Position numbers and translations under genes: made by a program | Notes under the pieces: generated by a model | What the model was told of the DNA's origin: nothing | The model's database searches: none | Seen by the model: the letters and a program-made list of their open reading frames with translations, nothing else | Assembly: GCA_033852135.1 (NCBI GenBank) | Contig: JAWSVB010000010.1 | Coordinates: 152,716-216,715 of the forward strand | Reading direction: 5' to 3' | DNA length: 64,000 bases | Origin: Gammaproteobacteria bacterium | GTDB lineage: Bacteria; Pseudomonadota; Gammaproteobacteria; QZLD01 | Shown: positions 1-64,000 of the stretch, piece after piece | Position numbering within the stretch: the stretch's first letter is position 1 | How the letters are laid out: each line of letters opens with the position of its first letter

Positions 1-617
1 TTGAAGGTTGCGGGCAGCAACCCCAATAGGGTCATAATTTTGAATCTGTTTTAATACGGCTTCAATCTCATCGTGTTCTAGTTCTTGCTCCGGATATTGT
101 TGTGAAAGTCCTTCGTGAATTTGTTCCGTAGTTTGCGATAGATAACCGTCATCACTAATAGAATCAATTATTGTTGTTGCAATAATTTTGTCTATATCAG
201 AAAAACGGGAAAGCTCTAGTTGCCACTGTAATTGCTCTTTTAGGGTTTCGCTTTCGCCAGATTGGTTTTCGAAAAGGTTGGAATAATCTTCAGCTGGTGC
301 GCTATATGAGGTGCTACCATCATAAATGTCGTCCCACCCCGCATCGATTGGAAGGTCTTCAGGTATCTCTTGGTCTGCTTCTTGTTTTGGCTCGGCTGCA
401 GCTTGGTCTTGTTTCTCTTGTTTGGCTTCAGCTGTTGATTCGCTGTCTTGGTTGGCCGTATCAGTATCAACCTTTTCTAGCATTAGATTAGAATCGAGGA
501 CCTCTTGTATCTCTTGTTCCAGTTCAAGCGTTGAAAGTTGCAATAGGCGAATAGCCTGCTGCAGCTGGGGAGTCATTGTAAGGCTTTGGCCTATTGTGAG
601 CTGAAGGGATGGCTTCA
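1..617 (-). CDS. rpoN: RNA polymerase sigma-54 factor RpoN, N-terminal part (gene runs off window start)
   Basis: The reverse-complement of 580-617 translates to MKPSLQLTIGQSLTMTPQLQQAIRLLQLSTLEL, which is the RpoN region-I signature. The reverse-complement of 1-60 gives AVLKQIQNYDPIGVAARNL, a conserved RpoN motif. Its position downstream of lptB matches the lptB-rpoN synteny of Gammaproteobacteria. The ORF track did not list it because it is edge-truncated. Confidence 0.85.
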
Positions 618-730
618 TTCATCATCTCGAACTGTAAACTTAATATTAAGTCTAATGCATCAATTTCATTCGTCCAGCAAAATTAGTGCCAAATTTAAAA
701 AAATATGCATTGCGTCCGGTTTTCATACTT

Positions 731-1456
731 CTAAAGCTTGAAGTTTTCACCCAAATATATATCGCGAACTGATTGGTGGCTAAGGATATGATCTGCTGTG
801 CCTTCAGTGATTACATGCCCTTTGTTTAAAATATATGCGCGTTCACATATTCCTAATGTTTCACGAACATTGTGATCTGTTATTAGAACTCCAATACCGC
901 GGTCAGTTAGGTGAGTTACTATTTGTTGTATATCTCCAACTGATATTGGATCTACGCCTGCAAATGGTTCATCAAGAAAGATAAATTTAGGCTCCATGGC
1001 TAGTGATCTGGCAATTTCAACTCTACGCCTTTCACCACCGGAAAGGCTGATTCCTGTCTGGTCTTTTAAATGAGTTATATTAAATTCATTTAGTAAAGAG
1101 TCTAGGATCTCTTGCCGTTGTTTTTTATTAAGCTCTTTTCGTAGTTCCAGGATAGAAAATATGTTTTCAGCTACAGTGAGTTTACGAAAGACAGATGCTT
1201 CTTGAGGTAAGTATCCTAACCCCATTCTGGCTCTTAAATGGATAGGGAGGCGGGTAATATCTTCATCATCAAGTAGTATCTGCCCTTCATCACACGGAAC
1301 TAGCCCAATAAGCATGTAGAAACTAGTGGTTTTACCTGCGCCATTCGGGCCAAGTAACCCAATAACTTCTCCAGTTTTTATCTGGAATGATGCACCATCT
1401 ACAACGGTTTTAGATTTGTATCTTTTTTTAATTGAGATTGCTTTTAATGTGCTCAT
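731..1456 (-). CDS. lptB: LPS export ABC transporter ATP-binding protein LptB
   Basis: 241 aa. Walker [13 protein letters not shown] signature LSGGERRR and Walker B IFLDEP are present. It lies in the lptCAB cluster. Confidence 0.93.
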
Positions 1457-2062
1457 CTATTCGGCCGCCTGCTTCTGTTCTGTATTTTCTTTTTCGACGT
1501 TTTCTACCGAGGCCTTTGGTTCTTTTTTTGTTGAAACTTTTGGTTTGTTATCTGGTTTGTTATCTGGTTTGTTATCTGGTTTTTTGCGTGGGGTAATTAT
1601 AACTTTGACCCTTTTATCTTTCTGGCTATCTGCAAAAACTTGATCGGTTGCCATTAGGTATTTTATCTTGTCACCGGTAAATGTATTTGTTCCCTGAATG
1701 AGAGAGGCGTTCTTATATAGGTTTACTTGCTCATCTTTTTCATACAAAACTTCAATGTGGTCCGCTTTGGCATCTATCTCTTCTTTATTATCTGGGGTTT
1801 GTTGGAAAGATGCAGGTGTGCCGAGAATGTCAGCTTTTTTTAGATTGCCATCTATATCTGTGTATATGGTTGCAGTGTTACCAGTGATTTTAATTGATCC
1901 CTGAATCATTTCGACATTGCCGCTATAGATGCTTTTCCCGTAGGCGTTATCAATCTCAACTTTATCAGCAGATATCTGTATTGGTTGCTCTTTATCTGAT
2001 GATAGAGCATGACTAAGTGATGTTATGCTAAGGAGTACAAAGCAAAAAATGGATTTAATCAC
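1457..2062 (-). CDS. lptA: LPS transport periplasmic protein LptA; start reassigned to GTG at 2062
   Basis: An OstA-like beta-jellyroll region follows a signal peptide VIKSIFCFVLLSITSLSHA. The track ORF extending to 2191 overlaps lptC by 137 nt. A GTG start at 2062 gives about 202 aa, the typical LptA size. The C-terminus carries a KPDNKPDNKPDNKPK repeat. Confidence 0.8.
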   Translation of the reverse strand: MIKSIFCFVLLSITSLSHALSSDKEQPIQISADKVEIDNAYGKSIYSGNVEMIQGSIKITGNTATIYTDIDGNLKKADILGTPASFQQTPDNKEEIDAKADHIEVLYEKDEQVNLYKNASLIQGTNTFTGDKIKYLMATDQVFADSQKDKRVKVIITPRKKPDNKPDNKPDNKPKVSTKKEPKASVENVEKENTEQKQAAE

Positions 2063-2693
2063 TTTTGTTCTTCTTGAGATGGCTGCTTTTCTTGAGGTGG
2101 CTATTTTTGCTGAGGTTACTGCTGCTCTGCGGTTCATGACGGGCATTAACATTGGTGAAAATCTCCAGAGTATCTGTTTTGATGTCTGCAATCATTTTCT
2201 TCCCTTGAATTATGGAAGATGGAGTAGTTATGATTACTTTTCCTTTTGTGATCATTTTTTCTTCATCGATATCATATATTAGCTGATTTGATTTGGCAGA
2301 AATAGGGTGCTTTACGTCGCTAGTATTTTGATTAGCAATGACGTTTTCTTTAAGTATTGCCTTGCTGTTTCCATCTGGAACTTCGCCATTATCAGCTAGA
2401 ATTTTCCATGTGTTTATATTTTGTTTGTAGGTGTGAATTTCAGGTTTTGTAATGAATGATTTTTGTTCTTTGGGTTGGTGCTCAACTTTTTCAGCAGTCA
2501 ATATATAGCGAAGCTTACCACTCTTATCCATGGATCTTGATTGAATATTATTCATAAAAAAATCAGGACGATCTATATTTTTAGCTGCTACAAGTTTTTG
2601 TTTCTCATCTTTGGAATAAAAGTGAACAATCCCACCAAACGCTATCGTTACCATAAGTAAAGCTATAAGATTTGGTGAGATTTTTTTTAGCAT
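2055..2693 (-). CDS. lptC: LPS export system protein LptC
   Basis: 212 aa with an N-terminal TM anchor (ISPNLIALLMVTIAFGGIV). It sits between kdsC and lptA as in the E. coli yrbG-kdsD-kdsC-lptC-lptA-lptB operon. Confidence 0.8.
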   Translation of the reverse strand: MLKKISPNLIALLMVTIAFGGIVHFYSKDEKQKLVAAKNIDRPDFFMNNIQSRSMDKSGKLRYILTAEKVEHQPKEQKSFITKPEIHTYKQNINTWKILADNGEVPDGNSKAILKENVIANQNTSDVKHPISAKSNQLIYDIDEEKMITKGKVIITTPSSIIQGKKMIADIKTDTLEIFTNVNARHEPQSSSNLSKNSHLKKSSHLKKNKSD

Positions 2694-3220
2694 TATTCAG
2701 TTAAGTATTTGTTGTAAATAGATTCTAATTTGCCTTGAGCATCTAAGATAAGGTCGCATATCTCCCGAACAGCGCCTTTTCCACCTTTATTGTCAGTAAC
2801 TAACTTTGCGACTTCCTTTGCCTTTATATGTGCGTCAGCAACCGCAACTGGGAGCCCAACTCTTCTCATTACCGGTATATCAATCAAATCATCACCAATA
2901 TAGGCAACTTGTTCTGGTGAAAGTTGCAAATCATCTATCAGTTTTTTGAAGGAATCTATTTTGACCATCTGCCCTTGATATAGGTGTTTAACTCCAAGTC
3001 CAGTCATCCTATTGCTAACTGATTTTGAAGTGCGGCCAGTTATGATTGCAATTTCAACACCATTATCCATCAATAAGCGCATCCCAAGGCCGTCCTTGAT
3101 GTTGTAGCCTTTTATATCTTCAGTGTTTTCACCAATGTATAGCATTCCATCTGAAAGCACGCCGTCTACATCTAGGATTAATAGTTTAATCTCTTTTGCC
3201 AGTTCCGTTATATTGCTCAT
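2693..3220 (-). CDS. kdsC: 3-deoxy-D-manno-octulosonate 8-phosphate phosphatase KdsC (HAD family)
   Basis: 175 aa with the HAD motif LLILDVDGVLSDG. Operon context supports the call. Confidence 0.88.
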   Translation of the reverse strand: MSNITELAKEIKLLILDVDGVLSDGMLYIGENTEDIKGYNIKDGLGMRLLMDNGVEIAIITGRTSKSVSNRMTGLGVKHLYQGQMVKIDSFKKLIDDLQLSPEQVAYIGDDLIDIPVMRRVGLPVAVADAHIKAKEVAKLVTDNKGGKGAVREICDLILDAQGKLESIYNKYLTE

Positions 3221-4192
3221 CTATACTACCTTGGCTTTTAACAGGTCATGCATGTTAAGAGCTCCAATTAATCGGTTAGAATCATCCACAACAAGTAAGG
3301 CGTTTATCTTTTTACTTTCCATAATCGCTAACGTTTGGGCAGCGAGAGTATTTTGTTTCACTGTAATACAGTTTGGTGTCATTACATCTTCAATTTTGGT
3401 TTTATGGATGTTTATCTCTTTATCAAGAATTCTGCGAAGGTCGCCATCTGTGAATATACCCAAAACCTCATTATCATCGTTGGTGATAGCTGTTATTCCG
3501 AGCCCTTTTTTTGTCATCTCCATAAGAGCATCTGTTAAAGCTACTTTATTATTTACAGCGGGGATTGAGTCTCCGGTATGCATTATTTCATTCGTAGTTA
3601 GTAGAAGCTGGCGGCCAAGCTTTCCACCTGGATGAGATTTTGCAAAGTCATTTTCGGTAAAGCCTTTAGCCTTTAGTAAGGAAACGGCTAAAGCATCCCC
3701 CATGGCTAATGTGGCTGTTGTGCTTGAGGTTGGTGCTAGGTTCAGAGGGCATGCCTCTTTTTTTACGCTGATATCAAGGTTTACATCTGCTGCTTTTGCC
3801 AGGCTAGATGAGGCTTTTCCAGTCATAGTAATTAATGAGGTTTCAATTCGCTTTAGCATCGGAATGATGGTCATGATCTCTTCAGTTTCACCTGAGTTTG
3901 ATATAGCGAGCACTACATCGCATTCTGAGATCATGCCGAGGTCACCGTGGCTAGCTTCTGCTGGGTGGACAAAAAAAGCAGGTGTTCCGGTACTTGCGAG
4001 GGTAGCGGCAATTTTATTACCTATATGCCCTGATTTTCCCATGCCAGTTACAATAACTTTCCCACTGCATTGCAGGATGATTTCGCAAGCTTTGATAAAG
4101 CTTTCATCAATTCTTGAAATTAAGTCTGTAATTGCTTCCGCTTCGATTTCTAGGGATTTTACTGCATATGAAATTAGCTGTTTATTTGACAT
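3221..4192 (-). CDS. kdsD: arabinose-5-phosphate isomerase KdsD (SIS + tandem CBS)
   Basis: 323 aa. A SIS domain (GMGKSGHIGNKIAATLASTGTPAFFVHP) is followed by CBS domains. Operon context supports the call. Confidence 0.9.
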   Translation of the reverse strand: MSNKQLISYAVKSLEIEAEAITDLISRIDESFIKACEIILQCSGKVIVTGMGKSGHIGNKIAATLASTGTPAFFVHPAEASHGDLGMISECDVVLAISNSGETEEIMTIIPMLKRIETSLITMTGKASSSLAKAADVNLDISVKKEACPLNLAPTSSTTATLAMGDALAVSLLKAKGFTENDFAKSHPGGKLGRQLLLTTNEIMHTGDSIPAVNNKVALTDALMEMTKKGLGITAITNDDNEVLGIFTDGDLRRILDKEINIHKTKIEDVMTPNCITVKQNTLAAQTLAIMESKKINALLVVDDSNRLIGALNMHDLLKAKVV

Positions 4193-4196
4193 CTTA

Positions 4197-5219
4197 TTAA
4201 CCGCTTACTGAAAGAAAAAGTAGAACCTGGTAACCGCAATAGGCACAAAGTAATGAAAAGCCTTCAAACCTGTTTATTACCCCTGACTTTTTACCAAATC
4301 TATATGAGAAAAGCAGTAAAAGAATAGTCAGAACTGCCATGATAGTGAAATCTCTACTCAGAACCAACTTTTCAATTGGTGTTGGTGAAATTACTGCTGC
4401 AGTTCCAAGTACAGATAGGATATTAAAAATATTTGATCCTAGAATATTTCCTATAGCTATATCGGGGTGGTTTTTTTTGACTGATGTAATAGATGCTGCT
4501 AACTCTGGCAGGCTGGTGCCAAGAGCTACTATTGTTAAGCCGATGATAAGCTCTGGTACTTCAAATAATTTGGCGACTTCAACTGCGCCCCACACTAAAA
4601 TTTTTGAGCTACCTAAGAGCACTGCAAGGCCAAAAATCAACCAGAATATTGCTTTGGATATCGGCATTTTTGCTTGGTCATCAGCAAGCTCCTCAGCGCT
4701 ATGGTCTTTCTCTTTGCGGCTTATGTGGACTGCCCATGCAAGTACAACTATTTGTAAAATTAAGAATATTATCCCTTCAGTACGTGAAAGGTCGTAATCA
4801 AAGAAGAAGATAAAGCAGATGACCATAATTGCGAAAAGTATTGGCATTTCACGTTTGATAATCTGTGGACGGACTGAAATAGGAATTATGAGAGCGGTTA
4901 AGCCGATAACAAGAGCAATATTGGTAATGTTAGAACCTAAAGCGTTACCAATGGCTATTCCTGGAGTGTCTTGTAATGAGGCTATTGCAGAGACAAGAAT
5001 CTCGGGAGCAGAAGTGCCAAAGCCGACAACAGTTATACCAATAATTAGAGGTGATATATTAAGGCTGCGCGCGATATTGCTGGCGCCAGCAATAAACTTA
5101 TCTGCGCTCCAGGCAAGAGCTATAAAACCAATTAAAATGGCTGCAATATAACTTGCAATATCCATCTCTTCTCCATGAATAAAAATAGATATGTTACCGT
5201 CAAAGAGAGATGTCTCCAA
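4197..5219 (-). CDS. yrbG: Na+/Ca2+ exchanger family inner-membrane protein (YrbG-like)
   Basis: 340 aa polytopic protein with duplicated alpha-repeat motifs (GTSAPE / GTSLPE) typical of the CaCA family. Its position matches E. coli yrbG. Confidence 0.8.
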   Translation of the reverse strand: METSLFDGNISIFIHGEEMDIASYIAAILIGFIALAWSADKFIAGASNIARSLNISPLIIGITVVGFGTSAPEILVSAIASLQDTPGIAIGNALGSNITNIALVIGLTALIIPISVRPQIIKREMPILFAIMVICFIFFFDYDLSRTEGIIFLILQIVVLAWAVHISRKEKDHSAEELADDQAKMPISKAIFWLIFGLAVLLGSSKILVWGAVEVAKLFEVPELIIGLTIVALGTSLPELAASITSVKKNHPDIAIGNILGSNIFNILSVLGTAAVISPTPIEKLVLSRDFTIMAVLTILLLLFSYRFGKKSGVINRFEGFSLLCAYCGYQVLLFLSVSG

Positions 5220-5436
5220 TAGTTATTATTCTCCAGCGTATTTTTTGTAGAAAACGTTTGGATGTTAACTTTGCTGGCAATAAGCATTACTTTATTTAAG
5301 TTTAATAAACTTTTTCCCCTCTATTTTCTACCATAACTGATATATATGGTTTATATTTCAATAGTGGGGCTATTGAATTCTTGAAATGGAATTTAGCTAA
5401 AATTTATAAGAGCAAAGGACTTGGCTGGAACAATCT

Positions 5437-6261
5437 ATGAGTTTTGAGATTGATGAATCAAACGATATTCTGATAGAGATCAGAGATCTACATTTTTCTC
5501 GAGGTGAGAGAAAAATATTTGATGGTGTTGATATCGATATTCGTCGAGGCTGTGTCACAGCTATTATGGGACCAAGTGGAACCGGAAAAACTACTCTTCT
5601 TAAATTAATTGGCGGTCAATTACAGCCAGATTCTGGAACAATTAAAGTCGGCGGTAAGGATGTTCATAAATTAAGTCGAAGCAATCTTTACCGATTAAGA
5701 AAAAAAATGGGGATGTTGTTTCAAAGCGGAGCTCTTCTTACAGATCTTTCTGTTTTTGATAATGTAGCCTACCCATTAAGAGAACACACTAAATTAAAGA
5801 AAAGCATGATTCGTGACATCGTGCTGACAAAGCTTCATGCGGTTGGATTGCGTGGAGCAAGAGATCTGATGCCTGCGGAGCTATCTGGTGGAATGTCGCG
5901 GCGTGTAGCGATGGCAAGAGCAATTGTTCTTGATCCTATGATGATTTTGTACGATGAGCCTTTTACTGGGCAAGACCCTATTTCAATGGGGGTTTTGGTA
6001 CAGCTAATTCGCTTATTGAATGATGCGTTAGGAATGACATCGATTGTTGTTTCACATGATGTGAAAGAAACAGCGGCTATTTCAGATGAGATATATGTAC
6101 TGTCTGAAGGAAAAATTGTAGAGCATGGTACCCCTGAAAAACTAAAGAAAACTGAGTCTCGATGGGTTCAGCAGTTTATGTTTGGGATGCCAGACGGTCC
6201 TGTACCATTTCAATTCCCTGCTGTTGATTACGCAGAAGATTTATATGGAATGAATAAATGA
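5437..6261 (+). CDS. mlaF: phospholipid ABC transporter ATP-binding protein MlaF
   Basis: Walker A GPSGTGKTT, signature LSGGMSRR and Walker B ILYDEP are present. It is the first gene of the mlaFEDCB cluster. Confidence 0.9.
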   Translation: MSFEIDESNDILIEIRDLHFSRGERKIFDGVDIDIRRGCVTAIMGPSGTGKTTLLKLIGGQLQPDSGTIKVGGKDVHKLSRSNLYRLRKKMGMLFQSGALLTDLSVFDNVAYPLREHTKLKKSMIRDIVLTKLHAVGLRGARDLMPAELSGGMSRRVAMARAIVLDPMMILYDEPFTGQDPISMGVLVQLIRLLNDALGMTSIVVSHDVKETAAISDEIYVLSEGKIVEHGTPEKLKKTESRWVQQFMFGMPDGPVPFQFPAVDYAEDLYGMNK

Positions 6262-6292
6262 TATTTAAAATAAACAGCTTGAGCGTGGCTAA

Positions 6293-7093
6293 ATGTTTTT
6301 GATCAAATCATTACAATATATGGTTCATTCTTTTTTGCACCTTATGTCGGTGGCTTTTGAGCGCATAGGGCGAAGTCATATATTGTTATTTCATACCTTG
6401 CTAGGTATTCCAAGTGTGCTGATGCGCCCTTTATTGCTGACAAAACAGATATATATGGTTGGAGTTTTGTCTTTAATAATCATAATAGTTTCAGGACTAT
6501 TTGTTGGTGCTGTTTTGGCACTCCAGCTTTATTATGAATTACTTAAGTTCGGAGCCGAGAACTCCTTAGGGGTGTTGAATGCGGTTTCCTTGGTAAGGGA
6601 GTTAGGGCCTGTAATTGCTGGGCTGTTATTTAGTGGAAGAGCTTGCTCAGCCCTTGCGGCAGAGATTGGATTGATGAAAGCCACTGAACAGCTTTCTGGT
6701 ATGGAGATGATGGCAATAGATCCAATAAAAAGAGTCATTGCCCCAAGGTTTATGGCTGGGATTATATCAATGCCCGTTTTAGCAATCACATTTAGTGTTC
6801 TTGGTATTATTGGTGGGCATTTAATAGGTGTCGATCTTTTAGGTATCGACGAGGGAGCATTTTGGTCGCAAATGCAGGTTAAGGTAGATTTTTTCGCAGA
6901 TGTTATGAATGGTGTAGTTAAAAGTTTGGTTTTTGGTTTTGTAGCAACATGGATTGCTCTCTACCAAGGATATGATGCTGTGCCGACATCCGAAGGCGTT
7001 AGTCGGGCAACAACTAAAACAGTTGTATATGCTTCGCTGGCTATACTGGCTTTGGATTTCGTACTTACAGCATTGATGTATGGAGAGATATAG
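6293..7093 (+). CDS. mlaE: phospholipid ABC transporter permease MlaE
   Basis: 266 aa polytopic membrane protein in the conserved position. Confidence 0.88.
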
Positions 7094-7564
7094 ATGCATA
7101 AAACAAGATTGATAGAAGTTTGGGTTGGTATATTTGCTTTCATCGGAATAGCGGGGCTGGTATTTCTTGCTTATGAAGTTAGTAGCTTAAGCCATAGTAA
7201 TAGTGAAAATACCTATTCAATAAACGCTAAGTTTACCAATGTTGGTGGTTTAAAAGTACGCTCCCCTGTTACCATTTCTGGTGTAAAAATTGGTGAGGTA
7301 ACATCGATAGTTTACGATCAGGAGTATTATGAAGCGAAGGTCAAAATGGCAATTGAAGCCAAATATGACCAGCTGCCTGAAGACACATCAGCAAGTATAT
7401 TTACGGCAGGATTGCTGGGTGAGCAATATGTTGGGCTGGATGCTGGTGGGGCAGAAGATTATTTGGAAGAGGGTGGCGAGATATCAATAACCCAATCAGC
7501 AATTGTTTTGGAAAAAGTAATTGGCGAGTTTTTATTTAGCCAGACGGCTGATGATGAGGAGTAG
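7094..7564 (+). CDS. mlaD: MCE-domain substrate-binding protein MlaD
   Basis: 156 aa with an N-terminal TM helix followed by an MCE domain. Confidence 0.85.
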   Translation: MHKTRLIEVWVGIFAFIGIAGLVFLAYEVSSLSHSNSENTYSINAKFTNVGGLKVRSPVTISGVKIGEVTSIVYDQEYYEAKVKMAIEAKYDQLPEDTSASIFTAGLLGEQYVGLDAGGAEDYLEEGGEISITQSAIVLEKVIGEFLFSQTADDEE

Positions 7565-7565
7565 A

Positions 7566-8336
7566 ATGAAAATGGAAGCAAAGAGCTTTTTTTCAGTTCA
7601 ATGGTTGGTAAAGAGAATAACTCTATCGGTATTTATTATTTTATGTTCTTCTGTTAGTTATGCTGGGGATGCTGATAAAGATAAGGCAGAAAAGATAGAA
7701 CCAAAAGCTCAAGAAACAACTTTGCCAAATCAGATAGTTCAATCAACAATTGATGCCTTATTTAATACTATAAGAAGAGAAGAGGCTGAGCAAAAGATTG
7801 AAGAGCTACCAAATGAACGTATGAAGGAATTGGTAGAAGAGATTGTAATTCCAAGTGTTGATTTTGTTGTTATGTCACGTTGGGTGGTAGGTAAGTATTG
7901 GCGCAAAATGACCAAAAGCCAGAAGAAAGAGTTCACCATTCTTTTCAAAGAACTTTTAATTAAAACATATGCCGGGTCTCTATCAGAATTTGTAGATTAT
8001 AAGATTAACTATTTTCCTTATAAACATGATGTAAAAGCTAAAAAAGTTTCGGTTAGAATGGAGATTGAGCGAACTGAAGGTCCTGAAATTCCATTAGCAT
8101 TTAAACTAAGAAAGAATAAGAAAAATCAGTGGAAAGTATATGATGTTCTAATAGATGGTATTAGTTTAATCGCAAATTATCGCACCACATTCTCTTCAAT
8201 AATTAAAAAGAAAGGGGTGTCCGCACTTATTGACAAGTTAAATTCAGATCAAGCTGAAAAAGAAACTGAAGTGATTAAGGTTAAGCAGGAAAATAAGTCG
8301 GCGGAAACAACAAAAGAGAATAAAGAAGATAAATAG
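7566..8336 (+). CDS. mlaC: periplasmic phospholipid-binding protein MlaC (toluene-tolerance Ttg2D family) with K/E-rich C-terminal tail
   Basis: I took the start at ATG 7566 (MKMEAKSFF...), which gives a signal peptide. The track ORF start at 7521 overlaps mlaD. The C-terminal roughly 60 aa are a low-complexity KE-rich extension. Confidence 0.75.
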   Translation: MKMEAKSFFSVQWLVKRITLSVFIILCSSVSYAGDADKDKAEKIEPKAQETTLPNQIVQSTIDALFNTIRREEAEQKIEELPNERMKELVEEIVIPSVDFVVMSRWVVGKYWRKMTKSQKKEFTILFKELLIKTYAGSLSEFVDYKINYFPYKHDVKAKKVSVRMEIERTEGPEIPLAFKLRKNKKNQWKVYDVLIDGISLIANYRTTFSSIIKKKGVSALIDKLNSDQAEKETEVIKVKQENKSAETTKENKEDK

Positions 8337-8344
8337 GCGCTCAG

Positions 8345-8665
8345 ATGCAAATTGATAATGCTCCAGTGTGGGTAGAAAAATCACAAGAAAACGGTAGGTA
8401 TAATCTCTTCGGAGAATTAGATCTTTATACCGTGCAATTAGCTAGATCAATATTGAAGCCAGTTATTGACTCTATACAGTTAATTGAGCTTGATCTTTCC
8501 GGTGTAGAAAGAGTTGATAGTGTCGGTCTTGCGTTATTAATTGAATGGGTGAGAGAAGTAAAAAAGCAACAAAAAGAGATTAAGTTTTTCAATATTCCAG
8601 AGCAGTTATGCGCAATAGCAAGAGTAAGTAGTCTAGAGTTAGTATTACCACTATTTCGCAGTTGA
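8345..8665 (+). CDS. mlaB: STAS-domain protein MlaB
   Basis: 106 aa with an anti-sigma-antagonist-like fold signature, located after mlaC. Confidence 0.75.
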   Translation: MQIDNAPVWVEKSQENGRYNLFGELDLYTVQLARSILKPVIDSIQLIELDLSGVERVDSVGLALLIEWVREVKKQQKEIKFFNIPEQLCAIARVSSLELVLPLFRS

Positions 8666-8678
8666 TTATAGCATTGAT

Positions 8679-8705
8679 AAATCTACTATATCTTCATGTA
8701 GATTT
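8679..8705 (+). terminator. AT-rich hairpin after mlaB (possible weak terminator)
   Basis: aaatctac(N11)gtagattt is a perfect 8-bp inverted repeat. Confidence 0.3.
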
Positions 8706-8855
8706 AGCGTAAAATCGCAACTTACAAAATATAATTCTTATATTTTTGAAATTAAGTCTGATTAGCCGATTCAGTTGACTGAAAGATAGTTTAAGTCTTC
8801 CCCGAGGCTTAGCTGTATCGGATTATTAAATTACCAACTAATGTGAAAAAGTTAA

Positions 8856-10124
<1,269 letters not shown>

Positions 10125-10197
10125 TGAATTATGGCAGTATCACTGAGATTCGATAGAAGTAAATATATAGAATATAGAAAAAAGAGATGAAAGAAAG

Positions 10198-10836
10198 GTG
10201 TCAACTATGAAACAAGAGCTCACCATAGCAGTGTCAAAAGGAAGAATATTAAAAGAGACATTGCCTTTATTGCAACATGCGGGCATAGAGCTGATTGATG
10301 ATCCGAAAGTGAGCAGAAAATTGATTCTTGATACTAACCATGAAGACGTAAAAGTGGTTGTTTTAAGAGCTACTGACGTGCCAACATTTGTTGAATATGG
10401 TGTTGCAGATATTGGTATAGCAGGAAAAGATGTGTTGATGGAGTTCGGTGGGGAATCGATCTACGAACCAGTCGATCTTAAAATATCTAAATGCCGCTTA
10501 ATGACTGCAGGAAAGCCAGGCGCAAATGAAAGACCTGGAAGATTAAAGATTGCAACTAAGTTTGTAAACGTTGCAAAAAAGTATTTTGCAGAACAAGGCA
10601 AGCAGGTAGAAGTTATTAAATTGTACGGGTCAATGGAGTTAGCTCCAATTGTAGATCTTGCCGATATGATTGTAGATATTGTCGATACTGGAAATACTTT
10701 AAAAGCAAACGGTCTTGTTCCGTTAGACCATATCGCAGATATTAGCTCTAGATTGATAATTAATAAGGCATCAATGAAAATGAAGCACGCAAGAATTCAA
10801 TCAATAATAGATTCAGTACAACAAGCGGTTGGATAA
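10198..10836 (+). CDS. hisG: ATP phosphoribosyltransferase, short form (HisG-S)
   Basis: 212 aa and lacks the C-terminal regulatory domain. It is the first gene of hisGDC. Confidence 0.88.
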
Positions 10837-10864
10837 GTTAGAAACAAAGAATTAAGGTAAAAAA

Positions 10865-12163
10865 ATGTTAGATATCACCAGGCTCACTTCATCAGATAAA
10901 GAATTTTGGAAACAGCTAAAAGAGCTACTAGCATGGGACGAAACTGCAGATGCTAGTGTAGAGCAGGTAGTTAAGGATGTGTTATCTAATGTTAAGCATA
11001 ATGGTGATACAGCAGTTCTTGAATACACTAAAAAGTTTGACCGTTTAGATTGTGAGAATATTGAGCAATTAACAATTGGCAAAGATCGCCTGAAGCAGGC
11101 ATATGACTCTATCTCTATTGAACATCGTGAGACAATGGAAAAGTCAGCACAACGTATCCGTGCTTATGCTAAACATCAAAAAATGGAATCATGGAGTTAT
11201 ACTGAGGAAGATGGCACATTACTTGGTCAAAAAGTAACGCCATTGGATAAGGTTGGGTTATATGTTCCTGGTGGTCTTGCAGCTTATCCATCATCCGTAT
11301 TTATGAACGCTATTCCTGCGAAAATCGCAGGTGTTCCAGAAGTGGTGATGGTAGTTCCTACTCCTGATGGTGTCATTAACGAGATGGTTTTAGCGGCGGC
11401 CTATATTGCTGAAGTAGATAAAGTATTTTCAATTGGTGGTGCGCAGGCTGTAGCAGCGTTAGCATATGGGACAGAAACTATTCCAGCAGTTGATAAAATT
11501 GTCGGTCCAGGAAATATATACGTAGCCACTGCAAAACGTATGGTTTTTGGCATTGTTGGTATCGATATGATTGCCGGTCCATCTGAAATACTTGTTATTT
11601 GCGATGGTAAAACTGATCCAGACTGGATAGCGATGGACTTGTTCTCACAGGCAGAGCATGATGAAATTGCGCAATCAATCCTTATTTCACAAGATGAAGA
11701 TTTTCTTAAAAAAGTTGAAGAATCAATTCTAAAGCTGATGCCAACTATGGAACGTGAATCCATCATTAAAACATCAATTGCTGGGCGCGGCGGGTTGGTT
11801 TTAGTGAAAGATCTGGATGAAGCAGCTGAGGTAGCAAACTATATTGCTCCAGAGCACTTGGAGCTGTCAATTCAAAATCCACAAGACTATGTTGAAAAAA
11901 TTAGACATGCTGGAGCTATTTTCATGGGGCGATATACCTCAGAAGCTCTTGGTGATTACTGTGCCGGACCAAATCACGTATTACCAACTTCAAGAACAGC
12001 ACGTTTTTCTTCACCGTTAGGAGTTTATGACTTCCAAAAGCGGACGAGCTTGATTAATTGCTCTGAAGAAGGCGCAGCTAATCTATCGAAAATAGCGTCG
12101 GTATTTGCTAGGGGCGAAGGGTTAACAGCTCATGCTCGTTCTGCTGAATATAGGCTTAAGTGA
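10865..12163 (+). CDS. hisD: histidinol dehydrogenase HisD
   Basis: 432 aa with conserved regions ([19 protein letters not shown]). Confidence 0.93.
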
Positions 12164-12271
12164 TTTTAAGATACCTGAACCCTTCGACTCAGCTTAAAAT
12201 AAACCAAGGCAGAAGGGCGTTAAAAAATAATGTTATAACAAGGTGGTTTCTACTGCACATAATCAACTTGT

Positions 12272-13378
12272 TTGGTTAGGAAACAAATGAAAATAGCATC
12301 CGAGTACGTAGATCGATTAGTAAGGCAAGAGATTAGAGATTTAACTGCATATCATGTAGCTGACCCTGGTGAAATGATAAAACTTGATGCGATGGAAAAC
12401 CCATACCAGCTTCCAGCAGAAGTAACTCAAGAGTGTGCAAACAGGCTCAAACAAGCATCACTAAATAGATACCCAGATCCAAATGCTATTAAGTTAAAAC
12501 AACGCATTATGGATGCGATGTCGATACCATCTGATTTGGGTTTGATCTTAGGTAATGGTTCTGATGAATTGATTTTGATGCTGATGATGGCGCTGGCAGG
12601 AAGTGGTAGACCAGTGCTTTCAATTTCACCAAGTTTTGTGATGTATAAAATATCTGCGATATCTATTGGGATGCCATATGTTGATGTGCCATTGCAGAGT
12701 GATTTTAGCCTTGATATGCAAGCAACGTTGGCAGCGATAGATGAGCATAACCCTGCATTGATCTTTCTTGCTCATCCAAATAACCCAACCGGTAATAGGT
12801 TTTCTCAAAAAGATATTGAAAAGATAATTGAGTATACCGATGGCCTAGTTGTTGTTGATGAAGCTTACCAGCCGTTTTCTGACTATAGCTTTACACAAGA
12901 CATCTCTAAATATCCAAATGCAGTACTTATTAGTACAGTATCAAAGATGGGTTTAGCTGGCCTTAGATTAGGGATGCTTATAGGCAAGCCAGAGTGGGTT
13001 GATGAACTAGAAAAAGTGCGTTTGCCATATAATATAAATATATTAACGCAGGTTGTTGCAGAGTATGCTCTTGAACATAAGCACCTTTTTGATAAGCAAA
13101 CACAGGCAATTATTGCAGATAGAGAAGAGCTGTTTCAGCAGCTGCAGCAGATTGAGGGTATAGAACCTTTCCCCAGCCAAGCTAATTTCATATTAATTAA
13201 ATTAGCTTCTGCCGATGCAAATCAAGTATTTCAGCAATTAAAAGAGCAAGGGATTTTAATAAAGAACTTGCATCCAAGCGGTGGTTTATTAACGAATTGT
13301 TTGCGAGTAACAGTTGGTTCTCAAAGTGAGAATAGTTCGTTTATTTCAGCATTAAAAGAGATAGTAGAAAAAGGATAG
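12272..13378 (+). CDS. hisC: histidinol-phosphate aminotransferase HisC
   Basis: 368 aa class-II aminotransferase with the PLP lysine region (VSKMGLAGLRLG). The start may be the internal ATG at 12287. Confidence 0.88.
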   Translation: MVRKQMKIASEYVDRLVRQEIRDLTAYHVADPGEMIKLDAMENPYQLPAEVTQECANRLKQASLNRYPDPNAIKLKQRIMDAMSIPSDLGLILGNGSDELILMLMMALAGSGRPVLSISPSFVMYKISAISIGMPYVDVPLQSDFSLDMQATLAAIDEHNPALIFLAHPNNPTGNRFSQKDIEKIIEYTDGLVVVDEAYQPFSDYSFTQDISKYPNAVLISTVSKMGLAGLRLGMLIGKPEWVDELEKVRLPYNINILTQVVAEYALEHKHLFDKQTQAIIADREELFQQLQQIEGIEPFPSQANFILIKLASADANQVFQQLKEQGILIKNLHPSGGLLTNCLRVTVGSQSENSSFISALKEIVEKG

Positions 13379-13380
13379 CA

Positions 13381-13812
13381 ATGAAATTTATAGATCATGT
13401 AAATATTGTAGTTAATGATCTTGATGCTGTACGTGATTTTTTTCTTCTATTTGGTTTTGAAGAGCGAGATAGCTCAGAGTTGGAAGGGGAGTGGATCTCC
13501 AAAATAGTTGGTTTGGATGATGTGCACGCAAAATACTCGATGCTTTGTCTGCCAGAAGGGCAAACAAATATTGAATTAATAAAATATTTTACTCCGCAAT
13601 CCCCTGAGAACAAACAACAAGAAAAAGCTAATCAATACGGATTACGCCATATTGCATTTGTAGTGGACGATATTGAACAACAGATTGAAAAACTAAAAGG
13701 GATTGGAATAGATTGTTTTAATGATGTTCAAACTTATGCAAAAAATGGTAAGCGATTGGTTTATTTCTACGGTCCAGAGGGAATAATTCTCGAATTAGCC
13801 CAATATCCATAA
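13381..13812 (+). CDS. VOC/glyoxalase-bleomycin-resistance family protein
   Basis: 143 aa with a betaalphabetabetabeta module (HVNIVVNDLDAVRDFF...HIAFVVDD). Confidence 0.7.
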   Translation: MKFIDHVNIVVNDLDAVRDFFLLFGFEERDSSELEGEWISKIVGLDDVHAKYSMLCLPEGQTNIELIKYFTPQSPENKQQEKANQYGLRHIAFVVDDIEQQIEKLKGIGIDCFNDVQTYAKNGKRLVYFYGPEGIILELAQYP

Positions 13813-14085
13813 TTATATTAAGTGTAAATTATGCGCTTTGATATGGTCGTTAGAATCGTGCTCCATGCGGTATCTGTTAGACTTTAGTTAATAAATAACT
13901 AGTCCATTATCTAAAGATTGTTCATAGAAAAGAATGTTAAAAATTGATGAAATATAAAGAAAAATACCGTATTATCGGCAATATAATAATTTCAACAAGA
14001 ATTAACTAAGATAATCCAAAATACTTTGGATCTATTGCTATTATTAAATATGAGTCAGGAATATAGCCTGGTTGTCTAGAGTGAG

Positions 14086-14706
14086 GTGGTGAACAAAATG
14101 GCACGTGTAAGAGCCCCAGAACAAACACGCAAAAATATAATTCAGGCTGCATTTGAAGAGATACATATGTATGGGTATCAGGGGTGTAGTTTGGAGCGTA
14201 TTTTAAAAAAAGCAAAAGTAACCAAGGGCGCACTTTACCACCATTTTACCAATAAGGCCGCACTCGGTATTGCCGTACTTGATGAGGTCATAGAAACCTT
14301 CTTATACAAACAGTGGGGGCCATCACTTGAAAATCAAGATGACCCAATATCATGTATGATTGATAGAATTTGGGAAATGGTAGACCAAAGGGTATCAGAG
14401 AACTTCCCTGTTTTAGGGTTGCCACTTGGAAACTTTGTGCAAGAGATGGCTCCTCTTGATAAAACATTCCTTCTACGAATAAGAAAATTGTTTGAACTAT
14501 GGAAAGAGCTAATTGCAAATGCGATTAGACATGGGCAGGAGATGGGAACAGTAAGGAAAGATATTGACCCAGAGCAGAGTGCATTGTTTCTAGTTTCCGC
14601 ATTTGAAGGTGTTACCTCAATAGTTCGTGCAGCACAAACTAAAGATATGCTAGAGAAAACATCAAAGGCCTTAATCGTATATTTAGAAACTTTAAAATCA
14701 CAGTAA
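14086..14706 (+). CDS. TetR/AcrR family transcriptional regulator
   Basis: N-terminal HTH (GYQGCSLERILKKAKVTKGALYHHF). The true start is probably MARVRA at 14098. Confidence 0.85.
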   Translation: MVNKMARVRAPEQTRKNIIQAAFEEIHMYGYQGCSLERILKKAKVTKGALYHHFTNKAALGIAVLDEVIETFLYKQWGPSLENQDDPISCMIDRIWEMVDQRVSENFPVLGLPLGNFVQEMAPLDKTFLLRIRKLFELWKELIANAIRHGQEMGTVRKDIDPEQSALFLVSAFEGVTSIVRAAQTKDMLEKTSKALIVYLETLKSQ

Positions 14707-14845
14707 TCTTATCTATTAACAAATACCCAAAAGCCTCCACCAAGCTGGGGGCTTTTTCTATTTCTACGATATACAATTTTATGGGGTAGATCATTCAGGT
14801 TAAAATCTCTATTATTATGTACTAGGGAAATCAAAAGGATAACCG

Positions 14846-15979
14846 ATGAATAGATGGATCTCATTTGCAATTTTTATTACGGCGGTATTAGCTGTATATA
14901 GTTTGTTGAATTATTATTTTATTCATAAACATAGAAACATCCTTACCCTAAAAACTACTCCAGCACTACTTTTACGCCTTGTATTAATTACATTGATTTT
15001 AACCCCTATAGCCACAATTATTTTTAGTAGGTATGACCAGCCAGCTATTGCAGCAATAACCGGATTCGCAGGTTACAGTTGGTTAGCATTTTTGGGACTG
15101 TTCCTCGGGATTCATGGTGTGGCAGATATCTCCTTATTTACCGCGGAGAGATTTGGAGTTAAGGCCAGTGAACAATTTACACGGTTAATATCAATTACCA
15201 CTCTGCTGCTTTGCATATCAATTCTGGTTTATGGAAGTTTTGAAGCCAAAGATATCCAGGTAGAAAATATATCGATCCAAACGGACAAAATAGCACCGAA
15301 TAAAAAGATAAAGATAATGCAGATCTCTGATGTGCATTTTAGCCCATTGATTGGAGTATCAATGGCTGAGAAAATTAATAAAATTGCAGAAAATAACAAT
15401 CCAGATTTATTGGTTTCAACTGGCGATTTGCTAGATCCAGGAATAATAGACCGTAATAAGATCGTGGCCATATTAAATAACATCAAACCAAGGCTAGGTA
15501 AACTAGCCGTTATGGGGAACCATGAGTTTTACTCAACCGTAGAATACAGTGAAAACTTCATCGCTGAAGCTGGCTTTGCTTTATTGCGAGATAGAACAAT
15601 AGAGGTTGGTGAAGATTTAATAGTCGGGGGTGTTGATGACCCCGCTATAAGACGAGTTAAAGAGGCAGTTCCTCCTCCTGTCAAAGGGTTTATGAATCGC
15701 AAGACGCAGGATAGGTATACCATTTTACTAAAACATCAGCCACATATAGAGAAAGGAAGTGAAGAGTTTTTTGATCTACAACTTTCAGGTCACACCCATG
15801 CAGGGCAGATCTACCCGTTTTACTATTTTGTGAAAATGTTATTTCCGAGGATGGAAGGTAGATTTGAACTGGAGAAAAATTCAATTCTTTATGTAAATCG
15901 CGGTGCTGGTACCTGGGGGCCTCCGTTTAGATTCCTAGCTCAACCTGAGATAACTATTCTTGAGATAATTGGTAAATAG
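14846..15979 (+). CDS. membrane-anchored calcineurin-like metallophosphoesterase
   Basis: Four N-terminal TM helices are followed by metallophosphatase motifs (ISDVHF, GDLLD, GNHE, GHTHAGQ). Confidence 0.8.
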   Translation: MNRWISFAIFITAVLAVYSLLNYYFIHKHRNILTLKTTPALLLRLVLITLILTPIATIIFSRYDQPAIAAITGFAGYSWLAFLGLFLGIHGVADISLFTAERFGVKASEQFTRLISITTLLLCISILVYGSFEAKDIQVENISIQTDKIAPNKKIKIMQISDVHFSPLIGVSMAEKINKIAENNNPDLLVSTGDLLDPGIIDRNKIVAILNNIKPRLGKLAVMGNHEFYSTVEYSENFIAEAGFALLRDRTIEVGEDLIVGGVDDPAIRRVKEAVPPPVKGFMNRKTQDRYTILLKHQPHIEKGSEEFFDLQLSGHTHAGQIYPFYYFVKMLFPRMEGRFELEKNSILYVNRGAGTWGPPFRFLAQPEITILEIIGK

Positions 15980-16112
15980 CCCATAAGCTATAAAATATGG
16001 ATTATTTCATGCATTTAATAAGTTTAATTGCATGATAGTTATACATATTGCGGAAACTTTTTGCATTGCAGCTAGATTGTGTAGAAACCCACTTGCCTAA
16101 TCGTCTAGGTGG

Positions 16113-19100
16113 TTGTATCTTAGGCCCATGCGATTAAATAAGATCAAAGTCTCAGGATTTAAGTCCTTCGTTGATCCAACCACCGTTTCAATGCCGAGTA
16201 ATCTGGTTGGAGTCGTAGGGCCAAATGGATGTGGCAAATCAAATACTATTGATGCCGTGCGCTGGGTAATGGGTGAAAGCTCAGCTAAATACCTGCGTGG
16301 CGCATCCATGACCGATGTTATTTTTAATGGATCAAGCACCAGGAAACCAGTTGGTCAGGCTAGTGTTGAACTGGTATTTGATAATGCTGATAAGTCGGCC
16401 GGTGGCCAATTCTCTGCCTATAATGAGATATCTGTGCGTCGCGTGATGGCGCGTGATGGTCAATCAAATTATTATCTCAACGGTTCAAAATGTCGTAAAA
16501 AAGATGTAACAGACCTATTTTTAGGAACTGGTCTAGGACCAAGAAGTTACGCTATTATCGAGCAGGGGATGATATCCCGCATTATCGATGCCAAACCTGA
16601 AGAGATGCGGGTTTATATTGAAGAAGCTGCTGGCATCTCAAAGTATAAAGACCGCAGAAGAGAGACAGAAAATCGCCTGAAGCATACCCGAGAGAACCTG
16701 GAGCGACTAACCGACCTGCGTGAAGAGATTGGCAATCAGCTGGAAAAATTGAAGCGCCAAGCTAAAGTTGCCGAGCGTTATAAAAACTATAAACAGGAAG
16801 AGAGATTAGCTAAATCACAGTTGATAGTGGTCAAACTGCGTACCCTGCAAAGTGAAAAAATACAGGTTGAGAAACAGATTGAGACGCAGAACACCGCTTT
16901 TCAAGCACGCTTATCTGAACAACGTGCCGCAGAAAATAGAATCGAAACCACCCGCGAACAATACATAAAACAAACTGAGTCCTTTAACGAGATTCAGGGT
17001 AAGTTTTATAGCCTTGGGAGTGAGATTGCTAAAACTGAACAAACAATTCAGCATCACAAAGGGTTAAAATCAAGGCAACAGGAAGAGCTACAACAGATTA
17101 GCGAAAACCTTACCTCTATTACTGAGCAGATCCAGATAGATACCCAAAGAGGTGAAGATGTCGCTGAGAGACTATGTGATCTTGAGCCGCAGTTGGAAGA
17201 GTCTCGTTATAAAGATGAAGAGCTACAAGAGCTGCTTGATACTGTTAATGAGCAGTGGCAGAATTGGCAAGATGACTGGGAAGAGTTTAATCGCAAGTCT
17301 ACAGAGCCAGTCCAGCTTGCGCAGGTAGAACGTGCCAAAATTGACCAGTTGGAAAAGCAGCATGCCCAACTAAATCAACGTATTGATAGAATTCAGCAAG
17401 AGCAGCAAAATCTATCTACAGATGAATTGCGTCAAGAGGTGGAAGAGTTAGTTGAGCAAGAGTTAATTTTCAATGAAAAAACAGATGAACTAAAGCTAAA
17501 ACTTGAAGACTCTGTTGAGATAATTAATCAGCGTCGTAGTAAAAATCGTGAAACCTCTCAAGAGTTGGAAGTTGTTAAAAATTCATTGCAGCAGAAGCAG
17601 GGCACTCTAACCTCGCTTGAAGTGCTGCAGCAAGAAGCTTTAGGTAAAGGCAAAAAAGGTAGGCTAAATGATTGGCTTATTGAAAAGCAGATCGATTCAG
17701 TATCACGCCTTGCGGAAAATATCTCGGTAACTAACGGTTGGGAAAAAGCGGTAGAAGTTGCTTTGGGTAGGAATATTGAAGCTTTATGTCTAGATAATAT
17801 AGACCAGATTGCAGCATCAATTTCACAAATTCCAGATGGAACACTCACGTTAATTGATAATCAAAAAAGGTCAGAATTGGTAAAGCGTGCTGATCTTACT
17901 TCAATCACAAATTACATAGCGTCGCCCTGGTCATTGGATGACTTAGTTGGAAATATCTATGCAGTTGCAACGGTAGAGCAAGCTATCGAGTTGCAATCAG
18001 GTCTTGATACAGCAGAAATAATTATCACCAAAGATGGTGTGGTTTTTGGAAAAGGGTGGGTTAACTACTGTGCAGATAAAGATAGTAGTAGCGGAGTGTT
18101 AGCTCGCGAGCAAGAGATAAAATCTTTGCGTGAAACCATCAAGGGTGAAGAAGATATCAGAGAGCAGTTGAGCCTATCTTTAGAAGAGGGAAGGCAGCAG
18201 CTGGCAGAGCAGGAGACTCAAAAAGAGGAGCTGCAGCGTGGTATCAATACGCAGCACCGTGAAGCAGGTAATATTGCTGCTAAGCTAAGCGGCAAGAGGA
18301 TGCGTTTAGAGCAGATTGAAGAGCGTATCGCTCGTATTGAAAAAGAGTTTTCCGAGATTCAAGAGCAAACTACCCAGATTGAAGAGGAGATGGAGATCTC
18401 CCGTAGCAAACTGCATGATGCCCTTGCGATAGCTGAAGAGTTAAATCAGCAGCGCGAAACCAAGTCTCGGCAGCGTGATGAGATTCAGCAACGCCTTAAG
18501 GAGATTCAGGAGCAGGTTCGCAGCTGTAAAGATCAAGCGCATAAGTTCGCTTTAGAGCAGCAGTCTCTAAATATGTCTAAAAGCTCGATCCAGCAGAATA
18601 TCGAGAGGATGCAACAGCAGTTGCAACAATTGCAGCAGAAAAAATCTCAGATAGATGAATCTCTATTAGTGTTAGATGACCCGGATGGTGACCTGCAAGA
18701 AAAGCTAGAAGAGCTGCTGCACGATAGACTTTTGGTAGAGGACTCCCTAACTGAATCACGCCAAAAGACCGGAGATATCGAGCAGCAGATTCGTGATGTT
18801 GAGCATGCACGAAATACGGCAGAGCAGCAAGTGCAGCAAGTACGGGAAAAACTAGAAGCACTACGCCTTAAACATCAAGAGATAACGGTGCACTTTAATA
18901 CCTTCGATGAGCAGATGCATGAAACCGGGCAGTTGTTTGATGAAGTAGATAAAGAGCTGCCGCAAGAAGCAACCGAGCAAGAGTGGAAAGATAAGGTAGA
19001 GCAAATTTCGGTTAAGATTCATCGGTTAGGCTCGATTAACCTAGCTGCAATCGATGAATACAAAGAGCAGTCAGAGCGTAAAACCTACCTAGATAATCAG

Positions 19101-19640
19101 AATGATGATTTGGAATCAGCATTAGCTACGCTGGAAAATGCGATTAAAAAAATCGATAGAGAAACCCGTACCAGATTTAAAGAGACCTTTGATAAAGTAA
19201 ACACAGGTTTGCAGGCAATGTTTCCGCGCTTGTTTGGTGGTGGTCATGCGTACCTAGAGCTTACAGGTGCAGACTTGTTGGATACTGGGGTGTCAATTAT
19301 GGCAAGACCTCCAGGCAAGAAAATATCCAGCATCCAGCTAATGTCTGGTGGGGAGAAGGCGCTTACAGCAGTTGCCTTAGTATTCTCTATCTTTGAGCTT
19401 AACCCTGCGCCATTTTGTATGTTGGATGAGGTTGATGCACCACTGGATGAGGCTAACGTCGGGCGTTTTGGAAAACTGGTGAAAGAGATGTCAGATCGCG
19501 TACAGTTTATTTTTATAACGCACAACAAATCTACAATGGAAATTTCCACCCACTTAATGGGTGTAACCATGCACGAGCCAGGAGTTTCTAGAGTAGTGTC
19601 TGTAGATGTAGATGAAGCAGTTGAGATGGTAGCGGTTTAG
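16113..19640 (+). CDS. smc: chromosome segregation protein SMC
   Basis: 1175 aa. It has an N-terminal Walker A (GPNGCGKSN), long coiled coils, a hinge, and a C-terminal signature LSGGEKALTAVALVFSIF plus Walker B (MLDEVDAPLD). Confidence 0.95.
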   Translation: MYLRPMRLNKIKVSGFKSFVDPTTVSMPSNLVGVVGPNGCGKSNTIDAVRWVMGESSAKYLRGASMTDVIFNGSSTRKPVGQASVELVFDNADKSAGGQFSAYNEISVRRVMARDGQSNYYLNGSKCRKKDVTDLFLGTGLGPRSYAIIEQGMISRIIDAKPEEMRVYIEEAAGISKYKDRRRETENRLKHTRENLERLTDLREEIGNQLEKLKRQAKVAERYKNYKQEERLAKSQLIVVKLRTLQSEKIQVEKQIETQNTAFQARLSEQRAAENRIETTREQYIKQTESFNEIQGKFYSLGSEIAKTEQTIQHHKGLKSRQQEELQQISENLTSITEQIQIDTQRGEDVAERLCDLEPQLEESRYKDEELQELLDTVNEQWQNWQDDWEEFNRKSTEPVQLAQVERAKIDQLEKQHAQLNQRIDRIQQEQQNLSTDELRQEVEELVEQELIFNEKTDELKLKLEDSVEIINQRRSKNRETSQELEVVKNSLQQKQGTLTSLEVLQQEALGKGKKGRLNDWLIEKQIDSVSRLAENISVTNGWEKAVEVALGRNIEALCLDNIDQIAASISQIPDGTLTLIDNQKRSELVKRADLTSITNYIASPWSLDDLVGNIYAVATVEQAIELQSGLDTAEIIITKDGVVFGKGWVNYCADKDSSSGVLAREQEIKSLRETIKGEEDIREQLSLSLEEGRQQLAEQETQKEELQRGINTQHREAGNIAAKLSGKRMRLEQIEERIARIEKEFSEIQEQTTQIEEEMEISRSKLHDALAIAEELNQQRETKSRQRDEIQQRLKEIQEQVRSCKDQAHKFALEQQSLNMSKSSIQQNIERMQQQLQQLQQKKSQIDESLLVLDDPDGDLQEKLEELLHDRLLVEDSLTESRQKTGDIEQQIRDVEHARNTAEQQVQQVREKLEALRLKHQEITVHFNTFDEQMHETGQLFDEVDKELPQEATEQEWKDKVEQISVKIHRLGSINLAAIDEYKEQSERKTYLDNQNDDLESALATLENAIKKIDRETRTRFKETFDKVNTGLQAMFPRLFGGGHAYLELTGADLLDTGVSIMARPPGKKISSIQLMSGGEKALTAVALVFSIFELNPAPFCMLDEVDAPLDEANVGRFGKLVKEMSDRVQFIFITHNKSTMEISTHLMGVTMHEPGVSRVVSVDVDEAVEMVAV

Positions 19641-19664
19641 CAATGCTAGTGAGAGAGGATAAAA

Positions 19665-20567
19665 ATGTCAGAGCTTAGGTGGATATTATTAGGCACAGGT
19701 CTGGTTGTATTAGGGGTAATAATTCTTTGGGGAATGCGCGAGAAACTACTCACTGTTTTTAGTTCCGAAAATAAATCCCAGAAACGTAGCGAAAATTTTG
19801 ATTTAGACGGCAGTGGCCAAAATTTAGAAGATCAGTTGGTAAATGATATAGAGTCGCTAGCAATCTCTAAACCAGTTACAGAAAAGCTTGAACCAACTAT
19901 CATTCAAGATATAAATGATGTTGATATAGAAGATGATAAAGTGATCAATTTTGGTGAGCCAGTCTTTGTAAAAGAAGATAGCATTCGTCAAGAAGAGCTG
20001 TCGCAAAGTAAAATAAAAACCAATCCTAATAATCATGGTATGAAACCAGAAGCTGTAAATCTAAATGAGTTAGAACAGCAGAGTGCACAAAACCAAGGGG
20101 TTGAAGAGAAAGTTAAAGAGGTAGTTGAAGAGCAGCCCCAGCAACAAGACATCCAACAAGATAACCAAGTGATTGTACTCTATGTCAGATGTTCATCTGG
20201 AAAAATGATATCCGGTAAACAGCTGAAAGAATCATTAATCAATCAAGGTCTGGAATATGGTGATATGAAAATATTCCACCGTATGGCCGATGATAAAAAT
20301 GGAGTATCAACCCCGTTATTTGGTGTGGCAAATATGGTGGAACCAGGAACGTTTAATCTAGAGCAAATGGAGCAGGCAGACACACCAGGGGTAACAGTAT
20401 TTTTACAGTTACCAGCTGTTACAGGCAATCTCTCAGCTTTTAATAATATGTTTAAAACTTCAGTTGAGCTTGCAGAAAGTATCAATGGAGAATTGGTTAC
20501 CCAGAATAAAAACCCTGTAACGCCATCGTGGCTAGAACAGATGAGAAGTTTGCTTGCCGCAAGTTAG
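19665..20567 (+). CDS. zipA: cell division protein ZipA
   Basis: An N-terminal TM helix and a Q/E-rich linker precede a C-terminal FtsZ-binding domain. The smc-zipA-ligA synteny supports the call. Confidence 0.8.
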   Translation: MSELRWILLGTGLVVLGVIILWGMREKLLTVFSSENKSQKRSENFDLDGSGQNLEDQLVNDIESLAISKPVTEKLEPTIIQDINDVDIEDDKVINFGEPVFVKEDSIRQEELSQSKIKTNPNNHGMKPEAVNLNELEQQSAQNQGVEEKVKEVVEEQPQQQDIQQDNQVIVLYVRCSSGKMISGKQLKESLINQGLEYGDMKIFHRMADDKNGVSTPLFGVANMVEPGTFNLEQMEQADTPGVTVFLQLPAVTGNLSAFNNMFKTSVELAESINGELVTQNKNPVTPSWLEQMRSLLAAS

Positions 20568-20600
20568 ATTCCTAAACAAATATAATGTGATAATTTTTTT

Positions 20601-20627
20601 CGTAGGGTAGGCATTGCCTACCCTGCG
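20601..20627. repeat. REP-like palindrome cgtagggtaggca/tgcctaccctgcg (family 'GTAGGGTRGGC')
   Basis: An inverted repeat of about 12 bp with one mismatch. The same core motif recurs at 53057-53162. It may double as the zipA terminator. Confidence 0.5.
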
Positions 20628-20654
20628 AAAATCCTCAAAGAATTAACTGGATAA

Positions 20655-22676
<2,022 letters not shown>

Positions 22677-22783
22677 CTTTTTTGGGTTTGGGTTTGGGTT
22701 GTTTAGTCAAAAAATGAAATTTCTCTTTGGATGTGGAAATCGTGATTTAATATAAGTTATTGATTATTTGGTGAATTATATGT

Positions 22784-23287
22784 GTGCGTTATGGTACATA
22801 TCCTTGCATCTTGCTATTAATTTATGAGTTAATATCATTAGATATTATGCTGGTAACTTTACTCAGGAAGAGATTTAATATGACTAACCAGGTTCAAGAA
22901 AAATTGATATACGAAGGTAGCGAATACAGTATCCCTTTGTGTCTTCCATTTCCTAGTAATGACCCACGTATTAAGAAATTTGAAAATGGTAAATTTGATG
23001 ATAGCGAAGGGGTCTTTACCTCTACAATGTGTTGGCGTCAATATATAGGTACCTGGGAGATTAAAGCAGGGCGACTTTACCTAGTTAAATTAGAAGGTAA
23101 ATATCAGCTTGAAGTTGAAGAAGCAATATTTGCTGATTGGTATAACGGAGAGATAAGTTTGCCTCATGGTGAACTTCTAGATTGTAATGTTGAATTAGGG
23201 TTTCAACTCAAATATGAACAAGAGTTAATGATAAAAATTACCGATGGTGTTGTAACTGAAACCAAAGTTGTTGATTGTAATTGGTAA
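22784..23287 (+). CDS. hypothetical protein (start likely internal ATG near 22880)
   Basis: ORF only, with no recognisable motifs. A long AT-rich leader follows. Confidence 0.4.
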   Translation: MRYGTYPCILLLIYELISLDIMLVTLLRKRFNMTNQVQEKLIYEGSEYSIPLCLPFPSNDPRIKKFENGKFDDSEGVFTSTMCWRQYIGTWEIKAGRLYLVKLEGKYQLEVEEAIFADWYNGEISLPHGELLDCNVELGFQLKYEQELMIKITDGVVTETKVVDCNW

Positions 23288-23521
23288 ATGAAAACTCAAA
23301 AGCAATTGAAAACGGCTGCTCAGGGTTATCATTGTTCAATTAATAGTGAGATGATTTATCATTAGTAAATGTTGGTAATTGCTCTATTTGCGGCTGTAAA
23401 TTTATTGCTTTAGTACAAAATATTAATTGCAAGCTTGTTACTTTGGATAAAAAATTAGCCAAATTTTCGATTGTTAAATCCCCCATTTTTTGATACCTTT
23501 AACGCCCATCCAGAGGGCTAA

Positions 23522-25192
<1,671 letters not shown>

Positions 25193-25195
25193 ACA

Positions 25196-26035
25196 TTGAT
25201 GAATGTATGTGGATTTGAGATAGGTCTGGATAAGCCATTTTTTCTGATTGCTGGTCCTTGTGTGATTGAGTCTGAAAAACTTGCGCTAGAAACAGCTTCA
25301 GCTTTAAAAGATATTTGTACAGAGCTGGATATTCCGTTTATCTATAAATCATCTTTTGATAAAGCTAACCGCTCTTCAATATCAAGCTATCGCGGCCCAG
25401 GTGTAGAAGATGGGCTTAGAATTCTTGAAAAGGTGAGAGAGCAGGTGGGTGTACCTGTGCTTACCGATGTGCATGAAGATTCACCATTTAATGAAGTCGC
25501 AGATGTTGTAGACATGCTGCAGACACCTGCACTACTTGCACGTCAAACTACTTATATCCAAAACGTAGCTGCAACTGGAAAGCCAGTAAATATCAAAAAG
25601 GGGCAGTTTATGTCGCCTTGGGATATGAAGAACGTAGTAGATAAAGCACGCTCAACTGGAAACCAGCAGATAACTGTTTGTGAAAGGGGAGCTTCTTTCG
25701 GCTATAACAATTTGGTATCTGATATGCGTTCACTAGCAGTGATGCGTAACACTGATTGCCCAGTTGTATTTGATGCAACCCATTCAGTTCAATTGCCATC
25801 TGGTCAAGGTTCCGTATCAGGTGGGCAGCGTGAATTCGTACCTGTGCTAGCAAGAGCAGCCGTAGCAGCTGGGATTTCAGGATTGTTTATGGAGACCCAT
25901 CCAGATCCTGAAAAGGCTCTGTGTGATGGGGCTAATTCATGGCCAATTGGCGGGATGAAAGAGCTACTACAGACTTTAAAACAGATCGATACAGTAGTGA
26001 AGCAAAGCGGCTTCATTGAAAGTGATTTGCTTTAG
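25196..26035 (+). CDS. kdsA: 2-dehydro-3-deoxyphosphooctonate aldolase KdsA
   Basis: 279 aa of the DAHP synthase I family. It lies 3 bp after pyrG. Confidence 0.9.
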
Positions 26036-26068
26036 ATAAAATTAGATCAATATGGTCAGACTATTTGA

Positions 26069-27460
<1,392 letters not shown>

Positions 27461-27516
27461 AAAATAAAAAGTCACTCCCAAATTAGATGGGAATCTTTTT
27501 GATGTAAAATCCATAA

Positions 27517-27548
27517 GGTCCCCGCTTTTGCGGGGATGACTTTATATG
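27517..27548 (+). terminator. rho-independent terminator after eno
   Basis: The hairpin tccccgc-tttt-gcgggga is followed by a T-rich tail. Confidence 0.55.
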
Positions 27549-27696
27549 GGACGAGTTATTATAGAAAATGGTCAGTGGGGCTGGTGATTATCTTTCTGCA
27601 TCTTTATTCGATTAATAAGCTAAACTATTAGTAGTTTGTAATGCATCTATTTTTGGTCGGCAATTAAGTCAATGCGATTGTAAAGTTAAAACAATA

Positions 27697-27978
27697 ATGA
27701 AATTGAAGATTGTATTAGCGATTTTGATCGCCATTTTATTCCACCTGCAGTACCGAATCTGGATAGGTGACGGTAGCTATGAAGAGGTAAGACTCCTCAA
27801 ACAGCAGATTGAAATACAGGAAAGTGAGAATAAAAAACTGCGGGATAGAAATGAAGCTCTAGAAGCAGAAGTGGTTGACCTGAAGAAAGGTTTAGATGCA
27901 GTTGAAGAGAGGGCGCGCCAAGATTTAGGAATGGTGCGAGAGGGAGAAAAGTTTTATCAAGTGATTGATGAGGACTAG
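27697..27978 (+). CDS. ftsB: cell division protein FtsB
   Basis: 93 aa with a TM helix and a leucine-zipper coiled coil. It lies between eno and ispD. Confidence 0.85.
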   Translation: MKLKIVLAILIAILFHLQYRIWIGDGSYEEVRLLKQQIEIQESENKKLRDRNEALEAEVVDLKKGLDAVEERARQDLGMVREGEKFYQVIDED

Positions 27979-28683
27979 ATGAAACAGAAAAAAGCAAAGT
28001 TTTGGGCAGTTATTCCGGCAGCCGGAGTCGGCAAACGGATGGGTAGTGATGTACCAAAACAGTATCTTAAACTTGGTAATTCCACTGTTATTGAAAGAAC
28101 ACTAACAGTGCTATTAGATCATTATGGAATCGATGGTGCGGTAGTCGCACTAGGGAAAGATGATCCATACTGGCCAGGACTTGAATTTACACACCATAAA
28201 CCACTCTATACAGTTGATGGTGGAAAAGAACGCTATGATTCAGTGCTAAATGCATTAAAAAAACTATTAGAAGTTGGAGATGAAAATGATTGGGTGTTGG
28301 TGCACGATGCAGCACGTCCGAACCTATCTTCTGCAGATATAGCTAAATTAATTGAAGATGGTAGCAAATCCGATGACGGTGCATTATTAGGCTACCACGT
28401 AAGAGATACAATGAAACGTGCAGGCAACGATAACCGAGTTGAAATCACTGTAGATCGTGTAAAACTCTGGCATGCACTAACGCCACAGATGTTTCCTCTA
28501 CGTAAACTCTATGATGCAACTGTTAATGCAAGACAAAGTGGAGTAGCAATAACCGATGATGCATCAGCAATGGAACTTGCAGGTTACACCCCTCTCATGG
28601 TCGCTGGTGATGCGTCAAATATAAAGATAACCACCCAAAATGATTATGAGATAATCCAAAAGATAATGGGGTTGTGCAAATGA
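27979..28683 (+). CDS. ispD: 2-C-methyl-D-erythritol 4-phosphate cytidylyltransferase IspD
   Basis: 234 aa with the motif [13 protein letters not shown]. Confidence 0.92.
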
Positions 28684-29153
28684 GAATTGGTCAAGGATTC
28701 GATGTCCATAAGTTTTGCGATGGCGATCATGTGGTTCTTGGTGGGGTGAAAATTCCACATGAAAAAGGGTTAGAGGCACACTCTGACGGCGACGTATTGT
28801 TGCATGCAATATGCGATGCTTTATTAGGATCTTTAGCGTTAGGGGATATAGGTAAACATTTTCCAGATACATCTTCAGAGTTTGAAGATATCGATAGCAG
28901 GGTTTTATTACGACATGCTGGGCAGTTTATTATTGATAAAGGATATAAAGTTGGAAACATTGATTCCACTATTATTGCTCAAGCCCCGAAGATGCTTCCC
29001 TATATTGACCAGATGCGAGCTAATATAGCTAACGATTTAGAGATTAAGATTGATCAGGTTGGAGTAAAGGCGACAACTACAGAAAAGCTTGGGTTCACTG
29101 GGCGTAAAGAGGGGATAGCTTCAATGGCAGTGGTGTTGGTTGAAAAGAGTTGA
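28674..29153 (+). CDS. ispF: 2-C-methyl-D-erythritol 2,4-cyclodiphosphate synthase IspF
   Basis: 159 aa with the motifs [11 protein letters not shown] and SDGDVLLHA. Confidence 0.93.
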
Positions 29154-29195
29154 TGTTGTTATATTAAAAATATGTATTAGTTAAATTTTGCTAAT

Positions 29196-29227
29196 AAAAA
29201 GGGTGCTTATTATGCACCCTCTTTATT
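29196..29227. terminator. bidirectional rho-independent terminator (ispF / phaR convergent)
   Basis: The hairpin aaaaagggtgc-ttattat-gcaccctcttta has A and T tracts on both sides. Confidence 0.7.
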
Positions 29228-29242
29228 AGGAATTGAGCTTAT

Positions 29243-29710
29243 TTATTCTTCAGGTTCTTCTTTCTCAGAACCGGGCTTAAACATCCCTGTAGGGTTCATT
29301 TTTTGCCACATTTTCAGGTTGCGCTCAGCGATCTGCGTCATAAATTGCATTGGGTTAGTATCGATTAAGCTGCGAGTTTGTTCCCTAAGAGCTTTTTGCT
29401 GTTCAGCAAAAAGATCCATGCTTTTCTCAAGATAGCTAGTTACCATGTTTTGCATGTTACCGCCATATGAGCGAATGATTTGAGAAAGTAATTCGCTACT
29501 AAAGATTGGCGATCCGCCATCTTCTTCTTCACTAATAATTTGTAGCAGAATTTGCCTGGTAAGGTCTTCTTTAGATTTAGCATCAATTACTTGAAAATGG
29601 ATGTCTTCTACGACAAGTTTTTTAACATCAGCAACGGTAATATAACTACTAATGGCTGTGTCATATAAACGACGATTGGGGTATTTTTTTATTAATCTAG
29701 GTTCACTCAT
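29243..29710 (-). CDS. phaR: polyhydroxyalkanoate synthesis repressor PhaR
   Basis: 155 aa. The N-terminus IKKYPNRRLYDT matches the PHB/PHA accumulation regulator DNA-binding domain consensus. Confidence 0.85.
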   Translation of the reverse strand: MSEPRLIKKYPNRRLYDTAISSYITVADVKKLVVEDIHFQVIDAKSKEDLTRQILLQIISEEEDGGSPIFSSELLSQIIRSYGGNMQNMVTSYLEKSMDLFAEQQKALREQTRSLIDTNPMQFMTQIAERNLKMWQKMNPTGMFKPGSEKEEPEE

Positions 29711-30067
29711 AAGTCCGACCGTTTTATGTATGATAATTCCAGAATTCTAATCGTGTTTACCAACTAATAATGTGAAGCAGGATGGCATATTTTCAATTAG
29801 ATATATTTATTATAGACGCCTTTACAGCGCTTTGACTTTATCTTTCCCGATAAGTCAAATTAGTAAGAATGAATCTAGGTTACTAATTAATAGCTACAAG
29901 TACAAGTCAAAAAGGTATTTGTATAGTTAATAACTGATAAATAATAATGTTACATATTTTGGCGAGTCCTTTTAGGATTTGTCTATAATTACATACTATA
30001 CTCATTTAAGAAGATATTAACTTCGATGGTAACCTATAACTTTATTGAAAATTAACAGTGAAAAAAT

Positions 30068-30898
30068 ATGTCGGCACCTTTAGAAATTGAAACTTTTCCA
30101 TCATTACCATACATAGCGCATGAGATTTTAAATATCATTAATGACTCTCTTGCTGATATTGATGATATTGCTGGAATGATTAGTAAAGAACCAAGTTTAA
30201 CTGCCAGAATAGTATCAACGGCAAACTCTGCATTTTATGCAGGTCAACGCCCAATACACTCTATCGATGATGCAATTGTCAGATTAGGGTTAAACAGAGT
30301 AAAGGTTCTTACATCATCAATACTTCTTGCTGATAGCTTTGATACCAAAAAGTGCCCTGAATTTAGATTGGATGAATACTGGTATATTGCTGTTCAAGTA
30401 TCTTTTTGTGCCAGCAAAATTGCCAAGCATCTTGGTAGCAAAGAAAGTGCTGATGCTGCATATCTTGCGGGCCTTCTACATAATATTGGACTGTTGTTAT
30501 TGGTGCATATATTTCCGGATGAGATGAGAAAGGTTTTTAACCTTAAAAATGAAAAACCAGGCAGTAACCTTTCAGAAATTGAAGTTACAGTTTTAGGCTG
30601 CGACCACCACCATTCAGGTAGGATGCTTCTATCAGAATGGCAGCTTCCAATTGAGTCGGTAACTGTTGCTGAATTTTACTCTGCGACGGATTACATAGGT
30701 GAATACTCGGAATTAGTTCAAGTTGTTGCTTTTAGTAGGGAATGGGCGATTTCAGGTTTTGATATTTCTTGTTTTGATAATGACGGTGGTCATGCTATTC
30801 TTGACCTGATCGAACCAAAGGTTCTGCAAAAGATAAGGACAGAATGCTTAGCAGAAGAGGAGCAGGTTCGATCATTTGCCCAGTTATTATCCAAGTAG
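30068..30898 (+). CDS. HDOD domain signalling protein
   Basis: 276 aa with HD-related motifs (AGLLHNIGLLLL) and the general HDOD domain pattern. Confidence 0.65.
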   Translation: MSAPLEIETFPSLPYIAHEILNIINDSLADIDDIAGMISKEPSLTARIVSTANSAFYAGQRPIHSIDDAIVRLGLNRVKVLTSSILLADSFDTKKCPEFRLDEYWYIAVQVSFCASKIAKHLGSKESADAAYLAGLLHNIGLLLLVHIFPDEMRKVFNLKNEKPGSNLSEIEVTVLGCDHHHSGRMLLSEWQLPIESVTVAEFYSATDYIGEYSELVQVVAFSREWAISGFDISCFDNDGGHAILDLIEPKVLQKIRTECLAEEEQVRSFAQLLSK

Positions 30899-31077
30899 GA
30901 TCTCTTGGTTAATTGAGTAAATTTATTAATAGTAATTTGGTAGGTATGTATTATCTTGCGCTGATGGATAAAGTCTGGATTTATTGATACTATCGTGTGT
31001 GAATTTTATAGCCTAAAAGGCCTTTATAACTAGCTTTTAGGAAACTGCGTGCAGATGGATGCGTTAGGAGAACGGTT

Positions 31078-31620
31078 ATGCAAAAAGATCTCTTGAAGAT
31101 GATCGAAAATTTTTCAAAAATGGGCACAGCAGCATTGGATACGTGCTCAAGATTTAATGAAATTACGGCAAAGAACCGTGAAAGATTAGTAAAACAACAA
31201 TTGGAAATGATGCAGATGACCACAGGTTCTTCTGCAGACCAGTTCCAAAGTATCAATGATATCACTGAAACAGTTTGTCGCTATGGTGAAAGACTTACCA
31301 AACAGCAGTTAGACATGTTGAAACTATCGATTGAAGATAGTGCTGAGTTCTTAAAAGAAACAGGTGATGTCAGCGATCTTAAAAGCGCTCTTGATGCTCA
31401 AAAAGGTTTTGCAGAAGAGATTGGCTCACTTGTAATGAATAATGCTCAAAGTGGTATTGATCTAGCAATGGAGACGCAAAAAGAGATAAAAGATAAGATG
31501 AAAGGTTTTACCCGTAAAGGTAAAGGCAAGCAATACAATGCTAAAGTACGTACAAAGAAATCTAGAAAGATTTCAGGTTCTTTAGCAGATAGAGCAAAAC
31601 AGCCAGAAGATAAAAAATAA
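31078..31620 (+). CDS. phasin family protein (PHA granule-associated)
   Basis: 180 aa amphipathic helical protein with phasin-like N-terminal repeats. It lies next to phaR. Confidence 0.6.
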   Translation: MQKDLLKMIENFSKMGTAALDTCSRFNEITAKNRERLVKQQLEMMQMTTGSSADQFQSINDITETVCRYGERLTKQQLDMLKLSIEDSAEFLKETGDVSDLKSALDAQKGFAEEIGSLVMNNAQSGIDLAMETQKEIKDKMKGFTRKGKGKQYNAKVRTKKSRKISGSLADRAKQPEDKK

Positions 31621-31647
31621 AAATTAAGCTTTTGCTGCAAAATTTAA

Positions 31648-31673
31648 TAAAGGCCCGTAAGGGCCTTTATTAT
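31648..31673 (+). terminator. rho-independent terminator after phasin gene
   Basis: The hairpin aaaggcccgtaagggccttt is followed by a T-tract. Confidence 0.7.
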
Positions 31674-31820
31674 TGGATATACAAAGGAAAAGATCGCTAA
31701 TTTCCTGTATTTGTTAATAATCATTGTGTAAAATCTATCCCCTAATTTTATATTATGGATAACTGTTATGCATTTAACAGTGTTCTATACAAACTATCTA
31801 TGCGAACTATAAGGTAAATT

Positions 31821-32243
31821 ATGAATATTACAGCAGGTAAAAAGGTATCTATTGAATACACACTTACACTTGAAGACGGCGAAGTAATTGATACAAATGT
31901 AGGGGCCGATCCTCTTGCTTTTGAATGTGGTGCTGGTCAAATTATACCTGGGCTTGAAACTGAGCTTGAAGGCTTAGCTGCTGGTGATAGTAAAGCAGTA
32001 AAAGTTGCTCCAGAAGACGCATATGGTGAGTTTATTGATGATGCTGTTGTAGATGTTGCAAAAGAGCATATCCCTGCTGAAGGCCTTGAAGTTGGTGCAA
32101 ATATTCAAAGCGAAGGGCAAGATGGACAAGTATTTAATGGCGTAGTTCAAGAGATTCAAGATGAGAAAGTTATTATTGACTTTAACCATCCGTTAGCAGG
32201 AAAAACTTTAAACTTTGATGTAAAAGTTCTTGAAGTTGAATAA
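31821..32243 (+). CDS. FKBP-type peptidyl-prolyl cis-trans isomerase (SlpA/FkpB-like)
   Basis: 140 aa FKBP fold with an insert-in-flap pattern (GKKVSIEYTLTLEDGEVIDT...). Confidence 0.8.
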   Translation: MNITAGKKVSIEYTLTLEDGEVIDTNVGADPLAFECGAGQIIPGLETELEGLAAGDSKAVKVAPEDAYGEFIDDAVVDVAKEHIPAEGLEVGANIQSEGQDGQVFNGVVQEIQDEKVIIDFNHPLAGKTLNFDVKVLEVE

Positions 32244-32263
32244 TTGGTTTTATTAACCAATTT

Positions 32264-32291
32264 AAAAGCGCCGCAATTGCGGCGTTTTTTT
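32264..32291 (+). terminator. rho-independent terminator
   Basis: The hairpin gcgccgc-aatt-gcggcgt is followed by a 7-nt T-tract. Confidence 0.8.
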
Positions 32292-32349
32292 ATAATAAAA
32301 TTTAAGCTGCTGCTTTAGTTTTATTAAGTAGAGTTTAGGAGAGGTTGAA

Positions 32350-32760
32350 ATGAGAATACTAACGTTAGTTGTCATCGCTTTATTATTTTCAGGTTGCAGT
32401 AATAAGCCTAGTGAATCTGAGATAGAACAACAGCTTTACAACGCTTTTATAGAAACAGCAGACTCGCAGCTATTTCAATTTATAAATTTTGAAAAGATAA
32501 ATGGGTTTCAGCAGGATGATGGCAAAGTATATATTGCAGAAATCAGATATGAGCTGGCATTTAAAAAAGGTATAGAAGAGCTTGAAGATGATCTAAAGAA
32601 CCAATTTCAAAAAGACATAGTTGGCTCAATTGGCTCCGGTTTAAATGTAATGGCTTTAAAAATAAAATATGGTGATTTCAAATCTGGCGATTCAATCACC
32701 TACGAAGATAAAAAAACATTTATAAAAACAGAAAATGGATGGCTTTTACAAGAGAAATAG
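32350..32760 (+). CDS. putative lipoprotein
   Basis: Signal peptide plus lipobox LLFSGCSN. 136 aa. Confidence 0.6.
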   Translation: MRILTLVVIALLFSGCSNKPSESEIEQQLYNAFIETADSQLFQFINFEKINGFQQDDGKVYIAEIRYELAFKKGIEELEDDLKNQFQKDIVGSIGSGLNVMALKIKYGDFKSGDSITYEDKKTFIKTENGWLLQEK

Positions 32761-32928
32761 TGGCGCACCTCTTTTAATTGAAGCTGTAATTTTCACAAGA
32801 AAATAAAGAGATGCAGAGTCATAAAAGTGAGATTTTATTTTATCTTTGTTAAAATGCGACCAGTTAGGATCTGGAGATATATCCAGAAATAAAAATATAA
32901 CAACATAATAATTATAAGGATTATCGCT

Positions 32929-34869
32929 GTGTCTACTTCATCAGCAACAATAACTAAAATTCTAAGTTTAAAGCATATCGCTATTATTTTGGCAGCACTA
33001 TCAATCTTAGTGGCTTCAGGGTCGCTACTTCTAGGGTTTGATCTGGATGATTTTATACAGCGTGTGTATATACAGGGTTCGGAACCTCTTAAGGAAAGAG
33101 GTTTAGAGCAAGCTAAAGGCGATACAACTTTCATAGATGCAGCTCAGCATTACTTTACTTTTTTCAACCCTAAAATTGAAAACCATATACGCTCAATGAA
33201 AGAGTTTGGCAATGTTCCTTGGTGGTTTTGTGATAGTGCTCAGTTATCTTTCTTCCGACCACTAACTTCTGCAACCCATTGGTTAGACTTTAAGATTTTT
33301 GCAGATAAACCATGGCTAATGCATCTGCATAATTTGCTATGGGCTGCAGCATTAATATTTGTAATAACATTGGTTTATAAAAGATTTTTTTCAACAACTG
33401 CAACGTGGCTTGCAGGGTTTGCAGGGTTTCTTTATATGATAGATTTCAGTCGTTTACGACCAGCGACTTGGATAGCAAATAGAAACGCATTAATGGCAAC
33501 GTTTTTTGGGTTTTTAGTCCTATTGATGCACGATAAGTGGCGTAAGAATGAAGGCAGTATATACGGTGTATTGGCACCAGTATTTTTAGCACTAGCGGTA
33601 TTATCTGCTGAAGCTGGCATTGGAATCGTGGCTTTTATTGTTGCATATGCTCTATTTTTAGATTCAGGGAATATTTTAAGCCGGGCCAGAAGTATGGTTC
33701 CTGCATTTATTGTTGTAATTGTTTGGCGTGGTTTTTATAGCCTTCTAGGGTATGGCGCGGCACAGACAAGAATGTACATTGACCCAGTAAGGGACCCAGT
33801 GGAGTTTATCTTCGCTTTTATTGAACGTGCCCCCCAGCTTATAGCAGGACATTTTATTGGGTTTGATGATTTCACTATGAGCTTATCACTTTCTGCAACA
33901 ACGGCGGTGGTAGCAATTTGTATAGCAATTGTTATGTTCTTGATATTGCAATTTTGGCCTTTATTGCGCCATGATAAGCTAGCTAGGTTTTGGGCTGCCA
34001 GTATGTTATTTGCGGTAGTTCCGGTTTGCGCTTATGGAGTTCCACAAGGAAGGCTGCTTAGTTTTGCTGCAGTTGCAGGTTATGGTTTGGTGGCTCAGTT
34101 TATGCTGCTTAGCTTCGGGAAAGATGGCTCAAATTACAGCTCGATTAATTGTTCACGCTCACTGAGAAAAATAGTTGCAGTATTCTTTGTATTCTCCTTA
34201 GTTATTTTCCAGTTAATTCAGTGGGGAGCTGCAAATACATATGTGATTGCAGCAGCAAGCTCCGGATCAGTTCAACCTGAGAAAAAATGGCTAAATATTG
34301 GTACAGAGGCAGAGATAGAGCAAAAAACAGTGATGGTGATAAATGCACCTGATGCATTTTCATTTGTTTATCTACCTTTTGTAAGGGATTATTTTGAGAT
34401 ACCGTTACCTGAGAGGTTGCGAGTTTTATCCAGTAGTGTTTCCCCAATAACAATTACAAGGGTTGATGATTATAGTTTGCGTATTAGGCCAGATGCCGGA
34501 TTTTTGCCCGATACAACAAAACCATTGCCAGGTACACCAAAAGATCTTCCAGCTAGGCACTTTGGTCATATAATGCATAAGGTTAGTCAGGGGTATCGTG
34601 ATGAAAGAAATCCAATGAAAATTGGAGAGAAAGTTGTTTTATCAAATATGATTGTAGAGATAACTGAAATAACAGATTTGGGGTTGCCGGCAGAGGCGAT
34701 ATTCACATTTAATAAAAAACTTGAAGATGATTCATTTAAATGGATCTATTGGAACTGGGATAATGATACCGGAAACCCAAAAGCTGCAATAACAGATTAT
34801 TTCCGTTACAAGGAGTTTAAACTTCCAGCAGCAGGCGATTCTATTAGGTTGTCAGGCCCTTTTAGCTAA
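32929..34869 (+). CDS. large polytopic membrane protein of unknown function
   Basis: 646 aa. The N-terminal two-thirds has multiple TM helices and the C-terminal third is soluble. I see no catalytic motifs. Confidence 0.55.
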   Translation: MSTSSATITKILSLKHIAIILAALSILVASGSLLLGFDLDDFIQRVYIQGSEPLKERGLEQAKGDTTFIDAAQHYFTFFNPKIENHIRSMKEFGNVPWWFCDSAQLSFFRPLTSATHWLDFKIFADKPWLMHLHNLLWAAALIFVITLVYKRFFSTTATWLAGFAGFLYMIDFSRLRPATWIANRNALMATFFGFLVLLMHDKWRKNEGSIYGVLAPVFLALAVLSAEAGIGIVAFIVAYALFLDSGNILSRARSMVPAFIVVIVWRGFYSLLGYGAAQTRMYIDPVRDPVEFIFAFIERAPQLIAGHFIGFDDFTMSLSLSATTAVVAICIAIVMFLILQFWPLLRHDKLARFWAASMLFAVVPVCAYGVPQGRLLSFAAVAGYGLVAQFMLLSFGKDGSNYSSINCSRSLRKIVAVFFVFSLVIFQLIQWGAANTYVIAAASSGSVQPEKKWLNIGTEAEIEQKTVMVINAPDAFSFVYLPFVRDYFEIPLPERLRVLSSSVSPITITRVDDYSLRIRPDAGFLPDTTKPLPGTPKDLPARHFGHIMHKVSQGYRDERNPMKIGEKVVLSNMIVEITEITDLGLPAEAIFTFNKKLEDDSFKWIYWNWDNDTGNPKAAITDYFRYKEFKLPAAGDSIRLSGPFS

Positions 34870-34893
34870 CTATATTTTTTTATGATTAAATTT

Positions 34894-34918
34894 AAAGCCC
34901 GTACCCACGGGCTTTTTT
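34894..34918 (+). terminator. rho-independent terminator
   Basis: The hairpin aaagcccgt-accc-acgggcttttttg. Confidence 0.75.
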
Positions 34919-35046
34919 GTACATGCTATAAAAGTTTTTTAATTATTTGATGTCACCTTGTTTTAAGTGAGCGAAGATTTTTTAATAATCATAAGCTAAA
35001 ATTATTATTAGACTTAATAATAAGAAAAAGACGGATTGAATAACTT

Positions 35047-38000
35047 GTGAACTTGGTTGCTCTCAAAAAAAGGTGGTGGACTTACATCGTGTTGTGGGCG
35101 CTGTTTATTGCAGTAATTTTATCAGTTGGACAATATATAAGTCAGATAATAAAGGTTCAAAATTTCACCTTAGAGCAGGAAACTAAATTAAATAAAACTG
35201 TATCTGGTATTGATAGCAAAATTACATTGGTGCTAGATGCTTTGCGCTCTTTAGTGAAAGACAATATGGTGTTATCTACTGTAAAGAGTAAAGACTATCT
35301 AACTGAACAATCCTCCATAAGTACTTCTACCTTTGAAACCATTAAAAATTCCTTGGGTGCATCAATTGTTTATGTGATGGATAGTAGTGGGGTCGTTATC
35401 GGTAGTTCAACGTTTGATGGACAAAATACTTTATATGGTAAGAGCTTTGCGTTTCGTCCGTATTTTAAACAAGCAATAGATGGCAATCCATATGTGTATT
35501 TGGCTCTAGGGTCTGTTACAAAAAAACGTGGTGTTTATGTTAGCCATCCAATCTATCTCTCAGATAAAAGTAAAAAGCCAATAGGTGTAGTAGTAATAAA
35601 ATTATCGGTAGATGATATTGATAAGCAAATATCGCAAATTGGCTCTGGATCTTTAGCTTTATTAGTTTCTGAAAACGGGGTGATATTTTCATCCAGCAAT
35701 CAAGATGATTTATTTAAGAGTATCAATAAAGTTGCGGTTAATTCGCTTTTGTCTGTTGAGGATGAGCAGCAGTTTGGTAGAAAAGATCCAGAATTTTTAA
35801 ATCAAAATGGAAATATAGTGTGTGATGAAACCCCTTTGGTTTTTTCGGGGGTAAAGAATGCCGAAAATTGGAATATTACTGTTTGTAGTAATAAAACTGA
35901 TGTGGAGCTTACAACAGTACAGCAAGGTTTGTTCAATTTAACCTTTATTTGCTTAGTTTTATTTATCACATCATTTCTTGTTGGAATCTACCATGTAAAT
36001 ACTTCAAACAAAGATAAGATGTATAAAATCAGGCATAAAATTCTGATACCTTTGTCGGTAACAATGTTTTTAATTCTGGCGTTTCATTTTGTTTTTGATT
36101 TGAGTTTTGCTGAAGATCAATTTGAAGAACATTTGATTGAAATTTTCTTTTTTATGGTTGTAGGTATATTGCTGATAGTGTTTTTTTGGATAATCTTAGG
36201 AAAAATCGAGAAAAAATTATTTAGGATTAACAACCAGCTTCATAAAGAGATTGAGCAAAGACAAAAAGCAGAAATTGATATTAATGAGTCTTATAAAAGA
36301 CTAAGGCTGTATATAGAGCGTTCACCATTAATACACACTGAGCTTGATCTTGATTTATTGATTGTTGATTGGAATCAAGCTGCTGAAAAAATATTTGGTT
36401 ATTATAAAGATGAGGTGATAGGTAAAAACTTTTTCTCTTTATTAAGTAAGGAGAACTCAACTGTTAATCCTCAAGAGTTAATCGACCAAATTGTCGGAGG
36501 TATTGATGGTGAGCTTGATTACTTTACATTTGTGAATAAACAAGGCGGTGATGTCATTTGCCGGTTGAACTATGTGCCGATTATGGGTGAGCACGGTGTT
36601 AGCAATATTATTATTGTTGGAGAAGATCTAACTTTTCAGCATAAAATTGAATCAGCATTAAGGGATAGTGAGGGAAAATACAGAAGAATAATTGAAAATG
36701 CAGGGTCAGCTATTTTATGCGTAAATAAAGAAGAGAAAATTGTTCTTGCTAATAATACTGCTGGAGAGTTTTTTGATTTAAGCCATGAAATGCTTCTAAA
36801 TAAAACCATTCAAGAGGTGATGCCCAGTGAAGGATATGAAACTCTTTCTACGCAGTTAACAACAGCGGTACAGAGTGGAGAGGGGGCTAAGTTTGAAGGA
36901 GTTATAACTCTTCCGGTTGGGCAGCGATGGGTTGTATTAAATATACAACCAATGTATGCAGAAGATAAAAATATTAATGGTGCACAAATTATTGCTCATG
37001 ATGTTAGTTATATCCACGAGGTTGAGGAGGAGATCAGAAGTAGTGAGCAAACAATGTTCAATATTTTTGAAAATATGGAAGATTGTTTTTTCCGCATAGA
37101 TATAGGTGGAAAAATAAAAACTGTTTCTCAGGGGGCAGTTGGCCTGCTAGGTTTGAATGATATCGAAGATATCTTGGGAAAAGATATTAAAGAGTTGTTT
37201 GTGAATAAGTCTGAAGAGGAAGCTTTTTTTAATAAAATTGATGTTGAAAATAAAGTTACTGACCAAGAAGTGCAGTTAAAAAAGAAAAATAATGAAGTGG
37301 TAACTACCAGTATAAATGCTCTTTATCTATATGATGGAGATGGAACTGTTGTTGGGATCGAAGGGATTATTAGAGATATTTCTGTCAGGAAGGGAGCTGA
37401 AGATCAGCTGATAAAATATCGGGATCATCTTGAGGAGATGGTGCAAGATCAAATAAAAGATTTAGTTGTTGCGCGTGAGAAAGCAGAGCAGGCAAGCAAA
37501 TCAAAATCAGAGTTTCTTGCAAATATTTCTCATGAGATAAGAACGCCACTTCACGGTATCTTAAGTTTCGCAGACTTAGGGATGATGAAGATTGATAGTA
37601 CTGAAAAAGATAAGCTATTAGAGTATTTCACTTTAATAGGACAGAGCGGTAAACGCCTTTTGGCTCTGTTAAATGATGTTCTTGATTTTGCCAAAATGGA
37701 ATCAGGAAAGATGGAGTATCACTTTGCTACTGGTTGCCTTTATCAGGCGGTTCAAATTGTTTGCATGGAATTTTCAAGTTTTGCTAAAGATAAATCTGTG
37801 GATATAACTGTTGAGAAGCCAAGTATTATGACCACGGCAAGCTTTGATCTAAACAGAATAATGCAGGTGATGACTAACTTAGTTTCCAATGCGATAAAAT
37901 TTAGTCATGATGGCGATAAAATCACAATATCCTTTGAAGAATCAACTTTAGATAGGGATGGTGAAGCTTCTCCTGCTATTAAGATGAGTATTTGTGATCA

Positions 38001-38217
38001 AGGTGTTGGAATACCTGAAGATGAATTAGAGAATATATTTGATAAGTTTACTCAAAGCCAGAGAACTAGTAAAAGTGTTGTTAAGGGGACAGGATTAGGT
38101 TTAGCTGTTTCAAGAGAGATTATAAAGGCACATAATGGGGTAATAACTGCAGAAAACATTGAACCTTCAGGGGCAAAAATGTCAATTGTATTACCACTGT
38201 TTGCAGATGCTGAATAA
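35047..38217 (+). CDS. sensor histidine kinase: periplasmic Cache-like domain, TM, three PAS/PAC, HisKA, HATPase_c
   Basis: 1056 aa with an N-terminal TM helix and a second TM helix near aa 300-320. PAS cores are visible (for example IVDWNQAAEKIFGY). The H-box is FLANISHEIRTPLHGI. N, G1 and G2 boxes (NLVSNAIKFS, DQGVGIP, GTGLGLAV) are present. No receiver domain. Confidence 0.85.
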   Translation: MNLVALKKRWWTYIVLWALFIAVILSVGQYISQIIKVQNFTLEQETKLNKTVSGIDSKITLVLDALRSLVKDNMVLSTVKSKDYLTEQSSISTSTFETIKNSLGASIVYVMDSSGVVIGSSTFDGQNTLYGKSFAFRPYFKQAIDGNPYVYLALGSVTKKRGVYVSHPIYLSDKSKKPIGVVVIKLSVDDIDKQISQIGSGSLALLVSENGVIFSSSNQDDLFKSINKVAVNSLLSVEDEQQFGRKDPEFLNQNGNIVCDETPLVFSGVKNAENWNITVCSNKTDVELTTVQQGLFNLTFICLVLFITSFLVGIYHVNTSNKDKMYKIRHKILIPLSVTMFLILAFHFVFDLSFAEDQFEEHLIEIFFFMVVGILLIVFFWIILGKIEKKLFRINNQLHKEIEQRQKAEIDINESYKRLRLYIERSPLIHTELDLDLLIVDWNQAAEKIFGYYKDEVIGKNFFSLLSKENSTVNPQELIDQIVGGIDGELDYFTFVNKQGGDVICRLNYVPIMGEHGVSNIIIVGEDLTFQHKIESALRDSEGKYRRIIENAGSAILCVNKEEKIVLANNTAGEFFDLSHEMLLNKTIQEVMPSEGYETLSTQLTTAVQSGEGAKFEGVITLPVGQRWVVLNIQPMYAEDKNINGAQIIAHDVSYIHEVEEEIRSSEQTMFNIFENMEDCFFRIDIGGKIKTVSQGAVGLLGLNDIEDILGKDIKELFVNKSEEEAFFNKIDVENKVTDQEVQLKKKNNEVVTTSINALYLYDGDGTVVGIEGIIRDISVRKGAEDQLIKYRDHLEEMVQDQIKDLVVAREKAEQASKSKSEFLANISHEIRTPLHGILSFADLGMMKIDSTEKDKLLEYFTLIGQSGKRLLALLNDVLDFAKMESGKMEYHFATGCLYQAVQIVCMEFSSFAKDKSVDITVEKPSIMTTASFDLNRIMQVMTNLVSNAIKFSHDGDKITISFEESTLDRDGEASPAIKMSICDQGVGIPEDELENIFDKFTQSQRTSKSVVKGTGLGLAVSREIIKAHNGVITAENIEPSGAKMSIVLPLFADAE

Positions 38218-38287
38218 TGCAAAATTTGGAAATATAAGAATAAAGTTTTATGAAAATGCATGGTGGAATTTTTACTAGAGGTGAAAA

Positions 38288-39412
38288 ATGACAGATAAGA
38301 AGATATTAGTGGTAGACGACGAGCAAACCAATGTCACCATAATGCATGAGTTGTTAGATGATGAATATGTAGTTAAAAGCGTTGTAAGTGGCAATGCTGC
38401 AATCGATATCTTCAATGAATACCACCCAGATATTGTATTACTTGATATAGCCATGCCAGAGATGGATGGGTATGAGGTTTGTGAATGGATAAGGGGAAAA
38501 TCCAATCATATTCATGTGCCAATTATTTTTGTATCTGCCAAGGACTCACTAGAAGAGAAATTAAAAGGTTATCAAATAGGTGGTGATGATTATGTAACAA
38601 AGCCATTTGAGGGGGTTGAATTACTAGCTAAGATTAAAGTTGCTTTTGAAAAAGCAGTGATGATTGATGAACTTGAAGAGGGGTATTCAAACGCCTGTAG
38701 CGCAGCGATGGAAGCTATGACAGGTGTTGGAAACTCAGGAATAATCATCAGGTTTTTGGATAACTGCATCGATTGTGAAGAATTTGCCGACATTGCAAAA
38801 GAGCTATTTAAGGCTACTGATGAATTTGGGCTTCACTGCGCTTTGCAGATAAGAAGCAGGAATGAAGAGTTTAACTTTAGTAGTGTTGGTGAAAGCAAGC
38901 CTCTTGAAGAGGAATTGATGCGCAGGGTGCACACAAAAGGGAGGTTTTTTGATTCGGGGCAAAGAACATTCACTAACTTTGAAAATATAACTTTATTAGT
39001 GAAAAATATGCCAATAGATGATCAAACATCACATGGCCGTATTAAAGATAACCTGCCCCATCTATTAAAAGGGGCTGATGCAAGAATAAGAGCTATAGAG
39101 AGCGAAAAATCGCGTAAACAAAAGAGAATAGCTATTAAAAAAGCGATTGAGGATACAAGGGGATCATTGCAGCAGGCCCAGTCGCTTTTTAATGAGATCA
39201 AAGAGGGTAACAATAATATAATGGAAGGTTTAATTCGCGAGATGGATGCCGAATTACTATCTTTAGATGTCAGCGTAGATAAAGAACGTTACTTAATGGG
39301 GCTTTTACAGAAAAATAGAGAAGAGATGGAAGAGTCCTATGGTTCCGGTGAGCAACTTGAGCAAATTTTCAAAAACATATTAGAGAAAATGTTTGAAATA
39401 GCTAGTGAATAA
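38288..39412 (+). CDS. response regulator: REC domain plus uncharacterised ~250-aa C-terminal domain
   Basis: REC with D-D-K residues (VVDDEQ ... LLDIAMPEMDG ... K in FVSAKD). I cannot assign the C-terminal half to any family. Confidence 0.75.
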   Translation: MTDKKILVVDDEQTNVTIMHELLDDEYVVKSVVSGNAAIDIFNEYHPDIVLLDIAMPEMDGYEVCEWIRGKSNHIHVPIIFVSAKDSLEEKLKGYQIGGDDYVTKPFEGVELLAKIKVAFEKAVMIDELEEGYSNACSAAMEAMTGVGNSGIIIRFLDNCIDCEEFADIAKELFKATDEFGLHCALQIRSRNEEFNFSSVGESKPLEEELMRRVHTKGRFFDSGQRTFTNFENITLLVKNMPIDDQTSHGRIKDNLPHLLKGADARIRAIESEKSRKQKRIAIKKAIEDTRGSLQQAQSLFNEIKEGNNNIMEGLIREMDAELLSLDVSVDKERYLMGLLQKNREEMEESYGSGEQLEQIFKNILEKMFEIASE

Positions 39413-39733
39413 ATATGGTGTCTGAAATATGTGCTCTAGTTCACTTCAGGTTTGCAGTATGCGTCAACGACTAGGGATAAAAATAAAGAGACAATTGATT
39501 TCGGAAAGTGAGTATTTCCTCCTGATATACGTAATTTATAACCAGCAACCCCCAGTTGCTGGTTTTTTTTGTATATAAAATATGAAACATTTTTTTGAAA
39601 AGACTGGTCAGTCTGAGTAAGAGTTCATAAAACAGATATTACTCGCCTTCATAACAGGAAAAAAAAACAATATCGCCTATTATATTAATGAAGGGGCAGT
39701 ATTGGGGAAGTATAAATAATAAGAGGGTAAAAA

Positions 39734-40111
39734 ATGCAAGGTAGATCGCTGGAAACAGTATTAGATAGTGAAGCTTTAGATACAATAAAATCTCTGGAAC
39801 AACCAGGCACTCCAAGTTTATTAAAAAGGGTAATCGATACTTATATTGATACATCCTCTCCATTAGTTGAAGTGATATCACAATCTTCTGCAGAAAAGAG
39901 TGCAGAGGATCTATTACAAGCATCCCACTCATTAAAATCTAGTAGTGCAAATGTTGGCGCAAAGAGACTTGCAGGTTTGTGCGCAGAATTAGAAAAATTT
40001 GCTCGTGATGACCAAATGACAGAGCTTGGTGATCGACCAGAGTTGGTAGCAAAAGAGTATAAAATTGTATTAGAAGCTCTTAACGTAGAATTAAGTAATA
40101 TTCAGGAATAA
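39734..40111 (+). CDS. stand-alone Hpt (histidine phosphotransfer) domain protein
   Basis: 125 aa. The Hpt motif HSLKSSSANVGAKRLAGLCAELE carries the phosphorylatable His. Confidence 0.75.
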   Translation: MQGRSLETVLDSEALDTIKSLEQPGTPSLLKRVIDTYIDTSSPLVEVISQSSAEKSAEDLLQASHSLKSSSANVGAKRLAGLCAELEKFARDDQMTELGDRPELVAKEYKIVLEALNVELSNIQE

Positions 40112-40116
40112 AAATA

Positions 40117-42204
40117 ATGATAAATGGTGCAAAAATATTATTTGCTGATGATGATGTTGGAATGCGCCTTTTGATAAGGGAATCATTAGAACGGTCAGGG
40201 TTTCATGTTTTAGAGGCAGAAAATGGGGAGCAGCTTCTAGATCTATTTGAAATAGAAACTCCAGACTTGATTATGCTTGATGTGATGATGCCAGATATAG
40301 ATGGCTTCACCCTATGTAAACAGATTCGTGAAAGCGATAATGGGAAGAATGTTCCAATTCTTCTAGTTACAGGTTGCGACGACCTTGACTCTATAGACGA
40401 GGCATACAAGGTAGGGGCAACTGATTTTATATCAAAGCCGGTGAACTGGGGGTTATTAGGTTATCGGGTTAAATATTTAGTTAGAGCAAGTGGTTTGCAA
40501 AGAGAGTTAATTGTAAACCAGGAGAAGCTTGAGTATGCGCAAACAATTGCAAAAGTGGGAAGCTGGGAGCTAGAAAAAGGTGTTCTGGATTGCTCCAAAG
40601 AGACCTTAAGGATTTTTGAGATTGATGAGGGTGAAAAGCTTTCTAAGTTGCAACATTTATCAAATAGAATTCATGAAGAAGATCGTGAACAGGTGCTTGA
40701 ATCAATAAATGATTGCCTTGATAGAGGTGATACTGTTGATATTCAGTTTAGATTGGATGCAGATGATGAGGATATGAAATATGTCTCTTGTCATGGTGAG
40801 CCAAAGAAGGGAGCCGCAGATAATACAATAGGTATTGCCGGAGTCTTCCAGGATATTACCGAGCAAAAGAAACAAGAAGAAAAAATTGTATTTTTAGCAT
40901 TTCACGATGTATTAACTGGTCTGGCAAACTCACGTTTATTTAAAGAGAGATTGCAGGGCGCAATGACACTAGCTGAGCGCCACAAGTTAAATGTAGCGGT
41001 GTTATCGGTTAACGTTGATAGATTTAAAAGAATAAACGACACACTTGGAAACAAGGTGGGTGATAAACTTCTAAAAATAGTTGCTGGCAGAATTGATGAT
41101 GCAGTAAGAGGGTCTGATTTTGTAGCCAGAAACTCAGTAAGTGATGACTCATCAGTATCAAGGTTATCTGGTGATGACTTTACAATAATGCTATCCCAAG
41201 TACCAAACAGCGATATCGCAGGTAAAGTAGCAACAAGAATTACCGAAAAGCTAGCAGAACAATGCATAATTGATGGTCATGAGATCTATATAACAGGAAG
41301 TGCAGGAATCTCAATATTCCCAGACGATGGTTTAGATGTTGATCAACTAGTTAGAAATTCAAGCAGTGCACTTCAGCATGCGAAGCAACAAGGTGGGAAC
41401 CGTTTTTGCTATTTTGAGCAAAAAATGAATTCATCATCAATAGAAAAACTCCACATAGAAAATGATCTGCGTAAAGCGCTGGGTAAAAATGAATTTGTCC
41501 TTTTCTATCAGCCACAAGTTGATGGACATACAGGCGAAATTATCGGAGCAGAGGCGCTAATAAGATGGGTTAATGATGAGCGCGGAATGGTAGCACCATT
41601 TCATTTTATTCCAGTCCTTGAAGAAACTGGAATGATAATAGATGTTGGAGAGTGGGTGATAAGAACAACCTGCGAGCAGCAACAAAAGTGGGTGCAACAA
41701 GGTAAAAAACTGATTGATCTATCGGTTAATCTATCTGCAATACAGTTTTCTCAAGATGATTTTGTAAGTAGAGTTAAAACTATAATTGAAGAGACGAAAG
41801 CAGATCCTAAAAAAATAGTATTAGAGATAACTGAAAGCCTACTTCTTGATAATGACAGTGGAGTTGTTGAAAAGCTTGAACAGTTTAGAGATATGGGATT
41901 CTGTATATCTATTGATGATTTTGGAACAGGGTATTCATCTCTTAGTTATCTACGTAAACTCCCAATTAATGAGTTAAAAATTGACCGTTCATTCGTGAAA
42001 GATATATCTACAGAGCTTGATGATGGAACCATTGCTAAAACCATTATCGCGTTGGCCAGAAGCCTTAAGCTTGAAGTGATAGCAGAAGGAGTTGAGGTCG
42101 AATCACAGCTTGATTTCTTATTGGGTCAAGGGTGCAATAGAATTCAAGGGTTTTACTTTGGTAAACCAGTACCAGCCGAGGACCTATTGTTGCCAGATGC
42201 GTAA
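40117..42204 (+). CDS. response regulator REC-PAS-GGDEF(degenerate)-EAL; predicted c-di-GMP phosphodiesterase
   Basis: REC (LFADDD...LDVMMPDIDG). The GGDEF domain has a degenerate signature (LSGDDF instead of GGDEF). The EAL motif is intact (GAEALIRW) with downstream conserved DDFGTGYSS and KIDRSF. Confidence 0.85.
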   Translation: MINGAKILFADDDVGMRLLIRESLERSGFHVLEAENGEQLLDLFEIETPDLIMLDVMMPDIDGFTLCKQIRESDNGKNVPILLVTGCDDLDSIDEAYKVGATDFISKPVNWGLLGYRVKYLVRASGLQRELIVNQEKLEYAQTIAKVGSWELEKGVLDCSKETLRIFEIDEGEKLSKLQHLSNRIHEEDREQVLESINDCLDRGDTVDIQFRLDADDEDMKYVSCHGEPKKGAADNTIGIAGVFQDITEQKKQEEKIVFLAFHDVLTGLANSRLFKERLQGAMTLAERHKLNVAVLSVNVDRFKRINDTLGNKVGDKLLKIVAGRIDDAVRGSDFVARNSVSDDSSVSRLSGDDFTIMLSQVPNSDIAGKVATRITEKLAEQCIIDGHEIYITGSAGISIFPDDGLDVDQLVRNSSSALQHAKQQGGNRFCYFEQKMNSSSIEKLHIENDLRKALGKNEFVLFYQPQVDGHTGEIIGAEALIRWVNDERGMVAPFHFIPVLEETGMIIDVGEWVIRTTCEQQQKWVQQGKKLIDLSVNLSAIQFSQDDFVSRVKTIIEETKADPKKIVLEITESLLLDNDSGVVEKLEQFRDMGFCISIDDFGTGYSSLSYLRKLPINELKIDRSFVKDISTELDDGTIAKTIIALARSLKLEVIAEGVEVESQLDFLLGQGCNRIQGFYFGKPVPAEDLLLPDA

Positions 42205-42354
42205 TACAGCGTAAGATAATAATTGGTTGTGGTCAGGTAGCGAAAAAAACTGCATAGATATAAAAATTAGCAAAAGAAAATTGGCAAACAGCCGATATAT
42301 AGATAATGCAGATTGTAGTTAGTAATTAATAGTTAGAAAAACCAGGAAGAATAG

Positions 42355-43125
42355 ATGGATTTAGCAACGCTGATAGGATTGATAGGAGCAACAGGTATTG
42401 TACTGTCGTCTATTATCCTTGGTGGAAGTATTGGCGTATTTATCAATATCCCTTCAATATTAGTTGTTGCTGGTGGTACAGCTTTTGCGGTAATGGCTAA
42501 ATATACAATGGGGCAGTTTGTTGGTGCTTTTAAAACTGCAATGCGAGCAATTAAATTTAAAAGTGATGACCCAGTAGAGCTAATTAAATCTTTAGTAGAA
42601 CTAGCAAATCTGGCTAGAAAAGAGGGGTTATTAGCTCTTGAAGGTTTTGAGTCAGAAAACGAATATATGAAAAAAGGTATTCAGTTGGTTGCGGATGGTC
42701 ATGAACCAGATTTCGTACAAAAAGTTCTCAGCCAAGATAGCAATATTATCTACGCACAAAATTTCACCGGTGCGGATGTCTTTAAAGATATTGGTGATGT
42801 AGCTCCGGCGATGGGTATGATTGGAACTCTTATCGGTCTGGTACAGATGTTATCAAACATGGATGACCCAAAGGCTATTGGTCCTGCTATGGCTGTTGCA
42901 CTACTAACAACTCTTTACGGAGCATTTATTGCTAACGTGCTGTCACTTCCAATTGCAAAAAAACTTGATATTAGAAATGACGAAGAGAAGATCAATAGAA
43001 CATTGATACTTCAGGGACTTATTTCTATTCAAGAAGGTCTAAATCCTAGAGTTATTGAAGAACTGCTTAAAACCTACCTTCCAGCAAAGTTAAAAGCTGA
43101 ATTCTCAGAGGAAGGCGGTGAATAA
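42355..43125 (+). CDS. motA: flagellar motor stator protein MotA/PomA
   Basis: 256 aa with four TM helices and the conserved plug/loop region (PAMGMIGTLIGLVQM). Confidence 0.85.
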   Translation: MDLATLIGLIGATGIVLSSIILGGSIGVFINIPSILVVAGGTAFAVMAKYTMGQFVGAFKTAMRAIKFKSDDPVELIKSLVELANLARKEGLLALEGFESENEYMKKGIQLVADGHEPDFVQKVLSQDSNIIYAQNFTGADVFKDIGDVAPAMGMIGTLIGLVQMLSNMDDPKAIGPAMAVALLTTLYGAFIANVLSLPIAKKLDIRNDEEKINRTLILQGLISIQEGLNPRVIEELLKTYLPAKLKAEFSEEGGE

Positions 43126-43160
43126 GATACAGTTGCCGAATAAGAATATAGGTAAAGCCG

Positions 43161-44141
43161 ATGGATGAAGAAGAAAGCGGAGGCGGTGACGGCGGAGGAG
43201 GCTCCCCGGCCTGGATGGCGACATTCGCCGATCTAATGTCACTTTTGATGTGCTTTTTCGTACTGCTTCTTGCGTTCTCTGAGATGGATCTGCAAAAATA
43301 TAAACAGGTTGCAGGTTCCATGCGTGAGGCCTTCGGTGTGCAAAGGGAAGTATTTGCCAAAGAATCCCCAATGGGAACAAGTTTTGTAGCCCGTGAATTT
43401 TCTCCAGGAAAACCAAGTAGCTCCCCACTAACTATCGCCACTCAGGCAACTGCACCAACCATGCAGCGTTGGCTTGATGTAGAGAAGGAAGGTAATCCTC
43501 AGGGTGATACTGGCGCAGGGCAGGGTGAAAGCGCTGCATTAGGTAAGAAAACTGATGATGCTAAAAAGGCTGGAACAGTTGGAACAGCGATGTCAGAAGG
43601 GTTGGAAGGGACAACTGCCAAGCAGAAGTATATTGCCGAATTAATCGAACAATCAGCTGAAGAATCAGCTCAACTTGATGCTGAGATGATTCAAGAAGAG
43701 ATGGAAGATGAGATGGACCAAGGTCTTATCGACATAATTCGTGAAGGCCGGAAAATAATTATAAGAATCCAAGAGAAAGGCTCGTTTGCTCAAGGAACAG
43801 ATAAAATTCAAGAACCATTTGGATTTGTGCTAACTAAAGTTGCGCGGGTATTAGAGACCGTGGAAGGAAGAATAGTAGTAGCAGGGCATACCGATAATAT
43901 ACCAGTCAGGGGAAACAGATATCGATCCAACTGGGATTTATCCTCAGCACGTGCAGTTTCAGTAGCGCATAAGCTCCTGCAAGAGGGGGTGATAGAAGAG
44001 AAAAGGATGACAGTTCAAGGGATGGCTGGGAACGATCCTTTAGCAAATAATGAATCGATCGAGGGAAGAGCACTTAATCGCAGGGTAGAGATAACAGTAA
44101 TCAAGGGACGAGATATCGAACTTGATGATGACCAGTTTTAG
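43161..44141 (+). CDS. motB: flagellar motor stator protein MotB/PomB (OmpA-like C-term)
   Basis: A single TM helix with the conserved Asp (FADLMSLLMCFFVLL) and an OmpA/peptidoglycan-binding domain (GHTDNIPV...NRRVEI). Confidence 0.85.
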   Translation: MDEEESGGGDGGGGSPAWMATFADLMSLLMCFFVLLLAFSEMDLQKYKQVAGSMREAFGVQREVFAKESPMGTSFVAREFSPGKPSSSPLTIATQATAPTMQRWLDVEKEGNPQGDTGAGQGESAALGKKTDDAKKAGTVGTAMSEGLEGTTAKQKYIAELIEQSAEESAQLDAEMIQEEMEDEMDQGLIDIIREGRKIIIRIQEKGSFAQGTDKIQEPFGFVLTKVARVLETVEGRIVVAGHTDNIPVRGNRYRSNWDLSSARAVSVAHKLLQEGVIEEKRMTVQGMAGNDPLANNESIEGRALNRRVEITVIKGRDIELDDDQF

Positions 44142-44319
44142 CTCGTATTTAATAAGACCATTAATTGCATTAAAGCAAGCTAATCTCAATCTTTTACAAG
44201 AGCCTGTGGGTGATTTTGCAAAAAGATAGTTTATACTGAAAATACCAGTGTGCGTAGGTTGATTTTAGCTTATTATTAGCTAACAATAATATATATGATA
44301 GATTCCGCCAAGGAGATGG

Positions 44320-44946
44320 TTGATGGGTAAGTTTGATGATACCCCACTTGAAGATCACATGAGTGATGAGAGACGAAAGTACTTTCGTATAGATGATCAT
44401 GTGATGTTGAAATATAGATTAGTACCAGAGGAAGAGGTGCAATTTACCCTTGATCGTTTGCGTACACCATTACCAAATGCCTTCTCATTATCATCTGACT
44501 TTGCTGAACTAAAACAAGAGATGGTTGTTTTAAAACGCTCTGTTGAACGGACCTCGCCTCAGGTCGCGCAATATCTTGCATTAATAGATAAAAAAATGGA
44601 TATGGTTGCCAAAGTACTACTAATTCAAAACATGGGGTCTGATGAACATTTATGGCGCAAAGTGAATCTAGGTGCAGGCGGAATGTCGTTTGATTCACAT
44701 GTAGAGATATCTGAAGGTGCAGTACTAGAGATTAAGCTTGGACTCTTGCCATCACATGCAGGGCTAAGAACGCTAGGCAAAGTGATTCGGTGTAGCAAAA
44801 GAGACGAAAATAAAACAGGTTACGAAGTTGCAGTATGCTTTATTCATGTGCGTGATTCAGACCGAGAACTATTGGTCCAGCACGTATTGTGGAGACAGGC
44901 CCAGACTTTGCGTGAGCAAAGAGAAGGCAAAACAGTACTAAATTAA
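44320..44946 (+). CDS. PilZ domain protein
   Basis: c-di-GMP binding motifs RRKYFRI and NLGAGGMSF (D/NxSxxG). 208 aa. Confidence 0.75.
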   Translation: MMGKFDDTPLEDHMSDERRKYFRIDDHVMLKYRLVPEEEVQFTLDRLRTPLPNAFSLSSDFAELKQEMVVLKRSVERTSPQVAQYLALIDKKMDMVAKVLLIQNMGSDEHLWRKVNLGAGGMSFDSHVEISEGAVLEIKLGLLPSHAGLRTLGKVIRCSKRDENKTGYEVAVCFIHVRDSDRELLVQHVLWRQAQTLREQREGKTVLN

Positions 44947-44980
44947 TAATTTTCTTAACAAAAACTTATGCGGAGTTGTA

Positions 44981-45286
44981 ATGGCTATAAACGACAAAGG
45001 ATATAATGAAAAACGTGATTTTTTCAGGATGATGGTAGAAGCCAAAATTAAATATACCATTCCAGGTTCAAGTGAAAAATACGATGGTGAGACAGAAGAT
45101 CTAAGTGCCACAGGAATCATGTTTAATACTGCTCATAACCTAAAAGTTGGGCAGCAGATTGAAATTGAGGTACTGCCTAATGCAAGTCAATTGCATCCAC
45201 TGAAAGCAACCGTTGATATTATTCGTGTCGATGTGAATAAAGATGGTAAATTTGTTGTTGCTGGGAATATGAACAACGTAAAGTAG
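44981..45286 (+). CDS. PilZ domain protein (single domain)
   Basis: Motifs KRDFFRM and DLSATGIMF. 101 aa. Confidence 0.7.
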   Translation: MAINDKGYNEKRDFFRMMVEAKIKYTIPGSSEKYDGETEDLSATGIMFNTAHNLKVGQQIEIEVLPNASQLHPLKATVDIIRVDVNKDGKFVVAGNMNNVK

Positions 45287-45418
45287 CTGACTTTTCAGCT
45301 TATTATCAATATAAGTGGGTGCTATAAGGGCCATAAGGCCTTAAAAGGCGTTAGCAATATATCTAACAGCCATAGTTTTTTTGCTCATTATGTTATTGCC
45401 AAATATTAAGTACTCTAA

Positions 45419-45982
45419 ATGAAAAAAATCCTCCTACTTTTTATTCTTTTATCAACATTTGCACAGGCAGAGATACCTCGCGTTAGGCCTGCGAAATGGG
45501 CACAGCCAATAATCGCAACAGATCTAGAAAATTGGCACCAAATAGATGACAAAGTATTTAGATCATCGCAGCCAGGTGCAGATGATATGCCGTTATTGCA
45601 ACAATTAAATATCACAGACATATTAAATCTAAGATCCATCCATACAGATAATGATGAGGCAAAAAATACCTCAATCAAGCTGCACCATATAAAAACAAAT
45701 GCAGGAGACATCTCGCCTGATGAGATTGTTCAAGCCTTAAAAATAATCACAACAACTAAAGGGAGGATACTAGTTCACTGCTGGCATGGTTCAGATAGAA
45801 CCGGTGCTGTAATTGCTAGTTATAGAATAGTAGTTCAAGGTTGGAATAAAGAAGAAGCTATAGATGAAATGGTAAATGGTGGCTATGGATTTCATGCGAT
45901 TTTTAGCAATATAGTTCCAACTATAAAAGGTCTAGAAGTAGAAAAAATAAGGAAAGACCTTAATATCAAACGCCATTTTTAA
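45419..45982 (+). CDS. secreted Cys-based protein tyrosine/dual-specificity phosphatase
   Basis: Signal peptide (MKKILLLFILLSTFAQA) and CX5R P-loop HCWHGSDRTG. Confidence 0.8.
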   Translation: MKKILLLFILLSTFAQAEIPRVRPAKWAQPIIATDLENWHQIDDKVFRSSQPGADDMPLLQQLNITDILNLRSIHTDNDEAKNTSIKLHHIKTNAGDISPDEIVQALKIITTTKGRILVHCWHGSDRTGAVIASYRIVVQGWNKEEAIDEMVNGGYGFHAIFSNIVPTIKGLEVEKIRKDLNIKRHF

Positions 45983-46108
45983 TTTAAGTAAATACCGCTC
46001 AATTAATAGTCCACCTATGTTTAATTTAATAAGCACATAATGTAAACAAGAGTAAACTTAGATCATAAAATATGGTTAAAAAAATGCGTATAAATAATGG
46101 GGATGTAG

Positions 46109-46651
46109 ATGCCAATAACACCTTTCCATATTGGGCCAGGAGTTTTAATTAAATCGGTACTGCAGCAAAGATTTAGTTTAACAATGTTCGCTTTTTCGCA
46201 AGGTTTAATAGATATTCAGCCAGTACTAGTTATTTTACTTGGTAAGGGACATCTCCACGGATTTACCCATACATACCTAGGTGCAATAATATTGGCATTG
46301 ATAGCAACAGTTGTTGGCAAGCCAGTCTGCGAATGGTTGTTAAAATCTTGGAATAAGACCCCGGAAATATCCAAAGATAGTACATTTATGGTAAGTACTA
46401 AAATTACATGGAAAACGGCTTTGCTAAGCTCAATTATTGGAACCTACAGCCATATAATTCTTGATAGTTTCATGCATTCAGATATTCAGCCTTTTTATCC
46501 ATTTTCAATAGAAAACTCATTTGTATCACAAATACCGTTAACATCTTTGCATCTATTTTGTATTATCAGTGGGGCTACTGGATTAATCATAATATGTATA
46601 ATAGCCGCTATAAATAAATATAAGAAAGGTGCAAGTGTCCTTGATGACTGA
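46109..46651 (+). CDS. hypothetical integral membrane protein
   Basis: 180 aa with 4-5 predicted TM helices and His-rich loops. Family not recognised. Confidence 0.45.
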   Translation: MPITPFHIGPGVLIKSVLQQRFSLTMFAFSQGLIDIQPVLVILLGKGHLHGFTHTYLGAIILALIATVVGKPVCEWLLKSWNKTPEISKDSTFMVSTKITWKTALLSSIIGTYSHIILDSFMHSDIQPFYPFSIENSFVSQIPLTSLHLFCIISGATGLIIICIIAAINKYKKGASVLDD

Positions 46652-47054
46652 ATTAGATGAATTTGTTTTATTAAGAACCTGTAATAGTAAACAGGAAGCA
46701 AGTCTTATCGAATCAGCTTTAGATGAAGATGGAATCTACCCTCGCTTCGTTCCAAGTAAAACTTACAGTAAGTCTACATGTTGCAAGTGTGGAACACCAA
46801 ATATTGATCTATTAGTACGCTTTACGCAAAAGCAGCGTGCCCTAGAGTTAATAGAAGAGATGGAGAAACAGCTTGAGGAAGCAGCCATCTATTCCAAGCC
46901 TGTTAAAGAAAAAGTAAAACCAAAAAATGACCTACAGCAACAGATAATTTCAGAAGAGAAAGATAAAACTGCTGATGTTATTTTCAATGGTTTAACAGTG
47001 TTTATAAGTGTCATGGTAGTTATCGGCTTTTTAATTTTTATTGTTTCAAACTAA
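46629..47054 (+). CDS. DUF2007-like small protein with C-terminal TM anchor
   Basis: The N-terminal region resembles the putative signal-transducing DUF2007 fold, though this is a weak match. The C-terminal hydrophobic helix is VFISVMVVIGFLIFIV. It overlaps the upstream gene by 23 nt. Confidence 0.4.
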   Translation: MQVSLMTELDEFVLLRTCNSKQEASLIESALDEDGIYPRFVPSKTYSKSTCCKCGTPNIDLLVRFTQKQRALELIEEMEKQLEEAAIYSKPVKEKVKPKNDLQQQIISEEKDKTADVIFNGLTVFISVMVVIGFLIFIVSN

Positions 47055-47312
47055 AAAGCCTCTATTTTCGGCCGTTAGTGATATATCCAATATTGATAAT
47101 CAATTTAATAATAAAAGCGATATTTAGTTTTCTCTTATAATCTTTTTTACTTTAAAACCAGAGTTTTTTATCTAACCCCTAATTTTAGTCATTAAATTGC
47201 CGCTAAATTCACTTCAAAACAAGAATTTGTATTTAAAAGATCTATACTTAAAAATTGAGAATTTATATTTTTTATATAGTTTTGATTTCAGAATAACTGT
47301 GAGATTTTCACC

Positions 47313-49187
47313 ATGATTAAAGCATCAATCAAACAGCAAATAGGTTTAGTGGCCGTCATAACTGTAGTTGGAATTTTACTTCTACTGGGGTTGCAGCGCA
47401 CAAGTCGTGAAAAAATTGGGGCAATGGAAGAATTGCGTTCACAATTGCTTACGGTTGAGGCTGATATGCTAGTTTTGCGTAAGAATGAAAAAGATTTTCT
47501 TATCACTAAAGATGTAGAACATGTTGATAAGTTTATTGAAAACCATAAATTAATGCTTAAACAGTCAAATGAACTTGTAGAAGGGCTAGAAAGCCATGAT
47601 CTGGATCATGAAACAGCAGATAAAGTAATAAGTATCTTAAACGAATATAAAAAAGAGTTTTTAGCAGTTGTTGGTATCCAAAAGAAGATCGGTTTAGATC
47701 CAAAAAGTGGTTTGTACGGAAGCCTTCGTGAAGCAGTTCATCAAGCAGAAGAGAAAATATTTCAACAGTTTAATGATAAGCTAGCTAAAGATATGTTGAT
47801 GCTAAGGCGTAGAGAAAAAAATTACATGTTGCGCTTTGATAGTAAATATATTGATAAGTTTGATAATGATTTGATTGTATTTAATCAGGGCTTAAAAAAT
47901 GAATATATGCCGGAAGGCACAAGGCAGCAAATAACTGACCTTATGCAACAATACGATCAATTTTTTAAGAGATTTACTCAAGCCAATATTGAGTTAGGGC
48001 TTTCAACAAATACAGGTGCATATGCAAAGTTAGTATCTGTGGTTAATGAGGGTGAAAAGCAATTAGAAAAATTGCATAAAAGCACAGAAAAAGATATTGA
48101 ATCAGAAGAGGAGGCATCAACTAATACATTGATAGCTCTAGCTTTGATTCTAGTCGTATTGGTTATTGTGGCTGTTATGTTTGTAATGAAATCGATAACT
48201 AAGCCAATTGGAGTTTTCGCTGACTTAATGTCTAAATCAGCAAAAGATTTAGATATAACAGTGCATGCAGATGAAGATGCACCACGTGAAATAGCAATAA
48301 TGGCTAAATCATTCAACAGTATGATGGGTGAATTTAATAGTGCAATTGCTCAAATTAGTAGTATAACTTCAGATTTAAACAATGCTTCAGGCACACTTGA
48401 TGGAGTGTCGGCTACTGTTAATAATGTAGTCTCAGAGCAGTTGAATGAATCTGAAAAAGTTTCAATTGCAATGAATGAGATGACAGCAACTGTAGCTGAC
48501 GTAGCGCTAAACGCAAATACAGCGGCTTCAGCAGCTGAATCTGCTGATACTCAGGCACACCAGGGTAATGATGTTGTATCTGAGAATCAGTCAGAGATAT
48601 CTATCCTGGCACAAAATGTAAACGAAGCTTCGATTGTAATTGGTGAGTTAAGTAAAGAGAGTGAGAACATTGGAACAGTTCTGAGTGTAATTCGAGAAAT
48701 TGCTGAGCAGACTAATCTTCTCGCTCTTAATGCAGCGATTGAAGCTGCACGTGCTGGTGAACAAGGGCGTGGATTTGCCGTTGTTGCTGATGAAGTACGT
48801 ACTCTTGCGCAACGTTCGCAAGAATCTACTGAAGAGATTAAAACAATTGTAGAGCGTTTGCAGCAAACTGCTGAGCAAGCTGTTGAAGCAATGGAAACAG
48901 GTAAAGAGCAAGCGCAAAAAAGTGTAGAAAGATCTCATGTTGCATCTGATATTTTAAAAGTGATACAAGAAGCGATATCCTCAATTAAGGATATGAACTT
49001 CCAGATAGCAACAGCATCTGAAGAGCAATCAGCAGTATCTGAAGAGATAAACCGTAATATTGTTAATATCACTGATATAACCAAGCAAACTAGTGAAAGT
49101 GCAAATCAAGCGGTTCATGCTGGAAAATCACTTTCTGAAACGGCTAATCGCATTACAGATATTGTGCAAAAGTTTAAAACTTCATAG
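47313..49187 (+). CDS. methyl-accepting chemotaxis protein (4HB_MCP-type periplasmic domain, HAMP, MA domain)
   Basis: 624 aa with two TM helices. The highly conserved MCP signalling hairpin [41 protein letters not shown] is present. Confidence 0.9.
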
Positions 49188-49203
49188 TATTGAATACAGT
49201 GTT

Positions 49204-49228
49204 CTGGGGCTGAAAAATCAGCCCCGTT
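49204..49228. terminator. bidirectional terminator (MCP / zinc-ribbon gene convergent)
   Basis: The hairpin ggggctg-aaaaat-cagcccc. Confidence 0.7.
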
Positions 49229-49235
49229 CAACACT

Positions 49236-49781
49236 CTACTTGCTTGCAAGATAAACTAAAATATCCTCTTTGAATTTTGAGGTGTCCAACACTTTTTTAA
49301 ACTCATCTACAATAGTGGTGGTTTCATCGCCAATTGTACCCTTTAAAATCTCTCGCCGTTTATTAGCGCTAGACTCTTTGTTTATCTTTTTTTGCCAACT
49401 TTGTGTAAATACCTTTGGCAAAGAGAAAGATAGGTTTAGTTGTTTTAAAAGTTCCCATTCACCACCATCAAGCCACGCCTCATCGCATGAGTGGCAAACA
49501 TCAAGATGGTTTTTAACCTTGCTGTCCATTTTATATTTTGTCATCAATTTACCGCATTTAGGGCAAGAAATAGCTGTCTTAGTATCACCAGTAGCAGATA
49601 AAGAAATATCATCTGAAAAAACAGGCTCGGCACAGCTTTTTTCTGCCCAATCACGGTAGAAGAAAAGAGGTATTAACTTACCATCACATTTATGACAATT
49701 CGCAGCCAAAAGGCCATCTTCAACTTTAGAAACTCTAAGATCAGCTTTATCACATTTAGGACATTTCATTAAACTACTCAC
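49236..49781 (-). CDS. tandem zf-TFIIB-type zinc-ribbon protein
   Basis: Two CPKC...C..C(D)xxWLDGGE-type modules (CPKCDKADL...CHKCDG and CPKCGKLMTKY...CHSCDEAWLDGGE). Confidence 0.65.
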   Translation of the reverse strand: MSSLMKCPKCDKADLRVSKVEDGLLAANCHKCDGKLIPLFFYRDWAEKSCAEPVFSDDISLSATGDTKTAISCPKCGKLMTKYKMDSKVKNHLDVCHSCDEAWLDGGEWELLKQLNLSFSLPKVFTQSWQKKINKESSANKRREILKGTIGDETTTIVDEFKKVLDTSKFKEDILVYLASK

Positions 49782-49975
49782 AATTTTATTAAGTTAATTA
49801 TTGGGTGATAGTAGCAGAAGTAACCGTGGATATTAATGTTTCAAATTATATATATTGTTGATATGATGAATTTAATAAAGAGTTATATATTCGATGTTTT
49901 TATGGAGATAAATGCATCGTTAATTGGGGTAGAAATTGATGGGGAATCATTTCTTATTTTAATCTTTAAAACCTA

Positions 49976-50698
49976 ATGTTAATGGAAGATTACATGAAAG
50001 AGTTTTTAGATATTGTTATTCAATTTCCAACCGTCATGTTCACAGTTCTACTTGGTGTTATCGTCCTGTATTGGATGTTAGCCGTATTTGGTGTGTTTGA
50101 TCTGGATGTATTGGATTTTGACTTTGATTTGGATCTCGATGCCGACGTAGACTTAGATCTGGATGCTGATGTAGGTGATGCTGGTGATACGCATACAAGT
50201 CACACTGGCATAGGTGGCTTTATGGCTGCTTTGGGATTAGTCGGGGTTCCAGTTACCGTAATTGTTAGCTTGATAGTGATGTGGTGTTGGTTACTTACGC
50301 TGCTGTATGGAGCATATTTACAACCAATGTTACCTGATTGGGGTTTGACCTGGGCTATATCTGCGGTAGTTGTATTTGTAAGTTTTATTATAAGCCTGTT
50401 CCTTACACAGTTTTCTATTAAACCTCTGCAGCCTCTTTTTGAGCATGAAGGAAAAGCTTTGGGCAATAAGGATATTGTTGGGCAACTATGCGAAGTTATT
50501 ACCGGAAGGGTAGATGATAAATTTGGCCAGGCTCGATACAACAAAGATGGCGCGGGTTTAATAATTGAAGTTAGAAATATGAGTGGAGCTGTTCTTAAAA
50601 AAGGGAATACTGCTCTTATAGTTGGTTATAGTGCGGAGAAGATGACCTACAGGGTAGAGCCGTATGAAAACAATTCGTATGAAATTGAAGTTAAGTAA
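49976..50698 (+). CDS. NfeD-family membrane protein with acidic DL-repeat insert
   Basis: TM helices plus a C-terminal OB-fold beta domain typical of NfeD partners of SPFH proteins. It has the insert DLDVLDFDFDLDLDADVDLDLDADVGDAGD. It lies immediately upstream of the flotillin gene. Confidence 0.7.
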   Translation: MLMEDYMKEFLDIVIQFPTVMFTVLLGVIVLYWMLAVFGVFDLDVLDFDFDLDLDADVDLDLDADVGDAGDTHTSHTGIGGFMAALGLVGVPVTVIVSLIVMWCWLLTLLYGAYLQPMLPDWGLTWAISAVVVFVSFIISLFLTQFSIKPLQPLFEHEGKALGNKDIVGQLCEVITGRVDDKFGQARYNKDGAGLIIEVRNMSGAVLKKGNTALIVGYSAEKMTYRVEPYENNSYEIEVK

Positions 50699-50730
50699 AG
50701 GTTGGTTGTTTCAATAACTAATAAGCGGTC

Positions 50731-50764
50731 ATACCGGCGAAGGCCGGTATCCAGTGTTTTATTT
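50731..50764 (+). terminator. hairpin between nfeD and flotillin gene (possible attenuator/partial terminator)
   Basis: ataccggc-gaag-gccggtat, then gttttatttc. Confidence 0.4.
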
Positions 50765-50830
50765 CTGGCTGCTGGATCGTCAGTATTTTTTATATAAATT
50801 TATGATTAAGTAAAAAAATAAGGAGTTAAA

Positions 50831-53032
50831 ATGGAAGGTTTGTTATCACCTGCAACTATCGGTATAGCTGTAATTGTTGCAATTGTATTTTTGATCCTGA
50901 TGGGGATATTGATAATGTTTGCCAAGTTCTTCTGTAAGGTTGAGCAGGGTAAAGCGATGATCGTAAATACCATGAAGGCAAGACCAATTGTCACCTTCAC
51001 CGGAAGACTGGTTCTACCTGTAGTTCATAAAGTTGAGGTGATGGATATCTCTCTAAAGAGAATCGTTATTGACCGTTCCGGTTCCGATGGTCTTATCTGT
51101 CGTGACAATATCCGTGCCGATATCTCAGTTAACTTTTTCGTCCGTGTTAACCCAACAGAGGAAGATGTACTGCGTGTAGCAAGTAATATCGGTTGTGAAA
51201 GAGCATCGGACCAAAAAGTACTCGATAATCTTTGGTCAGCTAAATTTGCAGAGGCTCTAAAAACAGTTGGTAAGCAGATGGATTTTGAGGATCTGTATCA
51301 AGAGCGTGAAAATTTCCGTGATGCAATTAAATCAGTTATTGGTGATGACCTAAATGGCTACAGACTAGAAGATGTTGCGATCGATTACTTAGAACAAACT
51401 CCAGTTGATAACCTTGATAGCCGCAATATTCTTGATGCGCAAGGTATCCGTAAAATTACCGAGCTAACTGCTGTTCAACATGTTGCTGCCAACTTGGCGC
51501 AAAATGATGAGAAGAAGCTGATAACAAAGCAAAACGTTGAAGCTCAAGAAGCTATTCTAGCTCTAGAGAGACAAAAAGCAGATGCAGAAGCAAAACAAAA
51601 ACGTGAGATAGAAACTACAGTTGCACGGGAAGAAGCATCAACAGCGCAGGTGTGTGAAGAGGAGCGCTTAAAATCTGTTCAGGCTAGGATTAAATCCGAC
51701 CAACAGATAGCCGTGGAAGAGGAAAATAAAACTCGTGAAGTTGAGGTTGCTGAGCAAGAGAGACTAAGAGTTCTTGCCATTAAGGAAGAAGAGGTTACTA
51801 GAGCTCGTGAGCTGGAAGTTGTAGCGCGTGAGAAAGAGGTTGCGATTCAGCAGATCGATAAAGAGAAAGCGGTTGAGCAGCAAAAAAGAGAGATTGCTGA
51901 TGTTATTCGTGAGCGTGTATCGGTTGAGCGTACAGTAGCAACAGAAGAAGAGAAGATAAAAGAGGTCAGAGAGGTAAGTGCTGCAGAAAGAAGTAAGCAG
52001 GTTCAGGTGATGCAGGCACAAGCTATCGCTGAAGAGCAAATGGTTAAAGAGGTCAAAGCAGCAGAAGCAGCAGAAAAAGCAGCTAAATTTGAAGCGCAAA
52101 AAGAGATCGCACTGGCTGAGGCAGAGCTTGAGTCTAGTTCTAAACTGGCAGAATCGAAGAAGGTTCTGGCAGAAGGTACACAGGCTGAACAAGCTGCTAG
52201 CGGTTTAGCAGATGCCAGGGTGAAAGAAGCTCAAGCTATTGCACTGGAAAAATATGGTAGATCAGAGGCTGATGTTGAATACCAAAAACTTTCTGCTCGT
52301 GCCAAAGGTAACGAAGAAGAGGGTATGGCCAAGGTCAGGGTTCAAGAGTCTGAAGCAAAAGTTATTAAAGAAAAAGGCGCAGCAGAAGCGTTTGCAACTC
52401 AGCAATCACTTGAAGCAGAAGCTAGCGGTATTAAGGCTCAAGGCCTTGCTGCTGTTGACGTTAAGCGTGCAGAAGCAGATGCAGTTGAACTGCAAGGTAA
52501 AGCAGATGCAGTTGCAATCAGAGAGAAATATCAAGCTGAAGCCAAAGGTCTGACTGAGAAATTCCAGGCACTTAATGGACTGGATGAAAACGGTCGCAAG
52601 CATGAAGAGTTCAGAATCGAACTTGAGAAAAACAAAGAGATTCAACTTGAAGGGATTGAAGCACAGAAAGTGCTTGGTGAAGCTCAATCTAAGATTCTGG
52701 CTGATGCCTTCCATGATGCAAATATCAACATCGTTGGTGGAGATGGTGCATTCTTCGATCGCTTTGTTAAGGCAGTATCTTTGGGTAAATCGATTGATGG
52801 CGTGGTAAACCACAGTGAGACAATCCAAAATGTTGCTGGTGATTATGTTAATGGCGATAAGGATCTGCTGGGTGATATTAAAGAGGTTCTAACTAACTCT
52901 AAGATGTCATCAGAGGATATAAAAAATCTGACCATGTCTGGAGCACTGGCTAAGTTTATGAAAGGTGGGGCGGATAAAGATCAGATCAACGCTCTGTTAG
53001 CCAAGGCAAAAGAGATGGGATTGGGTGAATAA
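50831..53032 (+). CDS. flotillin-like SPFH/Band-7 protein (YqiK/FloT-like) with very long EA-rich coiled coil
   Basis: 733 aa. An N-terminal TM helix is followed by an SPFH domain, then about 400 aa of E/A/K/Q-rich coiled coil and a C-terminal globular part. Confidence 0.85.
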   Translation: MEGLLSPATIGIAVIVAIVFLILMGILIMFAKFFCKVEQGKAMIVNTMKARPIVTFTGRLVLPVVHKVEVMDISLKRIVIDRSGSDGLICRDNIRADISVNFFVRVNPTEEDVLRVASNIGCERASDQKVLDNLWSAKFAEALKTVGKQMDFEDLYQERENFRDAIKSVIGDDLNGYRLEDVAIDYLEQTPVDNLDSRNILDAQGIRKITELTAVQHVAANLAQNDEKKLITKQNVEAQEAILALERQKADAEAKQKREIETTVAREEASTAQVCEEERLKSVQARIKSDQQIAVEEENKTREVEVAEQERLRVLAIKEEEVTRARELEVVAREKEVAIQQIDKEKAVEQQKREIADVIRERVSVERTVATEEEKIKEVREVSAAERSKQVQVMQAQAIAEEQMVKEVKAAEAAEKAAKFEAQKEIALAEAELESSSKLAESKKVLAEGTQAEQAASGLADARVKEAQAIALEKYGRSEADVEYQKLSARAKGNEEEGMAKVRVQESEAKVIKEKGAAEAFATQQSLEAEASGIKAQGLAAVDVKRAEADAVELQGKADAVAIREKYQAEAKGLTEKFQALNGLDENGRKHEEFRIELEKNKEIQLEGIEAQKVLGEAQSKILADAFHDANINIVGGDGAFFDRFVKAVSLGKSIDGVVNHSETIQNVAGDYVNGDKDLLGDIKEVLTNSKMSSEDIKNLTMSGALAKFMKGGADKDQINALLAKAKEMGLGE

Positions 53033-53056
53033 ACAACCTGTCTGATTGTAGTATGT

Positions 53057-53162
53057 GTAGGGTGGGCGCTGTTTGTAGTCGAAGCTCCCACCAATTTAAG
53101 TTTTACCAAATTACATGGTGGGCAGTGCCCACCCTACCTATTGTTTAATTTATGTAGGGTGA
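53057..53162. repeat. cluster of REP-like palindromes (GTAGGGTGGGC ... GCCCACCCTAC) after flotillin gene
   Basis: gtagggtgggcgc at 53057 pairs with gcccaccctac at 53128-53138. There is an internal perfect hairpin ggtgggca-g-tgcccacc and a further partial copy gtagggtg at 53153. Confidence 0.6.
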
Positions 53163-53211
53163 ATTGCTGATAATGATTTGGTATTAAGGATATTCAAGCA
53201 GGAGTCCAACT

Positions 53212-56200
53212 GTGAGTTCAGCAGTTTCCAATACAGACCAGCAAGAGCAAACCTTAGAATCAGGTGGTGTCTATAATGTTATTCGTAAGCGGCTTGAGGA
53301 GCATGGTTCCAGTCTTAATGATAGAGTAAGTGCTTTAAATACTCAAAGGGAGGATGCCTTTGGTAGCACAAATATCACTGTACTTGGATCGTCTCGTGTC
53401 AGAACTGAAAATAACTGTATTGCCCGTGATATTGTTTGTGTTGGTGATCTATTCCTATTTGGTTATAACGTTTATATTGGCTTAAAAACCGAGACCAAGG
53501 TAAGTGATGTTTTTAGCCTTTATCGGCAGCGTAATCAAGAGGATGAACTAGAGCTAGATCATGTACCGCTTGAGGGAACATTTCTTGATGATTCAGATTT
53601 TGTAACCGATTTTAAAGAGCTATACCAATACTATAAAGATTCAAAACTGGTTCAGTTAAGGCGAGGCATTAAAGGCAAATTGCTGGCAATATTCCAGACC
53701 GGTAGCGCAATCACAGATCAGAAGGTTTTTCGCTGGCAAGTATCAGCAGATGGTGAAGTTACATATATAGATAATCGTGGTGAGAACGATAATATAGTTC
53801 CTGAATCTCACGACTTTGAGTGGACCTTTACCACCAGAGATGACCACGTCCGTGGCAAACATTCCCATATAAACATCTTGGATGAGGTTTTTGTTGAAAC
53901 CATTGGTGGTGATCTAACTATTAAGGTGGAAGATAATACCGATGATGGCCAGGGTATATATTCAGAACTAGTAGATGATCCAAATCAGTCACTGCAAGAT
54001 GCTCAGATAGCTTACGCAAAACTTGGAACCCTTATACTGCTAAAAATCAGGCCGTATAAGGAGAAGGATTGGCGTTACCTTATCTACAATAGTCGTGCGC
54101 AAAAAGTAAAAAGAATTGACCAACTTGGTTTGTCAGCAATTCAGTTACCAGAGGATCATGGTGTTATCTTCCCTGGTGGATATTACCTGCAAAATGGTGA
54201 GTTTAAGATTTACGACACCAATGTCGATGATATGTATTTTCTGCGCTCTATCATCTCGCCAAATGGTGAAGATGTTATGTATGTCTTCTACCATTATGAG
54301 GAGGGGCGCTTTGTTCTCCTCTCGTATAATTTAATTCGTAAAGAGTTAGAAAAACCTGTTGTCTGTAATGGTTATGGCCTTTTGGAAAACGGTCATATGG
54401 CAGTATTCCGTGAGCAGAGTCAGGATCCTACCAGAATACATAATCTGCAGTTGTGGCAAACTCCATTCGTGACAGAGGAGTTTGTTGATAAAAATGCCCA
54501 GGAAAACGATTCTGTATTTACCAAAATAGGTAACCCAGATCTGGTTCGTGCAATATCCGATATGTTTAGCGTTTGCAGATCTATAGATAACCAAGAGCCA
54601 ACCTTGGCAAGCTATGAAGATCTAATCGGTTCAATCACCAGAATTATTGATGCATATCATTGGTTATCCAATAGTGAGATTGGCAACTTTGTTGAAGAAC
54701 TAAATCAGATAAGCGCAACTGCTGAACAAGTATTAGATGAGTTCGAAAAAGTTGTAGCTATCAAGAAGCAGGCAACAGAAGCTGTAACCAAGGCTAAAAC
54801 TGAACAAGTAAAACTTATTAAAGAGGTAAAACTTGGAGATTGGTCGACCATAGAGGGTTATATCAATGCCCTAGCTAGATTAAGAACCCAGCGTGGCAAT
54901 CTGATAACTATAAAAGATCTACGCTATGTTGATCTTGAGTCGGTAAAAAGTTTAGAAAATGATGTAATTGAAGCCTTTGATCATGTAAGTAGAAACACCG
55001 TTGATTTTCTTCTTAAAGATGATGCATTCACTCCATATATTGATTCTATAGAGCAGCAGAGTGAACAGATAAACGAGATTAAAACCAGAGTTGACCTAAA
55101 GCCGGTAATTGAAAAACTTGAAGAGATTGGGGAAGGTCTCTCATTATTGACCGAGGTTATTAATCAGCTGGAGATTGAAGATACAACCTCCAGAACTCAA
55201 ATCTTGGAAGGGATATCATCGCTATTTGGAAATCTTAATAAGACCAAGGCAGCAGCAGACATACGCTGGAAAGAGATAGGTAAAAAAGAGGATGTGGCGG
55301 AATTTGGCGCCCAGTTCTTGCTGCTATCTCAAAGCGTATCTAGCGCTATCTCCATGTCCGATACACCAGAAAAGGCAGATGAGAACTTATCCCGCTTATT
55401 GCTGCAGCTAGAAGACCTTGAAGGGCGCTTTGGTGAGCATGAACAATTTGTAGCCGATCTCACCGAAAAAAGGGAGGAGATCTACTCAGCCTTTGAGAGT
55501 AAGAAACAATCATTGGTTGAGCAAAAGCAAAGTAGAGTGCAATCACTTGCTAACGCAGCCGATAGAATTATTGCTGGCATAACTCGTCGGGCAAAAACCA
55601 TAAAAAGTATTGATGAGCTTAACGGCTATTTTGCATCCGACCAGATGGCTCTTAAAGTCAGAACTATAGTTGAACAATTGCGTGAGCTGGATGATAACGT
55701 CAAAGCCGATGATATTGAGAGCAAAATAAAAACTGCACTCGATAGATCGATTCGTTCGCTGCGCGATAAGATAGATATCTTTGCTGACGGTGGAGACACC
55801 ATAAAACTTGGTACCCATAGCTTTAGTGTAAATACGCAAGAACTTGATCTAACCCTGCTATCGCGTAATGATAAACTGGCATTGCATCTTACAGGTACAG
55901 ATTACTACCAAGAGATTGAAGATGAGGCATTAAATGCTGCTCAGGATTATTGGTCACAAACCATAGTATCTGAAAATGATGATGTATATCGTGGTGAATA
56001 TCTAGCATCCTCAATCTATTTTGATGCCGAACATGCAACCAATGGCACCACTCTGGCAGACCTACGTAAGTTAATTACGCAAGAGGATGCCCTAGATCAG
56101 TTTGTAAAAGACTACGCCGCCTCAAGATATGATGAAGGTTACGAGCGGGGTGTGCATGATCATGATGCTGCCAGAATCTTAGAGAAATTACTCTCTTTAA

Positions 56201-58482
56201 AAGAAACGACGGGTCTATTAAGTTTTAGCACAGTTGCCAGATCATTAGCCCTACTATTTTGGGTTTACAGCAAAGGCAATATAACTCGAGAACACTGGCA
56301 GCTACAATGCAGTGGTTTTGGAAAGATCGCAGATTTCTTTGGTGATAGTCCAGATATCGTTGCACTAAAGTCAGAGTTGTCTCAGGCAATTGAAAAGTTC
56401 TTACAGCATGAAAATATTAACTACAGTGAATCGGATCTAAAGATTGCAGGATCCTATCTTGTAGAAGAGCTAAAGCAAGATAACTTAGCTTTTGTGATAA
56501 GTGGTAAGGCAGATGACTTAGCCAATCGATTGCTAACTTATTTAGATCGTAAGAACCAATTGCAAAGCTTCGAAGCCAGCATAAAAGATCTGGATGGAGC
56601 TGTATCTAATCAGGTGCGCTTGGTTGTAGGTTGGCTCAATGGCTTCTTAGGAACCCTTGATGAGAATAAAGCGCAAACACTGGCAAAGTACACCCTAGAG
56701 GCGGCAGTGTTTCTGTTAATTCGCGATAAGGCAGAAAGGCGAATAAGTGATGCAGTTACCGTAGCTCAGATAGATGGGTTATTGGGGCAGCACAATATAA
56801 TTGAAGATCGCAAACTTACAGTTGACCTACCGGAGTTTATTCAACGCCTAGCGGCATATCATAATACCGTTGTTCCGGGATTCAGACAGCTACGCGAGCT
56901 AAAAACCAATATCACCAAAGCAGAGCGAAATTCACTGCGAGTAGATGAGTTTATCGCGCAAGAGCTAACCTCATTTGTGCGTAATAAACTTATTAACGAT
57001 GTTTACCTCCCCCTTGTCGGCACCAACCTTGCCAAACAGATGGGAACCGTAGGTGAAAATAAACGTACCGATCTTATGGGAACACTGCTACTTATATCGC
57101 CACCTGGATATGGTAAGACCACCCTGATGGAATATATTGCCAATCGAGTTGGGTTGGTGTTTATGAAGATAAACTGCCCAACCATTGGTCACTCAGTAAC
57201 CTCTATTGATCCTGAGGAGGCGACCAGTGCTGCGGCAAAACAGGAGTTAAATAAGCTCAATCTAGCCCTGGAGATGGGGAGCAACGTGATGCTCTATCTT
57301 GATGATATTCAGCATACCAATCCCGAGTTCTTGCAGAAGTTTATCTCCCTCTGTGATGCGCAAAGAAAGATAGACGGTGTATGGCGAGGCAATGCTAAAA
57401 CCTACGATCTGCGTGGTAAAAAGTTCTGTGTCATCATGGCTGGAAACCCATATACAGAATCGGGCGAAGCATTCAAAATACCAGATATGCTTTCTAATCG
57501 TGCTGATGTATATAATCTAGGTGACGTATTTAGCGGTAATGAAGATATCTTCAACCTAAGTTACATTGAAAATGCGATGACATCTAATAGTGTTCTCGCT
57601 CCGTTAGCATCACGCGAGATGGATGATTTTTATGCATTTATCAAGATGGCGCAGGGCGGCCAAATAGCCACAAACGCGCTGAAACATAATTACTCTGGTG
57701 CTGAAGTAAATGAGATTGTAGCGGTGTTAAAGCACCTGTTTACAATTCAGAGCGTGATATTAAAAGTAAATTCGCAATACATCGCATCTGCATCCCAGGA
57801 TGATGCTTATAGAACCGAGCCACCATTCAAACTGCAAGGCTCATATAGAAATATGTGCCGCATGGCAGAAAAAGTAGTGGCAATAATGAATCAGGAAGAG
57901 ATAGATCAACTGATTCTGGATCATTATATTGGTGAAGCACAAACCCTGACCACCGGAGCTGAAGAGAATCTACTCAAGCTGGCGGAGTTACGCGGCTTAA
58001 TGTCTCCAGAGCAAGAGCAGCGATGGGGTGAGATCAAAAAGACCTATAGCAAAAACCAAAGTATGGGTGGAGATGAAGACCCGGTAACTAAAGTTGCAGG
58101 TCAGTTAAACCTACTTTCAGGTCAAGTTGATGGAATCAAGTCTGCAATACTCACAGCGTCTGATGCTAATAACTCACCGCAGATCGAACTATTGGAAAAG
58201 TTTGATAACACCATGGAGCTATTGGCCAAAATGCAGCTACAGGTTCAAGTGACAAATCAACCAGTGCCAGGTCTGGAACCACTACTTGGAACTATGGCCT
58301 CAACTATCGAAGGGTCATTGCTGCCTGTTGTAAAAGCGATGGAGCATAAGTTAAGACTCGACCATGATATCTGGGATACCCTAAATGGTGTGGTGAAAGA
58401 GCTAAAAGGGATAGATAAAGAAAGATTCGGTAAGTTAGAGATGAATAAAGAGGTGCGTGGAGTCTTTGACCCGAATGAGTAA
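53212..58482 (+). CDS. giant (1756 aa) coiled-coil protein with C-terminal MoxR/AAA_5-like ATPase module; function unknown
   Basis: One uninterrupted ORF. Walker A LLLISPPGYGKTT is at nt 57101-57124 (aa ~1297). Walker B VMLYLDDIQH is at nt ~57286-57315. A sensor-like stretch CVIMAGNPYTESGEAFKIPDMLSNRADVYNLG resembles MoxR/RavA/dynein-type AAA_5. The N-terminal ~1250 aa have no motif I recognise, with predicted coiled coils around aa 480-560 and 700-820. Confidence 0.8.
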   Translation: MSSAVSNTDQQEQTLESGGVYNVIRKRLEEHGSSLNDRVSALNTQREDAFGSTNITVLGSSRVRTENNCIARDIVCVGDLFLFGYNVYIGLKTETKVSDVFSLYRQRNQEDELELDHVPLEGTFLDDSDFVTDFKELYQYYKDSKLVQLRRGIKGKLLAIFQTGSAITDQKVFRWQVSADGEVTYIDNRGENDNIVPESHDFEWTFTTRDDHVRGKHSHINILDEVFVETIGGDLTIKVEDNTDDGQGIYSELVDDPNQSLQDAQIAYAKLGTLILLKIRPYKEKDWRYLIYNSRAQKVKRIDQLGLSAIQLPEDHGVIFPGGYYLQNGEFKIYDTNVDDMYFLRSIISPNGEDVMYVFYHYEEGRFVLLSYNLIRKELEKPVVCNGYGLLENGHMAVFREQSQDPTRIHNLQLWQTPFVTEEFVDKNAQENDSVFTKIGNPDLVRAISDMFSVCRSIDNQEPTLASYEDLIGSITRIIDAYHWLSNSEIGNFVEELNQISATAEQVLDEFEKVVAIKKQATEAVTKAKTEQVKLIKEVKLGDWSTIEGYINALARLRTQRGNLITIKDLRYVDLESVKSLENDVIEAFDHVSRNTVDFLLKDDAFTPYIDSIEQQSEQINEIKTRVDLKPVIEKLEEIGEGLSLLTEVINQLEIEDTTSRTQILEGISSLFGNLNKTKAAADIRWKEIGKKEDVAEFGAQFLLLSQSVSSAISMSDTPEKADENLSRLLLQLEDLEGRFGEHEQFVADLTEKREEIYSAFESKKQSLVEQKQSRVQSLANAADRIIAGITRRAKTIKSIDELNGYFASDQMALKVRTIVEQLRELDDNVKADDIESKIKTALDRSIRSLRDKIDIFADGGDTIKLGTHSFSVNTQELDLTLLSRNDKLALHLTGTDYYQEIEDEALNAAQDYWSQTIVSENDDVYRGEYLASSIYFDAEHATNGTTLADLRKLITQEDALDQFVKDYAASRYDEGYERGVHDHDAARILEKLLSLKETTGLLSFSTVARSLALLFWVYSKGNITREHWQLQCSGFGKIADFFGDSPDIVALKSELSQAIEKFLQHENINYSESDLKIAGSYLVEELKQDNLAFVISGKADDLANRLLTYLDRKNQLQSFEASIKDLDGAVSNQVRLVVGWLNGFLGTLDENKAQTLAKYTLEAAVFLLIRDKAERRISDAVTVAQIDGLLGQHNIIEDRKLTVDLPEFIQRLAAYHNTVVPGFRQLRELKTNITKAERNSLRVDEFIAQELTSFVRNKLINDVYLPLVGTNLAKQMGTVGENKRTDLMGTLLLISPPGYGKTTLMEYIANRVGLVFMKINCPTIGHSVTSIDPEEATSAAAKQELNKLNLALEMGSNVMLYLDDIQHTNPEFLQKFISLCDAQRKIDGVWRGNAKTYDLRGKKFCVIMAGNPYTESGEAFKIPDMLSNRADVYNLGDVFSGNEDIFNLSYIENAMTSNSVLAPLASREMDDFYAFIKMAQGGQIATNALKHNYSGAEVNEIVAVLKHLFTIQSVILKVNSQYIASASQDDAYRTEPPFKLQGSYRNMCRMAEKVVAIMNQEEIDQLILDHYIGEAQTLTTGAEENLLKLAELRGLMSPEQEQRWGEIKKTYSKNQSMGGDEDPVTKVAGQLNLLSGQVDGIKSAILTASDANNSPQIELLEKFDNTMELLAKMQLQVQVTNQPVPGLEPLLGTMASTIEGSLLPVVKAMEHKLRLDHDIWDTLNGVVKELKGIDKERFGKLEMNKEVRGVFDPNE

Positions 58483-58537
58483 CTCTTGGTTTATTTCTAT
58501 TCGTTACTCCGCTCTGCTTAAAAATGTATAAACACAT

Positions 58538-58635
58538 CCTCGTTCCCACGCTCTGCGTAGGAATGCATACTGGATTTAATATAGGGGCAAGGCTCTGAAC
58601 TCTCGTTCCCACGCTCTGCGTGGGAATGCATATGG
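58538..58635. repeat. two direct REP copies (cctcgttcccacgctctgcgtRggaatgcata) upstream of the RAYT gene
   Basis: Copies are at 58538-58574 and 58600-58635. Each contains the palindrome cccacgc-tct-gcgtggg. Confidence 0.8.
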
Positions 58636-58644
58636 GATAAAAAT

Positions 58645-59175
58645 ATGGGACGAAATAGATATAATTTCACAGAGAAAAATTTACCTCACTTTATGACGTT
58701 TACAGTGCTTCATTGGATTCCTATATTTACACGCCAATCGACAGTGGATATTGTTTTTGACTCACTTAGATACCTTATGAATGAAGGTATGAGAGTTCAT
58801 GCTTATGTAGTGCTTGAAAACCACTTACATCTAATATCCCAAAGTGAACAATTAAGTCGGGATGTTTCCCGCTTTAAGTCTTATACAGCTAGAAGATTGA
58901 TTGAATATTTGGAAGAACACAATGTTAGTAGAATATTGGATCAACTCAAGTTTTATAAAAAAGCCCATAAACCTGATAGGGCTTATCAGTTTTGGGAGGA
59001 AGGTGTTCATCCTGAGTGGATACAAAATGAAGAAATGATGCGGCAGAAAATTAACTATATTCACGATAATCCGGTTAAACGCGGGTATGTTGATTTGCCA
59101 GAGAATTGGCGTTATTCAAGTGCTAGAGCTTATAAAGGTCAAGAGAGTTTGCTAGAGGTAGATAGGTTTTGGTAA
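58645..59175 (+). mobile_element. REP-associated tyrosine transposase (RAYT, IS200/IS605-like TnpA_REP)
   Basis: 176 aa. An HxH-type motif (ENHLHLI) and a catalytic Tyr region (RYSSARAY) typical of Y1 HUH transposases. It is flanked by inverted REPs. Confidence 0.8.
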
Positions 59176-59180
59176 GTAAG

Positions 59181-59213
59181 TATGCATTACCACGCAGAGC
59201 GTGGGAACGAGAG
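59181..59213. repeat. inverted REP copy (tatgcattaccacgcagagcgtgggaacgagag) downstream of RAYT
   Basis: Reverse complement of the upstream REP with one mismatch. It completes the REP-RAYT-REP (REPtron) unit. Confidence 0.8.
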
Positions 59214-59698
59214 TGATGTCTCCTGAGCAGGAGCAGCGATGGGGTGAGATCAAAAAGACCTATAGCAAAAACCAAAGTATGGGTGGAGATGAAGATCCGG
59301 TAACTAAAGTTGCAGGTCAGTTAAACCTACTTTCAGGTCAAGTTGATGGAATCAAGTCTGCAATACTCACAGCGTCTGATGCTAATAACTCACCGCAGAT
59401 CGAACTTTTGAAAAAGTTTGATAACACCATGGAGCTATTGGCCAAAATGCAGCTACAGGTCCAGGTGACAAATCAACCAGTGCCAGGTCTGGAACCATTA
59501 TTGGGAACCATGGCCTCAACTATCGAAGGGTCATTACTACCTGTTGTTAAAGCGATGGAGCATAAGTTAAGACTCGACCATGATATCTGGGATACCCTAA
59601 ATGGTGTGGTGAAAGAGCTAAAAGGGATAGATAAAGAAAGATTCGGTAAGTTAGAGATGAATAAAGAGGTGCGTGGAGTCTTTGACCCGAATGAGTAG
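59201..59698 (+). CDS. free-standing second copy of the giant protein's C-terminal 160-aa module (duplicate of 58000-58482); intact ORF
   Basis: The 483-nt stretch 59216-59698 is about 97% identical to 58000-58482. Identity begins exactly at an in-frame ATG and ends exactly at the stop codon. 14 of about 15 substitutions are synonymous (one E to K). The track ORF's extra N-terminal residues MGTRV are read out of the REP. Confidence 0.6.
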   Translation: MGTRVMSPEQEQRWGEIKKTYSKNQSMGGDEDPVTKVAGQLNLLSGQVDGIKSAILTASDANNSPQIELLKKFDNTMELLAKMQLQVQVTNQPVPGLEPLLGTMASTIEGSLLPVVKAMEHKLRLDHDIWDTLNGVVKELKGIDKERFGKLEMNKEVRGVFDPNE

Positions 59699-59829
59699 CA
59701 GAGTAAAAATAGTAATTAGTCTGTTTCTACTTTCAGTATCGATGTTGTCTGCTGCAAATGAAGTAGAGAATAAATTTATCCATGCAGGTCTTTACAAATT
59801 AATGCCTTGGTAAACAATGGTTAAGATTG

Positions 59830-60279
59830 CTAGTGTTGATCTTTGGGTGAATTAGAAATTATCCAGAACCTATCATCAAAATACTTTTCTAAGCATGGTT
59901 TTACATAATTCCAACTTAATCCACCACCCCCACATCCAGGGCGTGGAATAATAACTTTGCTCCAGCCATTTTTATTAACCATTGAAACCAATTCTTGGCA
60001 GGATTTCTCAATTATTTTTAGTTCAGGGTTCTCAAATGAACTGTTTTCTACCGGAAAGCTGATCAATCCATCAATTACTTCATAAACCTGTATTCCACTT
60101 TCCAGAATCAGGGTTCCCAGTTTTTGAGGGAGATCAGGAAAACGGTCTTTAGCTTGTCTAGCACAACCCCTTGGCATTGAGCATTTGCCTTTTTTGCTAA
60201 CAGCACCTGCTGTTGTTATAACAACAGGATGTTTACCAAAGTAATCCCAGATATTTCCCGTTATTTCATTCATTTGCAA
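59830..60279 (-). CDS. stand-alone macro-domain protein (DarG/TARG1-like ADP-ribose binding/hydrolysing fold), putative
   Basis: 149 aa. The N-terminal ITGNIWDY...[30 protein letters not shown] parallels the macro-domain segment GDLF...VNTVNxVGVMGKGIAxxFKxxFP. The C-terminal glycine-rich loop [14 protein letters not shown] parallels the macro-domain diphosphate-binding loop. Assigned from memory of family consensus, not from a search. Confidence 0.45.
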
Positions 60280-60312
60280 TTACCAAAAAAAGTTAAAGAA
60301 GATTTTAGTTTA

Positions 60313-60347
60313 GACCGAAGGTGCGATTGTTGATTGCGATGTTATGG
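60313..60347. repeat. partial copy of islet repeat (gaccgaaggtgcgattgttgattgcgatgttatgg)
   Basis: Matches the 3-prime conserved half of the repeats at 60776-60845 and 61339-61414. Confidence 0.6.
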
Positions 60348-60638
60348 AACACAACTTCTAACAATGAGCGAACATGATAGATGCTTTGTATTAGCAACTG
60401 GGTAACGCCACAATCAAATGAAAATCCAGTTTACAATAAAACTAGAACGAAGGCACGTTGGCCTTAAAAGATAAGGAAAACAAATCAGAGCTTAAGCTTG
60501 CAATCCCTTTTAACCCATCTGATAAAGTGCCTATCAACAACTGGTAATGCTATGAATTGCCCTACTCCAACCCAAGCTGAGCATTGGGATGAGAACTTAA
60601 AAGCACAATTGGTGAAGTTGCCTGAGACAGATATTTTG

Positions 60639-60662
60639 AATTGTTCAGGCGCCTGAACAATT
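60639..60662. promoter_or_regulatory. 24-bp perfect palindrome aattgttcaggcgcctgaacaatt
   Basis: Perfect dyad symmetry inside a 570-bp ORF-free stretch. Confidence 0.4.
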
Positions 60663-60775
60663 GAACTTGAGATTGCAAGATAAGCGATAGGAAAGTAAAG
60701 ATGCTAAGGCAGTAATTTGAACTTGAATCTACGATTTAACCAACTAAAAGAGCTTTAAGATAAATGATGCATAAT

Positions 60776-60845
60776 GCCCGCGATAACCGCTTGCGGTTTG
60801 AAGTCCAGTGCGTGAAATGCACGATGGTTGATTGCATTGTTAGGC
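60776..60845. repeat. islet repeat copy B (~70 nt, multi-hairpin) abutting stop codon of 60849-61316 gene
   Basis: gcccgcgataaccgcttgcggtttgaagtccagtgcgtgaaatgcacgatggttgattgcattgttaggc. It contains the hairpins ccgcttgcgg and cgtgaaatgcacg. Confidence 0.7.
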
Positions 60846-60848
60846 TTA

Positions 60849-61316
60849 TTAAGTAACATAATTTATTTGACCGTTATCGGATATAAAACCAAAACCCGTA
60901 ATTACTCCGCTACTACACCAACCGGGTAAAACATATTTACAGTCCCATTTTATTGGAAAGACATCCAAACGCTCAAGGCCTAAAGCATTATAAAAAGACC
61001 TCAAATACAATTCATCAGGCGCACTCATACCTTCCCAAAAATTAAACTTTTGTTCACCTACGAATATTAATGGTTGGCTATCAGGGAGTTCTTCCTCTGG
61101 GCAAACATATCCACAAAGGGTTTTACCATTAGCTAACTTAAACTCAGCAATAGCAACATACATCGACATAGTTTGAGAAAGTTCTTGTTCAGTCCCACTT
61201 TGAACAGACGCTTCATCTATTGCTCCGTCATCATCTTCAGAGAGGTATATCCACAGTGGATAATCCTTAAGATCACTTTCAGTTAGATCATATACTTGTT
61301 TAACCACCTTTTTCAT
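60849..61316 (-). CDS. hypothetical protein (155 aa), acidic N-terminus, no recognised family
   Basis: ORF only. It is tightly packed between islet repeats A and B. Confidence 0.45.
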   Translation of the reverse strand: MKKVVKQVYDLTESDLKDYPLWIYLSEDDDGAIDEASVQSGTEQELSQTMSMYVAIAEFKLANGKTLCGYVCPEEELPDSQPLIFVGEQKFNFWEGMSAPDELYLRSFYNALGLERLDVFPIKWDCKYVLPGWCSSGVITGFGFISDNGQINYVT

Positions 61317-61338
61317 CGGTATATCCTATAAGCATAAC

Positions 61339-61414
61339 GCCCGCAATAACCGGCGAAAACCACTTGCGGTTTTGAGTCCAGTGCCGAAGGCACGATGGTT
61401 GATGGCGATGTTAG
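61339..61414. repeat. islet repeat copy A (~76 nt) overlapping stop codon of DUF4262-like gene
   Basis: gcccgcaataaccggcgaaaaccacttgcggttttgagtccagtgccgaaggcacgatggttgatggcgatgttag. The hairpins are aaaaccacttgcggtttt and gtgccgaaggcac. Confidence 0.7.
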
Positions 61415-61857
61415 TTTTCATACAGTTGAGGTATAAACCATGTATAGTCTTCTGGTGCACCTGAATCCCAGGGCCATACACCAGATGTGCTTGGATATAT
61501 TAGCTGCAGTACTTTGAAAGAATCGCCTTTATAAAGCCATTTTGCCCAACCAAAATATTCTTGATAGTGCTTTTTTTCAACTTCTTTAAATGTTACTTCA
61601 AATTCATCAAGGAACCCAGAATAGTATTTGTTTGCTTCAAATACTACACCTGATTTTACTCTGTTGTTATATTCATTAATCAGCCAGTGAGCTATTTCAT
61701 GGTTGAGACCGGTGATTATTATTTCTGGTTGGTTTGTATTTTTTTCGATGCCAATAGAATAGGAAAACCTAGGGTATTGGTCTTCTTCCATTATATGAAT
61801 GATATGGCAGCCATATTCTTTTATATCACTTAATGCTCTTTCTTCGTTTTTATCCAT
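61411..61857 (-). CDS. DUF4262-like protein (family often found as immunity-type genes in toxin/defence islands)
   Basis: 148 aa. The segment EYGCHIIHIMEEDQYPRFSYSIGIEKNTNQPEIIITGL matches the conserved DUF4262 core as I recall it (GCHV..V......PFAYTVGL....PELIVFGL). Confidence 0.5.
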   Translation of the reverse strand: MDKNEERALSDIKEYGCHIIHIMEEDQYPRFSYSIGIEKNTNQPEIIITGLNHEIAHWLINEYNNRVKSGVVFEANKYYSGFLDEFEVTFKEVEKKHYQEYFGWAKWLYKGDSFKVLQLIYPSTSGVWPWDSGAPEDYTWFIPQLYEN

Positions 61858-61885
61858 GAGCTACCTTTTGAAAACTAACTTGTAT

Positions 61886-61920
61886 TAGACGTCGACGTTA
61901 TACGTCGAAAACGACGTCTA
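61886..61920. promoter_or_regulatory. nested palindromes with three GACGTC cores upstream of the DUF4262-like gene
   Basis: tagacgtcg...cgacgtcta form 9-bp outer arms. The inner palindrome is cgacgt-tat-acgtcg. Confidence 0.4.
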
Positions 61921-62149
61921 GACCCTAAAATAATTTATTATTGACGATTTTTTATCGACACTCACTGAATTTACCCCTTAAGTACGAGTATTACAATTTA
62001 TGTGTCATATTTCTAGTAACCTAATTATTTTGGTAGGTTATGGGGTAGCTATCTATTTTGATCTTTAATATCTCTTTACCACATATTAAATTAATTATTC
62101 AAAATTTTGCTTACCAGTAAAATCAATTTATAATTCTCCCTCTTAAAAA

Positions 62150-62944
62150 ATGAGCATAATTATGAAACTCGCAGCATGCGTTGAATATGATGGAACTGAT
62201 TTCCACGGTTGGCAAACCCAAAATTGTGGGTGCCGCACTGTGCAAAGCGAGGTTGAGGCTGCACTGTCTATAGTTGCAAATTCACCTGTTTCAATAACAT
62301 GTTCTGGCAGAACTGATGCTGGAGTTCATGGTTATGGTCAAATCATTCACTTTGAGACCGAAGCGGTAAGAAATGAACGCAGTTGGATATTAGGGGTAAA
62401 TTCAAATTTACCGCGCGATATTGGAGTTTCATGGGTTAAACCTGTTAAAGAAGATTTTAATGCACGTTTTACTGCGTTGTCGCGTCGTTACCGTTATGTG
62501 ATTTATCAGTCTATGGTAAGGCCAGCAATTTTACGCAGCAAAGTAGCATGGAGTCTTAGAAATTTAGATGCCGATGCAATGCATGAAGCTGCGCAAGTTT
62601 TAATTGGTGAGAAGGATTTTTCTAGTTTTCGCGCCGCTGGATGCCAAGCTTCCCACCCAAGACGTGAAGTACAATTTGTTAATGTAAGCTCTGCAGGTGA
62701 TTTTACTTATATCGATATTCAGGCCAACGCTTTTTTACACCACATGGTGCGTAATATTGCAGGTGTTCTGATGAAGGTTGGTGATGGGAGAAAGAGTATT
62801 GGTTGGGTTAAAGAGGTATTAGATGCTAAGTGTAGGACAGCTGCTGATATTACTGCTCCAGCTCAAGGGCTTTATTTTGTTTCGGTAAAATACCCGGAGG
62901 AATACTCTATCCCTGAGTCTCCACTGCGGACTATATATAGTTAA
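62150..62944 (+). CDS. truA: tRNA pseudouridine(38-40) synthase TruA
   Basis: 264 aa with the N-terminus KLAACVEYDGTDFHGWQ(TQ) and a catalytic Asp region (GRTDAGVHG). Confidence 0.93.
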   Translation: MSIIMKLAACVEYDGTDFHGWQTQNCGCRTVQSEVEAALSIVANSPVSITCSGRTDAGVHGYGQIIHFETEAVRNERSWILGVNSNLPRDIGVSWVKPVKEDFNARFTALSRRYRYVIYQSMVRPAILRSKVAWSLRNLDADAMHEAAQVLIGEKDFSSFRAAGCQASHPRREVQFVNVSSAGDFTYIDIQANAFLHHMVRNIAGVLMKVGDGRKSIGWVKEVLDAKCRTAADITAPAQGLYFVSVKYPEEYSIPESPLRTIYS

Positions 62945-63303
62945 ACTGTTCTTCTTTTAACACATTCAAACCAGTAATCAGCTAACTTATCATTGTGCGG
63001 TACACCGTGCCCGGTTTGATACATTCTTGCTAATAGCAGCTGAGCAGGGGAGAACCCTTCTATTGCTGACATTCGATAGTAGAACGCAGCCTTATCAATA
63101 TCTTCATCATAAACTGCATATTTCTCAATCCGCTTTGCTATCTCATAATTTGTTTTACCAGAACTAATCTCAACCTGATTGCTTCCTGATAGGTGCTCTT
63201 CGATAAATGCTGTTACTAATGTCATCTCTTTCTCCTTTGGGCACATATTGTGGAGTACATAACCATGCGTAGCATGGAGTATGCCAATGATCTGCGAAGG
63301 CAT
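62941..63303 (-). CDS. Sel1-like/TPR repeat protein
   Basis: 120 aa with the Sel1 consensus AQLLLARMYQTGHGVPHNDKLADYWF. Confidence 0.6.
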   Translation of the reverse strand: MPSQIIGILHATHGYVLHNMCPKEKEMTLVTAFIEEHLSGSNQVEISSGKTNYEIAKRIEKYAVYDEDIDKAAFYYRMSAIEGFSPAQLLLARMYQTGHGVPHNDKLADYWFECVKRRTV

Positions 63304-63396
63304 TGTTTATAAGGTTCTGCTAATATATAGCGGGAGATGAATTCAAAACTTTAATAGATATTTAAAATAAATAGTTGTTTTTTTGACGCAGGAGTT

Positions 63397-63936
63397 TTAT
63401 TTGTGTTTTGCAGTACGTTTCTTAAGCCTGATTTCACGACGGTTTTTCCAATGGCGAATGATATGGGCGCGCCAGATAAGCTTAATTGCGAAATAAGAAA
63501 CTGTTGCAAAGAATAATCCGGAAAGAATAGAGCCAAGATAAAGTGGCTTCCAGATTTCAATAAGCTGGGTTGTAAACCATTCAGAGGTTAGCTCAATGCT
63601 AAATTCACTTGGCGGCACCCCTAATATCCATGCACCTAGTTTATAGGTTGGGTAAAAAATTGGTAACCAAGTGATAGGGTTAGATATCCAAACCAAAGCA
63701 ACAGATAACGGCATATTCATTCTAAAAATCAAAGCAAGTACTGCGGCTAGCCCCATCTGAAAAGGCATAGGCATAAATGCCGCGAATACTCCGATCCAAA
63801 ATGCTCCTGCAACAGAATGACGATTTAGATGCCAAAGGTTTTGGTCATAGATTCGTTCTCCAAGAAAATCTAATTTTCCATGCTTTCTAAACTCATGTGG
63901 TTTAGGCAGGTATTTTTTTAAGAAATTTCTCGGCAT
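63397..63936 (-). CDS. DUF2062-family inner membrane protein
   Basis: 179 aa. The basic N-terminus is followed by 3-4 TM helices, a topology typical of DUF2062. Family assignment is tentative. Confidence 0.5.
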   Translation of the reverse strand: MPRNFLKKYLPKPHEFRKHGKLDFLGERIYDQNLWHLNRHSVAGAFWIGVFAAFMPMPFQMGLAAVLALIFRMNMPLSVALVWISNPITWLPIFYPTYKLGAWILGVPPSEFSIELTSEWFTTQLIEIWKPLYLGSILSGLFFATVSYFAIKLIWRAHIIRHWKNRREIRLKKRTAKHK

Positions 63937-64000
63937 TAATTTTTCTTTATTAGATTTAGGGTATATCGTCTATACGGGCTAGTTGCACATTTTAGAGTAG

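Follow-up and report, generated by a model that had tools for sequence, protein, structure and literature searches.

The three co-oriented genes at 49976-58482 form a real operon, conserved in many bacterial phyla, which codes for a small membrane protein, a scaffold protein (flotillin) and a giant ATPase. They constitute an abbreviated three-gene form, without PspA, of an operon kind that is already known. All three open reading frames named in a preliminary description of the window, i.e., of the whole stretch of 64,000 nucleotides that was analysed, are present on the + strand. Its proposal that the module is undescribed does not hold: Ravi et al. described the operon in 2024 from in silico work (mSystems, PMC11237479), both in the presence and in the absence of a CesT-like/PspA pair, and the ortholog in P. 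aeruginosa is bacC/bacD/bacE. The features are the following, where aa refers to residues of the giant protein when a range is given.

49236-49781, - strand: zinc-ribbon protein, 181 aa, two zinc ribbons (Pfam Zn_ribbon_TFIIB), divergent from the module
49976-50698, + strand: YqiJ-type (short NfeD-like, DUF1449) inner-membrane protein, 240 aa (ORF, family profile comparison)
50831-53032, + strand: YqiK-type flotillin, 733 aa (ORF, profile-profile comparison with YqiK)
53033-53211, + strand: structured flotillin-giant spacer, 179 nt, with REP-like palindromes (sequence, repeat search, RNA fold)
53212-58482, + strand: giant cytoplasmic AAA+ protein, 1756 aa, DUF3686/DUF7902 family, ortholog of BacE/PA3728 (Pfam, homologs)
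53377-54459, + strand: predicted beta-propeller, core of DUF3686, aa 56-416 (AlphaFold, pLDDT mostly 80-92)
54532-55779, + strand: predicted long-helix, coiled-coil or spectrin-like region, aa 441-856 (AlphaFold)
55021-55272, + strand: DUF7902, inside the long-helix region, aa 604-687 (Pfam)
55798-56721, + strand: predicted small beta domain, then helical domain, aa 863-1170 (AlphaFold model, alignments)
56959-58071, + strand: single MoxR-like AAA+ module, aa 1250-1620 (Pfam, AlphaFold, Foldseek)

The neighbourhood comparison that had been suggested for the giant AAA_5 gene was carried out on 81 loci representing at least six phyla; 79 of the loci are informative in the sense that the contig reaches far enough upstream. 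A flotillin ortholog, about 50% identical, precedes the giant gene in all 79, including three loci where the gap between the two is 2-6 kb, and in 75 of the 81 the flotillin gene is in turn preceded by a YqiJ-like gene. The median flotillin-giant gap is 85 nt, and in nine pairs the stop and start codons overlap. The linkage is seen in Gamma-, Beta- and Zetaproteobacteria, Myxococcota, Actinomycetota, Planctomycetota and Acidobacteriota, and the same flotillin-giant arrangement occurs also in Bacteroidota (Hymenobacter), Deinococcota (Deinococcus) and Vibrio. In addition, identities co-vary pairwise across the three proteins, with mirror-tree r values of 0.91 (giant versus flotillin) and 0.85. 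The strict linkage and the co-variation support that the three genes are one functional module, as had been supposed. Recurrent neighbours in the 81 loci are limited to the YqiJ-like gene, the flotillin, DUF2170, PspA, PLD and the zinc-ribbon protein; the remaining recurrent families that were tested are generic (LysR, GGDEF, kinases, ABC).

Among the CesT/Tir-PspA-band-7/flotillin-YqiJ/YuaF-AAA+ operons of Ravi et al. are also "abbreviated operons", besides the form embedded in CesT/Tir-PspA operons, and it is to the abbreviated ones that the window belongs. [quoted passage not shown] The P. aeruginosa counterpart is bacABCDEF (PA3732-PA3727), where BacC, BacD (PaFlo3) and BacE correspond to the window proteins. 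The P. aeruginosa giant protein in our set, P0131, has the neighbourhood DUF2170-PspA-213aa-688aa-giant-PLD upstream of YaeQ-RecJ-LasB, and from this follows that P0131 is PA3728/BacE. The YqiJ-like, flotillin and giant orthologs have identical order and orientation in the two operons, and are 30%, 54% and 47% identical, respectively, to those of the window. The bac operon also has bacA (DUF2170/CesT-like), bacB (PspA) and bacF (PLD), whereas no DUF2170, PspA or PLD gene was found in the 64-kb window, the first two having been sought by tblastn with BacA, BacB and the L008 proteins. A link to PspA at the window would, therefore, need to act in trans. The window has, unlike bacABCDEF, a divergent zinc-ribbon gene and REP-like spacers. 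A DUF2170(CesT-like)-PspA pair stands directly upstream, in the same orientation, in about 21-23 of the 81 loci, as well as in Hymenobacter, and pQBR103 carries a ten-gene array, YjfI-PspA-...-SPFH-giant.

Co-transcription and stress induction have been demonstrated for the P. aeruginosa orthologs. The bacABCDEF genes are co-transcribed, and RT-PCR spans the flotillin-giant junction (PMC10948618); the published primers map to bacD and the giant gene, and reproduce the published product of 557 bp. Osmotic shock induces BacB (PMC2587700), and in a bacA mutant BacB-F go up 6- to 13-fold. The operon has been linked to biofilm and virulence, and deletion of paFlo3 in PA14 gives a mild phenotype with about 20% less biofilm.

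The pair of NfeD and flotillin genes reported from the sequence is present, but neither window protein has a Pfam or NCBIfam match, even at E<10, and the first is of YqiJ/DUF1449 type. The identities of the first two proteins rest on profile-profile comparison. The canonical NfeD C-terminal model (PF01957) matches neither the window protein nor any of 23 orthologs at E<0.1, and "NfeD" should therefore be read as a YqiJ-type "short NfeD" in the usage of PMC13086221. When its family is aligned to E. coli YqiJ with hhalign, the match has a probability of 92.6% (E=4.4e-7) and takes in TM2, TM3 and the OB domain. The YqiJ_N model matches three of the 23 orthologs and the YqiJ_OB model one, the OB domain of YuaF in the PDB matches weakly (E=0.42) but at the expected position, and the Hymenobacter ortholog is annotated DUF1449. 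The protein has three hydrophobic segments, laid out as TM1, an acidic D-rich loop, TM2, TM3 and a C-terminal OB-like domain, and a multi-pass TM region followed by an OB fold, as in the YqiJ/YuaF type, is predicted with moderate confidence. Its translation probably starts at M7 (49994), as judged from the family alignment.

The flotillin has an N-terminal membrane anchor (aa 1-38 are hydrophobic), an SPFH domain (about aa 36-215), a helical region some 400 aa long and a C-terminal motif, IVGGDGxFFDxFVKA, that is conserved. Glu and Ala make up 37% of aa 215-620, which agrees with the long EA-rich stretch that had been noticed. Alignment of its family to E. coli YqiK, including the SPFH domain, gives a probability of 99.9% and E=6.6e-33 over 404 columns (hhalign) at 29% identity. 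Band_7 matches five of 24 orthologs, among which L050 is above the cut-off, and the helices of human flotillin-1 match the window protein weakly (E=0.11). The first two window genes are homologous at profile level, with order kept, to E. coli yqiJ-yqiK and to B. subtilis yuaF-yuaG(floT), but in E. coli yqiK is followed by sibD/ibsD, with no giant ATPase gene downstream.

Over 5800 homologs of the giant protein were found, with identities of about 50% across phyla, and with more than 100 of them the identity of about 50% is full-length. DUF3686 (PF12458) matches aa 35-483 with E=7.9e-196 over the whole profile, DUF7902 (PF25472) matches with E=3e-26, and AAA/AAA_5 matches aa 1292-1415 above the cut-off. 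Full-length representatives of the DUF3686 family have 1600-2036 aa and an invariant architecture; the domain occurs only N-terminally in such proteins, and shorter entries are probably fragments from incomplete contigs. No hydrophobic or TM segment was found in the giant protein. Structure prediction of the N-terminal part, which had been recommended, gives a propeller followed by long helices, and Foldseek matches the former (aa 56-416) to the propellers of the clathrin terminal domain, Vps11 WD40, YncE, PON1 and ROD. In place of the long coiled coils of the preliminary description, long helices are predicted at aa 441-856, which may be coiled-coil or spectrin-like. The helical domain that follows the small beta domain has an EGYERGxHD motif, invariant in alignments. 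The relative arrangement of the domains is uncertain in the AlphaFold models (pTM 0.51 and 0.58).

That the C-terminal ATPase is of MoxR/AAA_5 type, as had been claimed, is confirmed by Pfam AAA_5 and by the best Foldseek matches of the model of aa 1101-1756, which are NorQ (E=2e-7, TM-score on target about 0.6) and CbbQ2, ahead of RuvB, MCM and Lon. Walker A is PPGYGKTT (aa 1297-1304) and Walker B is LYLDD (aa 1361-1365), where Asp replaces the usual Glu at the catalytic position, so that ATP turnover may be slow or regulatory. A beta-hairpin is modelled at aa 1386-1399, before sensor 1 (N1412), and R1430 is the candidate Arg finger. The ATPase motifs are invariant in 63 sequences, and a loop between beta2 and alpha2 is invariant too. 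The closest class is that of NorQ/NorD, CbbQ/CbbO and RavA/ViaA, from which the window module differs by the roughly 1250 aa of propeller and helical domains to which it is fused on its N-terminal side, by its Walker B DD and by an identity of about 13%. MoxR-class ATPases normally have VWA partners, whereas no VWA gene turned up in the neighbours tested in the window or in the scanned families of recurrent neighbours, in accordance with the earlier observation.

Given these components, we rate it a little better than an even chance that the window encodes a PspA-less, abbreviated envelope-stress or membrane-maintenance operon, where the giant protein is an AAA+ remodeller of flotillin and/or PspA assemblies. 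The gene identities, the strict linkage and the domain architecture are what is observed here, whereas we infer that the flotillin forms a cage, that the giant protein docks on it and works as a hexamer, and what the ATPase acts on. By analogy with solved SPFH complexes, the flotillin would be anchored in the inner membrane and form a large oligomeric scaffold or cage on its cytoplasmic face, and the 3-TM YqiJ-type protein would be its NfeD-like membrane partner through the C-terminal OB-like domain. The giant protein, soluble and cytoplasmic, would dock on the scaffold by its beta-propeller and long helical arm, with the single MoxR-like AAA+ module working probably as a hexamer. Under membrane stress, ATP would drive assembly, disassembly or reshaping of the flotillin polymer; a PspA polymer of ESCRT-III type would be remodelled likewise in many lineages.

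In HflK/HflC-FtsH there is an established precedent for the joint work, at the inner membrane, of an SPFH oligomer and an AAA+ hexamer. FtsH is, however, a membrane-anchored protease of the classical AAA+ clade and the HflK/C cage is periplasmic, while the window ATPase is soluble, MoxR-like and without a protease domain. ESCRT-III/Vps4 is a functional analogy only: in about a quarter of the loci, PspA, of the ESCRT-III family, and the AAA+ ATPase are encoded together, but the AAA+ module is from a different clade and no MIT domain was detected. According to a 2025 review, a Vps4-like ATPase appears to be absent in bacteria, and SPFH cups activate or recruit PspA (PMC7619361). YdjI, an SPFH protein of B. 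subtilis, is reported to link PspA to the membrane. Nothing speaks for the dynamin-like role that was suggested: the motor is an AAA+ protein and not a GTPase.

Counting against a remodeller is that MoxR-class ATPases usually mature clients or insert cofactors, and do not depolymerise scaffolds. The mild paFlo3 phenotype, the lack of PspA in the window, the Asp in Walker B and the uncertain arrangement of the modelled domains weigh on the same side. The flotillin could be a platform only, on which the giant ATPase matures or inserts some other membrane-protein client while the polymer itself is not remodelled, much as NorQ/NorD act on nitric-oxide reductase and CbbQ/CbbO on Rubisco. The best structural matches, NorQ and CbbQ2, are client-maturation ATPases, the modelled beta-propeller could stand in for the missing VWA adaptor by binding the client, and the role proposed by Ravi et al. 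(PMC11237479) points the same way. But no candidate client gene recurs beside the module in the 81 loci, and the flotillin is strictly linked to the ATPase and co-varies with it in sequence, so we regard this alternative as unlikely, though one to be taken seriously.

The database name of the giant protein implies yet another function. Pfam terms DUF3686 an "ATPase involved in DNA repair" and the NCBI family is called "DNA repair ATPase"; if this were right, the flotillin adjacency would be functionally meaningless. There are weak P-loop-level matches to RuvB, and the giant gene of P. aeruginosa has recJ three genes downstream of it. However, the RuvB similarity is generic for AAA+ and weaker than that to NorQ/CbbQ, the giant protein showed no domain of a nuclease, of a helicase or for DNA binding, no repair gene recurs in the 81 loci, recJ adjacency was seen only in P. 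aeruginosa, and the linkage to membrane-protein genes is strict. In the literature searched there is no mention of DUF3686, no study of the giant protein on its own and no experiment on it. The name appears unsupported, and we give a repair function hardly any credence.

Defence was among the roles first suggested, and found no positive support in PADLOC, the window context or a viral-contig search. As anti-phage defence or abortive infection, the flotillin/NfeD pair would sense phage damage to the membrane, with the giant ATPase as effector. Large ATPases with long helices are a common defence architecture, PA3728-PA3732 are among 17 genes raised in all phage-infected P. aeruginosa samples (PMC12041424), and there are weak PADLOC matches to IetA and TRIP13, in the P-loop region only. 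These are not significant for any PADLOC v2 family (best E=6e-4 to 2e-3), the flotillin and the YqiJ-like protein have none, and envelope-stress operons of Psp type respond to phage anyway. No relatives were found in 2.9 million viral contigs, and the giant gene occurs in only 13 of 72,556 plasmid records, mostly megaplasmids or chromids. Its very high conservation (about 50% over 1750 aa across phyla) and invariant architecture are unlike fast-evolving defence genes, and the window surroundings are motility, chemotaxis and c-di-GMP genes and truA, with no defence island. A defence function is, from all this, very improbable.

Co-transcription of the three genes in the source organism can only be presumed, in view of the structured spacer and of a hairpin and a promoter-like site between the YqiJ-type and flotillin genes. 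The spacer where a REP cluster had been reported does hold REP-like palindromes, but the repeat is not that of the RayT-associated REPs, which lie further downstream. The GC-rich palindrome GGTGGGCAGTGCCCACC lies between flanking GTAGGGTG repeats, and one related copy occurs elsewhere in the window, at 20601. The spacer RNA folds with -55.5 kcal/mol and is more stable than shuffled sequences (z=-2.7). A scan of the spacer found no terminator-like site on the + strand, and at its 3' end lies the Shine-Dalgarno sequence AGGAG of the giant gene, which starts with GTG. No sigma-54 -24/-12 motif was seen upstream in the window, a further difference from bacABCDEF.

The zinc-ribbon gene is absent from the closest relative, L083. 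In L053, L066 and L076 a homolog sits between the flotillin gene and the giant gene, in L027 one lies downstream, and the protein is possibly an occasional accessory of the module.

The module consists of three co-oriented open reading frames, located where the preliminary description had placed them and all on the plus strand. There is no compositional break, with G+C at about 40% throughout, and the genes around the module are ordinary chromosomal ones.

49976-50698, plus strand: YqiJ-like open reading frame, 240 aa
50831-53032, plus strand: flotillin open reading frame, 733 aa
53212-58482, plus strand: open reading frame of the giant protein, 1756 aa; it starts with GTG, 8 nt downstream of an AGGAG Shine-Dalgarno sequence
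Upstream neighbours of the module: GGDEF-EAL response regulator, MotA/MotB, PilZ protein, tyrosine phosphatase, YdjM, chemoreceptor
Downstream neighbour of the module: truA

The YqiJ-like gene probably does not begin at the ATG at 49976; the alignment of its orthologs starts at the third ATG in frame (49994, MKEFLD...).

The giant protein belongs firmly to a defined, uncharacterised Pfam family, with DUF3686 at aa 35-483 (E = 8e-196), DUF7902 at aa 604-687 and one AAA/AAA_5 module at aa 1292-1415. It has more than 5800 homologs, and in Gammaproteobacteria, Myxococcota, Acidobacteriota and other groups the identity is about 50% along all 1750 residues. When the N-terminal 480 aa are compared with 1.84 billion cluster representatives, only 697 relatives appear, and the full-length proteins among them are all 1600-2036 aa long with the domain at the N-terminus. 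From this it follows that the family is tight and its architecture invariant.

Two AlphaFold models were calculated from 63-sequence alignments. In the first (aa 1-1190, pLDDT 82.8) an N-terminal helix leads into a beta-propeller (aa 56-416), after which come very long helices (aa 441-856), then a small beta domain and a helical domain. The second (aa 1101-1756, pLDDT 78.5) contains an AAA+ core with its lid and, after it, a poorly predicted helical tail. In fold searches the propeller resembles known propellers and the helical region generic bundles only, while the AAA+ module is closest to the MoxR-class proteins NorQ and CbbQ2, with RuvB, MCM and Lon behind; a sequence-profile search of the PDB returned P-loop matches only. 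Invariant in the 63 sequences are Walker A (PPGYGKTT), Walker B (LYLDD), sensor-1 N1412 and R1430. There is no hydrophobic segment, and the protein should therefore be cytoplasmic. In sum, the giant is soluble and carries a single conserved MoxR-like AAA+ motor, preceded by a propeller and a long helical arm. In its Walker B motif (aa 1361-1365, encoded at 57292-57306) an Asp stands in place of the catalytic Glu that is normal at this position in AAA+ ATPases, and this substitution may mean slow or regulated hydrolysis.

Where homologs carry names, these are 'DNA repair ATPase' or 'AAA family ATPase' at NCBI and 'MoxR-like ATPase' at JGI. That the giant is a DNA-repair ATPase, as the first name says, is very improbable, since domain content, gene neighbourhood and the searched literature all fail to support it; this name and the Pfam description 'ATPase involved in DNA repair' seem to be a misannotation that has been propagated.

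The flotillin and YqiJ-like proteins of the window match no Pfam or NCBIfam model, even at E<10, and the earlier labels 'NfeD' and 'flotillin' therefore needed testing by profile-profile comparison, in which family profiles built from aligned orthologs of related loci were compared with the E. coli MG1655 proteins YqiK and YqiJ. The 733-aa family aligns with YqiK over the SPFH domain and about 270 residues of helix (probability 99.9%, E = 6.6e-33), and the 240-aa family aligns with YqiJ over TM2, TM3 and the OB-like C-terminus (probability 92.6%, E = 4.4e-7). Pfam models are matched by a minority of orthologs: Band_7 by 5 of 24 and YqiJ_N by 3 of 23. Three hydrophobic segments and an acidic loop are found in the small protein, and the flotillin has a single N-terminal anchor and 37% Glu+Ala over aa 215-620; two of the three products are membrane-anchored. 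Judged by these profiles, the upstream pair is a YqiJ-type 'short NfeD' and a YqiK-type flotillin. The flotillin label stands, and the NfeD label is kept for the YqiJ-type short form but not for the canonical one, as the small protein does not match the canonical NfeD model PF01957. Sequence-profile searches of the PDB gave weak matches, to flotillin-1 for the flotillin (E = 0.11) and to YuaF for the YqiJ-like protein (E = 0.42).

To see how constant the module is, consider the giant-gene loci of other genomes. A pattern scan with one genome per species gave at least 600, of which the best 80 were examined with 10-kb flanks, and neighbours in these 80 and the window were identified by tblastn and all-against-all clustering of open reading frames. 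In 79 of these 81 loci the giant gene has a flotillin ortholog (43-60% identical) upstream of it, and the remaining two are cut by contig ends. Among these best 80 of at least 600 loci and the window, accordingly, no case of a giant gene without a flotillin neighbour, which the preliminary description had named as refuting, was found. The two genes are 2-6 kb apart in three of the 79 (L024, L032 and L055); the median gap is 85 nt, stop and start codons overlap in nine pairs, and a YqiJ-like gene lies 5' of the flotillin gene in 75 loci. Lineages with the triad include Pseudomonas, Xanthomonadales, Alteromonadales, Xenorhabdus, Methylomonas, Betaproteobacteria and Zetaproteobacteria, as well as Myxococcota, Planctomycetota, Acidobacteriota and many Actinomycetota; from annotated records come also Hymenobacter (Bacteroidota), Deinococcus and Vibrio. 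Pairwise identities of the giant co-vary with those of the flotillin (r = 0.91) and of the YqiJ-like protein (r = 0.85). The identity of the module is near certain.

The preliminary description took the module for an undescribed system, but the operon had already been described from comparative genomics by Ravi et al. (2024, mSystems, PMC11237479). There it consists of a CesT/Tir-PspA pair and three other genes, one of which encodes a 3-TM protein of YqiJ/YuaF type, and a PLD gene is sometimes present. The window holds the abbreviated operon in the sense of Ravi et al., the form lacking the CesT-like/PspA pair, and no PspA, DUF2170 or PLD homolog was found within its 64 kb. It is, then, no new kind of system but a clean minimal three-gene example without PspA or PLD.

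In P. aeruginosa the giant protein (P0131, 1746 aa) lies in the order DUF2170-PspA-213 aa-688 aa-giant-PLD-YaeQ-RecJ-LasB, from which it follows that it is PA3728/BacE of the 'biofilm-associated cluster' bacABCDEF (PMC10948618). The RT-PCR primers published for that cluster (PMC10948618) map to the P0131 locus, and the bacD/bacE pair yields a product of exactly the published 557 bp, which spans the flotillin-giant junction. Primer 16180/90_R differs from its match in the P. aeruginosa giant gene by one substitution and one extra base, and has no match in related Pseudomonas loci. All six bac genes are co-transcribed, with a putative sigma-54 promoter, and BacB-F rise 6- to 13-fold in a bacA mutant (PMC10948618). 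Mutants in bacA and bacB have defects in biofilm, rhamnolipid, swarming and virulence. The biofilm defect of a paFlo3 (flotillin) mutant is mild, about 20%. Osmotic shock induces BacB, the PspA of the cluster (PMC2587700), and phage infection up-regulates PA3728-PA3732 (PMC12041424). The three gene products are inherited as a unit, and in the ortholog they are also transcribed as one. Literature searches found no study of the giant protein on its own, no full-text occurrence of DUF3686, no paper on flotillin, NfeD and MoxR together, and nothing on BacE beyond the 2024 BacA paper.

For the window, co-transcription is likely by homology. The 179-nt flotillin-giant spacer contains a GC-rich palindrome with flanking repeats and folds better than shuffled sequence (z = -2.7), and a consensus scan of its plus strand gave no terminator-like site; such a structured spacer could lower expression of the giant relative to the flotillin. 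Its palindromic repeat GTAGGGTGGGCnnTGCCCACC, at 53058-53163, has one related copy about 32 kb upstream (20601-22). The gap between the YqiJ-like and flotillin genes has a GC-rich hairpin ATACCGGCGAAGGCCGGTAT followed by a T-run (50731-50750), after which come, in the region 50731-50806, a sigma-70-like site (TCGTCA-18-TATGAT) and a strong AAGGAG ribosome-binding site. Neither hairpins with T-runs nor promoter-like sites are commoner here than in shuffled sequence; the flotillin gene may be transcribed from a promoter of its own, or the hairpin may act as an attenuator. On reading of the region upstream of the module, no sigma-54 -24/-12 promoter like that of P. aeruginosa was seen.

Among the best 80 of at least 600 loci and the window, genes for DUF2170 (YjfI/CesT-like) and PspA/IM30 lie directly upstream and co-oriented in about 21-23 of 81, and a PLD-family gene follows the giant gene in 11. 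The order in Hymenobacter is CesT/Tir-PspA-DUF1449-flotillin-giant. In pQBR103 a ten-gene co-oriented array begins YjfI-PspA-rhomboid-DUF2491-DUF350-DUF1190 and continues glutathionylspermidine-synthase-like-YqiJ-like-SPFH-giant, merging two PspA context groups that Ravi et al. treat separately (PMC11237479). This array (L087/L088, NC_009444.1 84437-97641), on a megaplasmid of P. fluorescens SBW25, joins an E. coli yjfIJKLMC-like PspA cluster and a rhomboid protease gene to the triad. LysR regulators, GGDEF response regulators, Ser/Thr kinases and ABC ATPases were rejected as parts of the module, being generic families in variable positions. Among the window neighbours tested and the recurrent neighbour families scanned, no VWA partner was found.

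The module is often fused to the PspA operon, and that operon responds to envelope stress. From these elements a scheme can be proposed. The flotillin would form an oligomeric scaffold on the cytoplasmic face, by analogy with solved SPFH complexes, with the YqiJ-like protein as its NfeD-type partner. The giant would dock through its propeller or its arm and use ATP to assemble, disassemble or reshape the flotillin scaffold, the PspA polymer or both. This scheme as a whole is considered just probable, and conservation gives good support to the earlier suggestion of an ATP-driven machine coupled to the flotillin, which is a reasonable one. A sharper version, in which the giant, a propeller-and-coiled-coil AAA+ machine, docks on flotillin cages and takes apart or recycles polymers of flotillin, of PspA (ESCRT-III-type) or of both as the missing ATP-driven bacterial scaffold remodeller, is a tentative and rather unlikely proposal. 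If true, it would give Vps4 a functional counterpart in the giant DUF3686 protein; according to a 2025 review bacteria are without a known Vps4-like ATPase (PMC7619361).

The main rival is that the ATPase matures another client held in the flotillin domain. MoxR proteins usually mature clients, so that this would be their ordinary role, but no client gene recurs in the best 80 of at least 600 loci and the window; client maturation is considered rather unlikely. A defence system, also suggested earlier, lacks support and is improbable: PADLOC matches were not significant, no relatives turned up in a scan of viral contigs, sequence conservation is extreme, and the locus lies outside any defence island.

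Bacterial flotillins and PspA have been intensively studied. The remodelling scheme concerns a giant AAA+ protein that always has a flotillin gene beside it in the informative loci examined, shares an operon with PspA in about a quarter of lineages, is about 50% identical over 1750 residues in many phyla, and carries a misleading name. The window also directs attention to P. aeruginosa PA3728/bacE, a genetically tractable ortholog that allows a direct test of the remodeller idea.

Two further gene families occur near the module. A 181-aa protein with two zinc ribbons is encoded at 49236-49781 on the minus strand, in divergent orientation to the module. Its homologs are 23-30% identical; three betaproteobacterial loci (L053, L066, L076) have one between their flotillin and giant genes, L027 has one downstream, and the closest relative (L083) lacks the gene; these four loci and the window make up the family once shadow open reading frames overlapping the flotillin gene in high-GC genomes are left out. 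The gene may be a wandering accessory of the module, and zinc ribbons are listed among PspA contexts by Ravi et al. (2024, PMC11237479). GGDEF-type c-di-GMP signalling genes lie at most 10 kb from the module in 12 of the best 80 of at least 600 loci and the window (40117-42204 in the window; L004, L038, L040 and L086 among others), and directly upstream in Deinococcus. Their strands and positions vary, and the recurrence may be chance because the family is very common.

A second copy of the final 483 nt of the giant gene (58000-58482) stands at 59216-59698, and between the two gene-end copies lie the following features.

58539-58638: two direct REPs
58645-59175: rayT, a REP-associated tyrosine transposase gene
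59179-59214: inverted REP

The REP family flanking rayT, CTCGTTCCCACGCTCTGCGTGGGAATGCAT (three copies, 58539-59211), differs from the spacer repeat. In L083 truA starts 69 nt after the giant stop codon, and about 3.6 kb (58483 to about 62100) have therefore been inserted in the window, comprising the REPs, rayT, the gene-end copy and three minus-strand open reading frames, one of them DUF4262. At the DNA level the two gene-end copies agree to 97%, and their translations differ by only 1-2 amino acids; these almost purely synonymous differences suggest that one copy derives from a related allele rather than from decay in place.

Follow-up and report, generated by a model that had tools for sequence, protein, structure and literature searches.

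The protein encoded at 53212..58482 on the + strand of the window (the whole 64,000-nucleotide stretch of DNA analysed here) is a typical member of a large family of giant bacterial ATPases that has been catalogued but not characterised experimentally, and we lean towards the view that it serves as ATPase subunit in a widespread inner-membrane module encoded by three genes, made up of a YqiJ/NfeD-like protein, a YqiK-type flotillin and the AAA+ protein, that remodels flotillin or PspA. The 1,756-aa chain starts at a GTG codon with AGGAG 7 nt upstream, residue 1 aligns with M1 of its homologues, and the protein carries the features that mark the family, namely a full PF12458 match, DUF7902 within a helical region, a C-terminal AAA+ domain and a chain of the ~1,600-1,900 aa class. 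More than 5,879 homologues were found, the best 120 of which cover 93-100% of the query at ~50% identity and have the same Pfam set (DUF3686 + DUF7902 + AAA), and identity stays at ~50% across Pseudomonadota, Myxococcota, Actinomycetota, Planctomycetota and Acidobacteriota. Since these sequences fall into only 726 clusters at 50% identity and complete matches measure 1,600-2,036 aa, the family has essentially one architecture, which fits a conserved cellular machine. The window protein shares the domain order, the length class, the ~50% full-length identity and the flotillin/YqiJ context of the family and is itself no different from it; what sets the window apart is an abbreviated operon and a unique REP/RAYT element with a duplicated tail segment. 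The window therefore adds no new kind of system, and instead offers a clean example in which the domain boundaries are defined, the folds modelled and the identities of the partners tested.

The original prediction, made from the letters alone, could not name a family for this layout; the DUF3686, DUF7902 and AAA matches now supply one, and NCBI gives some of the homologues the name "DNA repair ATPase", while the Pfam description reads "ATPase involved in DNA repair". It had also put forward a full-length match to a characterised family as the result that would speak against it, and the full-length match that emerged is to a family that is catalogued, not characterised. The literature found on the family is confined to comparative genomics and includes no experimental study: searches on DUF3686, DUF7902, PF12458 and "DNA repair ATPase" with flotillin returned nothing, and neither a paper on SPFH evolution nor one on P. 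aeruginosa SPFH proteins mentions the giant ATPase.

The open reading frame, the Walker motifs, the sensor segment and the downstream copy of the tail that had been read from the sequence are all real. Walker A (PPGYGKTT, aa 1297-1304) lies at nt 57100-57123, one base before the position first assigned to it (57101-57124), Walker B (LYLDDIQH, aa 1361-1368) at nt 57292-57315, and the sensor segment IMAGNPYTESGEAFKIPDMLSNRADVYNLG (aa 1408-1437, nt 57433-57522), with the sensor-1 Asn and a candidate Arg finger, follows on the same (+) strand. Both Walker motifs fall inside one AAA+ domain, at a distance of 60 residues from each other. The Pfam AAA_5 and AAA models both exceed their curated cut-offs, so the motifs are not a matter of chance. 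Residues of all three segments are invariant or nearly so in the 40 homologues compared, with the Walker A Lys, the Walker B Asp-Asp, the sensor-1 Asn, the candidate Arg finger and a candidate sensor-2 Arg invariant. The Walker B motif ends in Asp-Asp (LDD) in place of the usual Asp-Glu (DE), and because of this substitution hydrolysis could be slow or regulatory.

Which class of AAA+ protein this is can be narrowed down further. AAA_5 (PF07728, the dynein-related subfamily) matches the module with 33.5 bits (cut-off 22) over model positions 2-125 of 139, and the generic AAA model does equally well (33.4 bits, above its cut-off). In the predicted structure, the fold of the module appears to come closest to CbbQ, NorQ, dynein and midasin; the margin over ClpA/ClpB is small (12.6/12.5). 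A beta-hairpin (model strands 526-531 and 534-539) directly precedes the sensor-1 strand, a candidate for the pre-sensor-1 hairpin that, along with a helix-2 insert, marks this AAA+ clade. The AAA_5 match supports placing the ATPase in the AAA_5 or MoxR-dynein-midasin structural neighbourhood. The initial description of the module as MoxR-like holds at this level and fails at the level of the MoxR family itself: the Pfam model for MoxR, AAA_3, reaches only 14.2 bits on the ATPase, where its cut-off is 27, and an hhalign comparison with E. coli RavA yields a probability of 4%. MoxR proteins pair with vWA-domain partners, and no vWA domain was present in the Pfam-scanned neighbours in the window or in the scanned conserved neighbour representatives of related loci. 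A RavA/ViaA-like identity was rejected on these three grounds. The chain also differs from its structural neighbours in layout, as proteins of the MoxR family (CbbQ, NorQ, RavA) measure ~250-500 aa, whereas here the AAA+ module ends a 1,756-aa chain; dynein and midasin concatenate six AAA+ modules, whereas the giant ATPase has one per chain; and its helical arm lies N-terminal to the AAA+ module, unlike the dynein/midasin type, in which it is inserted in the module. Sequence searches against solved structures returned matches for the ATPase at the Walker A level only.

The ~1,250 residues before the AAA+ module, first described as free of recognisable motifs, indeed lack catalytic motifs, but they contain two strongly recognised Pfam families. 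DUF3686 (PF12458) matches aa 35-483 (nt 53314..54660, +) over model positions 2-448 of 448 (E=7.9e-196, 651 bits), and the structure model resolves this region into an N-terminal helix (aa 20-50) and an all-beta, propeller-like domain of ~26 strands (aa 56-416). A helical arm of long antiparallel helices follows (aa 422-856, nt 54475..55779, +), within which DUF7902 (aa 604-687, nt 55021-55272, +) is detected with E=3e-26; as modelled, the arm matches spectrin-like bundles and folds back on itself. Next come a beta-hairpin segment and a compact all-alpha domain with no recognised family (together aa 861-1245, nt 55792..56946, +), then the AAA+ module with Walker A and B, sensor 1, lid and further helices (aa ~1250-1600, nt 56959..58011, +), which is the most conserved part of the protein, and finally the C-terminal tail (aa 1597-1756, nt 58000..58482, +). 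The model thus shows the order helix, DUF3686 propeller-like domain, DUF7902-bearing spectrin-like arm, all-alpha domain, contiguous AAA+ module and variable tail. No membrane segment, protease domain or DNA-binding domain was detected in the ATPase by scans that included Pfam.

A beta-propeller followed by helical repeats is also the layout of several membrane-coat and tether proteins, and among the top Foldseek matches are IFT-A subunits, aligned over 800-1,000 columns, as well as the terminal domain of clathrin with its linker and the Vps18 propeller. This likeness, together with the spectrin-like arm and the Asp-Asp Walker B that could mean slow hydrolysis, raises the alternative that the protein is a scaffold that would shape or coat the membrane with flotillin instead of unfolding or extracting anything, with the AAA+ module acting mainly as an assembly switch. 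The TM-scores of the coat-protein matches are only 0.06-0.33, with large rmsd, so the resemblance is topological only; and since conservation peaks in the AAA+ module, where all catalytic-type residues are invariant, real enzymatic turnover is suggested. We regard a coat-like function as improbable.

The genes that accompany the ATPase point to the membrane. The operon begins with a 240-aa YqiJ/NfeD-like multi-pass membrane protein (49976..50698, +), followed by a 733-aa YqiK-type flotillin (50831..53032, +) whose chain comprises a membrane segment at the N-terminus, an SPFH/Band-7 domain and a long coiled coil rich in E, A and K. Among 80 related loci, whose neighbours were counted by tblastn with defined queries, as naive clustering of open reading frames gave antisense artefacts in GC-rich loci, a flotillin relative (~45-55% identity) lies upstream of the ATPase gene, mostly directly, in 79, and in 71 the flotillin gene is in turn immediately preceded by a YqiJ-like relative. 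Profile comparisons tie both families to their E. coli namesakes: hhalign of the flotillin family alignment against YqiK gives a probability of 99.9% (E=7e-32, 406 columns), and that of the YqiJ-like family against YqiJ 94.8% (E=5e-8). Pfam was less sensitive, with Band_7 matching 3 of 14 flotillin orthologues and YqiJ_N and NfeD matching 2 and 1 of 13 YqiJ-like orthologues, respectively, and with no Pfam match for the YqiJ-like protein of the window itself; a search of solved-structure profiles with the window flotillin gave one weak match, to QmcA. In source annotations the flotillin relatives go by "flotillin family protein", "YqiK" or "Band 7 domain-containing protein". All three genes keep their syntenic position in four related genomes, and the closest relatives of the window genome are the NCBI assemblies GCA_041156805.1 and GCA_041156845.1.

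A comparative-genomic study of phage-shock proteins (PMC11237479, 2024) describes this operon with its "novel AAA+ ATPase", proposes roles for it in sub-membrane dynamics and complex assembly, and distinguishes a full-length form with a CesT/Tir (DUF2170)-PspA dyad, DUF2170 being the YjfI family that the authors put in the CesT/Tir superfamily, from an "abbreviated" one. The window has the YqiK-type flotillin and the adjacent YqiJ/YuaF-type gene of that operon. Genes for PspA and DUF2170 are added upstream in 19 and 22 of the 80 loci, respectively, and tblastn of the PspA and DUF2170 proteins of a locus that has both (L005) against the 64-kb window gave no match; the window thus carries the abbreviated form, without the dyad. 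A possible accessory gene, encoding a 181-aa protein with a double TFIIB-type zinc ribbon (Zn_ribbon_TFIIB, E=7.5e-9), lies at 49236..49781 on the - strand, divergent from the operon; relatives of it occur between the flotillin and ATPase genes in three loci (L054, L067, L077), downstream of the ATPase in another (L028), and also in the close relatives L084 and L085. Rfam gave no family at gathering score in 49000-62200, and scans for promoters and terminators returned counts no higher than those in shuffled sequence. When a palindrome at 53113-53137, in the interval that separates the flotillin gene from the ATPase gene, was used as a query for further copies, it matched no site but its own.

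These partners also bear on the inherited name. A DNA-repair ATPase of SMC/Rad50 type, acting on DNA through a coiled coil, would be in keeping with the Pfam and NCBI labels, which are no more than inherited, and with a long helical region that superficially resembles SMC/Rad50 coiled coils. In SMC/Rad50 proteins, however, the coiled coil splits an ABC-type head, so that Walker A lies at the opposite end from Walker B and the signature motif, a pattern that the contiguous AAA+ domain near the C-terminus of the giant ATPase does not fit; in the model the helical stretch doubles back on itself in spectrin-like bundles, no DNA-binding domain was detected, the conserved partners are membrane proteins, and no nuclease or DNA-metabolism gene recurs in the sampled loci. 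We consider such a function very improbable, and the "DNA repair" name is misleading for a family that is nearly always flotillin-linked.

Downstream of the ATPase, a PLD-family hydrolase gene is found in 11 of the 80 loci and a rhomboid gene in 7, and in close relatives the spot just downstream of the ATPase is a variable insertion site. Both observations could be accommodated by a conflict or anti-phage (abortive-infection-like) system in which the ATPase would sense invasion via its propeller and arm and activate PLD, rhomboid or flotillin effectors, the more so as defence systems often include large multi-domain NTPases. Only a minority of loci have the effector-like genes, however, and the very high conservation of a single architecture across phyla is unlike that of fast-evolving defence genes; the syntenic position of the three genes is also kept in four related genomes. 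Nor does any PADLOC model match the three proteins beyond a generic Walker A level: in PADLOC-DB 2.0 the ATPase gave marginal P-loop-level matches only (IetA, E=6e-4; mad8; TRIP13), and the flotillin and the YqiJ-like protein gave none. A defence function thus strikes us as quite unlikely.

The most likely role of the giant ATPase, as inferred from its gene context and modelled architecture, is ATP-driven remodelling of flotillin assemblies, and of PspA assemblies where PspA is present, at the inner membrane. By analogy with QmcA-YbbJ and HflK/C-FtsH, the flotillin and the YqiJ-like protein would form a membrane-anchored SPFH assembly at the cytoplasmic face. The ATPase may oligomerise via its AAA+ module and dock on the SPFH assembly or on PspA polymers via the propeller and helical arm, and ATP hydrolysis would then remodel, disassemble or extract components during envelope stress or membrane repair. 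Structures have been solved for the QmcA-YbbJ (SPFH-NfeD) and HflK/C-FtsH complexes, and the latter, an SPFH cage enclosing an AAA+ protease, sets a precedent for the pairing of a cage with an AAA+ machine. Both complexes are precedents for an SPFH scaffold and an NfeD-type partner acting together with, or next to, an AAA+ machine at the inner membrane, and the window flotillin and YqiJ-like genes are homologous to that scaffold class. The parallel does not extend to the ATPase itself: FtsH is a membrane-anchored AAA protease of the classical clade, whereas the giant ATPase has no membrane segment or detected protease domain and a fold apparently nearer CbbQ, NorQ, dynein and midasin, and its association with SPFH proteins is a putative one. 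Other points weigh against a remodelling module as well, as the ATPase gene of Beggiatoa alba lacks a flotillin gene in the 10 kb that flank it on each side, and the window has neither PspA nor DUF2170.

A bolder version of this proposal, which we put forward tentatively and hold to be rather less than probable, is that the ATPase is the missing energy source for flotillin and (ESCRT-III-like) PspA assemblies, a single-chain dynein/MoxR-like mechano-enzyme whose arm and propeller would grip the assembly while an AAA+ ring disassembles or reshapes it; a further possibility along these lines is that the second copy of the tail is expressed and titrates a partner of the tail. If the energy-source reading is true, the protein would be a bacterial counterpart, built from unrelated parts, of Vps4 acting on ESCRT-III or of FtsH in HflK/C. 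The family bears on how bacterial flotillins act and how energy is supplied to flotillin and PspA assemblies.

The C-terminal tail, which begins at M1597 (nt 58000), had been taken for an autonomous module because an independent copy exists downstream. That copy is present: the 483 nt that encode the tail (copy 1, 58000-58482) recur at 59216..59698 (+) as copy 2, an intact 160-codon open reading frame running from ATG to stop, with 15 of 483 nt different (13 synonymous changes, one K/E replacement and a TAA to TAG change of stop) and 159 of 161 aligned residues identical. Autonomy of the tail does not follow from it. A tail is found in all homologues, where its conservation is the lowest and its length the most variable of all regions (139 to 268 aa), and it is modelled as helices with pLDDT <50. 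The 67 other loci whose ATPase ORF is complete have no extra copy, and copy 2 is annotated as a gene only in the window genome, in a cluster of one.

Between the two copies lies a REP/RAYT insertion (58483..59215, +) that has the marks of such an element (a REPtron), with inverted REP arms flanking the gene for a 176-aa REP-associated tyrosine transposase (58645-59175; NCBIfam NF047646, 91.2 bits against a cut-off of 80). Pattern matching placed REP palindromes at 58543-58563, 58606-58626 and, inverted, 59187-59207; these three sites compare with 0 expected by chance, and nowhere else in the window does the pattern occur. The relatives L082, L085 and L086 lack the element, and beyond copy 2 the sequence is collinear with that found after the ATPase stop codon in the sister genome L085. 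Judged from these comparisons, copy 2 is a strain-specific by-product of rearrangement at a variable spot beside a REP/RAYT element, and it is not part of the family design.

The pattern of substitutions might nevertheless be read as a sign that copy 2 is a functional stand-alone protein of 160 aa, which would make the tail autonomous after all. The reading frame is intact, exactly from ATG to stop, 13 of the 14 coding changes are synonymous (neutral chance of 13 or more, 3e-8), dN/dS between the copies is ~0.02, and all 6 substitutions assigned to the copy-2 lineage are synonymous (~1e-4), the stop having changed only from TAA to TAG. The same pattern would result, however, if alleles of full-length genes from two lineages had recently been joined by recombination, and the 3.1% divergence between the copies is similar to the 4-6% found between strains. 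A REP hairpin sits immediately upstream of the ATG with no well-spaced ribosome-binding site visible, the ancestral downstream DNA is retained, other genomes lack the copy, and the tail is poorly conserved with a low-confidence model. We think it unlikely that copy 2 functions on its own, and the downstream rearrangement is a minor illustration of a REP/RAYT element located at a variable site of the chromosome.

The ATPase gene occupies a genuine ORF (53212-58482, plus strand, 1756 codons) that begins with a GTG, carries an AGGAG 7 nt 5' of this start and encodes a protein whose residue 1 matches the starts of its homologues in alignment. The predicted Walker A motif (PPGYGKTT, aa 1297-1304) is present, though it lies at nt 57100-57123, one base from where it had been placed, and the Walker B motif (LYLDDIQH, aa 1361-1368, nt 57292-57315), the sensor segment (aa 1408-1437, nt 57433-57522) and Met1597 (nt 58000) were all recovered and are conserved in 40 homologues, in which the motif residues are invariant or nearly so. 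Invariant among the same 40 sequences, the family's Walker B (L-D-D-I-Q-H) has Asp-Asp where Asp-Glu is usual. The ATP site is intact and strongly conserved. The AAA_5 and AAA Pfam models both exceed their curated cut-offs and, in family placement by sequence, AAA_5 ties with the generic AAA model. Membership of the MoxR family proper was not supported by sequence, as AAA_3 (the MoxR model) fell below cut-off and hhalign matched E. coli RavA with a probability of 4%.

The original prediction also held that the first 1,250 residues carry no recognisable motif and that the family could not be named. We found that Pfam DUF3686 ('ATPase involved in DNA repair') covers aa 35-483 over the whole model (E=7.9e-196) and that DUF7902 matches aa 604-687 (E=3e-26), placing the ATPase in a catalogued family. 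By word-indexed search the homologues number more than 5,879, and the 120 best show 93-100% query coverage, ~50% identity and the same Pfam set; where the sources name them, they are called 'DNA repair ATPase', 'AAA family ATPase' or 'MoxR-like ATPase'. Exhaustive HMMER searching with residues 1-500 of the ATPase yielded just 726 clusters at 50% identity. The complete hits span 1,600-2,036 aa, so DUF3686 is confined to what is essentially a single architecture. Scanning of genomes located the ATPase in Pseudomonas, Xanthomonadales, Pseudoalteromonas, Xenorhabdus, Myxococcota, actinomycetes, Planctomycetota and Acidobacteriota; the window's own DNA is probably gammaproteobacterial. The window protein is a typical member of this family, which is known from comparative genomics, and no new kind of system; the original prediction is confirmed in its observation and partly supported in its interpretation.

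Two AlphaFold2 models, each built from 40-sequence alignments, covered aa 1-900 (mean pLDDT 82.7) and aa 861-1756 (mean pLDDT 79.1). The first predicts a helix (aa 20-50), an all-beta domain of ~26 strands (aa 56-416) and long antiparallel helices (aa 422-856), and the second a short beta-hairpin segment (aa 861-900), a very confident all-alpha domain (aa ~925-1245), the AAA+ module with its lid and further helices (aa ~1290-1620) and a helical tail with pLDDT <50 (aa ~1620-1756). Conservation is highest in the AAA+ core (majority fraction 0.82-0.89) and falls to its minimum (0.43-0.45) in the tail, which is 139 to 268 aa long depending on the homologue. That the protein acts as a coat or scaffold and uses its ATPase as a switch for assembly seems unlikely, the likeness to coat proteins being topological only.

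Two genes precede the ATPase gene. The first (49976-50698) encodes a multi-pass membrane protein of 240 aa; the product of the second (50831-53032) has 733 aa, with a membrane segment at its N-terminus and a long stretch rich in E/A/K. Neither window protein has a Pfam match; Band_7 was found in 3 of 14 orthologues of the 733-aa protein, and a few orthologues of the 240-aa protein matched YqiJ_N or NfeD weakly. Their identities were settled by hhalign matches to E. coli K-12 proteins, the 733-aa family being a YqiK-type flotillin (99.9% probability, E=7e-32, 406 columns) and the 240-aa family YqiJ-like (94.8% probability, E=5e-8), and the names given by sources agree. Counting neighbours by tblastn in 80 ATPase loci (one genome per species), we detected relatives of the 733-aa protein at 79, mostly directly upstream of the ATPase gene, and of the 240-aa protein at 71. 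PspA (19/80) and DUF2170 (22/80) are encoded upstream, a PLD-family hydrolase (11/80) and rhomboid (7/80) usually downstream, and none of the four occurs in the window. Linkage of the ATPase gene to the flotillin and YqiJ-like genes is thus near-universal, with PspA in a subset. An exception is Beggiatoa alba B18LD (locus L001, JH600070.1), where neither gene lies within 10 kb to either side and the neighbours encode a BACON-domain protein (upstream) and a DDE transposase (downstream). Divergent from the window's operon is a gene for a 181-aa double TFIIB-type zinc-ribbon protein (49236-49781, minus strand), found in 4/80 loci. In L054, L067 and L077 (Massilia, Aquabacterium and related) its relatives separate the flotillin gene from the ATPase gene, in L028 a relative follows the ATPase gene, and in L082 the gene is reduced to a remnant; the protein may be an occasional fourth component. 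The 179-nt flotillin-ATPase gap holds a palindrome rich in G+C, GGTGGGCAGTGCCCACC, close to the related motifs GTAGGGTGGGCG and TGTAGGGTGAA (53060-53140); the palindrome has no further copy in the window and may serve as a terminator or attenuator, or else be a further element of REP type.

We consider it somewhat more probable than an even chance that the ATPase is an ATP-driven remodeller of the flotillin/YqiJ-like assembly or of PspA polymers in envelope stress. The flotillin and YqiJ-like proteins would form a membrane-anchored SPFH assembly, a type represented by the solved SPFH-NfeD and HflK/C-FtsH complexes; the AAA+ module would mediate oligomerisation of the ATPase, docking would occur via the propeller and arm, and ATP would be spent on remodelling or disassembling the SPFH assembly or PspA polymers under envelope stress. 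That the operon is instead a conflict or defence system, as the PLD and rhomboid genes in a minority of loci might suggest, is quite unlikely, given the lack of PADLOC support and the very slow evolution of the family. A DNA repair function, to which the name alone points, is very improbable, as the ATPase is unlike SMC/Rad50 and its conserved partners are membrane proteins; the database name 'DNA repair ATPase' is probably wrong. The operon with this ATPase was described in a phage-shock-protein survey (Ravi et al., mSystems 2024; PMC11237479), which reported a wider distribution of abbreviated, PspA-less operons and proposed chaperone-like roles in membrane-linked complex assembly. Full-text literature searches for DUF3686, DUF7902, PF12458 and 'DNA repair ATPase' with flotillin returned nothing, the ATPase goes unmentioned in papers on the evolution of SPFH proteins and on those of P. 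aeruginosa, and we found no experimental work on it in the literature. Experiments on the energy source of bacterial flotillin and PspA assemblies would find a good target in this family.

The window's sole addition to the existing record is a strain-specific rearrangement. The downstream repeat is real: copy 2 (59216-59698) differs from copy 1, the 3' end of the ATPase gene (58000-58482), at 15 positions in 483 nt, and the duplicated segment ends at the ATG (Met1597) and the stop codon within ~2 nt, making copy 2 an exact ORF. Alignment with the related locus L085 gave three collinear blocks (59216-59818 = 14789-15394; 59823-60859 = 16027-17063; 61875-64000 = 17780-19906), so that what follows copy 2 is collinear with the DNA 3' of the ATPase stop in L085, and copy 2 therefore sits where the 3' end of the gene lay ancestrally. 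The extra DNA in this genome amounts to 1,216 bp and consists of the REP/RAYT block and a single tail copy of 483 bp. Polarising the differences against relatives assigned eight derived changes to copy 1 (seven synonymous and K1662E) and seven to copy 2 (six synonymous and TAA->TAG), all six lineage-specific substitutions of copy 2 being synonymous (copy 1 versus copy 2: dS 0.124, dN 0.0027). Since at least 13 of 14 coding changes would be synonymous with a neutral chance of 3e-8, long neutral decay of copy 2 is excluded. The pattern may reflect selection on a predicted expressed fragment; it is equally explained if the copies diverged in full-length genes of two lineages and were recently joined, their divergence (3.1%) being near that between strains (4-6%). 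The tail had been regarded as an autonomous module on account of this second copy, but the 160-aa ORF is annotated in the window's genome only and an additional tail copy is absent from all 67 other loci whose ATPase ORF is complete, so copy 2, at the ancestral 3'-end position, is no proof of autonomy.

Between the copies lies a complete REP/RAYT unit (58483-59215), comprising a gene for a 176-aa REP-associated tyrosine transposase (RAYT; 58645-59175; NF047646, 91.2 bits, cut-off 80) and the three REP palindromes that flank it in inverted orientation, with the core TTCCCACGCTCTGCGTGGGAA, two direct copies upstream of this gene and one inverted downstream, with no other copy elsewhere in the 64-kb window. 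We compared the close relatives L082 (88% protein identity) and L085 and L086 (the window protein's 90%-identity cluster), which reveal the ancestral layout: all three retain the operon followed by truA-Sel1-DUF2062, and have neither the RAYT nor a second tail copy. The ATPase stop-to-truA stretch (window 58497-62128) is a variable spot, differing in each of the four related genomes: it holds nothing in L082, Peptidase_M15 and two ORFs in L085, a 194-aa ORF in L086, and in the window the RAYT, the tail copy and three minus-strand ORFs including a DUF4262 protein (61411-61857), with ~630 bp of the Peptidase_M15 gene lost relative to L085. On the other side of the operon, motility and chemotaxis genes lie upstream in both the window (42355-49187) and L082 (1-6348), including a 624-aa methyl-accepting chemotaxis protein in the window (47313-49187) and MotA/MotB and PilZ genes in the syntenic L082, from which the window ORFs at 42355-44946 are probably MotA/MotB and PilZ as well. 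The GC content is ~39%.

Follow-up and report, generated by a model that had tools for sequence, protein, structure and literature searches.

A REP-RAYT cassette between two copies of the 3' end of a giant ATPase gene in a gammaproteobacterium

Integrative elements, such as phages and islands that occupy tRNA or protein genes between attL and attR, can bring with them a replacement 3' end of the target gene. Insertion with long target duplication was first reported for H. pylori and was extended by Furuta et al. (2010, NAR; PMC2853133), who described inserts between direct repeats of 46-423 bp that are 93-99% identical, the strain with the empty site having one copy. These inserts occurred mostly in naturally competent species, and the definition of the class refers to restriction-modification genes 'with no other mobile elements' (PMC2853133). 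A mobile element at the joint of a duplication ('Dup-IS') was described by Ngan et al. (bioRxiv 10.1101/2024.06.02.596822; PMC11708052). REP-RAYT units (Nunvar et al. 2010, PMC2817692; Bertels et al. 2017, PMC5581495) place the gene between at least two REPs in inverted orientation (PMC2817692), and RAYTs typically occur in one copy per genome (PMC5581495).

In the window (the whole 64-kb stretch of DNA analysed), a REP-RAYT cassette lies between two copies of the end of a giant gene. The features are listed below.

53212-58482, plus strand: giant gene, 1756 aa, with DUF3686, DUF7902 and AAA+ ATPase domains (Pfam)
58000-58482, plus strand: repeat copy A, the last 160 codons and stop (TAA) of the giant gene
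58483-59215, plus strand: inserted cassette, 733 bp, missing in sister strains L082 and L083 by synteny comparison
58500-58536, plus strand: degenerate REP-like copy in the spacer after the copy-A stop, 62% identical to the REP reference copy (family D2)
58539-58575, plus strand: REP 1, hairpin core TTCCCACGC-TCT-GCGTAGGAA
58602-58638, plus strand: REP 2, hairpin core TTCCCACGC-TCT-GCGTGGGAA
58645-59175, plus strand: RAYT gene, 176 aa (NCBIfam NF047646, REP_Tyr_transpos)
59179-59214, minus strand: REP 3, inverted, its outer end abutting copy B with a single G (59215) between
59216-59698, plus strand: repeat copy B, a 160-codon ORF from ATG to TAG, with the ancestral Lys66 and the ancestral downstream context kept
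59691-59813, plus strand: remnant of a peptidase M15 (D-Ala-D-Ala dipeptidase) gene, 40 codons, its ATG overlapping the copy-B stop; matches L082

The giant protein matched DUF3686 (E = 7.9e-196), DUF7902 (3e-26) and AAA (3e-7) in Pfam, and its gene is the final member of a conserved set encoding proteins of 240, 733 and 1756 aa. Orthologues of equal length were present in L082, L083 and L084. At the position of Met1597, where the repeat begins, orthologues carry L, M, Q or I and conservation continues straight across; judged from this alignment, Met1597 is not a conserved domain boundary.

A first-pass annotation, made from the letters of the DNA alone, had described the repeats as about 97% identical and as extending from an in-frame ATG as far as the stop codon; alignment confirmed both points. 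The copies are identical at 468 of 483 positions (96.9%) without gaps. The left edge of similarity is the A of the ATG that encodes Met1597 of the 1756-aa ORF, just before which the bases differ (TTA in copy A, GTG in copy B). On the right, similarity extends one base past the stop codon (TAA-C versus TAG-C), and the flanks beyond are unrelated. Copy B contains neither a frameshift nor a premature stop. GC content was 43.5% in the repeats, 38.6% in the cassette and 38.7% in the whole window. The further suggestion of cassette loss by recombination between the direct repeats makes mechanistic sense, as identical runs reach 149, 110 and 65 nt, but no such derivative was seen.

The RAYT ORF scored 91.2 bits (E = 5.6e-26) against REP_Tyr_transpos, for which the cut-off is 80 bits, and inspection by eye identified a putative HUH motif (HLH) and a candidate catalytic Tyr in YIHDNP. 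More than 3000 homologues were found, the nearest at 73% identity. The ORF is thus a homologue of HUH/Y1 transposases of the RAYT type, and it stands between REPs in inverted orientation: 58599-58632 and 59181-59214 (34 nt; REP 2 side and REP 3) are 97% complementary, and 58539-58571 and 59179-59211 (REP 1 and REP 3) are 94% complementary. The REP sequence conserved in the family ends at ...GGGAACGAG. Dispersal of REPs in many copies was not seen within the material searched, as no copy with up to 3 mismatches occurred in the 64-kb window beyond the three beside the RAYT gene, and none was found in L082, L083, L084 or L086. The junction bases, TAAC|TCTTGG and GAGAGTG|ATG, showed no obvious common target motif. 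The RAYT is the only gene inside the insert. A site-specific integrative element with att repeats was rejected because the insert contained no tyrosine or serine integrase, and single-strand transposition of the IS200/IS605 type, with its short target and no target duplication, was rejected because a 483-bp duplication flanks the unit.

The arrangement was also examined in other assemblies. A 2910-nt contig, L001 (GCA_041156585.1), reads x-A-cassette-B-y, where x and y are the outer flanks; it differs from the window at 2 positions, neither of them in the repeat, and copy B is annotated there as a gene. L091 (GCA_041156845.1) carries REP|B-y at 100% identity, and L085 (GCA_041156785.1) carries A|REP-RAYT, the contig ending in REP 3. 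The structure is probably not an artefact of this assembly.

Empty sites were found in two sister strains, L082 (95.3% identical) and L083 (96.8%), which have a single gene copy and no RAYT; relative to them, the window contains 1216 bp of extra sequence (one repeat copy plus the cassette). In L082, an intact 223-aa peptidase M15 gene starts at the ATGAGTAA overlap with the stop of the single-copy giant gene, and the M15 remnant directly 3' of copy B marks B|y as the native 3' junction of that gene. Together, the single-copy sisters and the M15 overlap, seen both in L082 and after copy B, indicate that the x|A and B|y junctions are ancestral and that only the two cassette junctions are new. 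Immediately beyond the giant gene's stop codon, four different 3' flanks begin: the M15 flank in L082 and after copy B, the cassette flank after copy A and in L085, and two further distinct flanks in L083 and L084. Downstream of the giant gene lies a variable hotspot in which all strains diverge from the stop codon onwards, and this accounts for the right-hand limit of the repeat.

The strains are recombination mosaics. L082 and L083 were identical over 56462-57461 and then 8-12% apart, and L085 was identical to the window over 58333-58838 (506 nt), a tract that crosses the A|REP junction; there were 17 differences upstream of it (58015-58332) and 9 downstream (58839-59152). The A|REP junction is thus also present in a strain about 3% diverged (L085 and L086). 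Among the strains compared, none had the cassette without copy B, and none supplied a donor allele with the copy-A-specific changes.

The locus, a REP-RAYT unit between long repeats of its target, matches the known pattern of insertion with long target duplication. The direct repeats are longer than 30 bp (483 bp, 96.9% identical), L082 and L083 have a single copy at the orthologous site, and L082 shares the copy-B flank. As in the described cases, the insert is between a few hundred and a few thousand bp long and is flanked by long target repeats that are not identical (384/412 and 388/397 in PMC2853133; 468/483 here), in hosts that exchange DNA readily. Unlike those cases, the cargo is not a set of restriction-modification genes lacking a mobility gene but a REP-RAYT unit, itself transposase-derived, with the RAYT as sole gene, and the target is exactly the 3' 160 codons, the giant gene being intact and a second ORF left. 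Dup-IS similarly has a mobile element, newly arrived, between two copies of a chromosomal segment; a short target-site duplication is absent, and recombination between the copies is expected to remove the structure easily. It concerned DDE-type IS and large laboratory duplications with identical copies, whereas the present case has a RAYT cassette as the element and a 483-bp segment whose copies differ by 3%. Elements of the att type also leave the target gene intact and the displaced native 3' end downstream as a similar, mostly silently differing repeat; in contrast, this insert has no integrase, the 'element' is only 1.2 kb and the 483-bp repeat far exceeds a typical att core. With known REP-RAYT units the cassette shares the HUH/Y1 homologue, the inverted REP hairpins and an intergenic site directly after a stop codon; it differs in the 483-bp duplication that brackets it, in having no REP elsewhere in the window and in its patchy presence among the strains of one species. 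As RAYTs are usually described as typically single-copy, a cassette that is present or absent among strains and flanked by a long target duplication bears on their gain and loss.

Ten of the 15 differences between the copies are synonymous third-position changes, three fall in a pair of neighbouring Leu codons (CTA/TTA, CTT/TTG) without altering the amino acid, one is in the stop codon (TAA/TAG), and one is non-synonymous, GAA (Glu) in copy A versus AAA (Lys) in copy B. The initial description of nearly all differences as silent, with a single E/K change, was therefore accurate. The dN/dS comparison that it had proposed was performed by the Nei-Gojobori method and gave pS 0.115, pN 0.005 and dN/dS ~0.04 (Fisher p = 4e-7 for the synonymous excess); the ratio was low, but it does not show selection on copy B. 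The differences are patchy and not clock-like: four fall within 12 nt (P ~0.03), and the last 149 nt before the third base of the stop codon have none (P ~0.006). When polarised against four other alleles, copy A showed 8-11 derived, lineage-specific changes, including the sole amino-acid change, Lys66->Glu, and copy B showed four, all silent or stop-preserving (P roughly 0.01 if they had arisen in neutral sequence after duplication). Seven derived states, including Ile72->Met, are common to both copies and absent from L085, L083 and L082. The argument that silent-only divergence reflects purifying selection on copy B thus fails against the mosaic strains, the clustered differences and the derived changes lying mostly in copy A, because functional alleles, whether strain alleles or recombined patches, give silent-biased differences. 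Low dN/dS between two copies in one genome is not proof that both are functional, especially in recombining populations, since the differences can come in from functional alleles.

We regard it as moderately probable that the locus arose by insertion with long target duplication, the silent A/B difference being allelic and copy B a by-product. The species recombines strongly, and one of its sub-lineages would have acquired the 733-bp REP-REP-RAYT-REP cassette at the 3' end of the giant ATPase gene, with the terminal 483-484 bp of that gene coming to lie on either side of the insert. Copy A would complete the giant gene, and copy B would be the native gene end, duplicated or displaced and most likely left over as a by-product. 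The 3% silent-only difference would represent allelic variation shaped by selection in intact genes, either because the copies came from two strains or through patches recombined in afterwards. The REP|B junction may have formed by an illegitimate join during uptake of another strain's DNA, by integration of a circle carrying the gene end and the cassette, by tandem duplication with the cassette at the joint, or by RAYT cleavage at a REP. Several observations count against this account: a random breakpoint is expected at an in-frame ATG only ~1-2% of the time (an estimate), the copy-B-specific changes are silent or stop-preserving, the copy-B ORF is undamaged and has near-typical ribosome-binding potential, and the cargo, a transposase-like gene, departs from the class as defined. 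The first-pass annotation had offered two readings, a functional paralogue and a segment recombined from a diverged allele; the second fits best with the empty sites, the ancestral outer junctions, the mosaicism and the patchy differences, while the first lost the silent-bias argument on which it mainly rested.

The seven shared derived states, the 149- and 110-nt identical tracts and the A|REP junction in the ~3%-diverged strain (L085 and L086) would also be expected if the duplication were old, from about the time of the strain split, and a functionless copy B had been kept ORF-like by repeated gene conversion (concerted evolution) from copy A and incoming alleles. With the strains compared, however, a recent event between two sister alleles gives the same pattern, the L085 contig ends in REP 3 and so supports the A|REP side only, and unselected direct repeats with 149-nt identical runs, 733 bp apart, should be lost readily; we consider an old duplication unlikely. 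Conversion-like identity tracts in two similar direct copies 733 bp apart would likewise suit a silent cassette that gives the giant gene alternative C-termini by gene conversion, but one cassette with one amino acid different offers no diversity to swap and nothing comparable was present at 80 orthologous loci, making such a role extremely improbable. Nor do we place much weight on a chimera in which the assembler used the 733-bp cassette to join one strain carrying it after the stop to another carrying it within the gene at 58000. Several strains are represented in the source assemblies (GCA_041156845.1 has both the RAYT-less L083 and the REP|B contig L091) and the L085 and L091 contigs break inside REP 3, but these breaks are accounted for by the 34-nt inverted repeat, the x-A-cassette-B-y order is uninterrupted in two separate assemblies (the window's source contig and L001), and the required junctions, x|cassette and cassette|other flank, were absent from all contigs fetched. 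We judge this chimera very unlikely.

A functional, free-standing copy B, with a 160-aa product from the ATG at 59216, is weakly favoured by the intact ORF bounded exactly by ATG and stop and by the four copy-B-specific changes, all silent or stop-preserving; the dN/dS of 0.04 between copies and the gene call in L001 are also in its favour. It would be transcribed by read-through from the giant gene and the RAYT gene, and its product would work in trans on the AAA+ ATPase, as a competitor, an adaptor or a spare C-terminal module, for instance. The expression signals read from the sequence appear neutral: ribosome-binding potential (-4.3 kcal/mol) was about typical among 33 window ORFs checked, but no promoter-like site was found in the interval separating copy B from the RAYT gene, and the REP 3 hairpin overlaps the 25 bases before the ATG. 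Allelic origin or recombination, both demonstrated in the population, would produce the silent bias just as well, Met1597 is not a conserved domain boundary, and the product would differ from the resident C-terminus by one residue, that change having arisen in copy A. A free-standing gene for the C-terminal module, which the first-pass annotation proposed seeking in relatives, was not found: a second copy or RAYT occurred at 0 of 80 orthologous loci, and the ORF was continuous across the Met1597 position in all 80. Four short database matches were checked and rejected as such modules, P0008 and P0143 being contig-edge fragments, P0138 reflecting a scaffold gap and P0010 an AAA->TAA nonsense allele. 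A functional copy B thus seems improbable to us; if the 160-aa ORF were expressed, it would be a very young gene that began as a gene fragment and whose parent and age bounds are known.

Returning to insertion with long target duplication, there is a small chance that the REP-RAYT cassette and the neighbouring 3' end of the giant gene travel together from strain to strain, the gene end acting as a homology arm and the native end being displaced downstream. With this 483-bp arm, integration would be homologous, either one-sided or of the Campbell type, and the target gene would be restored in the process, which would provide a horizontal route for a supposedly domesticated, immobile RAYT with the landing site unharmed. 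The 506-nt identical tract over the A|REP junction, between strains that are otherwise ~3% diverged, is compatible with such spread.

The final 160 codons of the giant gene occur twice in the window, on either side of a 733-bp cassette. A repeat search and pairwise alignment showed that copies A and B are identical at 468 of 483 positions, without gaps. The left edge of the repeat is the A of an in-frame ATG (Met1597 of the giant protein) and the right edge is the stop codon plus one base, whereas the flanking DNA outside both copies is mutually unrelated. The second copy of about 97% identity, running from ATG to stop, that was described in the first-pass annotation was therefore borne out.

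Features of the locus (window coordinates)
53212-58482: giant ORF of 1756 aa with DUF3686, DUF7902 and AAA+ domains
58000-58482: copy A, the final 160 codons and stop of the giant ORF
58483-59215: cassette of REPs and a REP-associated tyrosine transposase (RAYT) gene
59216-59698: copy B, a 160-codon ORF from ATG to TAG

The 15 differences between the copies comprised 13 that are synonymous in effect, one Glu in A that is Lys in B, and one in the stop codon (TAA versus TAG). A formal dN/dS comparison of the copies upheld the silent bias, with a ratio of approximately 0.04 and a synonymous excess of p = 4e-7.

In the interval between the copies, a decayed REP and two others precede a 176-aa gene, and an inverted REP follows it. 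This gene scored 91.2 bits against a curated NCBIfam model for REP-associated tyrosine transposases (cut-off 80), and its position between inverted REPs fits the definition of a RAYT as a gene flanked by inverted REPs (PMC2817692). RAYTs typically occur as one copy per genome (PMC5581495), whereas this cassette is found in some strains of the species and not in others. It is also unusual as a RAYT unit in that no further REP copies were found elsewhere within the 64-kb window. A long flanking duplication was considered as a trait of the RAYT family and rejected, as none of 22 metagenome loci with RAYT homologues was flanked in the manner of the 483-bp case. Some of those genes were flanked by repeats of only about 70-100 nt, which we read as REP-array repeats.

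The 31-nt REP core CTCGTTCCCACGCTCTGCGTRGGAATGCATA (58539-58638 and 59179-59214) had an exact match in more than 120 contigs among the metagenome matches listed (L093-L212), which come from many samples. Core and RAYT were present on one contig in 21 of the loci listed, with those RAYTs 55-75% identical to that of the window, and the REP looks more conserved across lineages than its transposase. REP positions outside CTCG...GCATA showed a weak pyrimidine preference and nothing more.

Three close relatives (L082, L083 and L084) were reached through the 90% cluster of the giant protein and were 95.3%, 96.8% and 86% identical to the window at the nucleotide level, respectively. L082 and L083 each carry one gene copy, with RAYT and REP absent from the locus fetched; L084 also has a single copy, on a contig that ends 44 nt past the stop codon. 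In L082 an intact peptidase M15 gene (223 aa) comes next, its ATG overlapping the stop codon of the giant gene (ATGAGTAA). The same overlap follows copy B in the window, together with the first 40 codons of the M15 gene, the remainder of which is gone through a deletion of about 630 bp. Both outer junctions, into A and out of B, are therefore ancestral. What is new is the join of A to the cassette (58482/58483) and that of the cassette to B (59215/59216), and the extra DNA amounts to 1216 bp, that is, one repeat copy and the cassette.

DNA directly after the stop codon of the gene or its copy
L082 and window copy B: M15 gene
Window copy A and L085 (a further cassette-bearing contig): cassette
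L083: 194-aa gene, reverse strand
L084: spacer containing a hairpin

A variable region begins at the 3' end of the giant gene and extends to truA, which is enough to account for the exact right-hand boundary of the repeat. This stretch is a hotspot that differs from strain to strain. In the window (59699-62149) it holds what remains of the M15 gene, a 147-aa protein whose PADLOC match is DarG-like (macrodomain antitoxin; 5.5e-10), a 155-aa ORF and a DUF4262 protein. In L082 (15272-18066) the intact M15 peptidase is accompanied by two small reverse-strand genes, and L083 (5372-6266) has only the 194-aa gene, which had no Pfam match. Short direct repeats (60777-60811 and 61350-61384, 86%; 60315-60344 and 61384-61413, 87%) link the surroundings of the 155-aa ORF (60849-61316, reverse strand) with the DNA just before the DUF4262 gene, and may represent another small local duplication.

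All or part of the arrangement recurs in other assemblies. A 2910-nt contig (L001, GCA_041156585.1) covers it in full, from 98 nt of the gene before A, through the cassette and B, to 1.1 kb of downstream DNA, with two mismatches to the window, neither within the repeat. Another (L091, GCA_041156845.1) begins within the right-hand REP and is 100% identical to the window through B and the flank that follows, and in L085 (GCA_041156785.1) the REPs and RAYT come after A, at 97.8% identity. The structure is therefore probably not an artefact of one assembly. There is a small formal possibility of a chimeric join via the cassette, because the source assemblies are multi-strain: GCA_041156845.1 holds the RAYT-less haplotype L083 alongside L091. 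A metagenome scan gave no match to the REP-B junction in further strains. Contigs number in the tens of thousands in the public assemblies holding this organism (L083 and L091 in GCA_041156845.1, L085 and L086 in GCA_041156785.1), and two haplotypes of the locus, one with the cassette and one without, occur together in at least one of these. The species itself is absent from the species-representative genome collection, where the best match was a Competibacteraceae MAG at 67% amino-acid identity.

The first-pass annotation had proposed, as one of two readings, that copy B is a functional free-standing C-terminal module, and relatives were searched for such a gene. At all 80 orthologous loci in species-representative genomes the ORF is continuous over the Met1597 position (L in 34, M in 26, Q in 9 and I in 6), and neither a RAYT nor a repeated C-terminus is present at any of them. 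Scanned in full with HMMER, a set of 1.84 billion representative proteins gave 122 matches, many of them short. Several of the many short proteins matched by the 160-aa query begin at the homologous Met. Four short matches were traced and none was a genuine separate gene: P0008 and P0143 begin no more than about 25 nt from the end of a contig, P0138 is preceded by a run of N in its scaffold, and P0010, from a Pseudomonadales MAG, has an in-frame AAA to TAA nonsense codon before its start. Met1597 was also rejected as a domain boundary, as conservation was unbroken across the site in an alignment of C-terminal fragments; the AlphaFold model (mean pLDDT 42.7) was too poor for defining domains. 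Predicted expression signals around B were uninformative. The interval separating the RAYT from B contained no promoter-like site, and the + strand had no terminator-like site downstream of either A or the RAYT. The 25 bases 5' of B's ATG overlap the REP hairpin, and the predicted anti-Shine-Dalgarno pairing of -4.3 kcal/mol is near typical of the 33 window ORFs checked.

Comparison among strains bears on the meaning of the silent divergence. L082 and L083 are identical over 56462-57461 and then 8-12% apart. L085 is identical to the window from 58333 to 58838, spanning the junction between A and the REPs, with 17 differing sites on one side (58015-58332) and nine on the other (58839-59152). 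The population is thus a recombination mosaic. The A/B differences are themselves patchy, with four within 12 nt (P ~0.03) and none in the last 149 nt before the third base of the stop (P ~0.006), where other strains vary. When polarised with L085, L083, L082 and L084, seven derived states were common to A and B, which are therefore sister sequences; 8-11 changes, including Lys to Glu, were specific to A, and four (positions 9, 321, 324 and the stop codon) to B. As a possible sign of a donor tract upstream of copy A, the stretch from about 56460 to 58332 holds window-specific changes at a higher density than the DNA before it, but the outgroups are mosaic there too and the pattern is not decisive.

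The anatomy of A, cassette and B matches insertion with long target duplication, in which an insert lies between direct repeats of 46-423 bp that are 93-99% identical, with one copy in strains without the insert; most reports of it come from naturally competent bacteria and concern restriction-modification genes (PMC2853133). Duplication with a mobile element at the joint is a related pattern (bioRxiv 10.1101/2024.06.02.596822). The most likely account, held with somewhat better than even confidence, is that B was left as a by-product when the cassette inserted, with long target duplication, in a recombining population. A functional paralogue maintained by purifying selection is unlikely. The start of the repeat at an in-frame ATG is a mild anomaly in its favour, with a coincidence of 1-2% estimated for a random breakpoint before allowing for the region having been flagged for that feature. 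Selection on B does not follow from the silent-only divergence, because variation drawn from intact, selected genes looks purified whether or not B is used; this look is expected both from two strain alleles joined by the event and from patches recombined later. The four B-specific silent changes would be improbable, at a chance of about 1%, only on the assumption that they arose as mutations in a neutral B after duplication. The paralogue reading found no support in these tests.

As for the mechanism, the junction between A and the REPs is common to two diverged strains, and homologous exchange across it has happened. The cassette-B junction probably came from one illegitimate joining event, for which four routes are possible, listed without rank: one-sided homologous integration of cassette-strain DNA whose right-hand end was joined illegitimately, Campbell-type integration of a circle comprising the gene end and cassette, a tandem duplication that has the cassette at its joint, or RAYT cleavage at the REP. 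Two small details are left without explanation, a single G at 59215 and the pentamer AGAGT, which the right end of the cassette shares with the beginning of the native downstream flank. Between the window and L085 RAYTs, four of the nine differing sites in 58839-59152 are non-synonymous (V74I, P110S, E129Q, S168G), and the 356 nt upstream, including all left-hand REPs, are identical, a pattern that points either to relaxed constraint on the RAYT or to recombination with a breakpoint inside the gene.

The giant protein and the two genes preceding it gave only weak AAA-type matches in PADLOC, a PDB search with the giant protein gave no structure, and no mention of DUF3686 was found in the papers searched. 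In a Pseudomonadales MAG (L087 7986-7988, also L088) an in-frame TAA replaces a conserved Lys codon about 35 codons past the Met1597 equivalent, so that the gene is called as a 1620-aa protein and a 118-aa 'gene'. This TAA occurs in the NCBI record and in an ENA record with another sample accession, and the allele is either a tolerated truncation or a pseudogene. The giant gene is always preceded by two genes of about 215-240 aa and 650-733 aa, neither of which matched Pfam at E <= 0.01. This three-gene set (window 49976-58482, L084 577-9019, L087 248-7988) is widespread in Gammaproteobacteria and Myxococcota.

Follow-up and report, generated by a model that had tools for sequence, protein, structure and literature searches.

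An islet of three small genes beside truA is very probably a degenerate chromosomal integron lacking its integrase

The islet at about 59792-62118 of the window (the whole 64-kb stretch of DNA that was analysed) is very probably a degenerate chromosomal integron, formally a CALIN, i.e. a cluster of attC sites lacking an integron-integrase. Its repeats are integron attC recombination sites and its three ORFs are gene cassettes. The element is an ordinary but well-preserved example of a known device and not a novel type of system. Integrons work through an integrase, IntI, which acts on the bottom strand of a folded attC and recombines it with attI or a second attC, crossing over between the G and TT of the R' box. 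In this way, a promoterless ORF leaves as a circle together with its attC and is integrated at attI. The islet contains three short minus-strand ORFs of 149, 155 and 148 aa, all found at the sizes reported in the preliminary description of this DNA. Read along the minus strand, it would start beside truA with an attI-like site and what is left of the integrase promoter region, followed by up to five cassettes. Each of these would be closed by an attC site, their contents being the DUF4262 gene, the 155-aa gene, two gene-less remnants and the macro-domain gene. The cassettes and their genes are as follows.

61878 to 61338, minus strand: extent of cassette 1, its ends taken from the putative attI crossover and the R' box of attC1
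61411 to 61857, minus strand: cassette 1 gene, encoding a DUF4262 protein of 148 aa (Pfam PF14081)
61337 to 60775, minus strand: extent of cassette 2
60849 to 61316, minus strand: cassette 2 gene, 155 aa, of an unannotated family (no Pfam or NCBIfam match)
60406 to 60768, minus strand: cassette 3a, without a long ORF, ending in a decayed attC at about 60403-60462
59830 to 60279, minus strand: cassette 4 gene, encoding a stand-alone macro-like domain of 149 aa, with a probable start ATG at 60273

Cassette 3a carries a 52-aa ORF on the plus strand (60498-60656) and a palindrome of 15+15 nt (60636-60665). The stretch 60549-60694 shares 83.6% identity with a portion of a cassette of L009, an array in the related MAG BHT14_PHBH_gam1, and tblastn with the 52-aa ORF gives 70% identity over 33 aa.

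The core of the repeat has three matches in the 64-kb window, all within the islet, compared to 0 expected from shuffled sequences. A covariance model of the family returns 61416 to 61332 (98.1 bits, E 3e-27), 60845 to 60769 (48.6 bits, E 5e-12) and 60347 to 60266 (16.6 bits, E 0.03), with no further copies in the window below E 0.3. The repeat, previously given a length of about 70 nt, is real and confined to the islet within the window, but its units measure 85 and 77 nt. The copies were also said to abut or overlap the stop codons of the genes upstream, and this is indeed the case: the stop codon of the DUF4262 gene falls within the first box of attC1, and that of the 155-aa gene lies 3 nt ahead of attC2. 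Only two sites are in good condition and three more are decayed.

61332 to 61416, minus strand: attC1, well preserved, 85 nt, reading AACTAAC-AT-CGCCAT(C)AACC, then two hairpins, then GGTT-ATTGCG-GGC-GTTATGC
60769 to 60845, minus strand: attC2, damaged, 77 nt, from GCCTAAC to ATTATGC
60266 to 60347, minus strand: attC3, full length, decayed (model R1, 16.6 bits, E 0.03)
About 60403 to 60462, minus strand: decayed attC ending cassette 3a, placed by local alignment
59814 to 59837, minus strand: candidate decayed 5' half of the last attC (AACACTAGCAATCTTAACCATTGT), overlapping the macro gene stop at the distal end of the array

The two strong sites are 571 nt apart and the three decayed ones lie within 1.6 kb, giving the islet the two or more attC sites within 4 kb by which a CALIN is recognised. 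In attC2, hairpin 2 runs directly into L' owing to a 10-nt deletion, and the crossover base has changed from G to A (ATTATGC versus GTTATGC); cassette 2 of the metagenome contig L002 has an undamaged version of this site (95 bits). The 5' half of attC3 is intact (CCATAACATCGCAATCAACAATCG), while its 3' half is mutated to GGTAATTGCAAATGAATGA and now carries the start codon of the macro gene. Its local alignment scores 52, compared to 15.6 +/- 2.9 for shuffled sequences, and was reached by none of 500 shuffles. The segment 60313-60347, earlier regarded as a partial copy, does consist of repeat sequence; it is, however, not partial, being the 5' half of this full-length decayed copy that enters the start of the macro gene. 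Similarly, 60445-60464 is repeat-like, but this short match belongs to the larger decayed copy at about 60403-60462 (local alignment 28 versus 16.6 +/- 2.9 for shuffles, reached by 3 of 500). The alignment of 59814-59837 to the attC consensus scores 25, a value reached by 9 of 500 shuffles, and is suggestive only of a remnant of the last attC at the distal array end.

The repeats lie at the 3' ends of the ORFs, on the coding strand, and their elements run in the order R'' (7 nt), spacer, L'' with one bulged base, variable centre, L', spacer and R' (7 nt). An attC site is expected to have the end boxes RYYYAAC (R'') and GTTRRRY (R') and a total length of about 57-141 nt. The end boxes of attC1 and attC2 depart from this consensus at no more than one position each, and true sites vary likewise (e.g. 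GTTGTGC in aadA2). The imperfect palindrome typical of attC, consisting of an R box, an unpaired spacer, an L box with an extrahelical base and a variable end, is present. Based on 12 family members, 85% of the cells are paired in the attC structure, compared to 30-42% with slid partners, and changes on both sides occur at eight pairs. The L box is 92% paired in these members, with 2 covarying pairs, and the bulged C occupies the same model column as that in aadA2. Hairpin 1 of the centre shows compensatory changes; in hairpin 2, the alignment used contains no pair changed on both sides. Single copies have unremarkable folding energies (z -0.3 to -1.5), and RNAalifold favours another local pairing for the 3' arm.

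Covariance models were also applied in both directions. Model R1, built from the window repeat family alone, was run on 39 kb from three class 1 integron plasmids. Its top three matches are all true attC sites, belonging to aac(6')-IIc, aacA4 and aadA2 (E 4e-5, 2e-4 and 0.011), found on the correct strand and over the full length. Conversely, model R2, made from only five true attC sites, ranks attC2 first and attC1 second in the 64-kb window, with the same ends (E 0.009 and 0.53 with these five training sites). A third line of evidence comes from the cassettes themselves. When the 8 outer bases of R'' were compared with the start of their own cassette, an average of 6.1 of 8 positions were complementary over 16 cassettes, versus 3.4 of 8 for the adjacent flank, as is expected for a crossover between G and TT. 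The corresponding values in the window are 7/8 (attC1) and 6/8, and conservation of the family ends at ...GCGGGCGTT. Coding-strand attC sites at ORF 3' ends, in arrays spaced by one cassette, are seen in the window and in L002, L005, L008, L009 and L014. Integron cassettes, one of the options put forward in the preliminary description, are therefore borne out by the attC architecture, the reciprocal models, the cassette signature and the integrase-linked array of the relative.

An Rfam scan of 58-64 kb at E<=1 gave no match, and neither did a gapped attC pattern in the JGI metagenomes. A pattern of the 3' arm retrieved 58 loci from these metagenomes, about half of them chance matches inside genes. 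The metagenome attC sites with a plain long stem have both arms in common with the window repeat, though the 3' arm alone was used in the search, and one of them (L063) adjoins the 5' end of an intI gene.

A RAYT gene is located 650 bp from the islet (NF047646, 91 bits), and the repeat is short, structured and intergenic, as in the REP and RAYT combination known as a REPtron. The repeat might accordingly be a generic intergenic element like a REP or MITE, dispersed perhaps by the RAYT transposase close to it, with the genes being ordinary chromosomal ones. Such an origin would predict many dispersed copies flanking the RAYT gene, whereas the model has three matches in the 64-kb window, each within the islet and away from the RAYT gene (58645-59175). 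The copies are few and confined to the array. They always lie at coding-strand ORF 3' ends, one ORF apart (five loci, three MAGs), and their ends act as cassette crossovers; moreover, the islet genes are missing from relatives. The RAYT-linked repeats differ in sequence from the window attC sites. A generic REP or MITE element is highly improbable on these grounds, and this reading can already be regarded as largely refuted. The idea of a gene hotspot next to the REPtron is not supported either: the RAYT gene was inserted separately together with its repeats, and no match to the attC model lies in its vicinity.

The borders of the islet were obtained by blastn against the related locus L087, in which positions 358-933 correspond to window 59216-59791 and positions 1563-3420 to window 62119-63928. 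The L087 gene between these two matched blocks is Peptidase_M15, and the islet relative to L087 is 59792-62118.

59691 to 59791, plus strand: left junction, a 5' fragment of the Peptidase_M15 gene cut off by the islet (blastn against L087)

The islet beside truA is absent in all relatives examined (L086, L087, L088-L090 and L091). At the same locus, the metagenome contig L002 has a different third cassette after an intact attC2. Comparing the locus among relatives, as proposed earlier, thus revealed both presence/absence and cassette polymorphism. Findings named in advance as speaking against a cassette-like islet, namely a repeat at many unrelated sites and genes belonging to the core genome, were not obtained: within the window the repeat is confined to the islet, and the genes are not core, being missing in the relatives examined.

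The end of the array next to truA retains what appear to be parts of an integron platform.

61870 to 61930, minus strand: attI-like site, an inverted CTAA/TTAG simple site with ...GACGTCTAATACAAG and TTAGTTTTC on the two sides of the putative crossover
61897 to 61999, plus strand: integron platform remnant, matching the attI-intI intergenic/promoter region of a relative (homology to L009)
62036 to 62055, plus strand: possible last trace of the intI start (GGTTATGGGGTAGCTA versus TAATGGGGCTGCTA in the intI start codon region of L009, compared by eye)

The attI-like site aligns with the L009 site between the array and an intI pseudogene (ACGTCTAATAATAG and TTAGAACGC around the crossover). It also resembles attI1 from a class 1 plasmid (GCCCTAAAACAAAG and TTAGAC), and repeated ACGTC motifs are found upstream of it. 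The first cassette begins with TTAGTTTTC, which is complementary to R'' of its own attC. Judged from these sequences, 61870-61930 may function as attI, with a crossover that would lie between 61879 and 61878. Local alignment of window 61897-61999 to L009 3693-3793 scores 41, compared to 21.7 +/- 2.7 for shuffles (maximum 32), and the promoter-like hexamers TTTACC-16-TACAAT at 61970-61997 are conserved in the window and L009. The attI and promoter assignments rest on likeness to this one relative (L009). The segment 62036-62055 might, tentatively, be the last trace of the intI start, with everything beyond it deleted. Promoter and terminator scans were at chance level, and no cassette-facing promoter scored above chance.

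In a complete integron, an intI gene with the IntI-specific domain is divergent from the array. No integrase was found in the 64-kb window by tblastn and phmmer with a validated IntI1, 2.1 kb past the attI end being covered; because of this, the islet is read as a CALIN left by the loss of intI. In L009, at least six attC sites of the window family are divergent from an intI pseudogene that is 47.7% identical to IntI1 residues 15-185 (E 4e-48; TIGR02249, 4.6e-35). This pseudogene is truncated, with an in-frame stop, and only its N-terminal part is left. Its best database relatives are 62-69% identical and, wherever named, are named integron integrase, except for two JGI 'XerD' labels; with it as a query, no intact cognate IntI was found. 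A recombinase in L005 is no IntI and travels with an IS91 transposase; an integrase search with this recombinase as query returned nothing else.

According to Cury et al. 2016 (PMC4889954), who describe the CALIN class and the routes by which it is formed, such clusters can also arise by off-target insertion by an integrase encoded elsewhere or by a rearrangement splitting a larger integron. If either applied here, the array would not result from decay in place. Small arrays at unrelated chromosomal sites in a related MAG agree with this, L008 lying between csiV and a histidine kinase gene and L014 adjoining an enoyl-CoA hydratase gene, as does the polymorphism of the islet locus in the population. 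However, in addition to the attI-like site, the proximal end in the window has a stretch of about 100 nt with homology to the attI-intI spacer of L009. Insertion at a secondary site would not carry the platform along. It is thus more probable that intI was lost in place, or that a fragment of the platform was transferred, and the other routes are very improbable.

CALIN and degenerate sedentary chromosomal integrons have two or more attC sites in a span of 4 kb and lack a nearby integrase (PMC4889954), and the islet resembles them in this respect. It is also a small chromosomal array, variable between relatives, with short cassettes mostly of unknown function and mutually similar attC sites. 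Most CALIN, in contrast, have no trace of a platform, while in the window array an attI-like site and some of the intI promoter region survive, on which basis an origin by intI loss can be argued. In addition, several of its attC sites are visibly decaying. With the attC sites of class 1 cassettes (arr-3, aadA2, aacA4, aac(6')-IIc), the window sites share the box order, the bulged base in L'' and the GTT crossover, and each covariance model recognises the other set (R2 being built from five sites). Both arms are close to those of arr-3 (GCATAAC-AAAGCC-ATCAAAC ... GTTTAT-GGCGGC-GTTAGGC in arr-3 versus AACTAAC-ATCGCC-ATCAACC ... GGTTAT-TGCGGGC-GTTATGC in the window). They differ in the centre: in place of a simple stem, the window sites have two short hairpins with an invariant TGGAC between them. 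Furthermore, none of the cassette genes in the window is a resistance gene, and the array is carried by neither a plasmid nor a transposon. The Vibrio superintegron with its VCR repeats has lineage-specific, highly similar attC sites after each short ORF and many unknown cassettes. The islet likewise has one family of similar attC sites, one after each short ORF, and cassettes of unknown function, but only a handful of these compared to tens to hundreds, and an intact integrase is absent both here and in the retrieved related MAG loci.

The product of the DUF4262 gene matches Pfam PF14081 with 142.5 bits (threshold 28, E 1e-41) over profile positions 1-126 of 127. The earlier assignment to this family is thereby upheld, but its description as immunity-like is supported by no tool result. 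Mention of 'DUF4262' in the literature as a hallmark domain of Shedu was set aside, since DUF4263 was probably meant. The 155-aa protein has 280 representative clusters of relatives at E<=1e-3 in an exhaustive HMMER search, so that calling it an orphan is correct at close range only. AlphaFold2 with an alignment predicts its fold with a pLDDT of 96.5 (37 and useless from the single sequence), and it has no sequence match in the PDB and no fold match in the PDB or BFVD.

The macro-like protein matches NCBIfam DarG (1.5e-9, 37.6 bits versus a cutoff of 250, residues 72-136 only), PADLOC DarG (5.5e-10) and, in the PDB, TARG1/OARD1 (2e-4) as well as DarG macro domains. It has a similar core macro-domain sequence, including the G-C-G loop region. 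In the PDB alignments, however, the position of the catalytic Lys is occupied by Glu and that of TARG1 Asp125 by Gly. The roles of the Lys in TARG1 and DarG and of Asp125 in TARG1 are reportedly those established by Sharifi in 2013 and Jankevicius in 2016. A DarTG system comprises a DarG with macro and C-terminal domains, the catalytic Lys and a DarT neighbour; the window protein, with 149 aa, lacks both the C-terminal domain and the Lys, and no DarT-like ORF is present in the islet. Its proposed relationship to DarG and TARG1 is thus correct at the superfamily level, but with Lys replaced by Glu, Asp by Gly and no DarT-like ORF in the islet, a role in reversing ADP-ribosylation is not supported.

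The DarG matches, together with a terminator-like pattern over the 3' arm of attC1, could also point to a toxin/immunity or anti-phage defence islet, made up of a DarTG-like module and immunity genes, with the repeats acting as terminators or regulatory RNA structures. A preprint (bioRxiv 10.1101/2024.07.02.601686) reports defence systems in integron cassettes. On the other side, the DarG score is far below its cutoff and covers only a macro core with Glu at the catalytic position, and no partner ORF, DarT-like or otherwise, is present in the islet. PADLOC returns a single marginal effector match for the remaining two genes (DUF4262 gene, E 0.0067), and it finds nothing significant in the neighbouring giant-gene module. 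The Rfam scan is empty, and the properties of the repeats are those of attC sites. A defence islet therefore has a negligible probability and, as an account of the repeats, is refuted by the attC tests. A single cassette may still encode a defence or counter-defence function, which is compatible with the integron reading.

In this integron, intI has been deleted, as shown by the lack of integrase similarity throughout the 64 kb. The two attI-proximal attC sites retain the architecture needed and are candidate substrates for bottom-strand recombination by an integron integrase, while the distal sites are decayed. With intI lost and distal sites decayed, the array would be expected to change only through an integrase supplied from outside or through homologous recombination. 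The branched centre, with two covarying hairpins joined by the invariant TGGAC in a three-way junction, might in addition be specialised in function, suited to a particular integrase or host factor rather than varying neutrally, in an integrase-less array that still swaps cassettes in the natural population by means of an integrase from elsewhere; as a whole, this is a possible but doubtful proposal.

The main gain is in annotation: the three hypothetical genes and their unusual repeats can be accounted for as integron cassettes, and the boundaries and history of the element can be given. The locus also documents integron decay in an uncultured marine gammaproteobacterial lineage, with intI lost and attC erosion growing with distance from attI, and provides a clear attC subfamily with a branched centre. 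Two of the cassette proteins are of interest: one belongs to an unannotated family whose confidently predicted fold has no match among solved structures, and the other is a macro domain standing alone, in which Glu replaces the catalytic Lys.

The interval between a RAYT transposase gene and truA carries three ORFs on the minus strand, encoding 149, 155 and 148 aa, together with the repeats referred to here as attC1 to attC3:

58645-59175, RAYT transposase gene (NCBIfam REP_Tyr_transpos)
60266-60347, minus strand, attC3
60769-60845, minus strand, attC2
61332-61416, minus strand, attC1 (copy 1)
62150-62944, truA

The repeat core proposed in the preliminary description has three matches in the 64 kb window, all within the islet and with a chance expectation of 0, and this observation therefore stands. 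The repeat unit exists as well, but its length had been put too low at approximately 70 nt, as units of 85 and 77 nt were measured. A REP or MITE was rejected, as neither the number and placement of the copies nor the behaviour of their ends fits such an element.

On the minus (coding) strand, copy 1 reads AACTAAC-AT-CGCCAT(C)AACC-ATC-GTGCCTTCGGCAC-TGGACTC-AAAACCGCAAGTGGTTTT-CGCC-GGTT-ATTGCG-GGC-GTTATGC. The sequence has the organisation of an integron attC site. The R'' box, with an AAC end, is followed by a short unpaired spacer and by L'', in which one base is bulged; beyond the variable centre come L', another spacer and R', which opens with GTT. Fourteen copies of the family were sampled from window-identical metagenome contigs (L001-L004) and three gammaproteobacterial MAGs (pattern scan). 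Among the 12 full-length copies, the proposed structure pairs 85% of cells versus 30-42% with slid partners, with double-sided changes at eight pairs and 92% pairing in the L box. Hairpin 1 of the variable centre covaries (GTGC/GCAC versus GCGC/GCGC). Since the folding energies of single copies are unremarkable and RNAalifold favours a different local pairing in the 3' arm from the proposed structure, the structural case rests on covariation and on the comparisons that follow. Both arms of the arr-3 attC of a class 1 plasmid are nearly base-for-base those of the window family, and approximately 25 plain long-stem metagenome attC sites, retrieved by the 3' arm alone, have the same 5' arm. A second attC length class of approximately 135 nt alternates with the 85-nt class within the same arrays, here in L009 (an array in MAG BHT14_PHBH_gam1) and L005 (contig_35 of that MAG):

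L009 527-662, approximately 135-nt attC class
L009 1582-1717, same class
L009 2148-2282, same class
L009 3128-3263, same class
L005 3835-3969, same class

Two of the L009 cassettes look like duplicates of one another, sharing the same R'' and start flanks. Within the L005 cassette array, positions 4689-6676 are occupied by an IS91-family element (Y2 transposase with its accompanying tyrosine recombinase).

Since integron crossover falls between the G of R' and the TT behind it, the next cassette begins right after the G, and the outer R'' bases would be expected to complement the first bases of their own cassette, not the neighbouring flank. Over 16 cassettes from six arrays, the cassette's own start matched R'' at 6.1 of 8 outer positions, versus 3.4 of 8 in the flank beside it. 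The window's DUF4262 cassette starts with (G)TTAGTTTTC and has the R'' GAAAACTAAC, while the 155-aa cassette starts with (G)TTATGCTTAT and has the R'' ATAAGCCTAAC.

Covariance models were compared in both directions. Model R1, trained on the window repeat family alone, matched only the three islet copies in the window, at 98, 48.6 and 16.6 bits. Three class 1 integron plasmids were retrieved via their integrase, the IntI1 query being 100% identical to the annotated intI1. In 39 kb of this plasmid DNA, the three highest-ranking R1 matches coincide with genuine attC sites, namely those of aac(6')-IIc, aacA4 and aadA2 (E-values of 4e-5, 2e-4 and 0.011, respectively), aligned end to end on the cassette strand. 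Conversely, R2, a tiny model with modest E-values built from five true attC sites of the class 1 plasmids, places the two window repeats at the top two ranks of all positions in the window (E 0.009 and 0.53), with ends identical to those already assigned. The R2 result would not suffice on its own, but such agreement in rank, strand and boundaries is hard to obtain by chance.

No IntI1-like tyrosine recombinase was found across the window. L009 carries at least six attC sites of the window family, in two length classes and on one strand, with an integrase pseudogene directly past the array on the opposite strand. This pseudogene aligns to IntI1 residues 15-185 (47.7% identity, E 4e-48) and to TIGR02249 (4.6e-35), contains an in-frame stop and is truncated by a rhuM-family gene. 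Its closest database relatives share 62-69% identity and are named integron integrase by all naming sources except two JGI XerD entries; the search found no closer intact integrase beyond that identity. Window positions 61897-61999 are homologous to the L009 spacer between pseudogene and array (score 41 versus 21.7 +/- 2.7 for shuffles) and contain a promoter-like pair, TTTACC-16-TACAAT. At each of the two loci, an attI-like inverted CTAA/TTAG site directly precedes the first cassette, its junction reading GACGTCTAATACAAG|TTAG in the window and ACGTCTAATAATAG|TTAG in L009; the corresponding junction of attI1 is GCCCTAAAACAAAG|TTAG. The platform homology and attI-like site, together with the missing integrase, indicate an integron remnant from which the integrase gene was deleted. 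An off-target insertion or rearrangement could possibly give rise to such an array, but is less likely since part of the integron platform is present. The islet is thus very probably an integron cassette array without integrase, a known kind of element in a new lineage, and corresponds to a CALIN as defined by Cury et al. (2016).

Regarding the cassette proteins, the TARG1/OARD1 and DarG macro domains are relatives of the 149-aa product. In alignments it has Glu where TARG1/OARD1 and DarG have their catalytic Lys, and Gly at TARG1 Asp125. It may bind or process ADP-ribose another way. No DarT-like neighbour of its gene was found. The 155-aa product has itself as sole close relative and distant relatives in 280 representative clusters, with no sequence match in Pfam or PDB. 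Its alignment-based model is very confident (pLDDT 96.5), without a significant fold match in PDB or BFVD. The contig of its closest relative (44% identical) also carries, on the same strand, a canonical attC-like site. For the 148-aa product, a full-length DUF4262 domain was identified; no evidence was found for the immunity role once suggested for it. A Shedu paper (bioRxiv 10.1101/2023.08.10.552762) calls its hallmark nuclease domain 'DUF4262', probably a slip for DUF4263 that implies no Shedu link for the window gene. Individual cassettes could have defence or toxin-antitoxin roles, but reading the whole islet in that way leaves the repeats unexplained.

The cassette array is decaying, with only attC1 fully preserved. 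attC2 lost 10 nt and its crossover G became A; the site is still intact on metagenome contig L002, in the same cassette. attC3 is full length and eroded, and its 3' part now holds the start of the macro gene. Only local alignments support two further attC remnants, at approximately 60403-60462 and at 59814-59837, with scores reached by 3/500 and 9/500 shuffles, respectively. The DNA separating attC2 from attC3 lacks a long ORF, and part of it is 84% identical to an L009 cassette. Within this gene-less cassette, the conserved stretch at 60498-60665 has an ORF of 52 aa on the plus strand and a palindrome with two perfect 15-nt arms, TTGAATTGTTCAGGC|GCCTGAACAATTGAA; it may represent either a small gene in reverse orientation or a structured element.

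The contexts of TruA relatives show that the islet does not belong to the core genome. fimV lies immediately upstream of truA in L088-L091 (TruA 77-80% identical). In the closest MAG (L086), the whole of 49677-62118 is absent, and an MCP gene is followed by truA after 70 nt. These 12.4 kb hold ORFs of 240 and 733 aa, a 1756-aa giant gene (DUF3686, DUF7902 and AAA ATPase domains), followed by the RAYT gene and what is left of the integron; no known defence systems were detected among them by PADLOC (2023). A 165-aa ORF after the RAYT gene (59201-59698) is 98.8% identical to the giant gene's 3'-terminal 161 codons (57997-58479), placing the RAYT gene between two copies of an approximately 500 bp segment. 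In L087, a Peptidase_M15 gene (D-Ala-D-Ala dipeptidase family; 833-1504) lies between the giant gene and truA. The window counterpart of this peptidase gene (59691-59813) retains the first 35 or so codons, the signal-peptide end, and is cut at 59791 by the islet, which bounds the islet to 59792-62118. At the same locus, L002 has a different third cassette (L002 1117-1578) after attC2, encoding a 153-aa protein for which PADLOC gave a marginal match (E 0.0024), to a CARF-HEPN model, and Pfam none. Logan contig L094 starts at window position 61876, 3 nt past the attI crossover, and L003 ends at 61392, inside attC1, and at 60481, the edge of a decayed attC. Such breaks would be expected in an assembly graph if the sampled population carried alternative junctions, although they are only suggestive. 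Overall, the islet adds a clear-cut attC subfamily along with a small number of uncharacterised cassettes.
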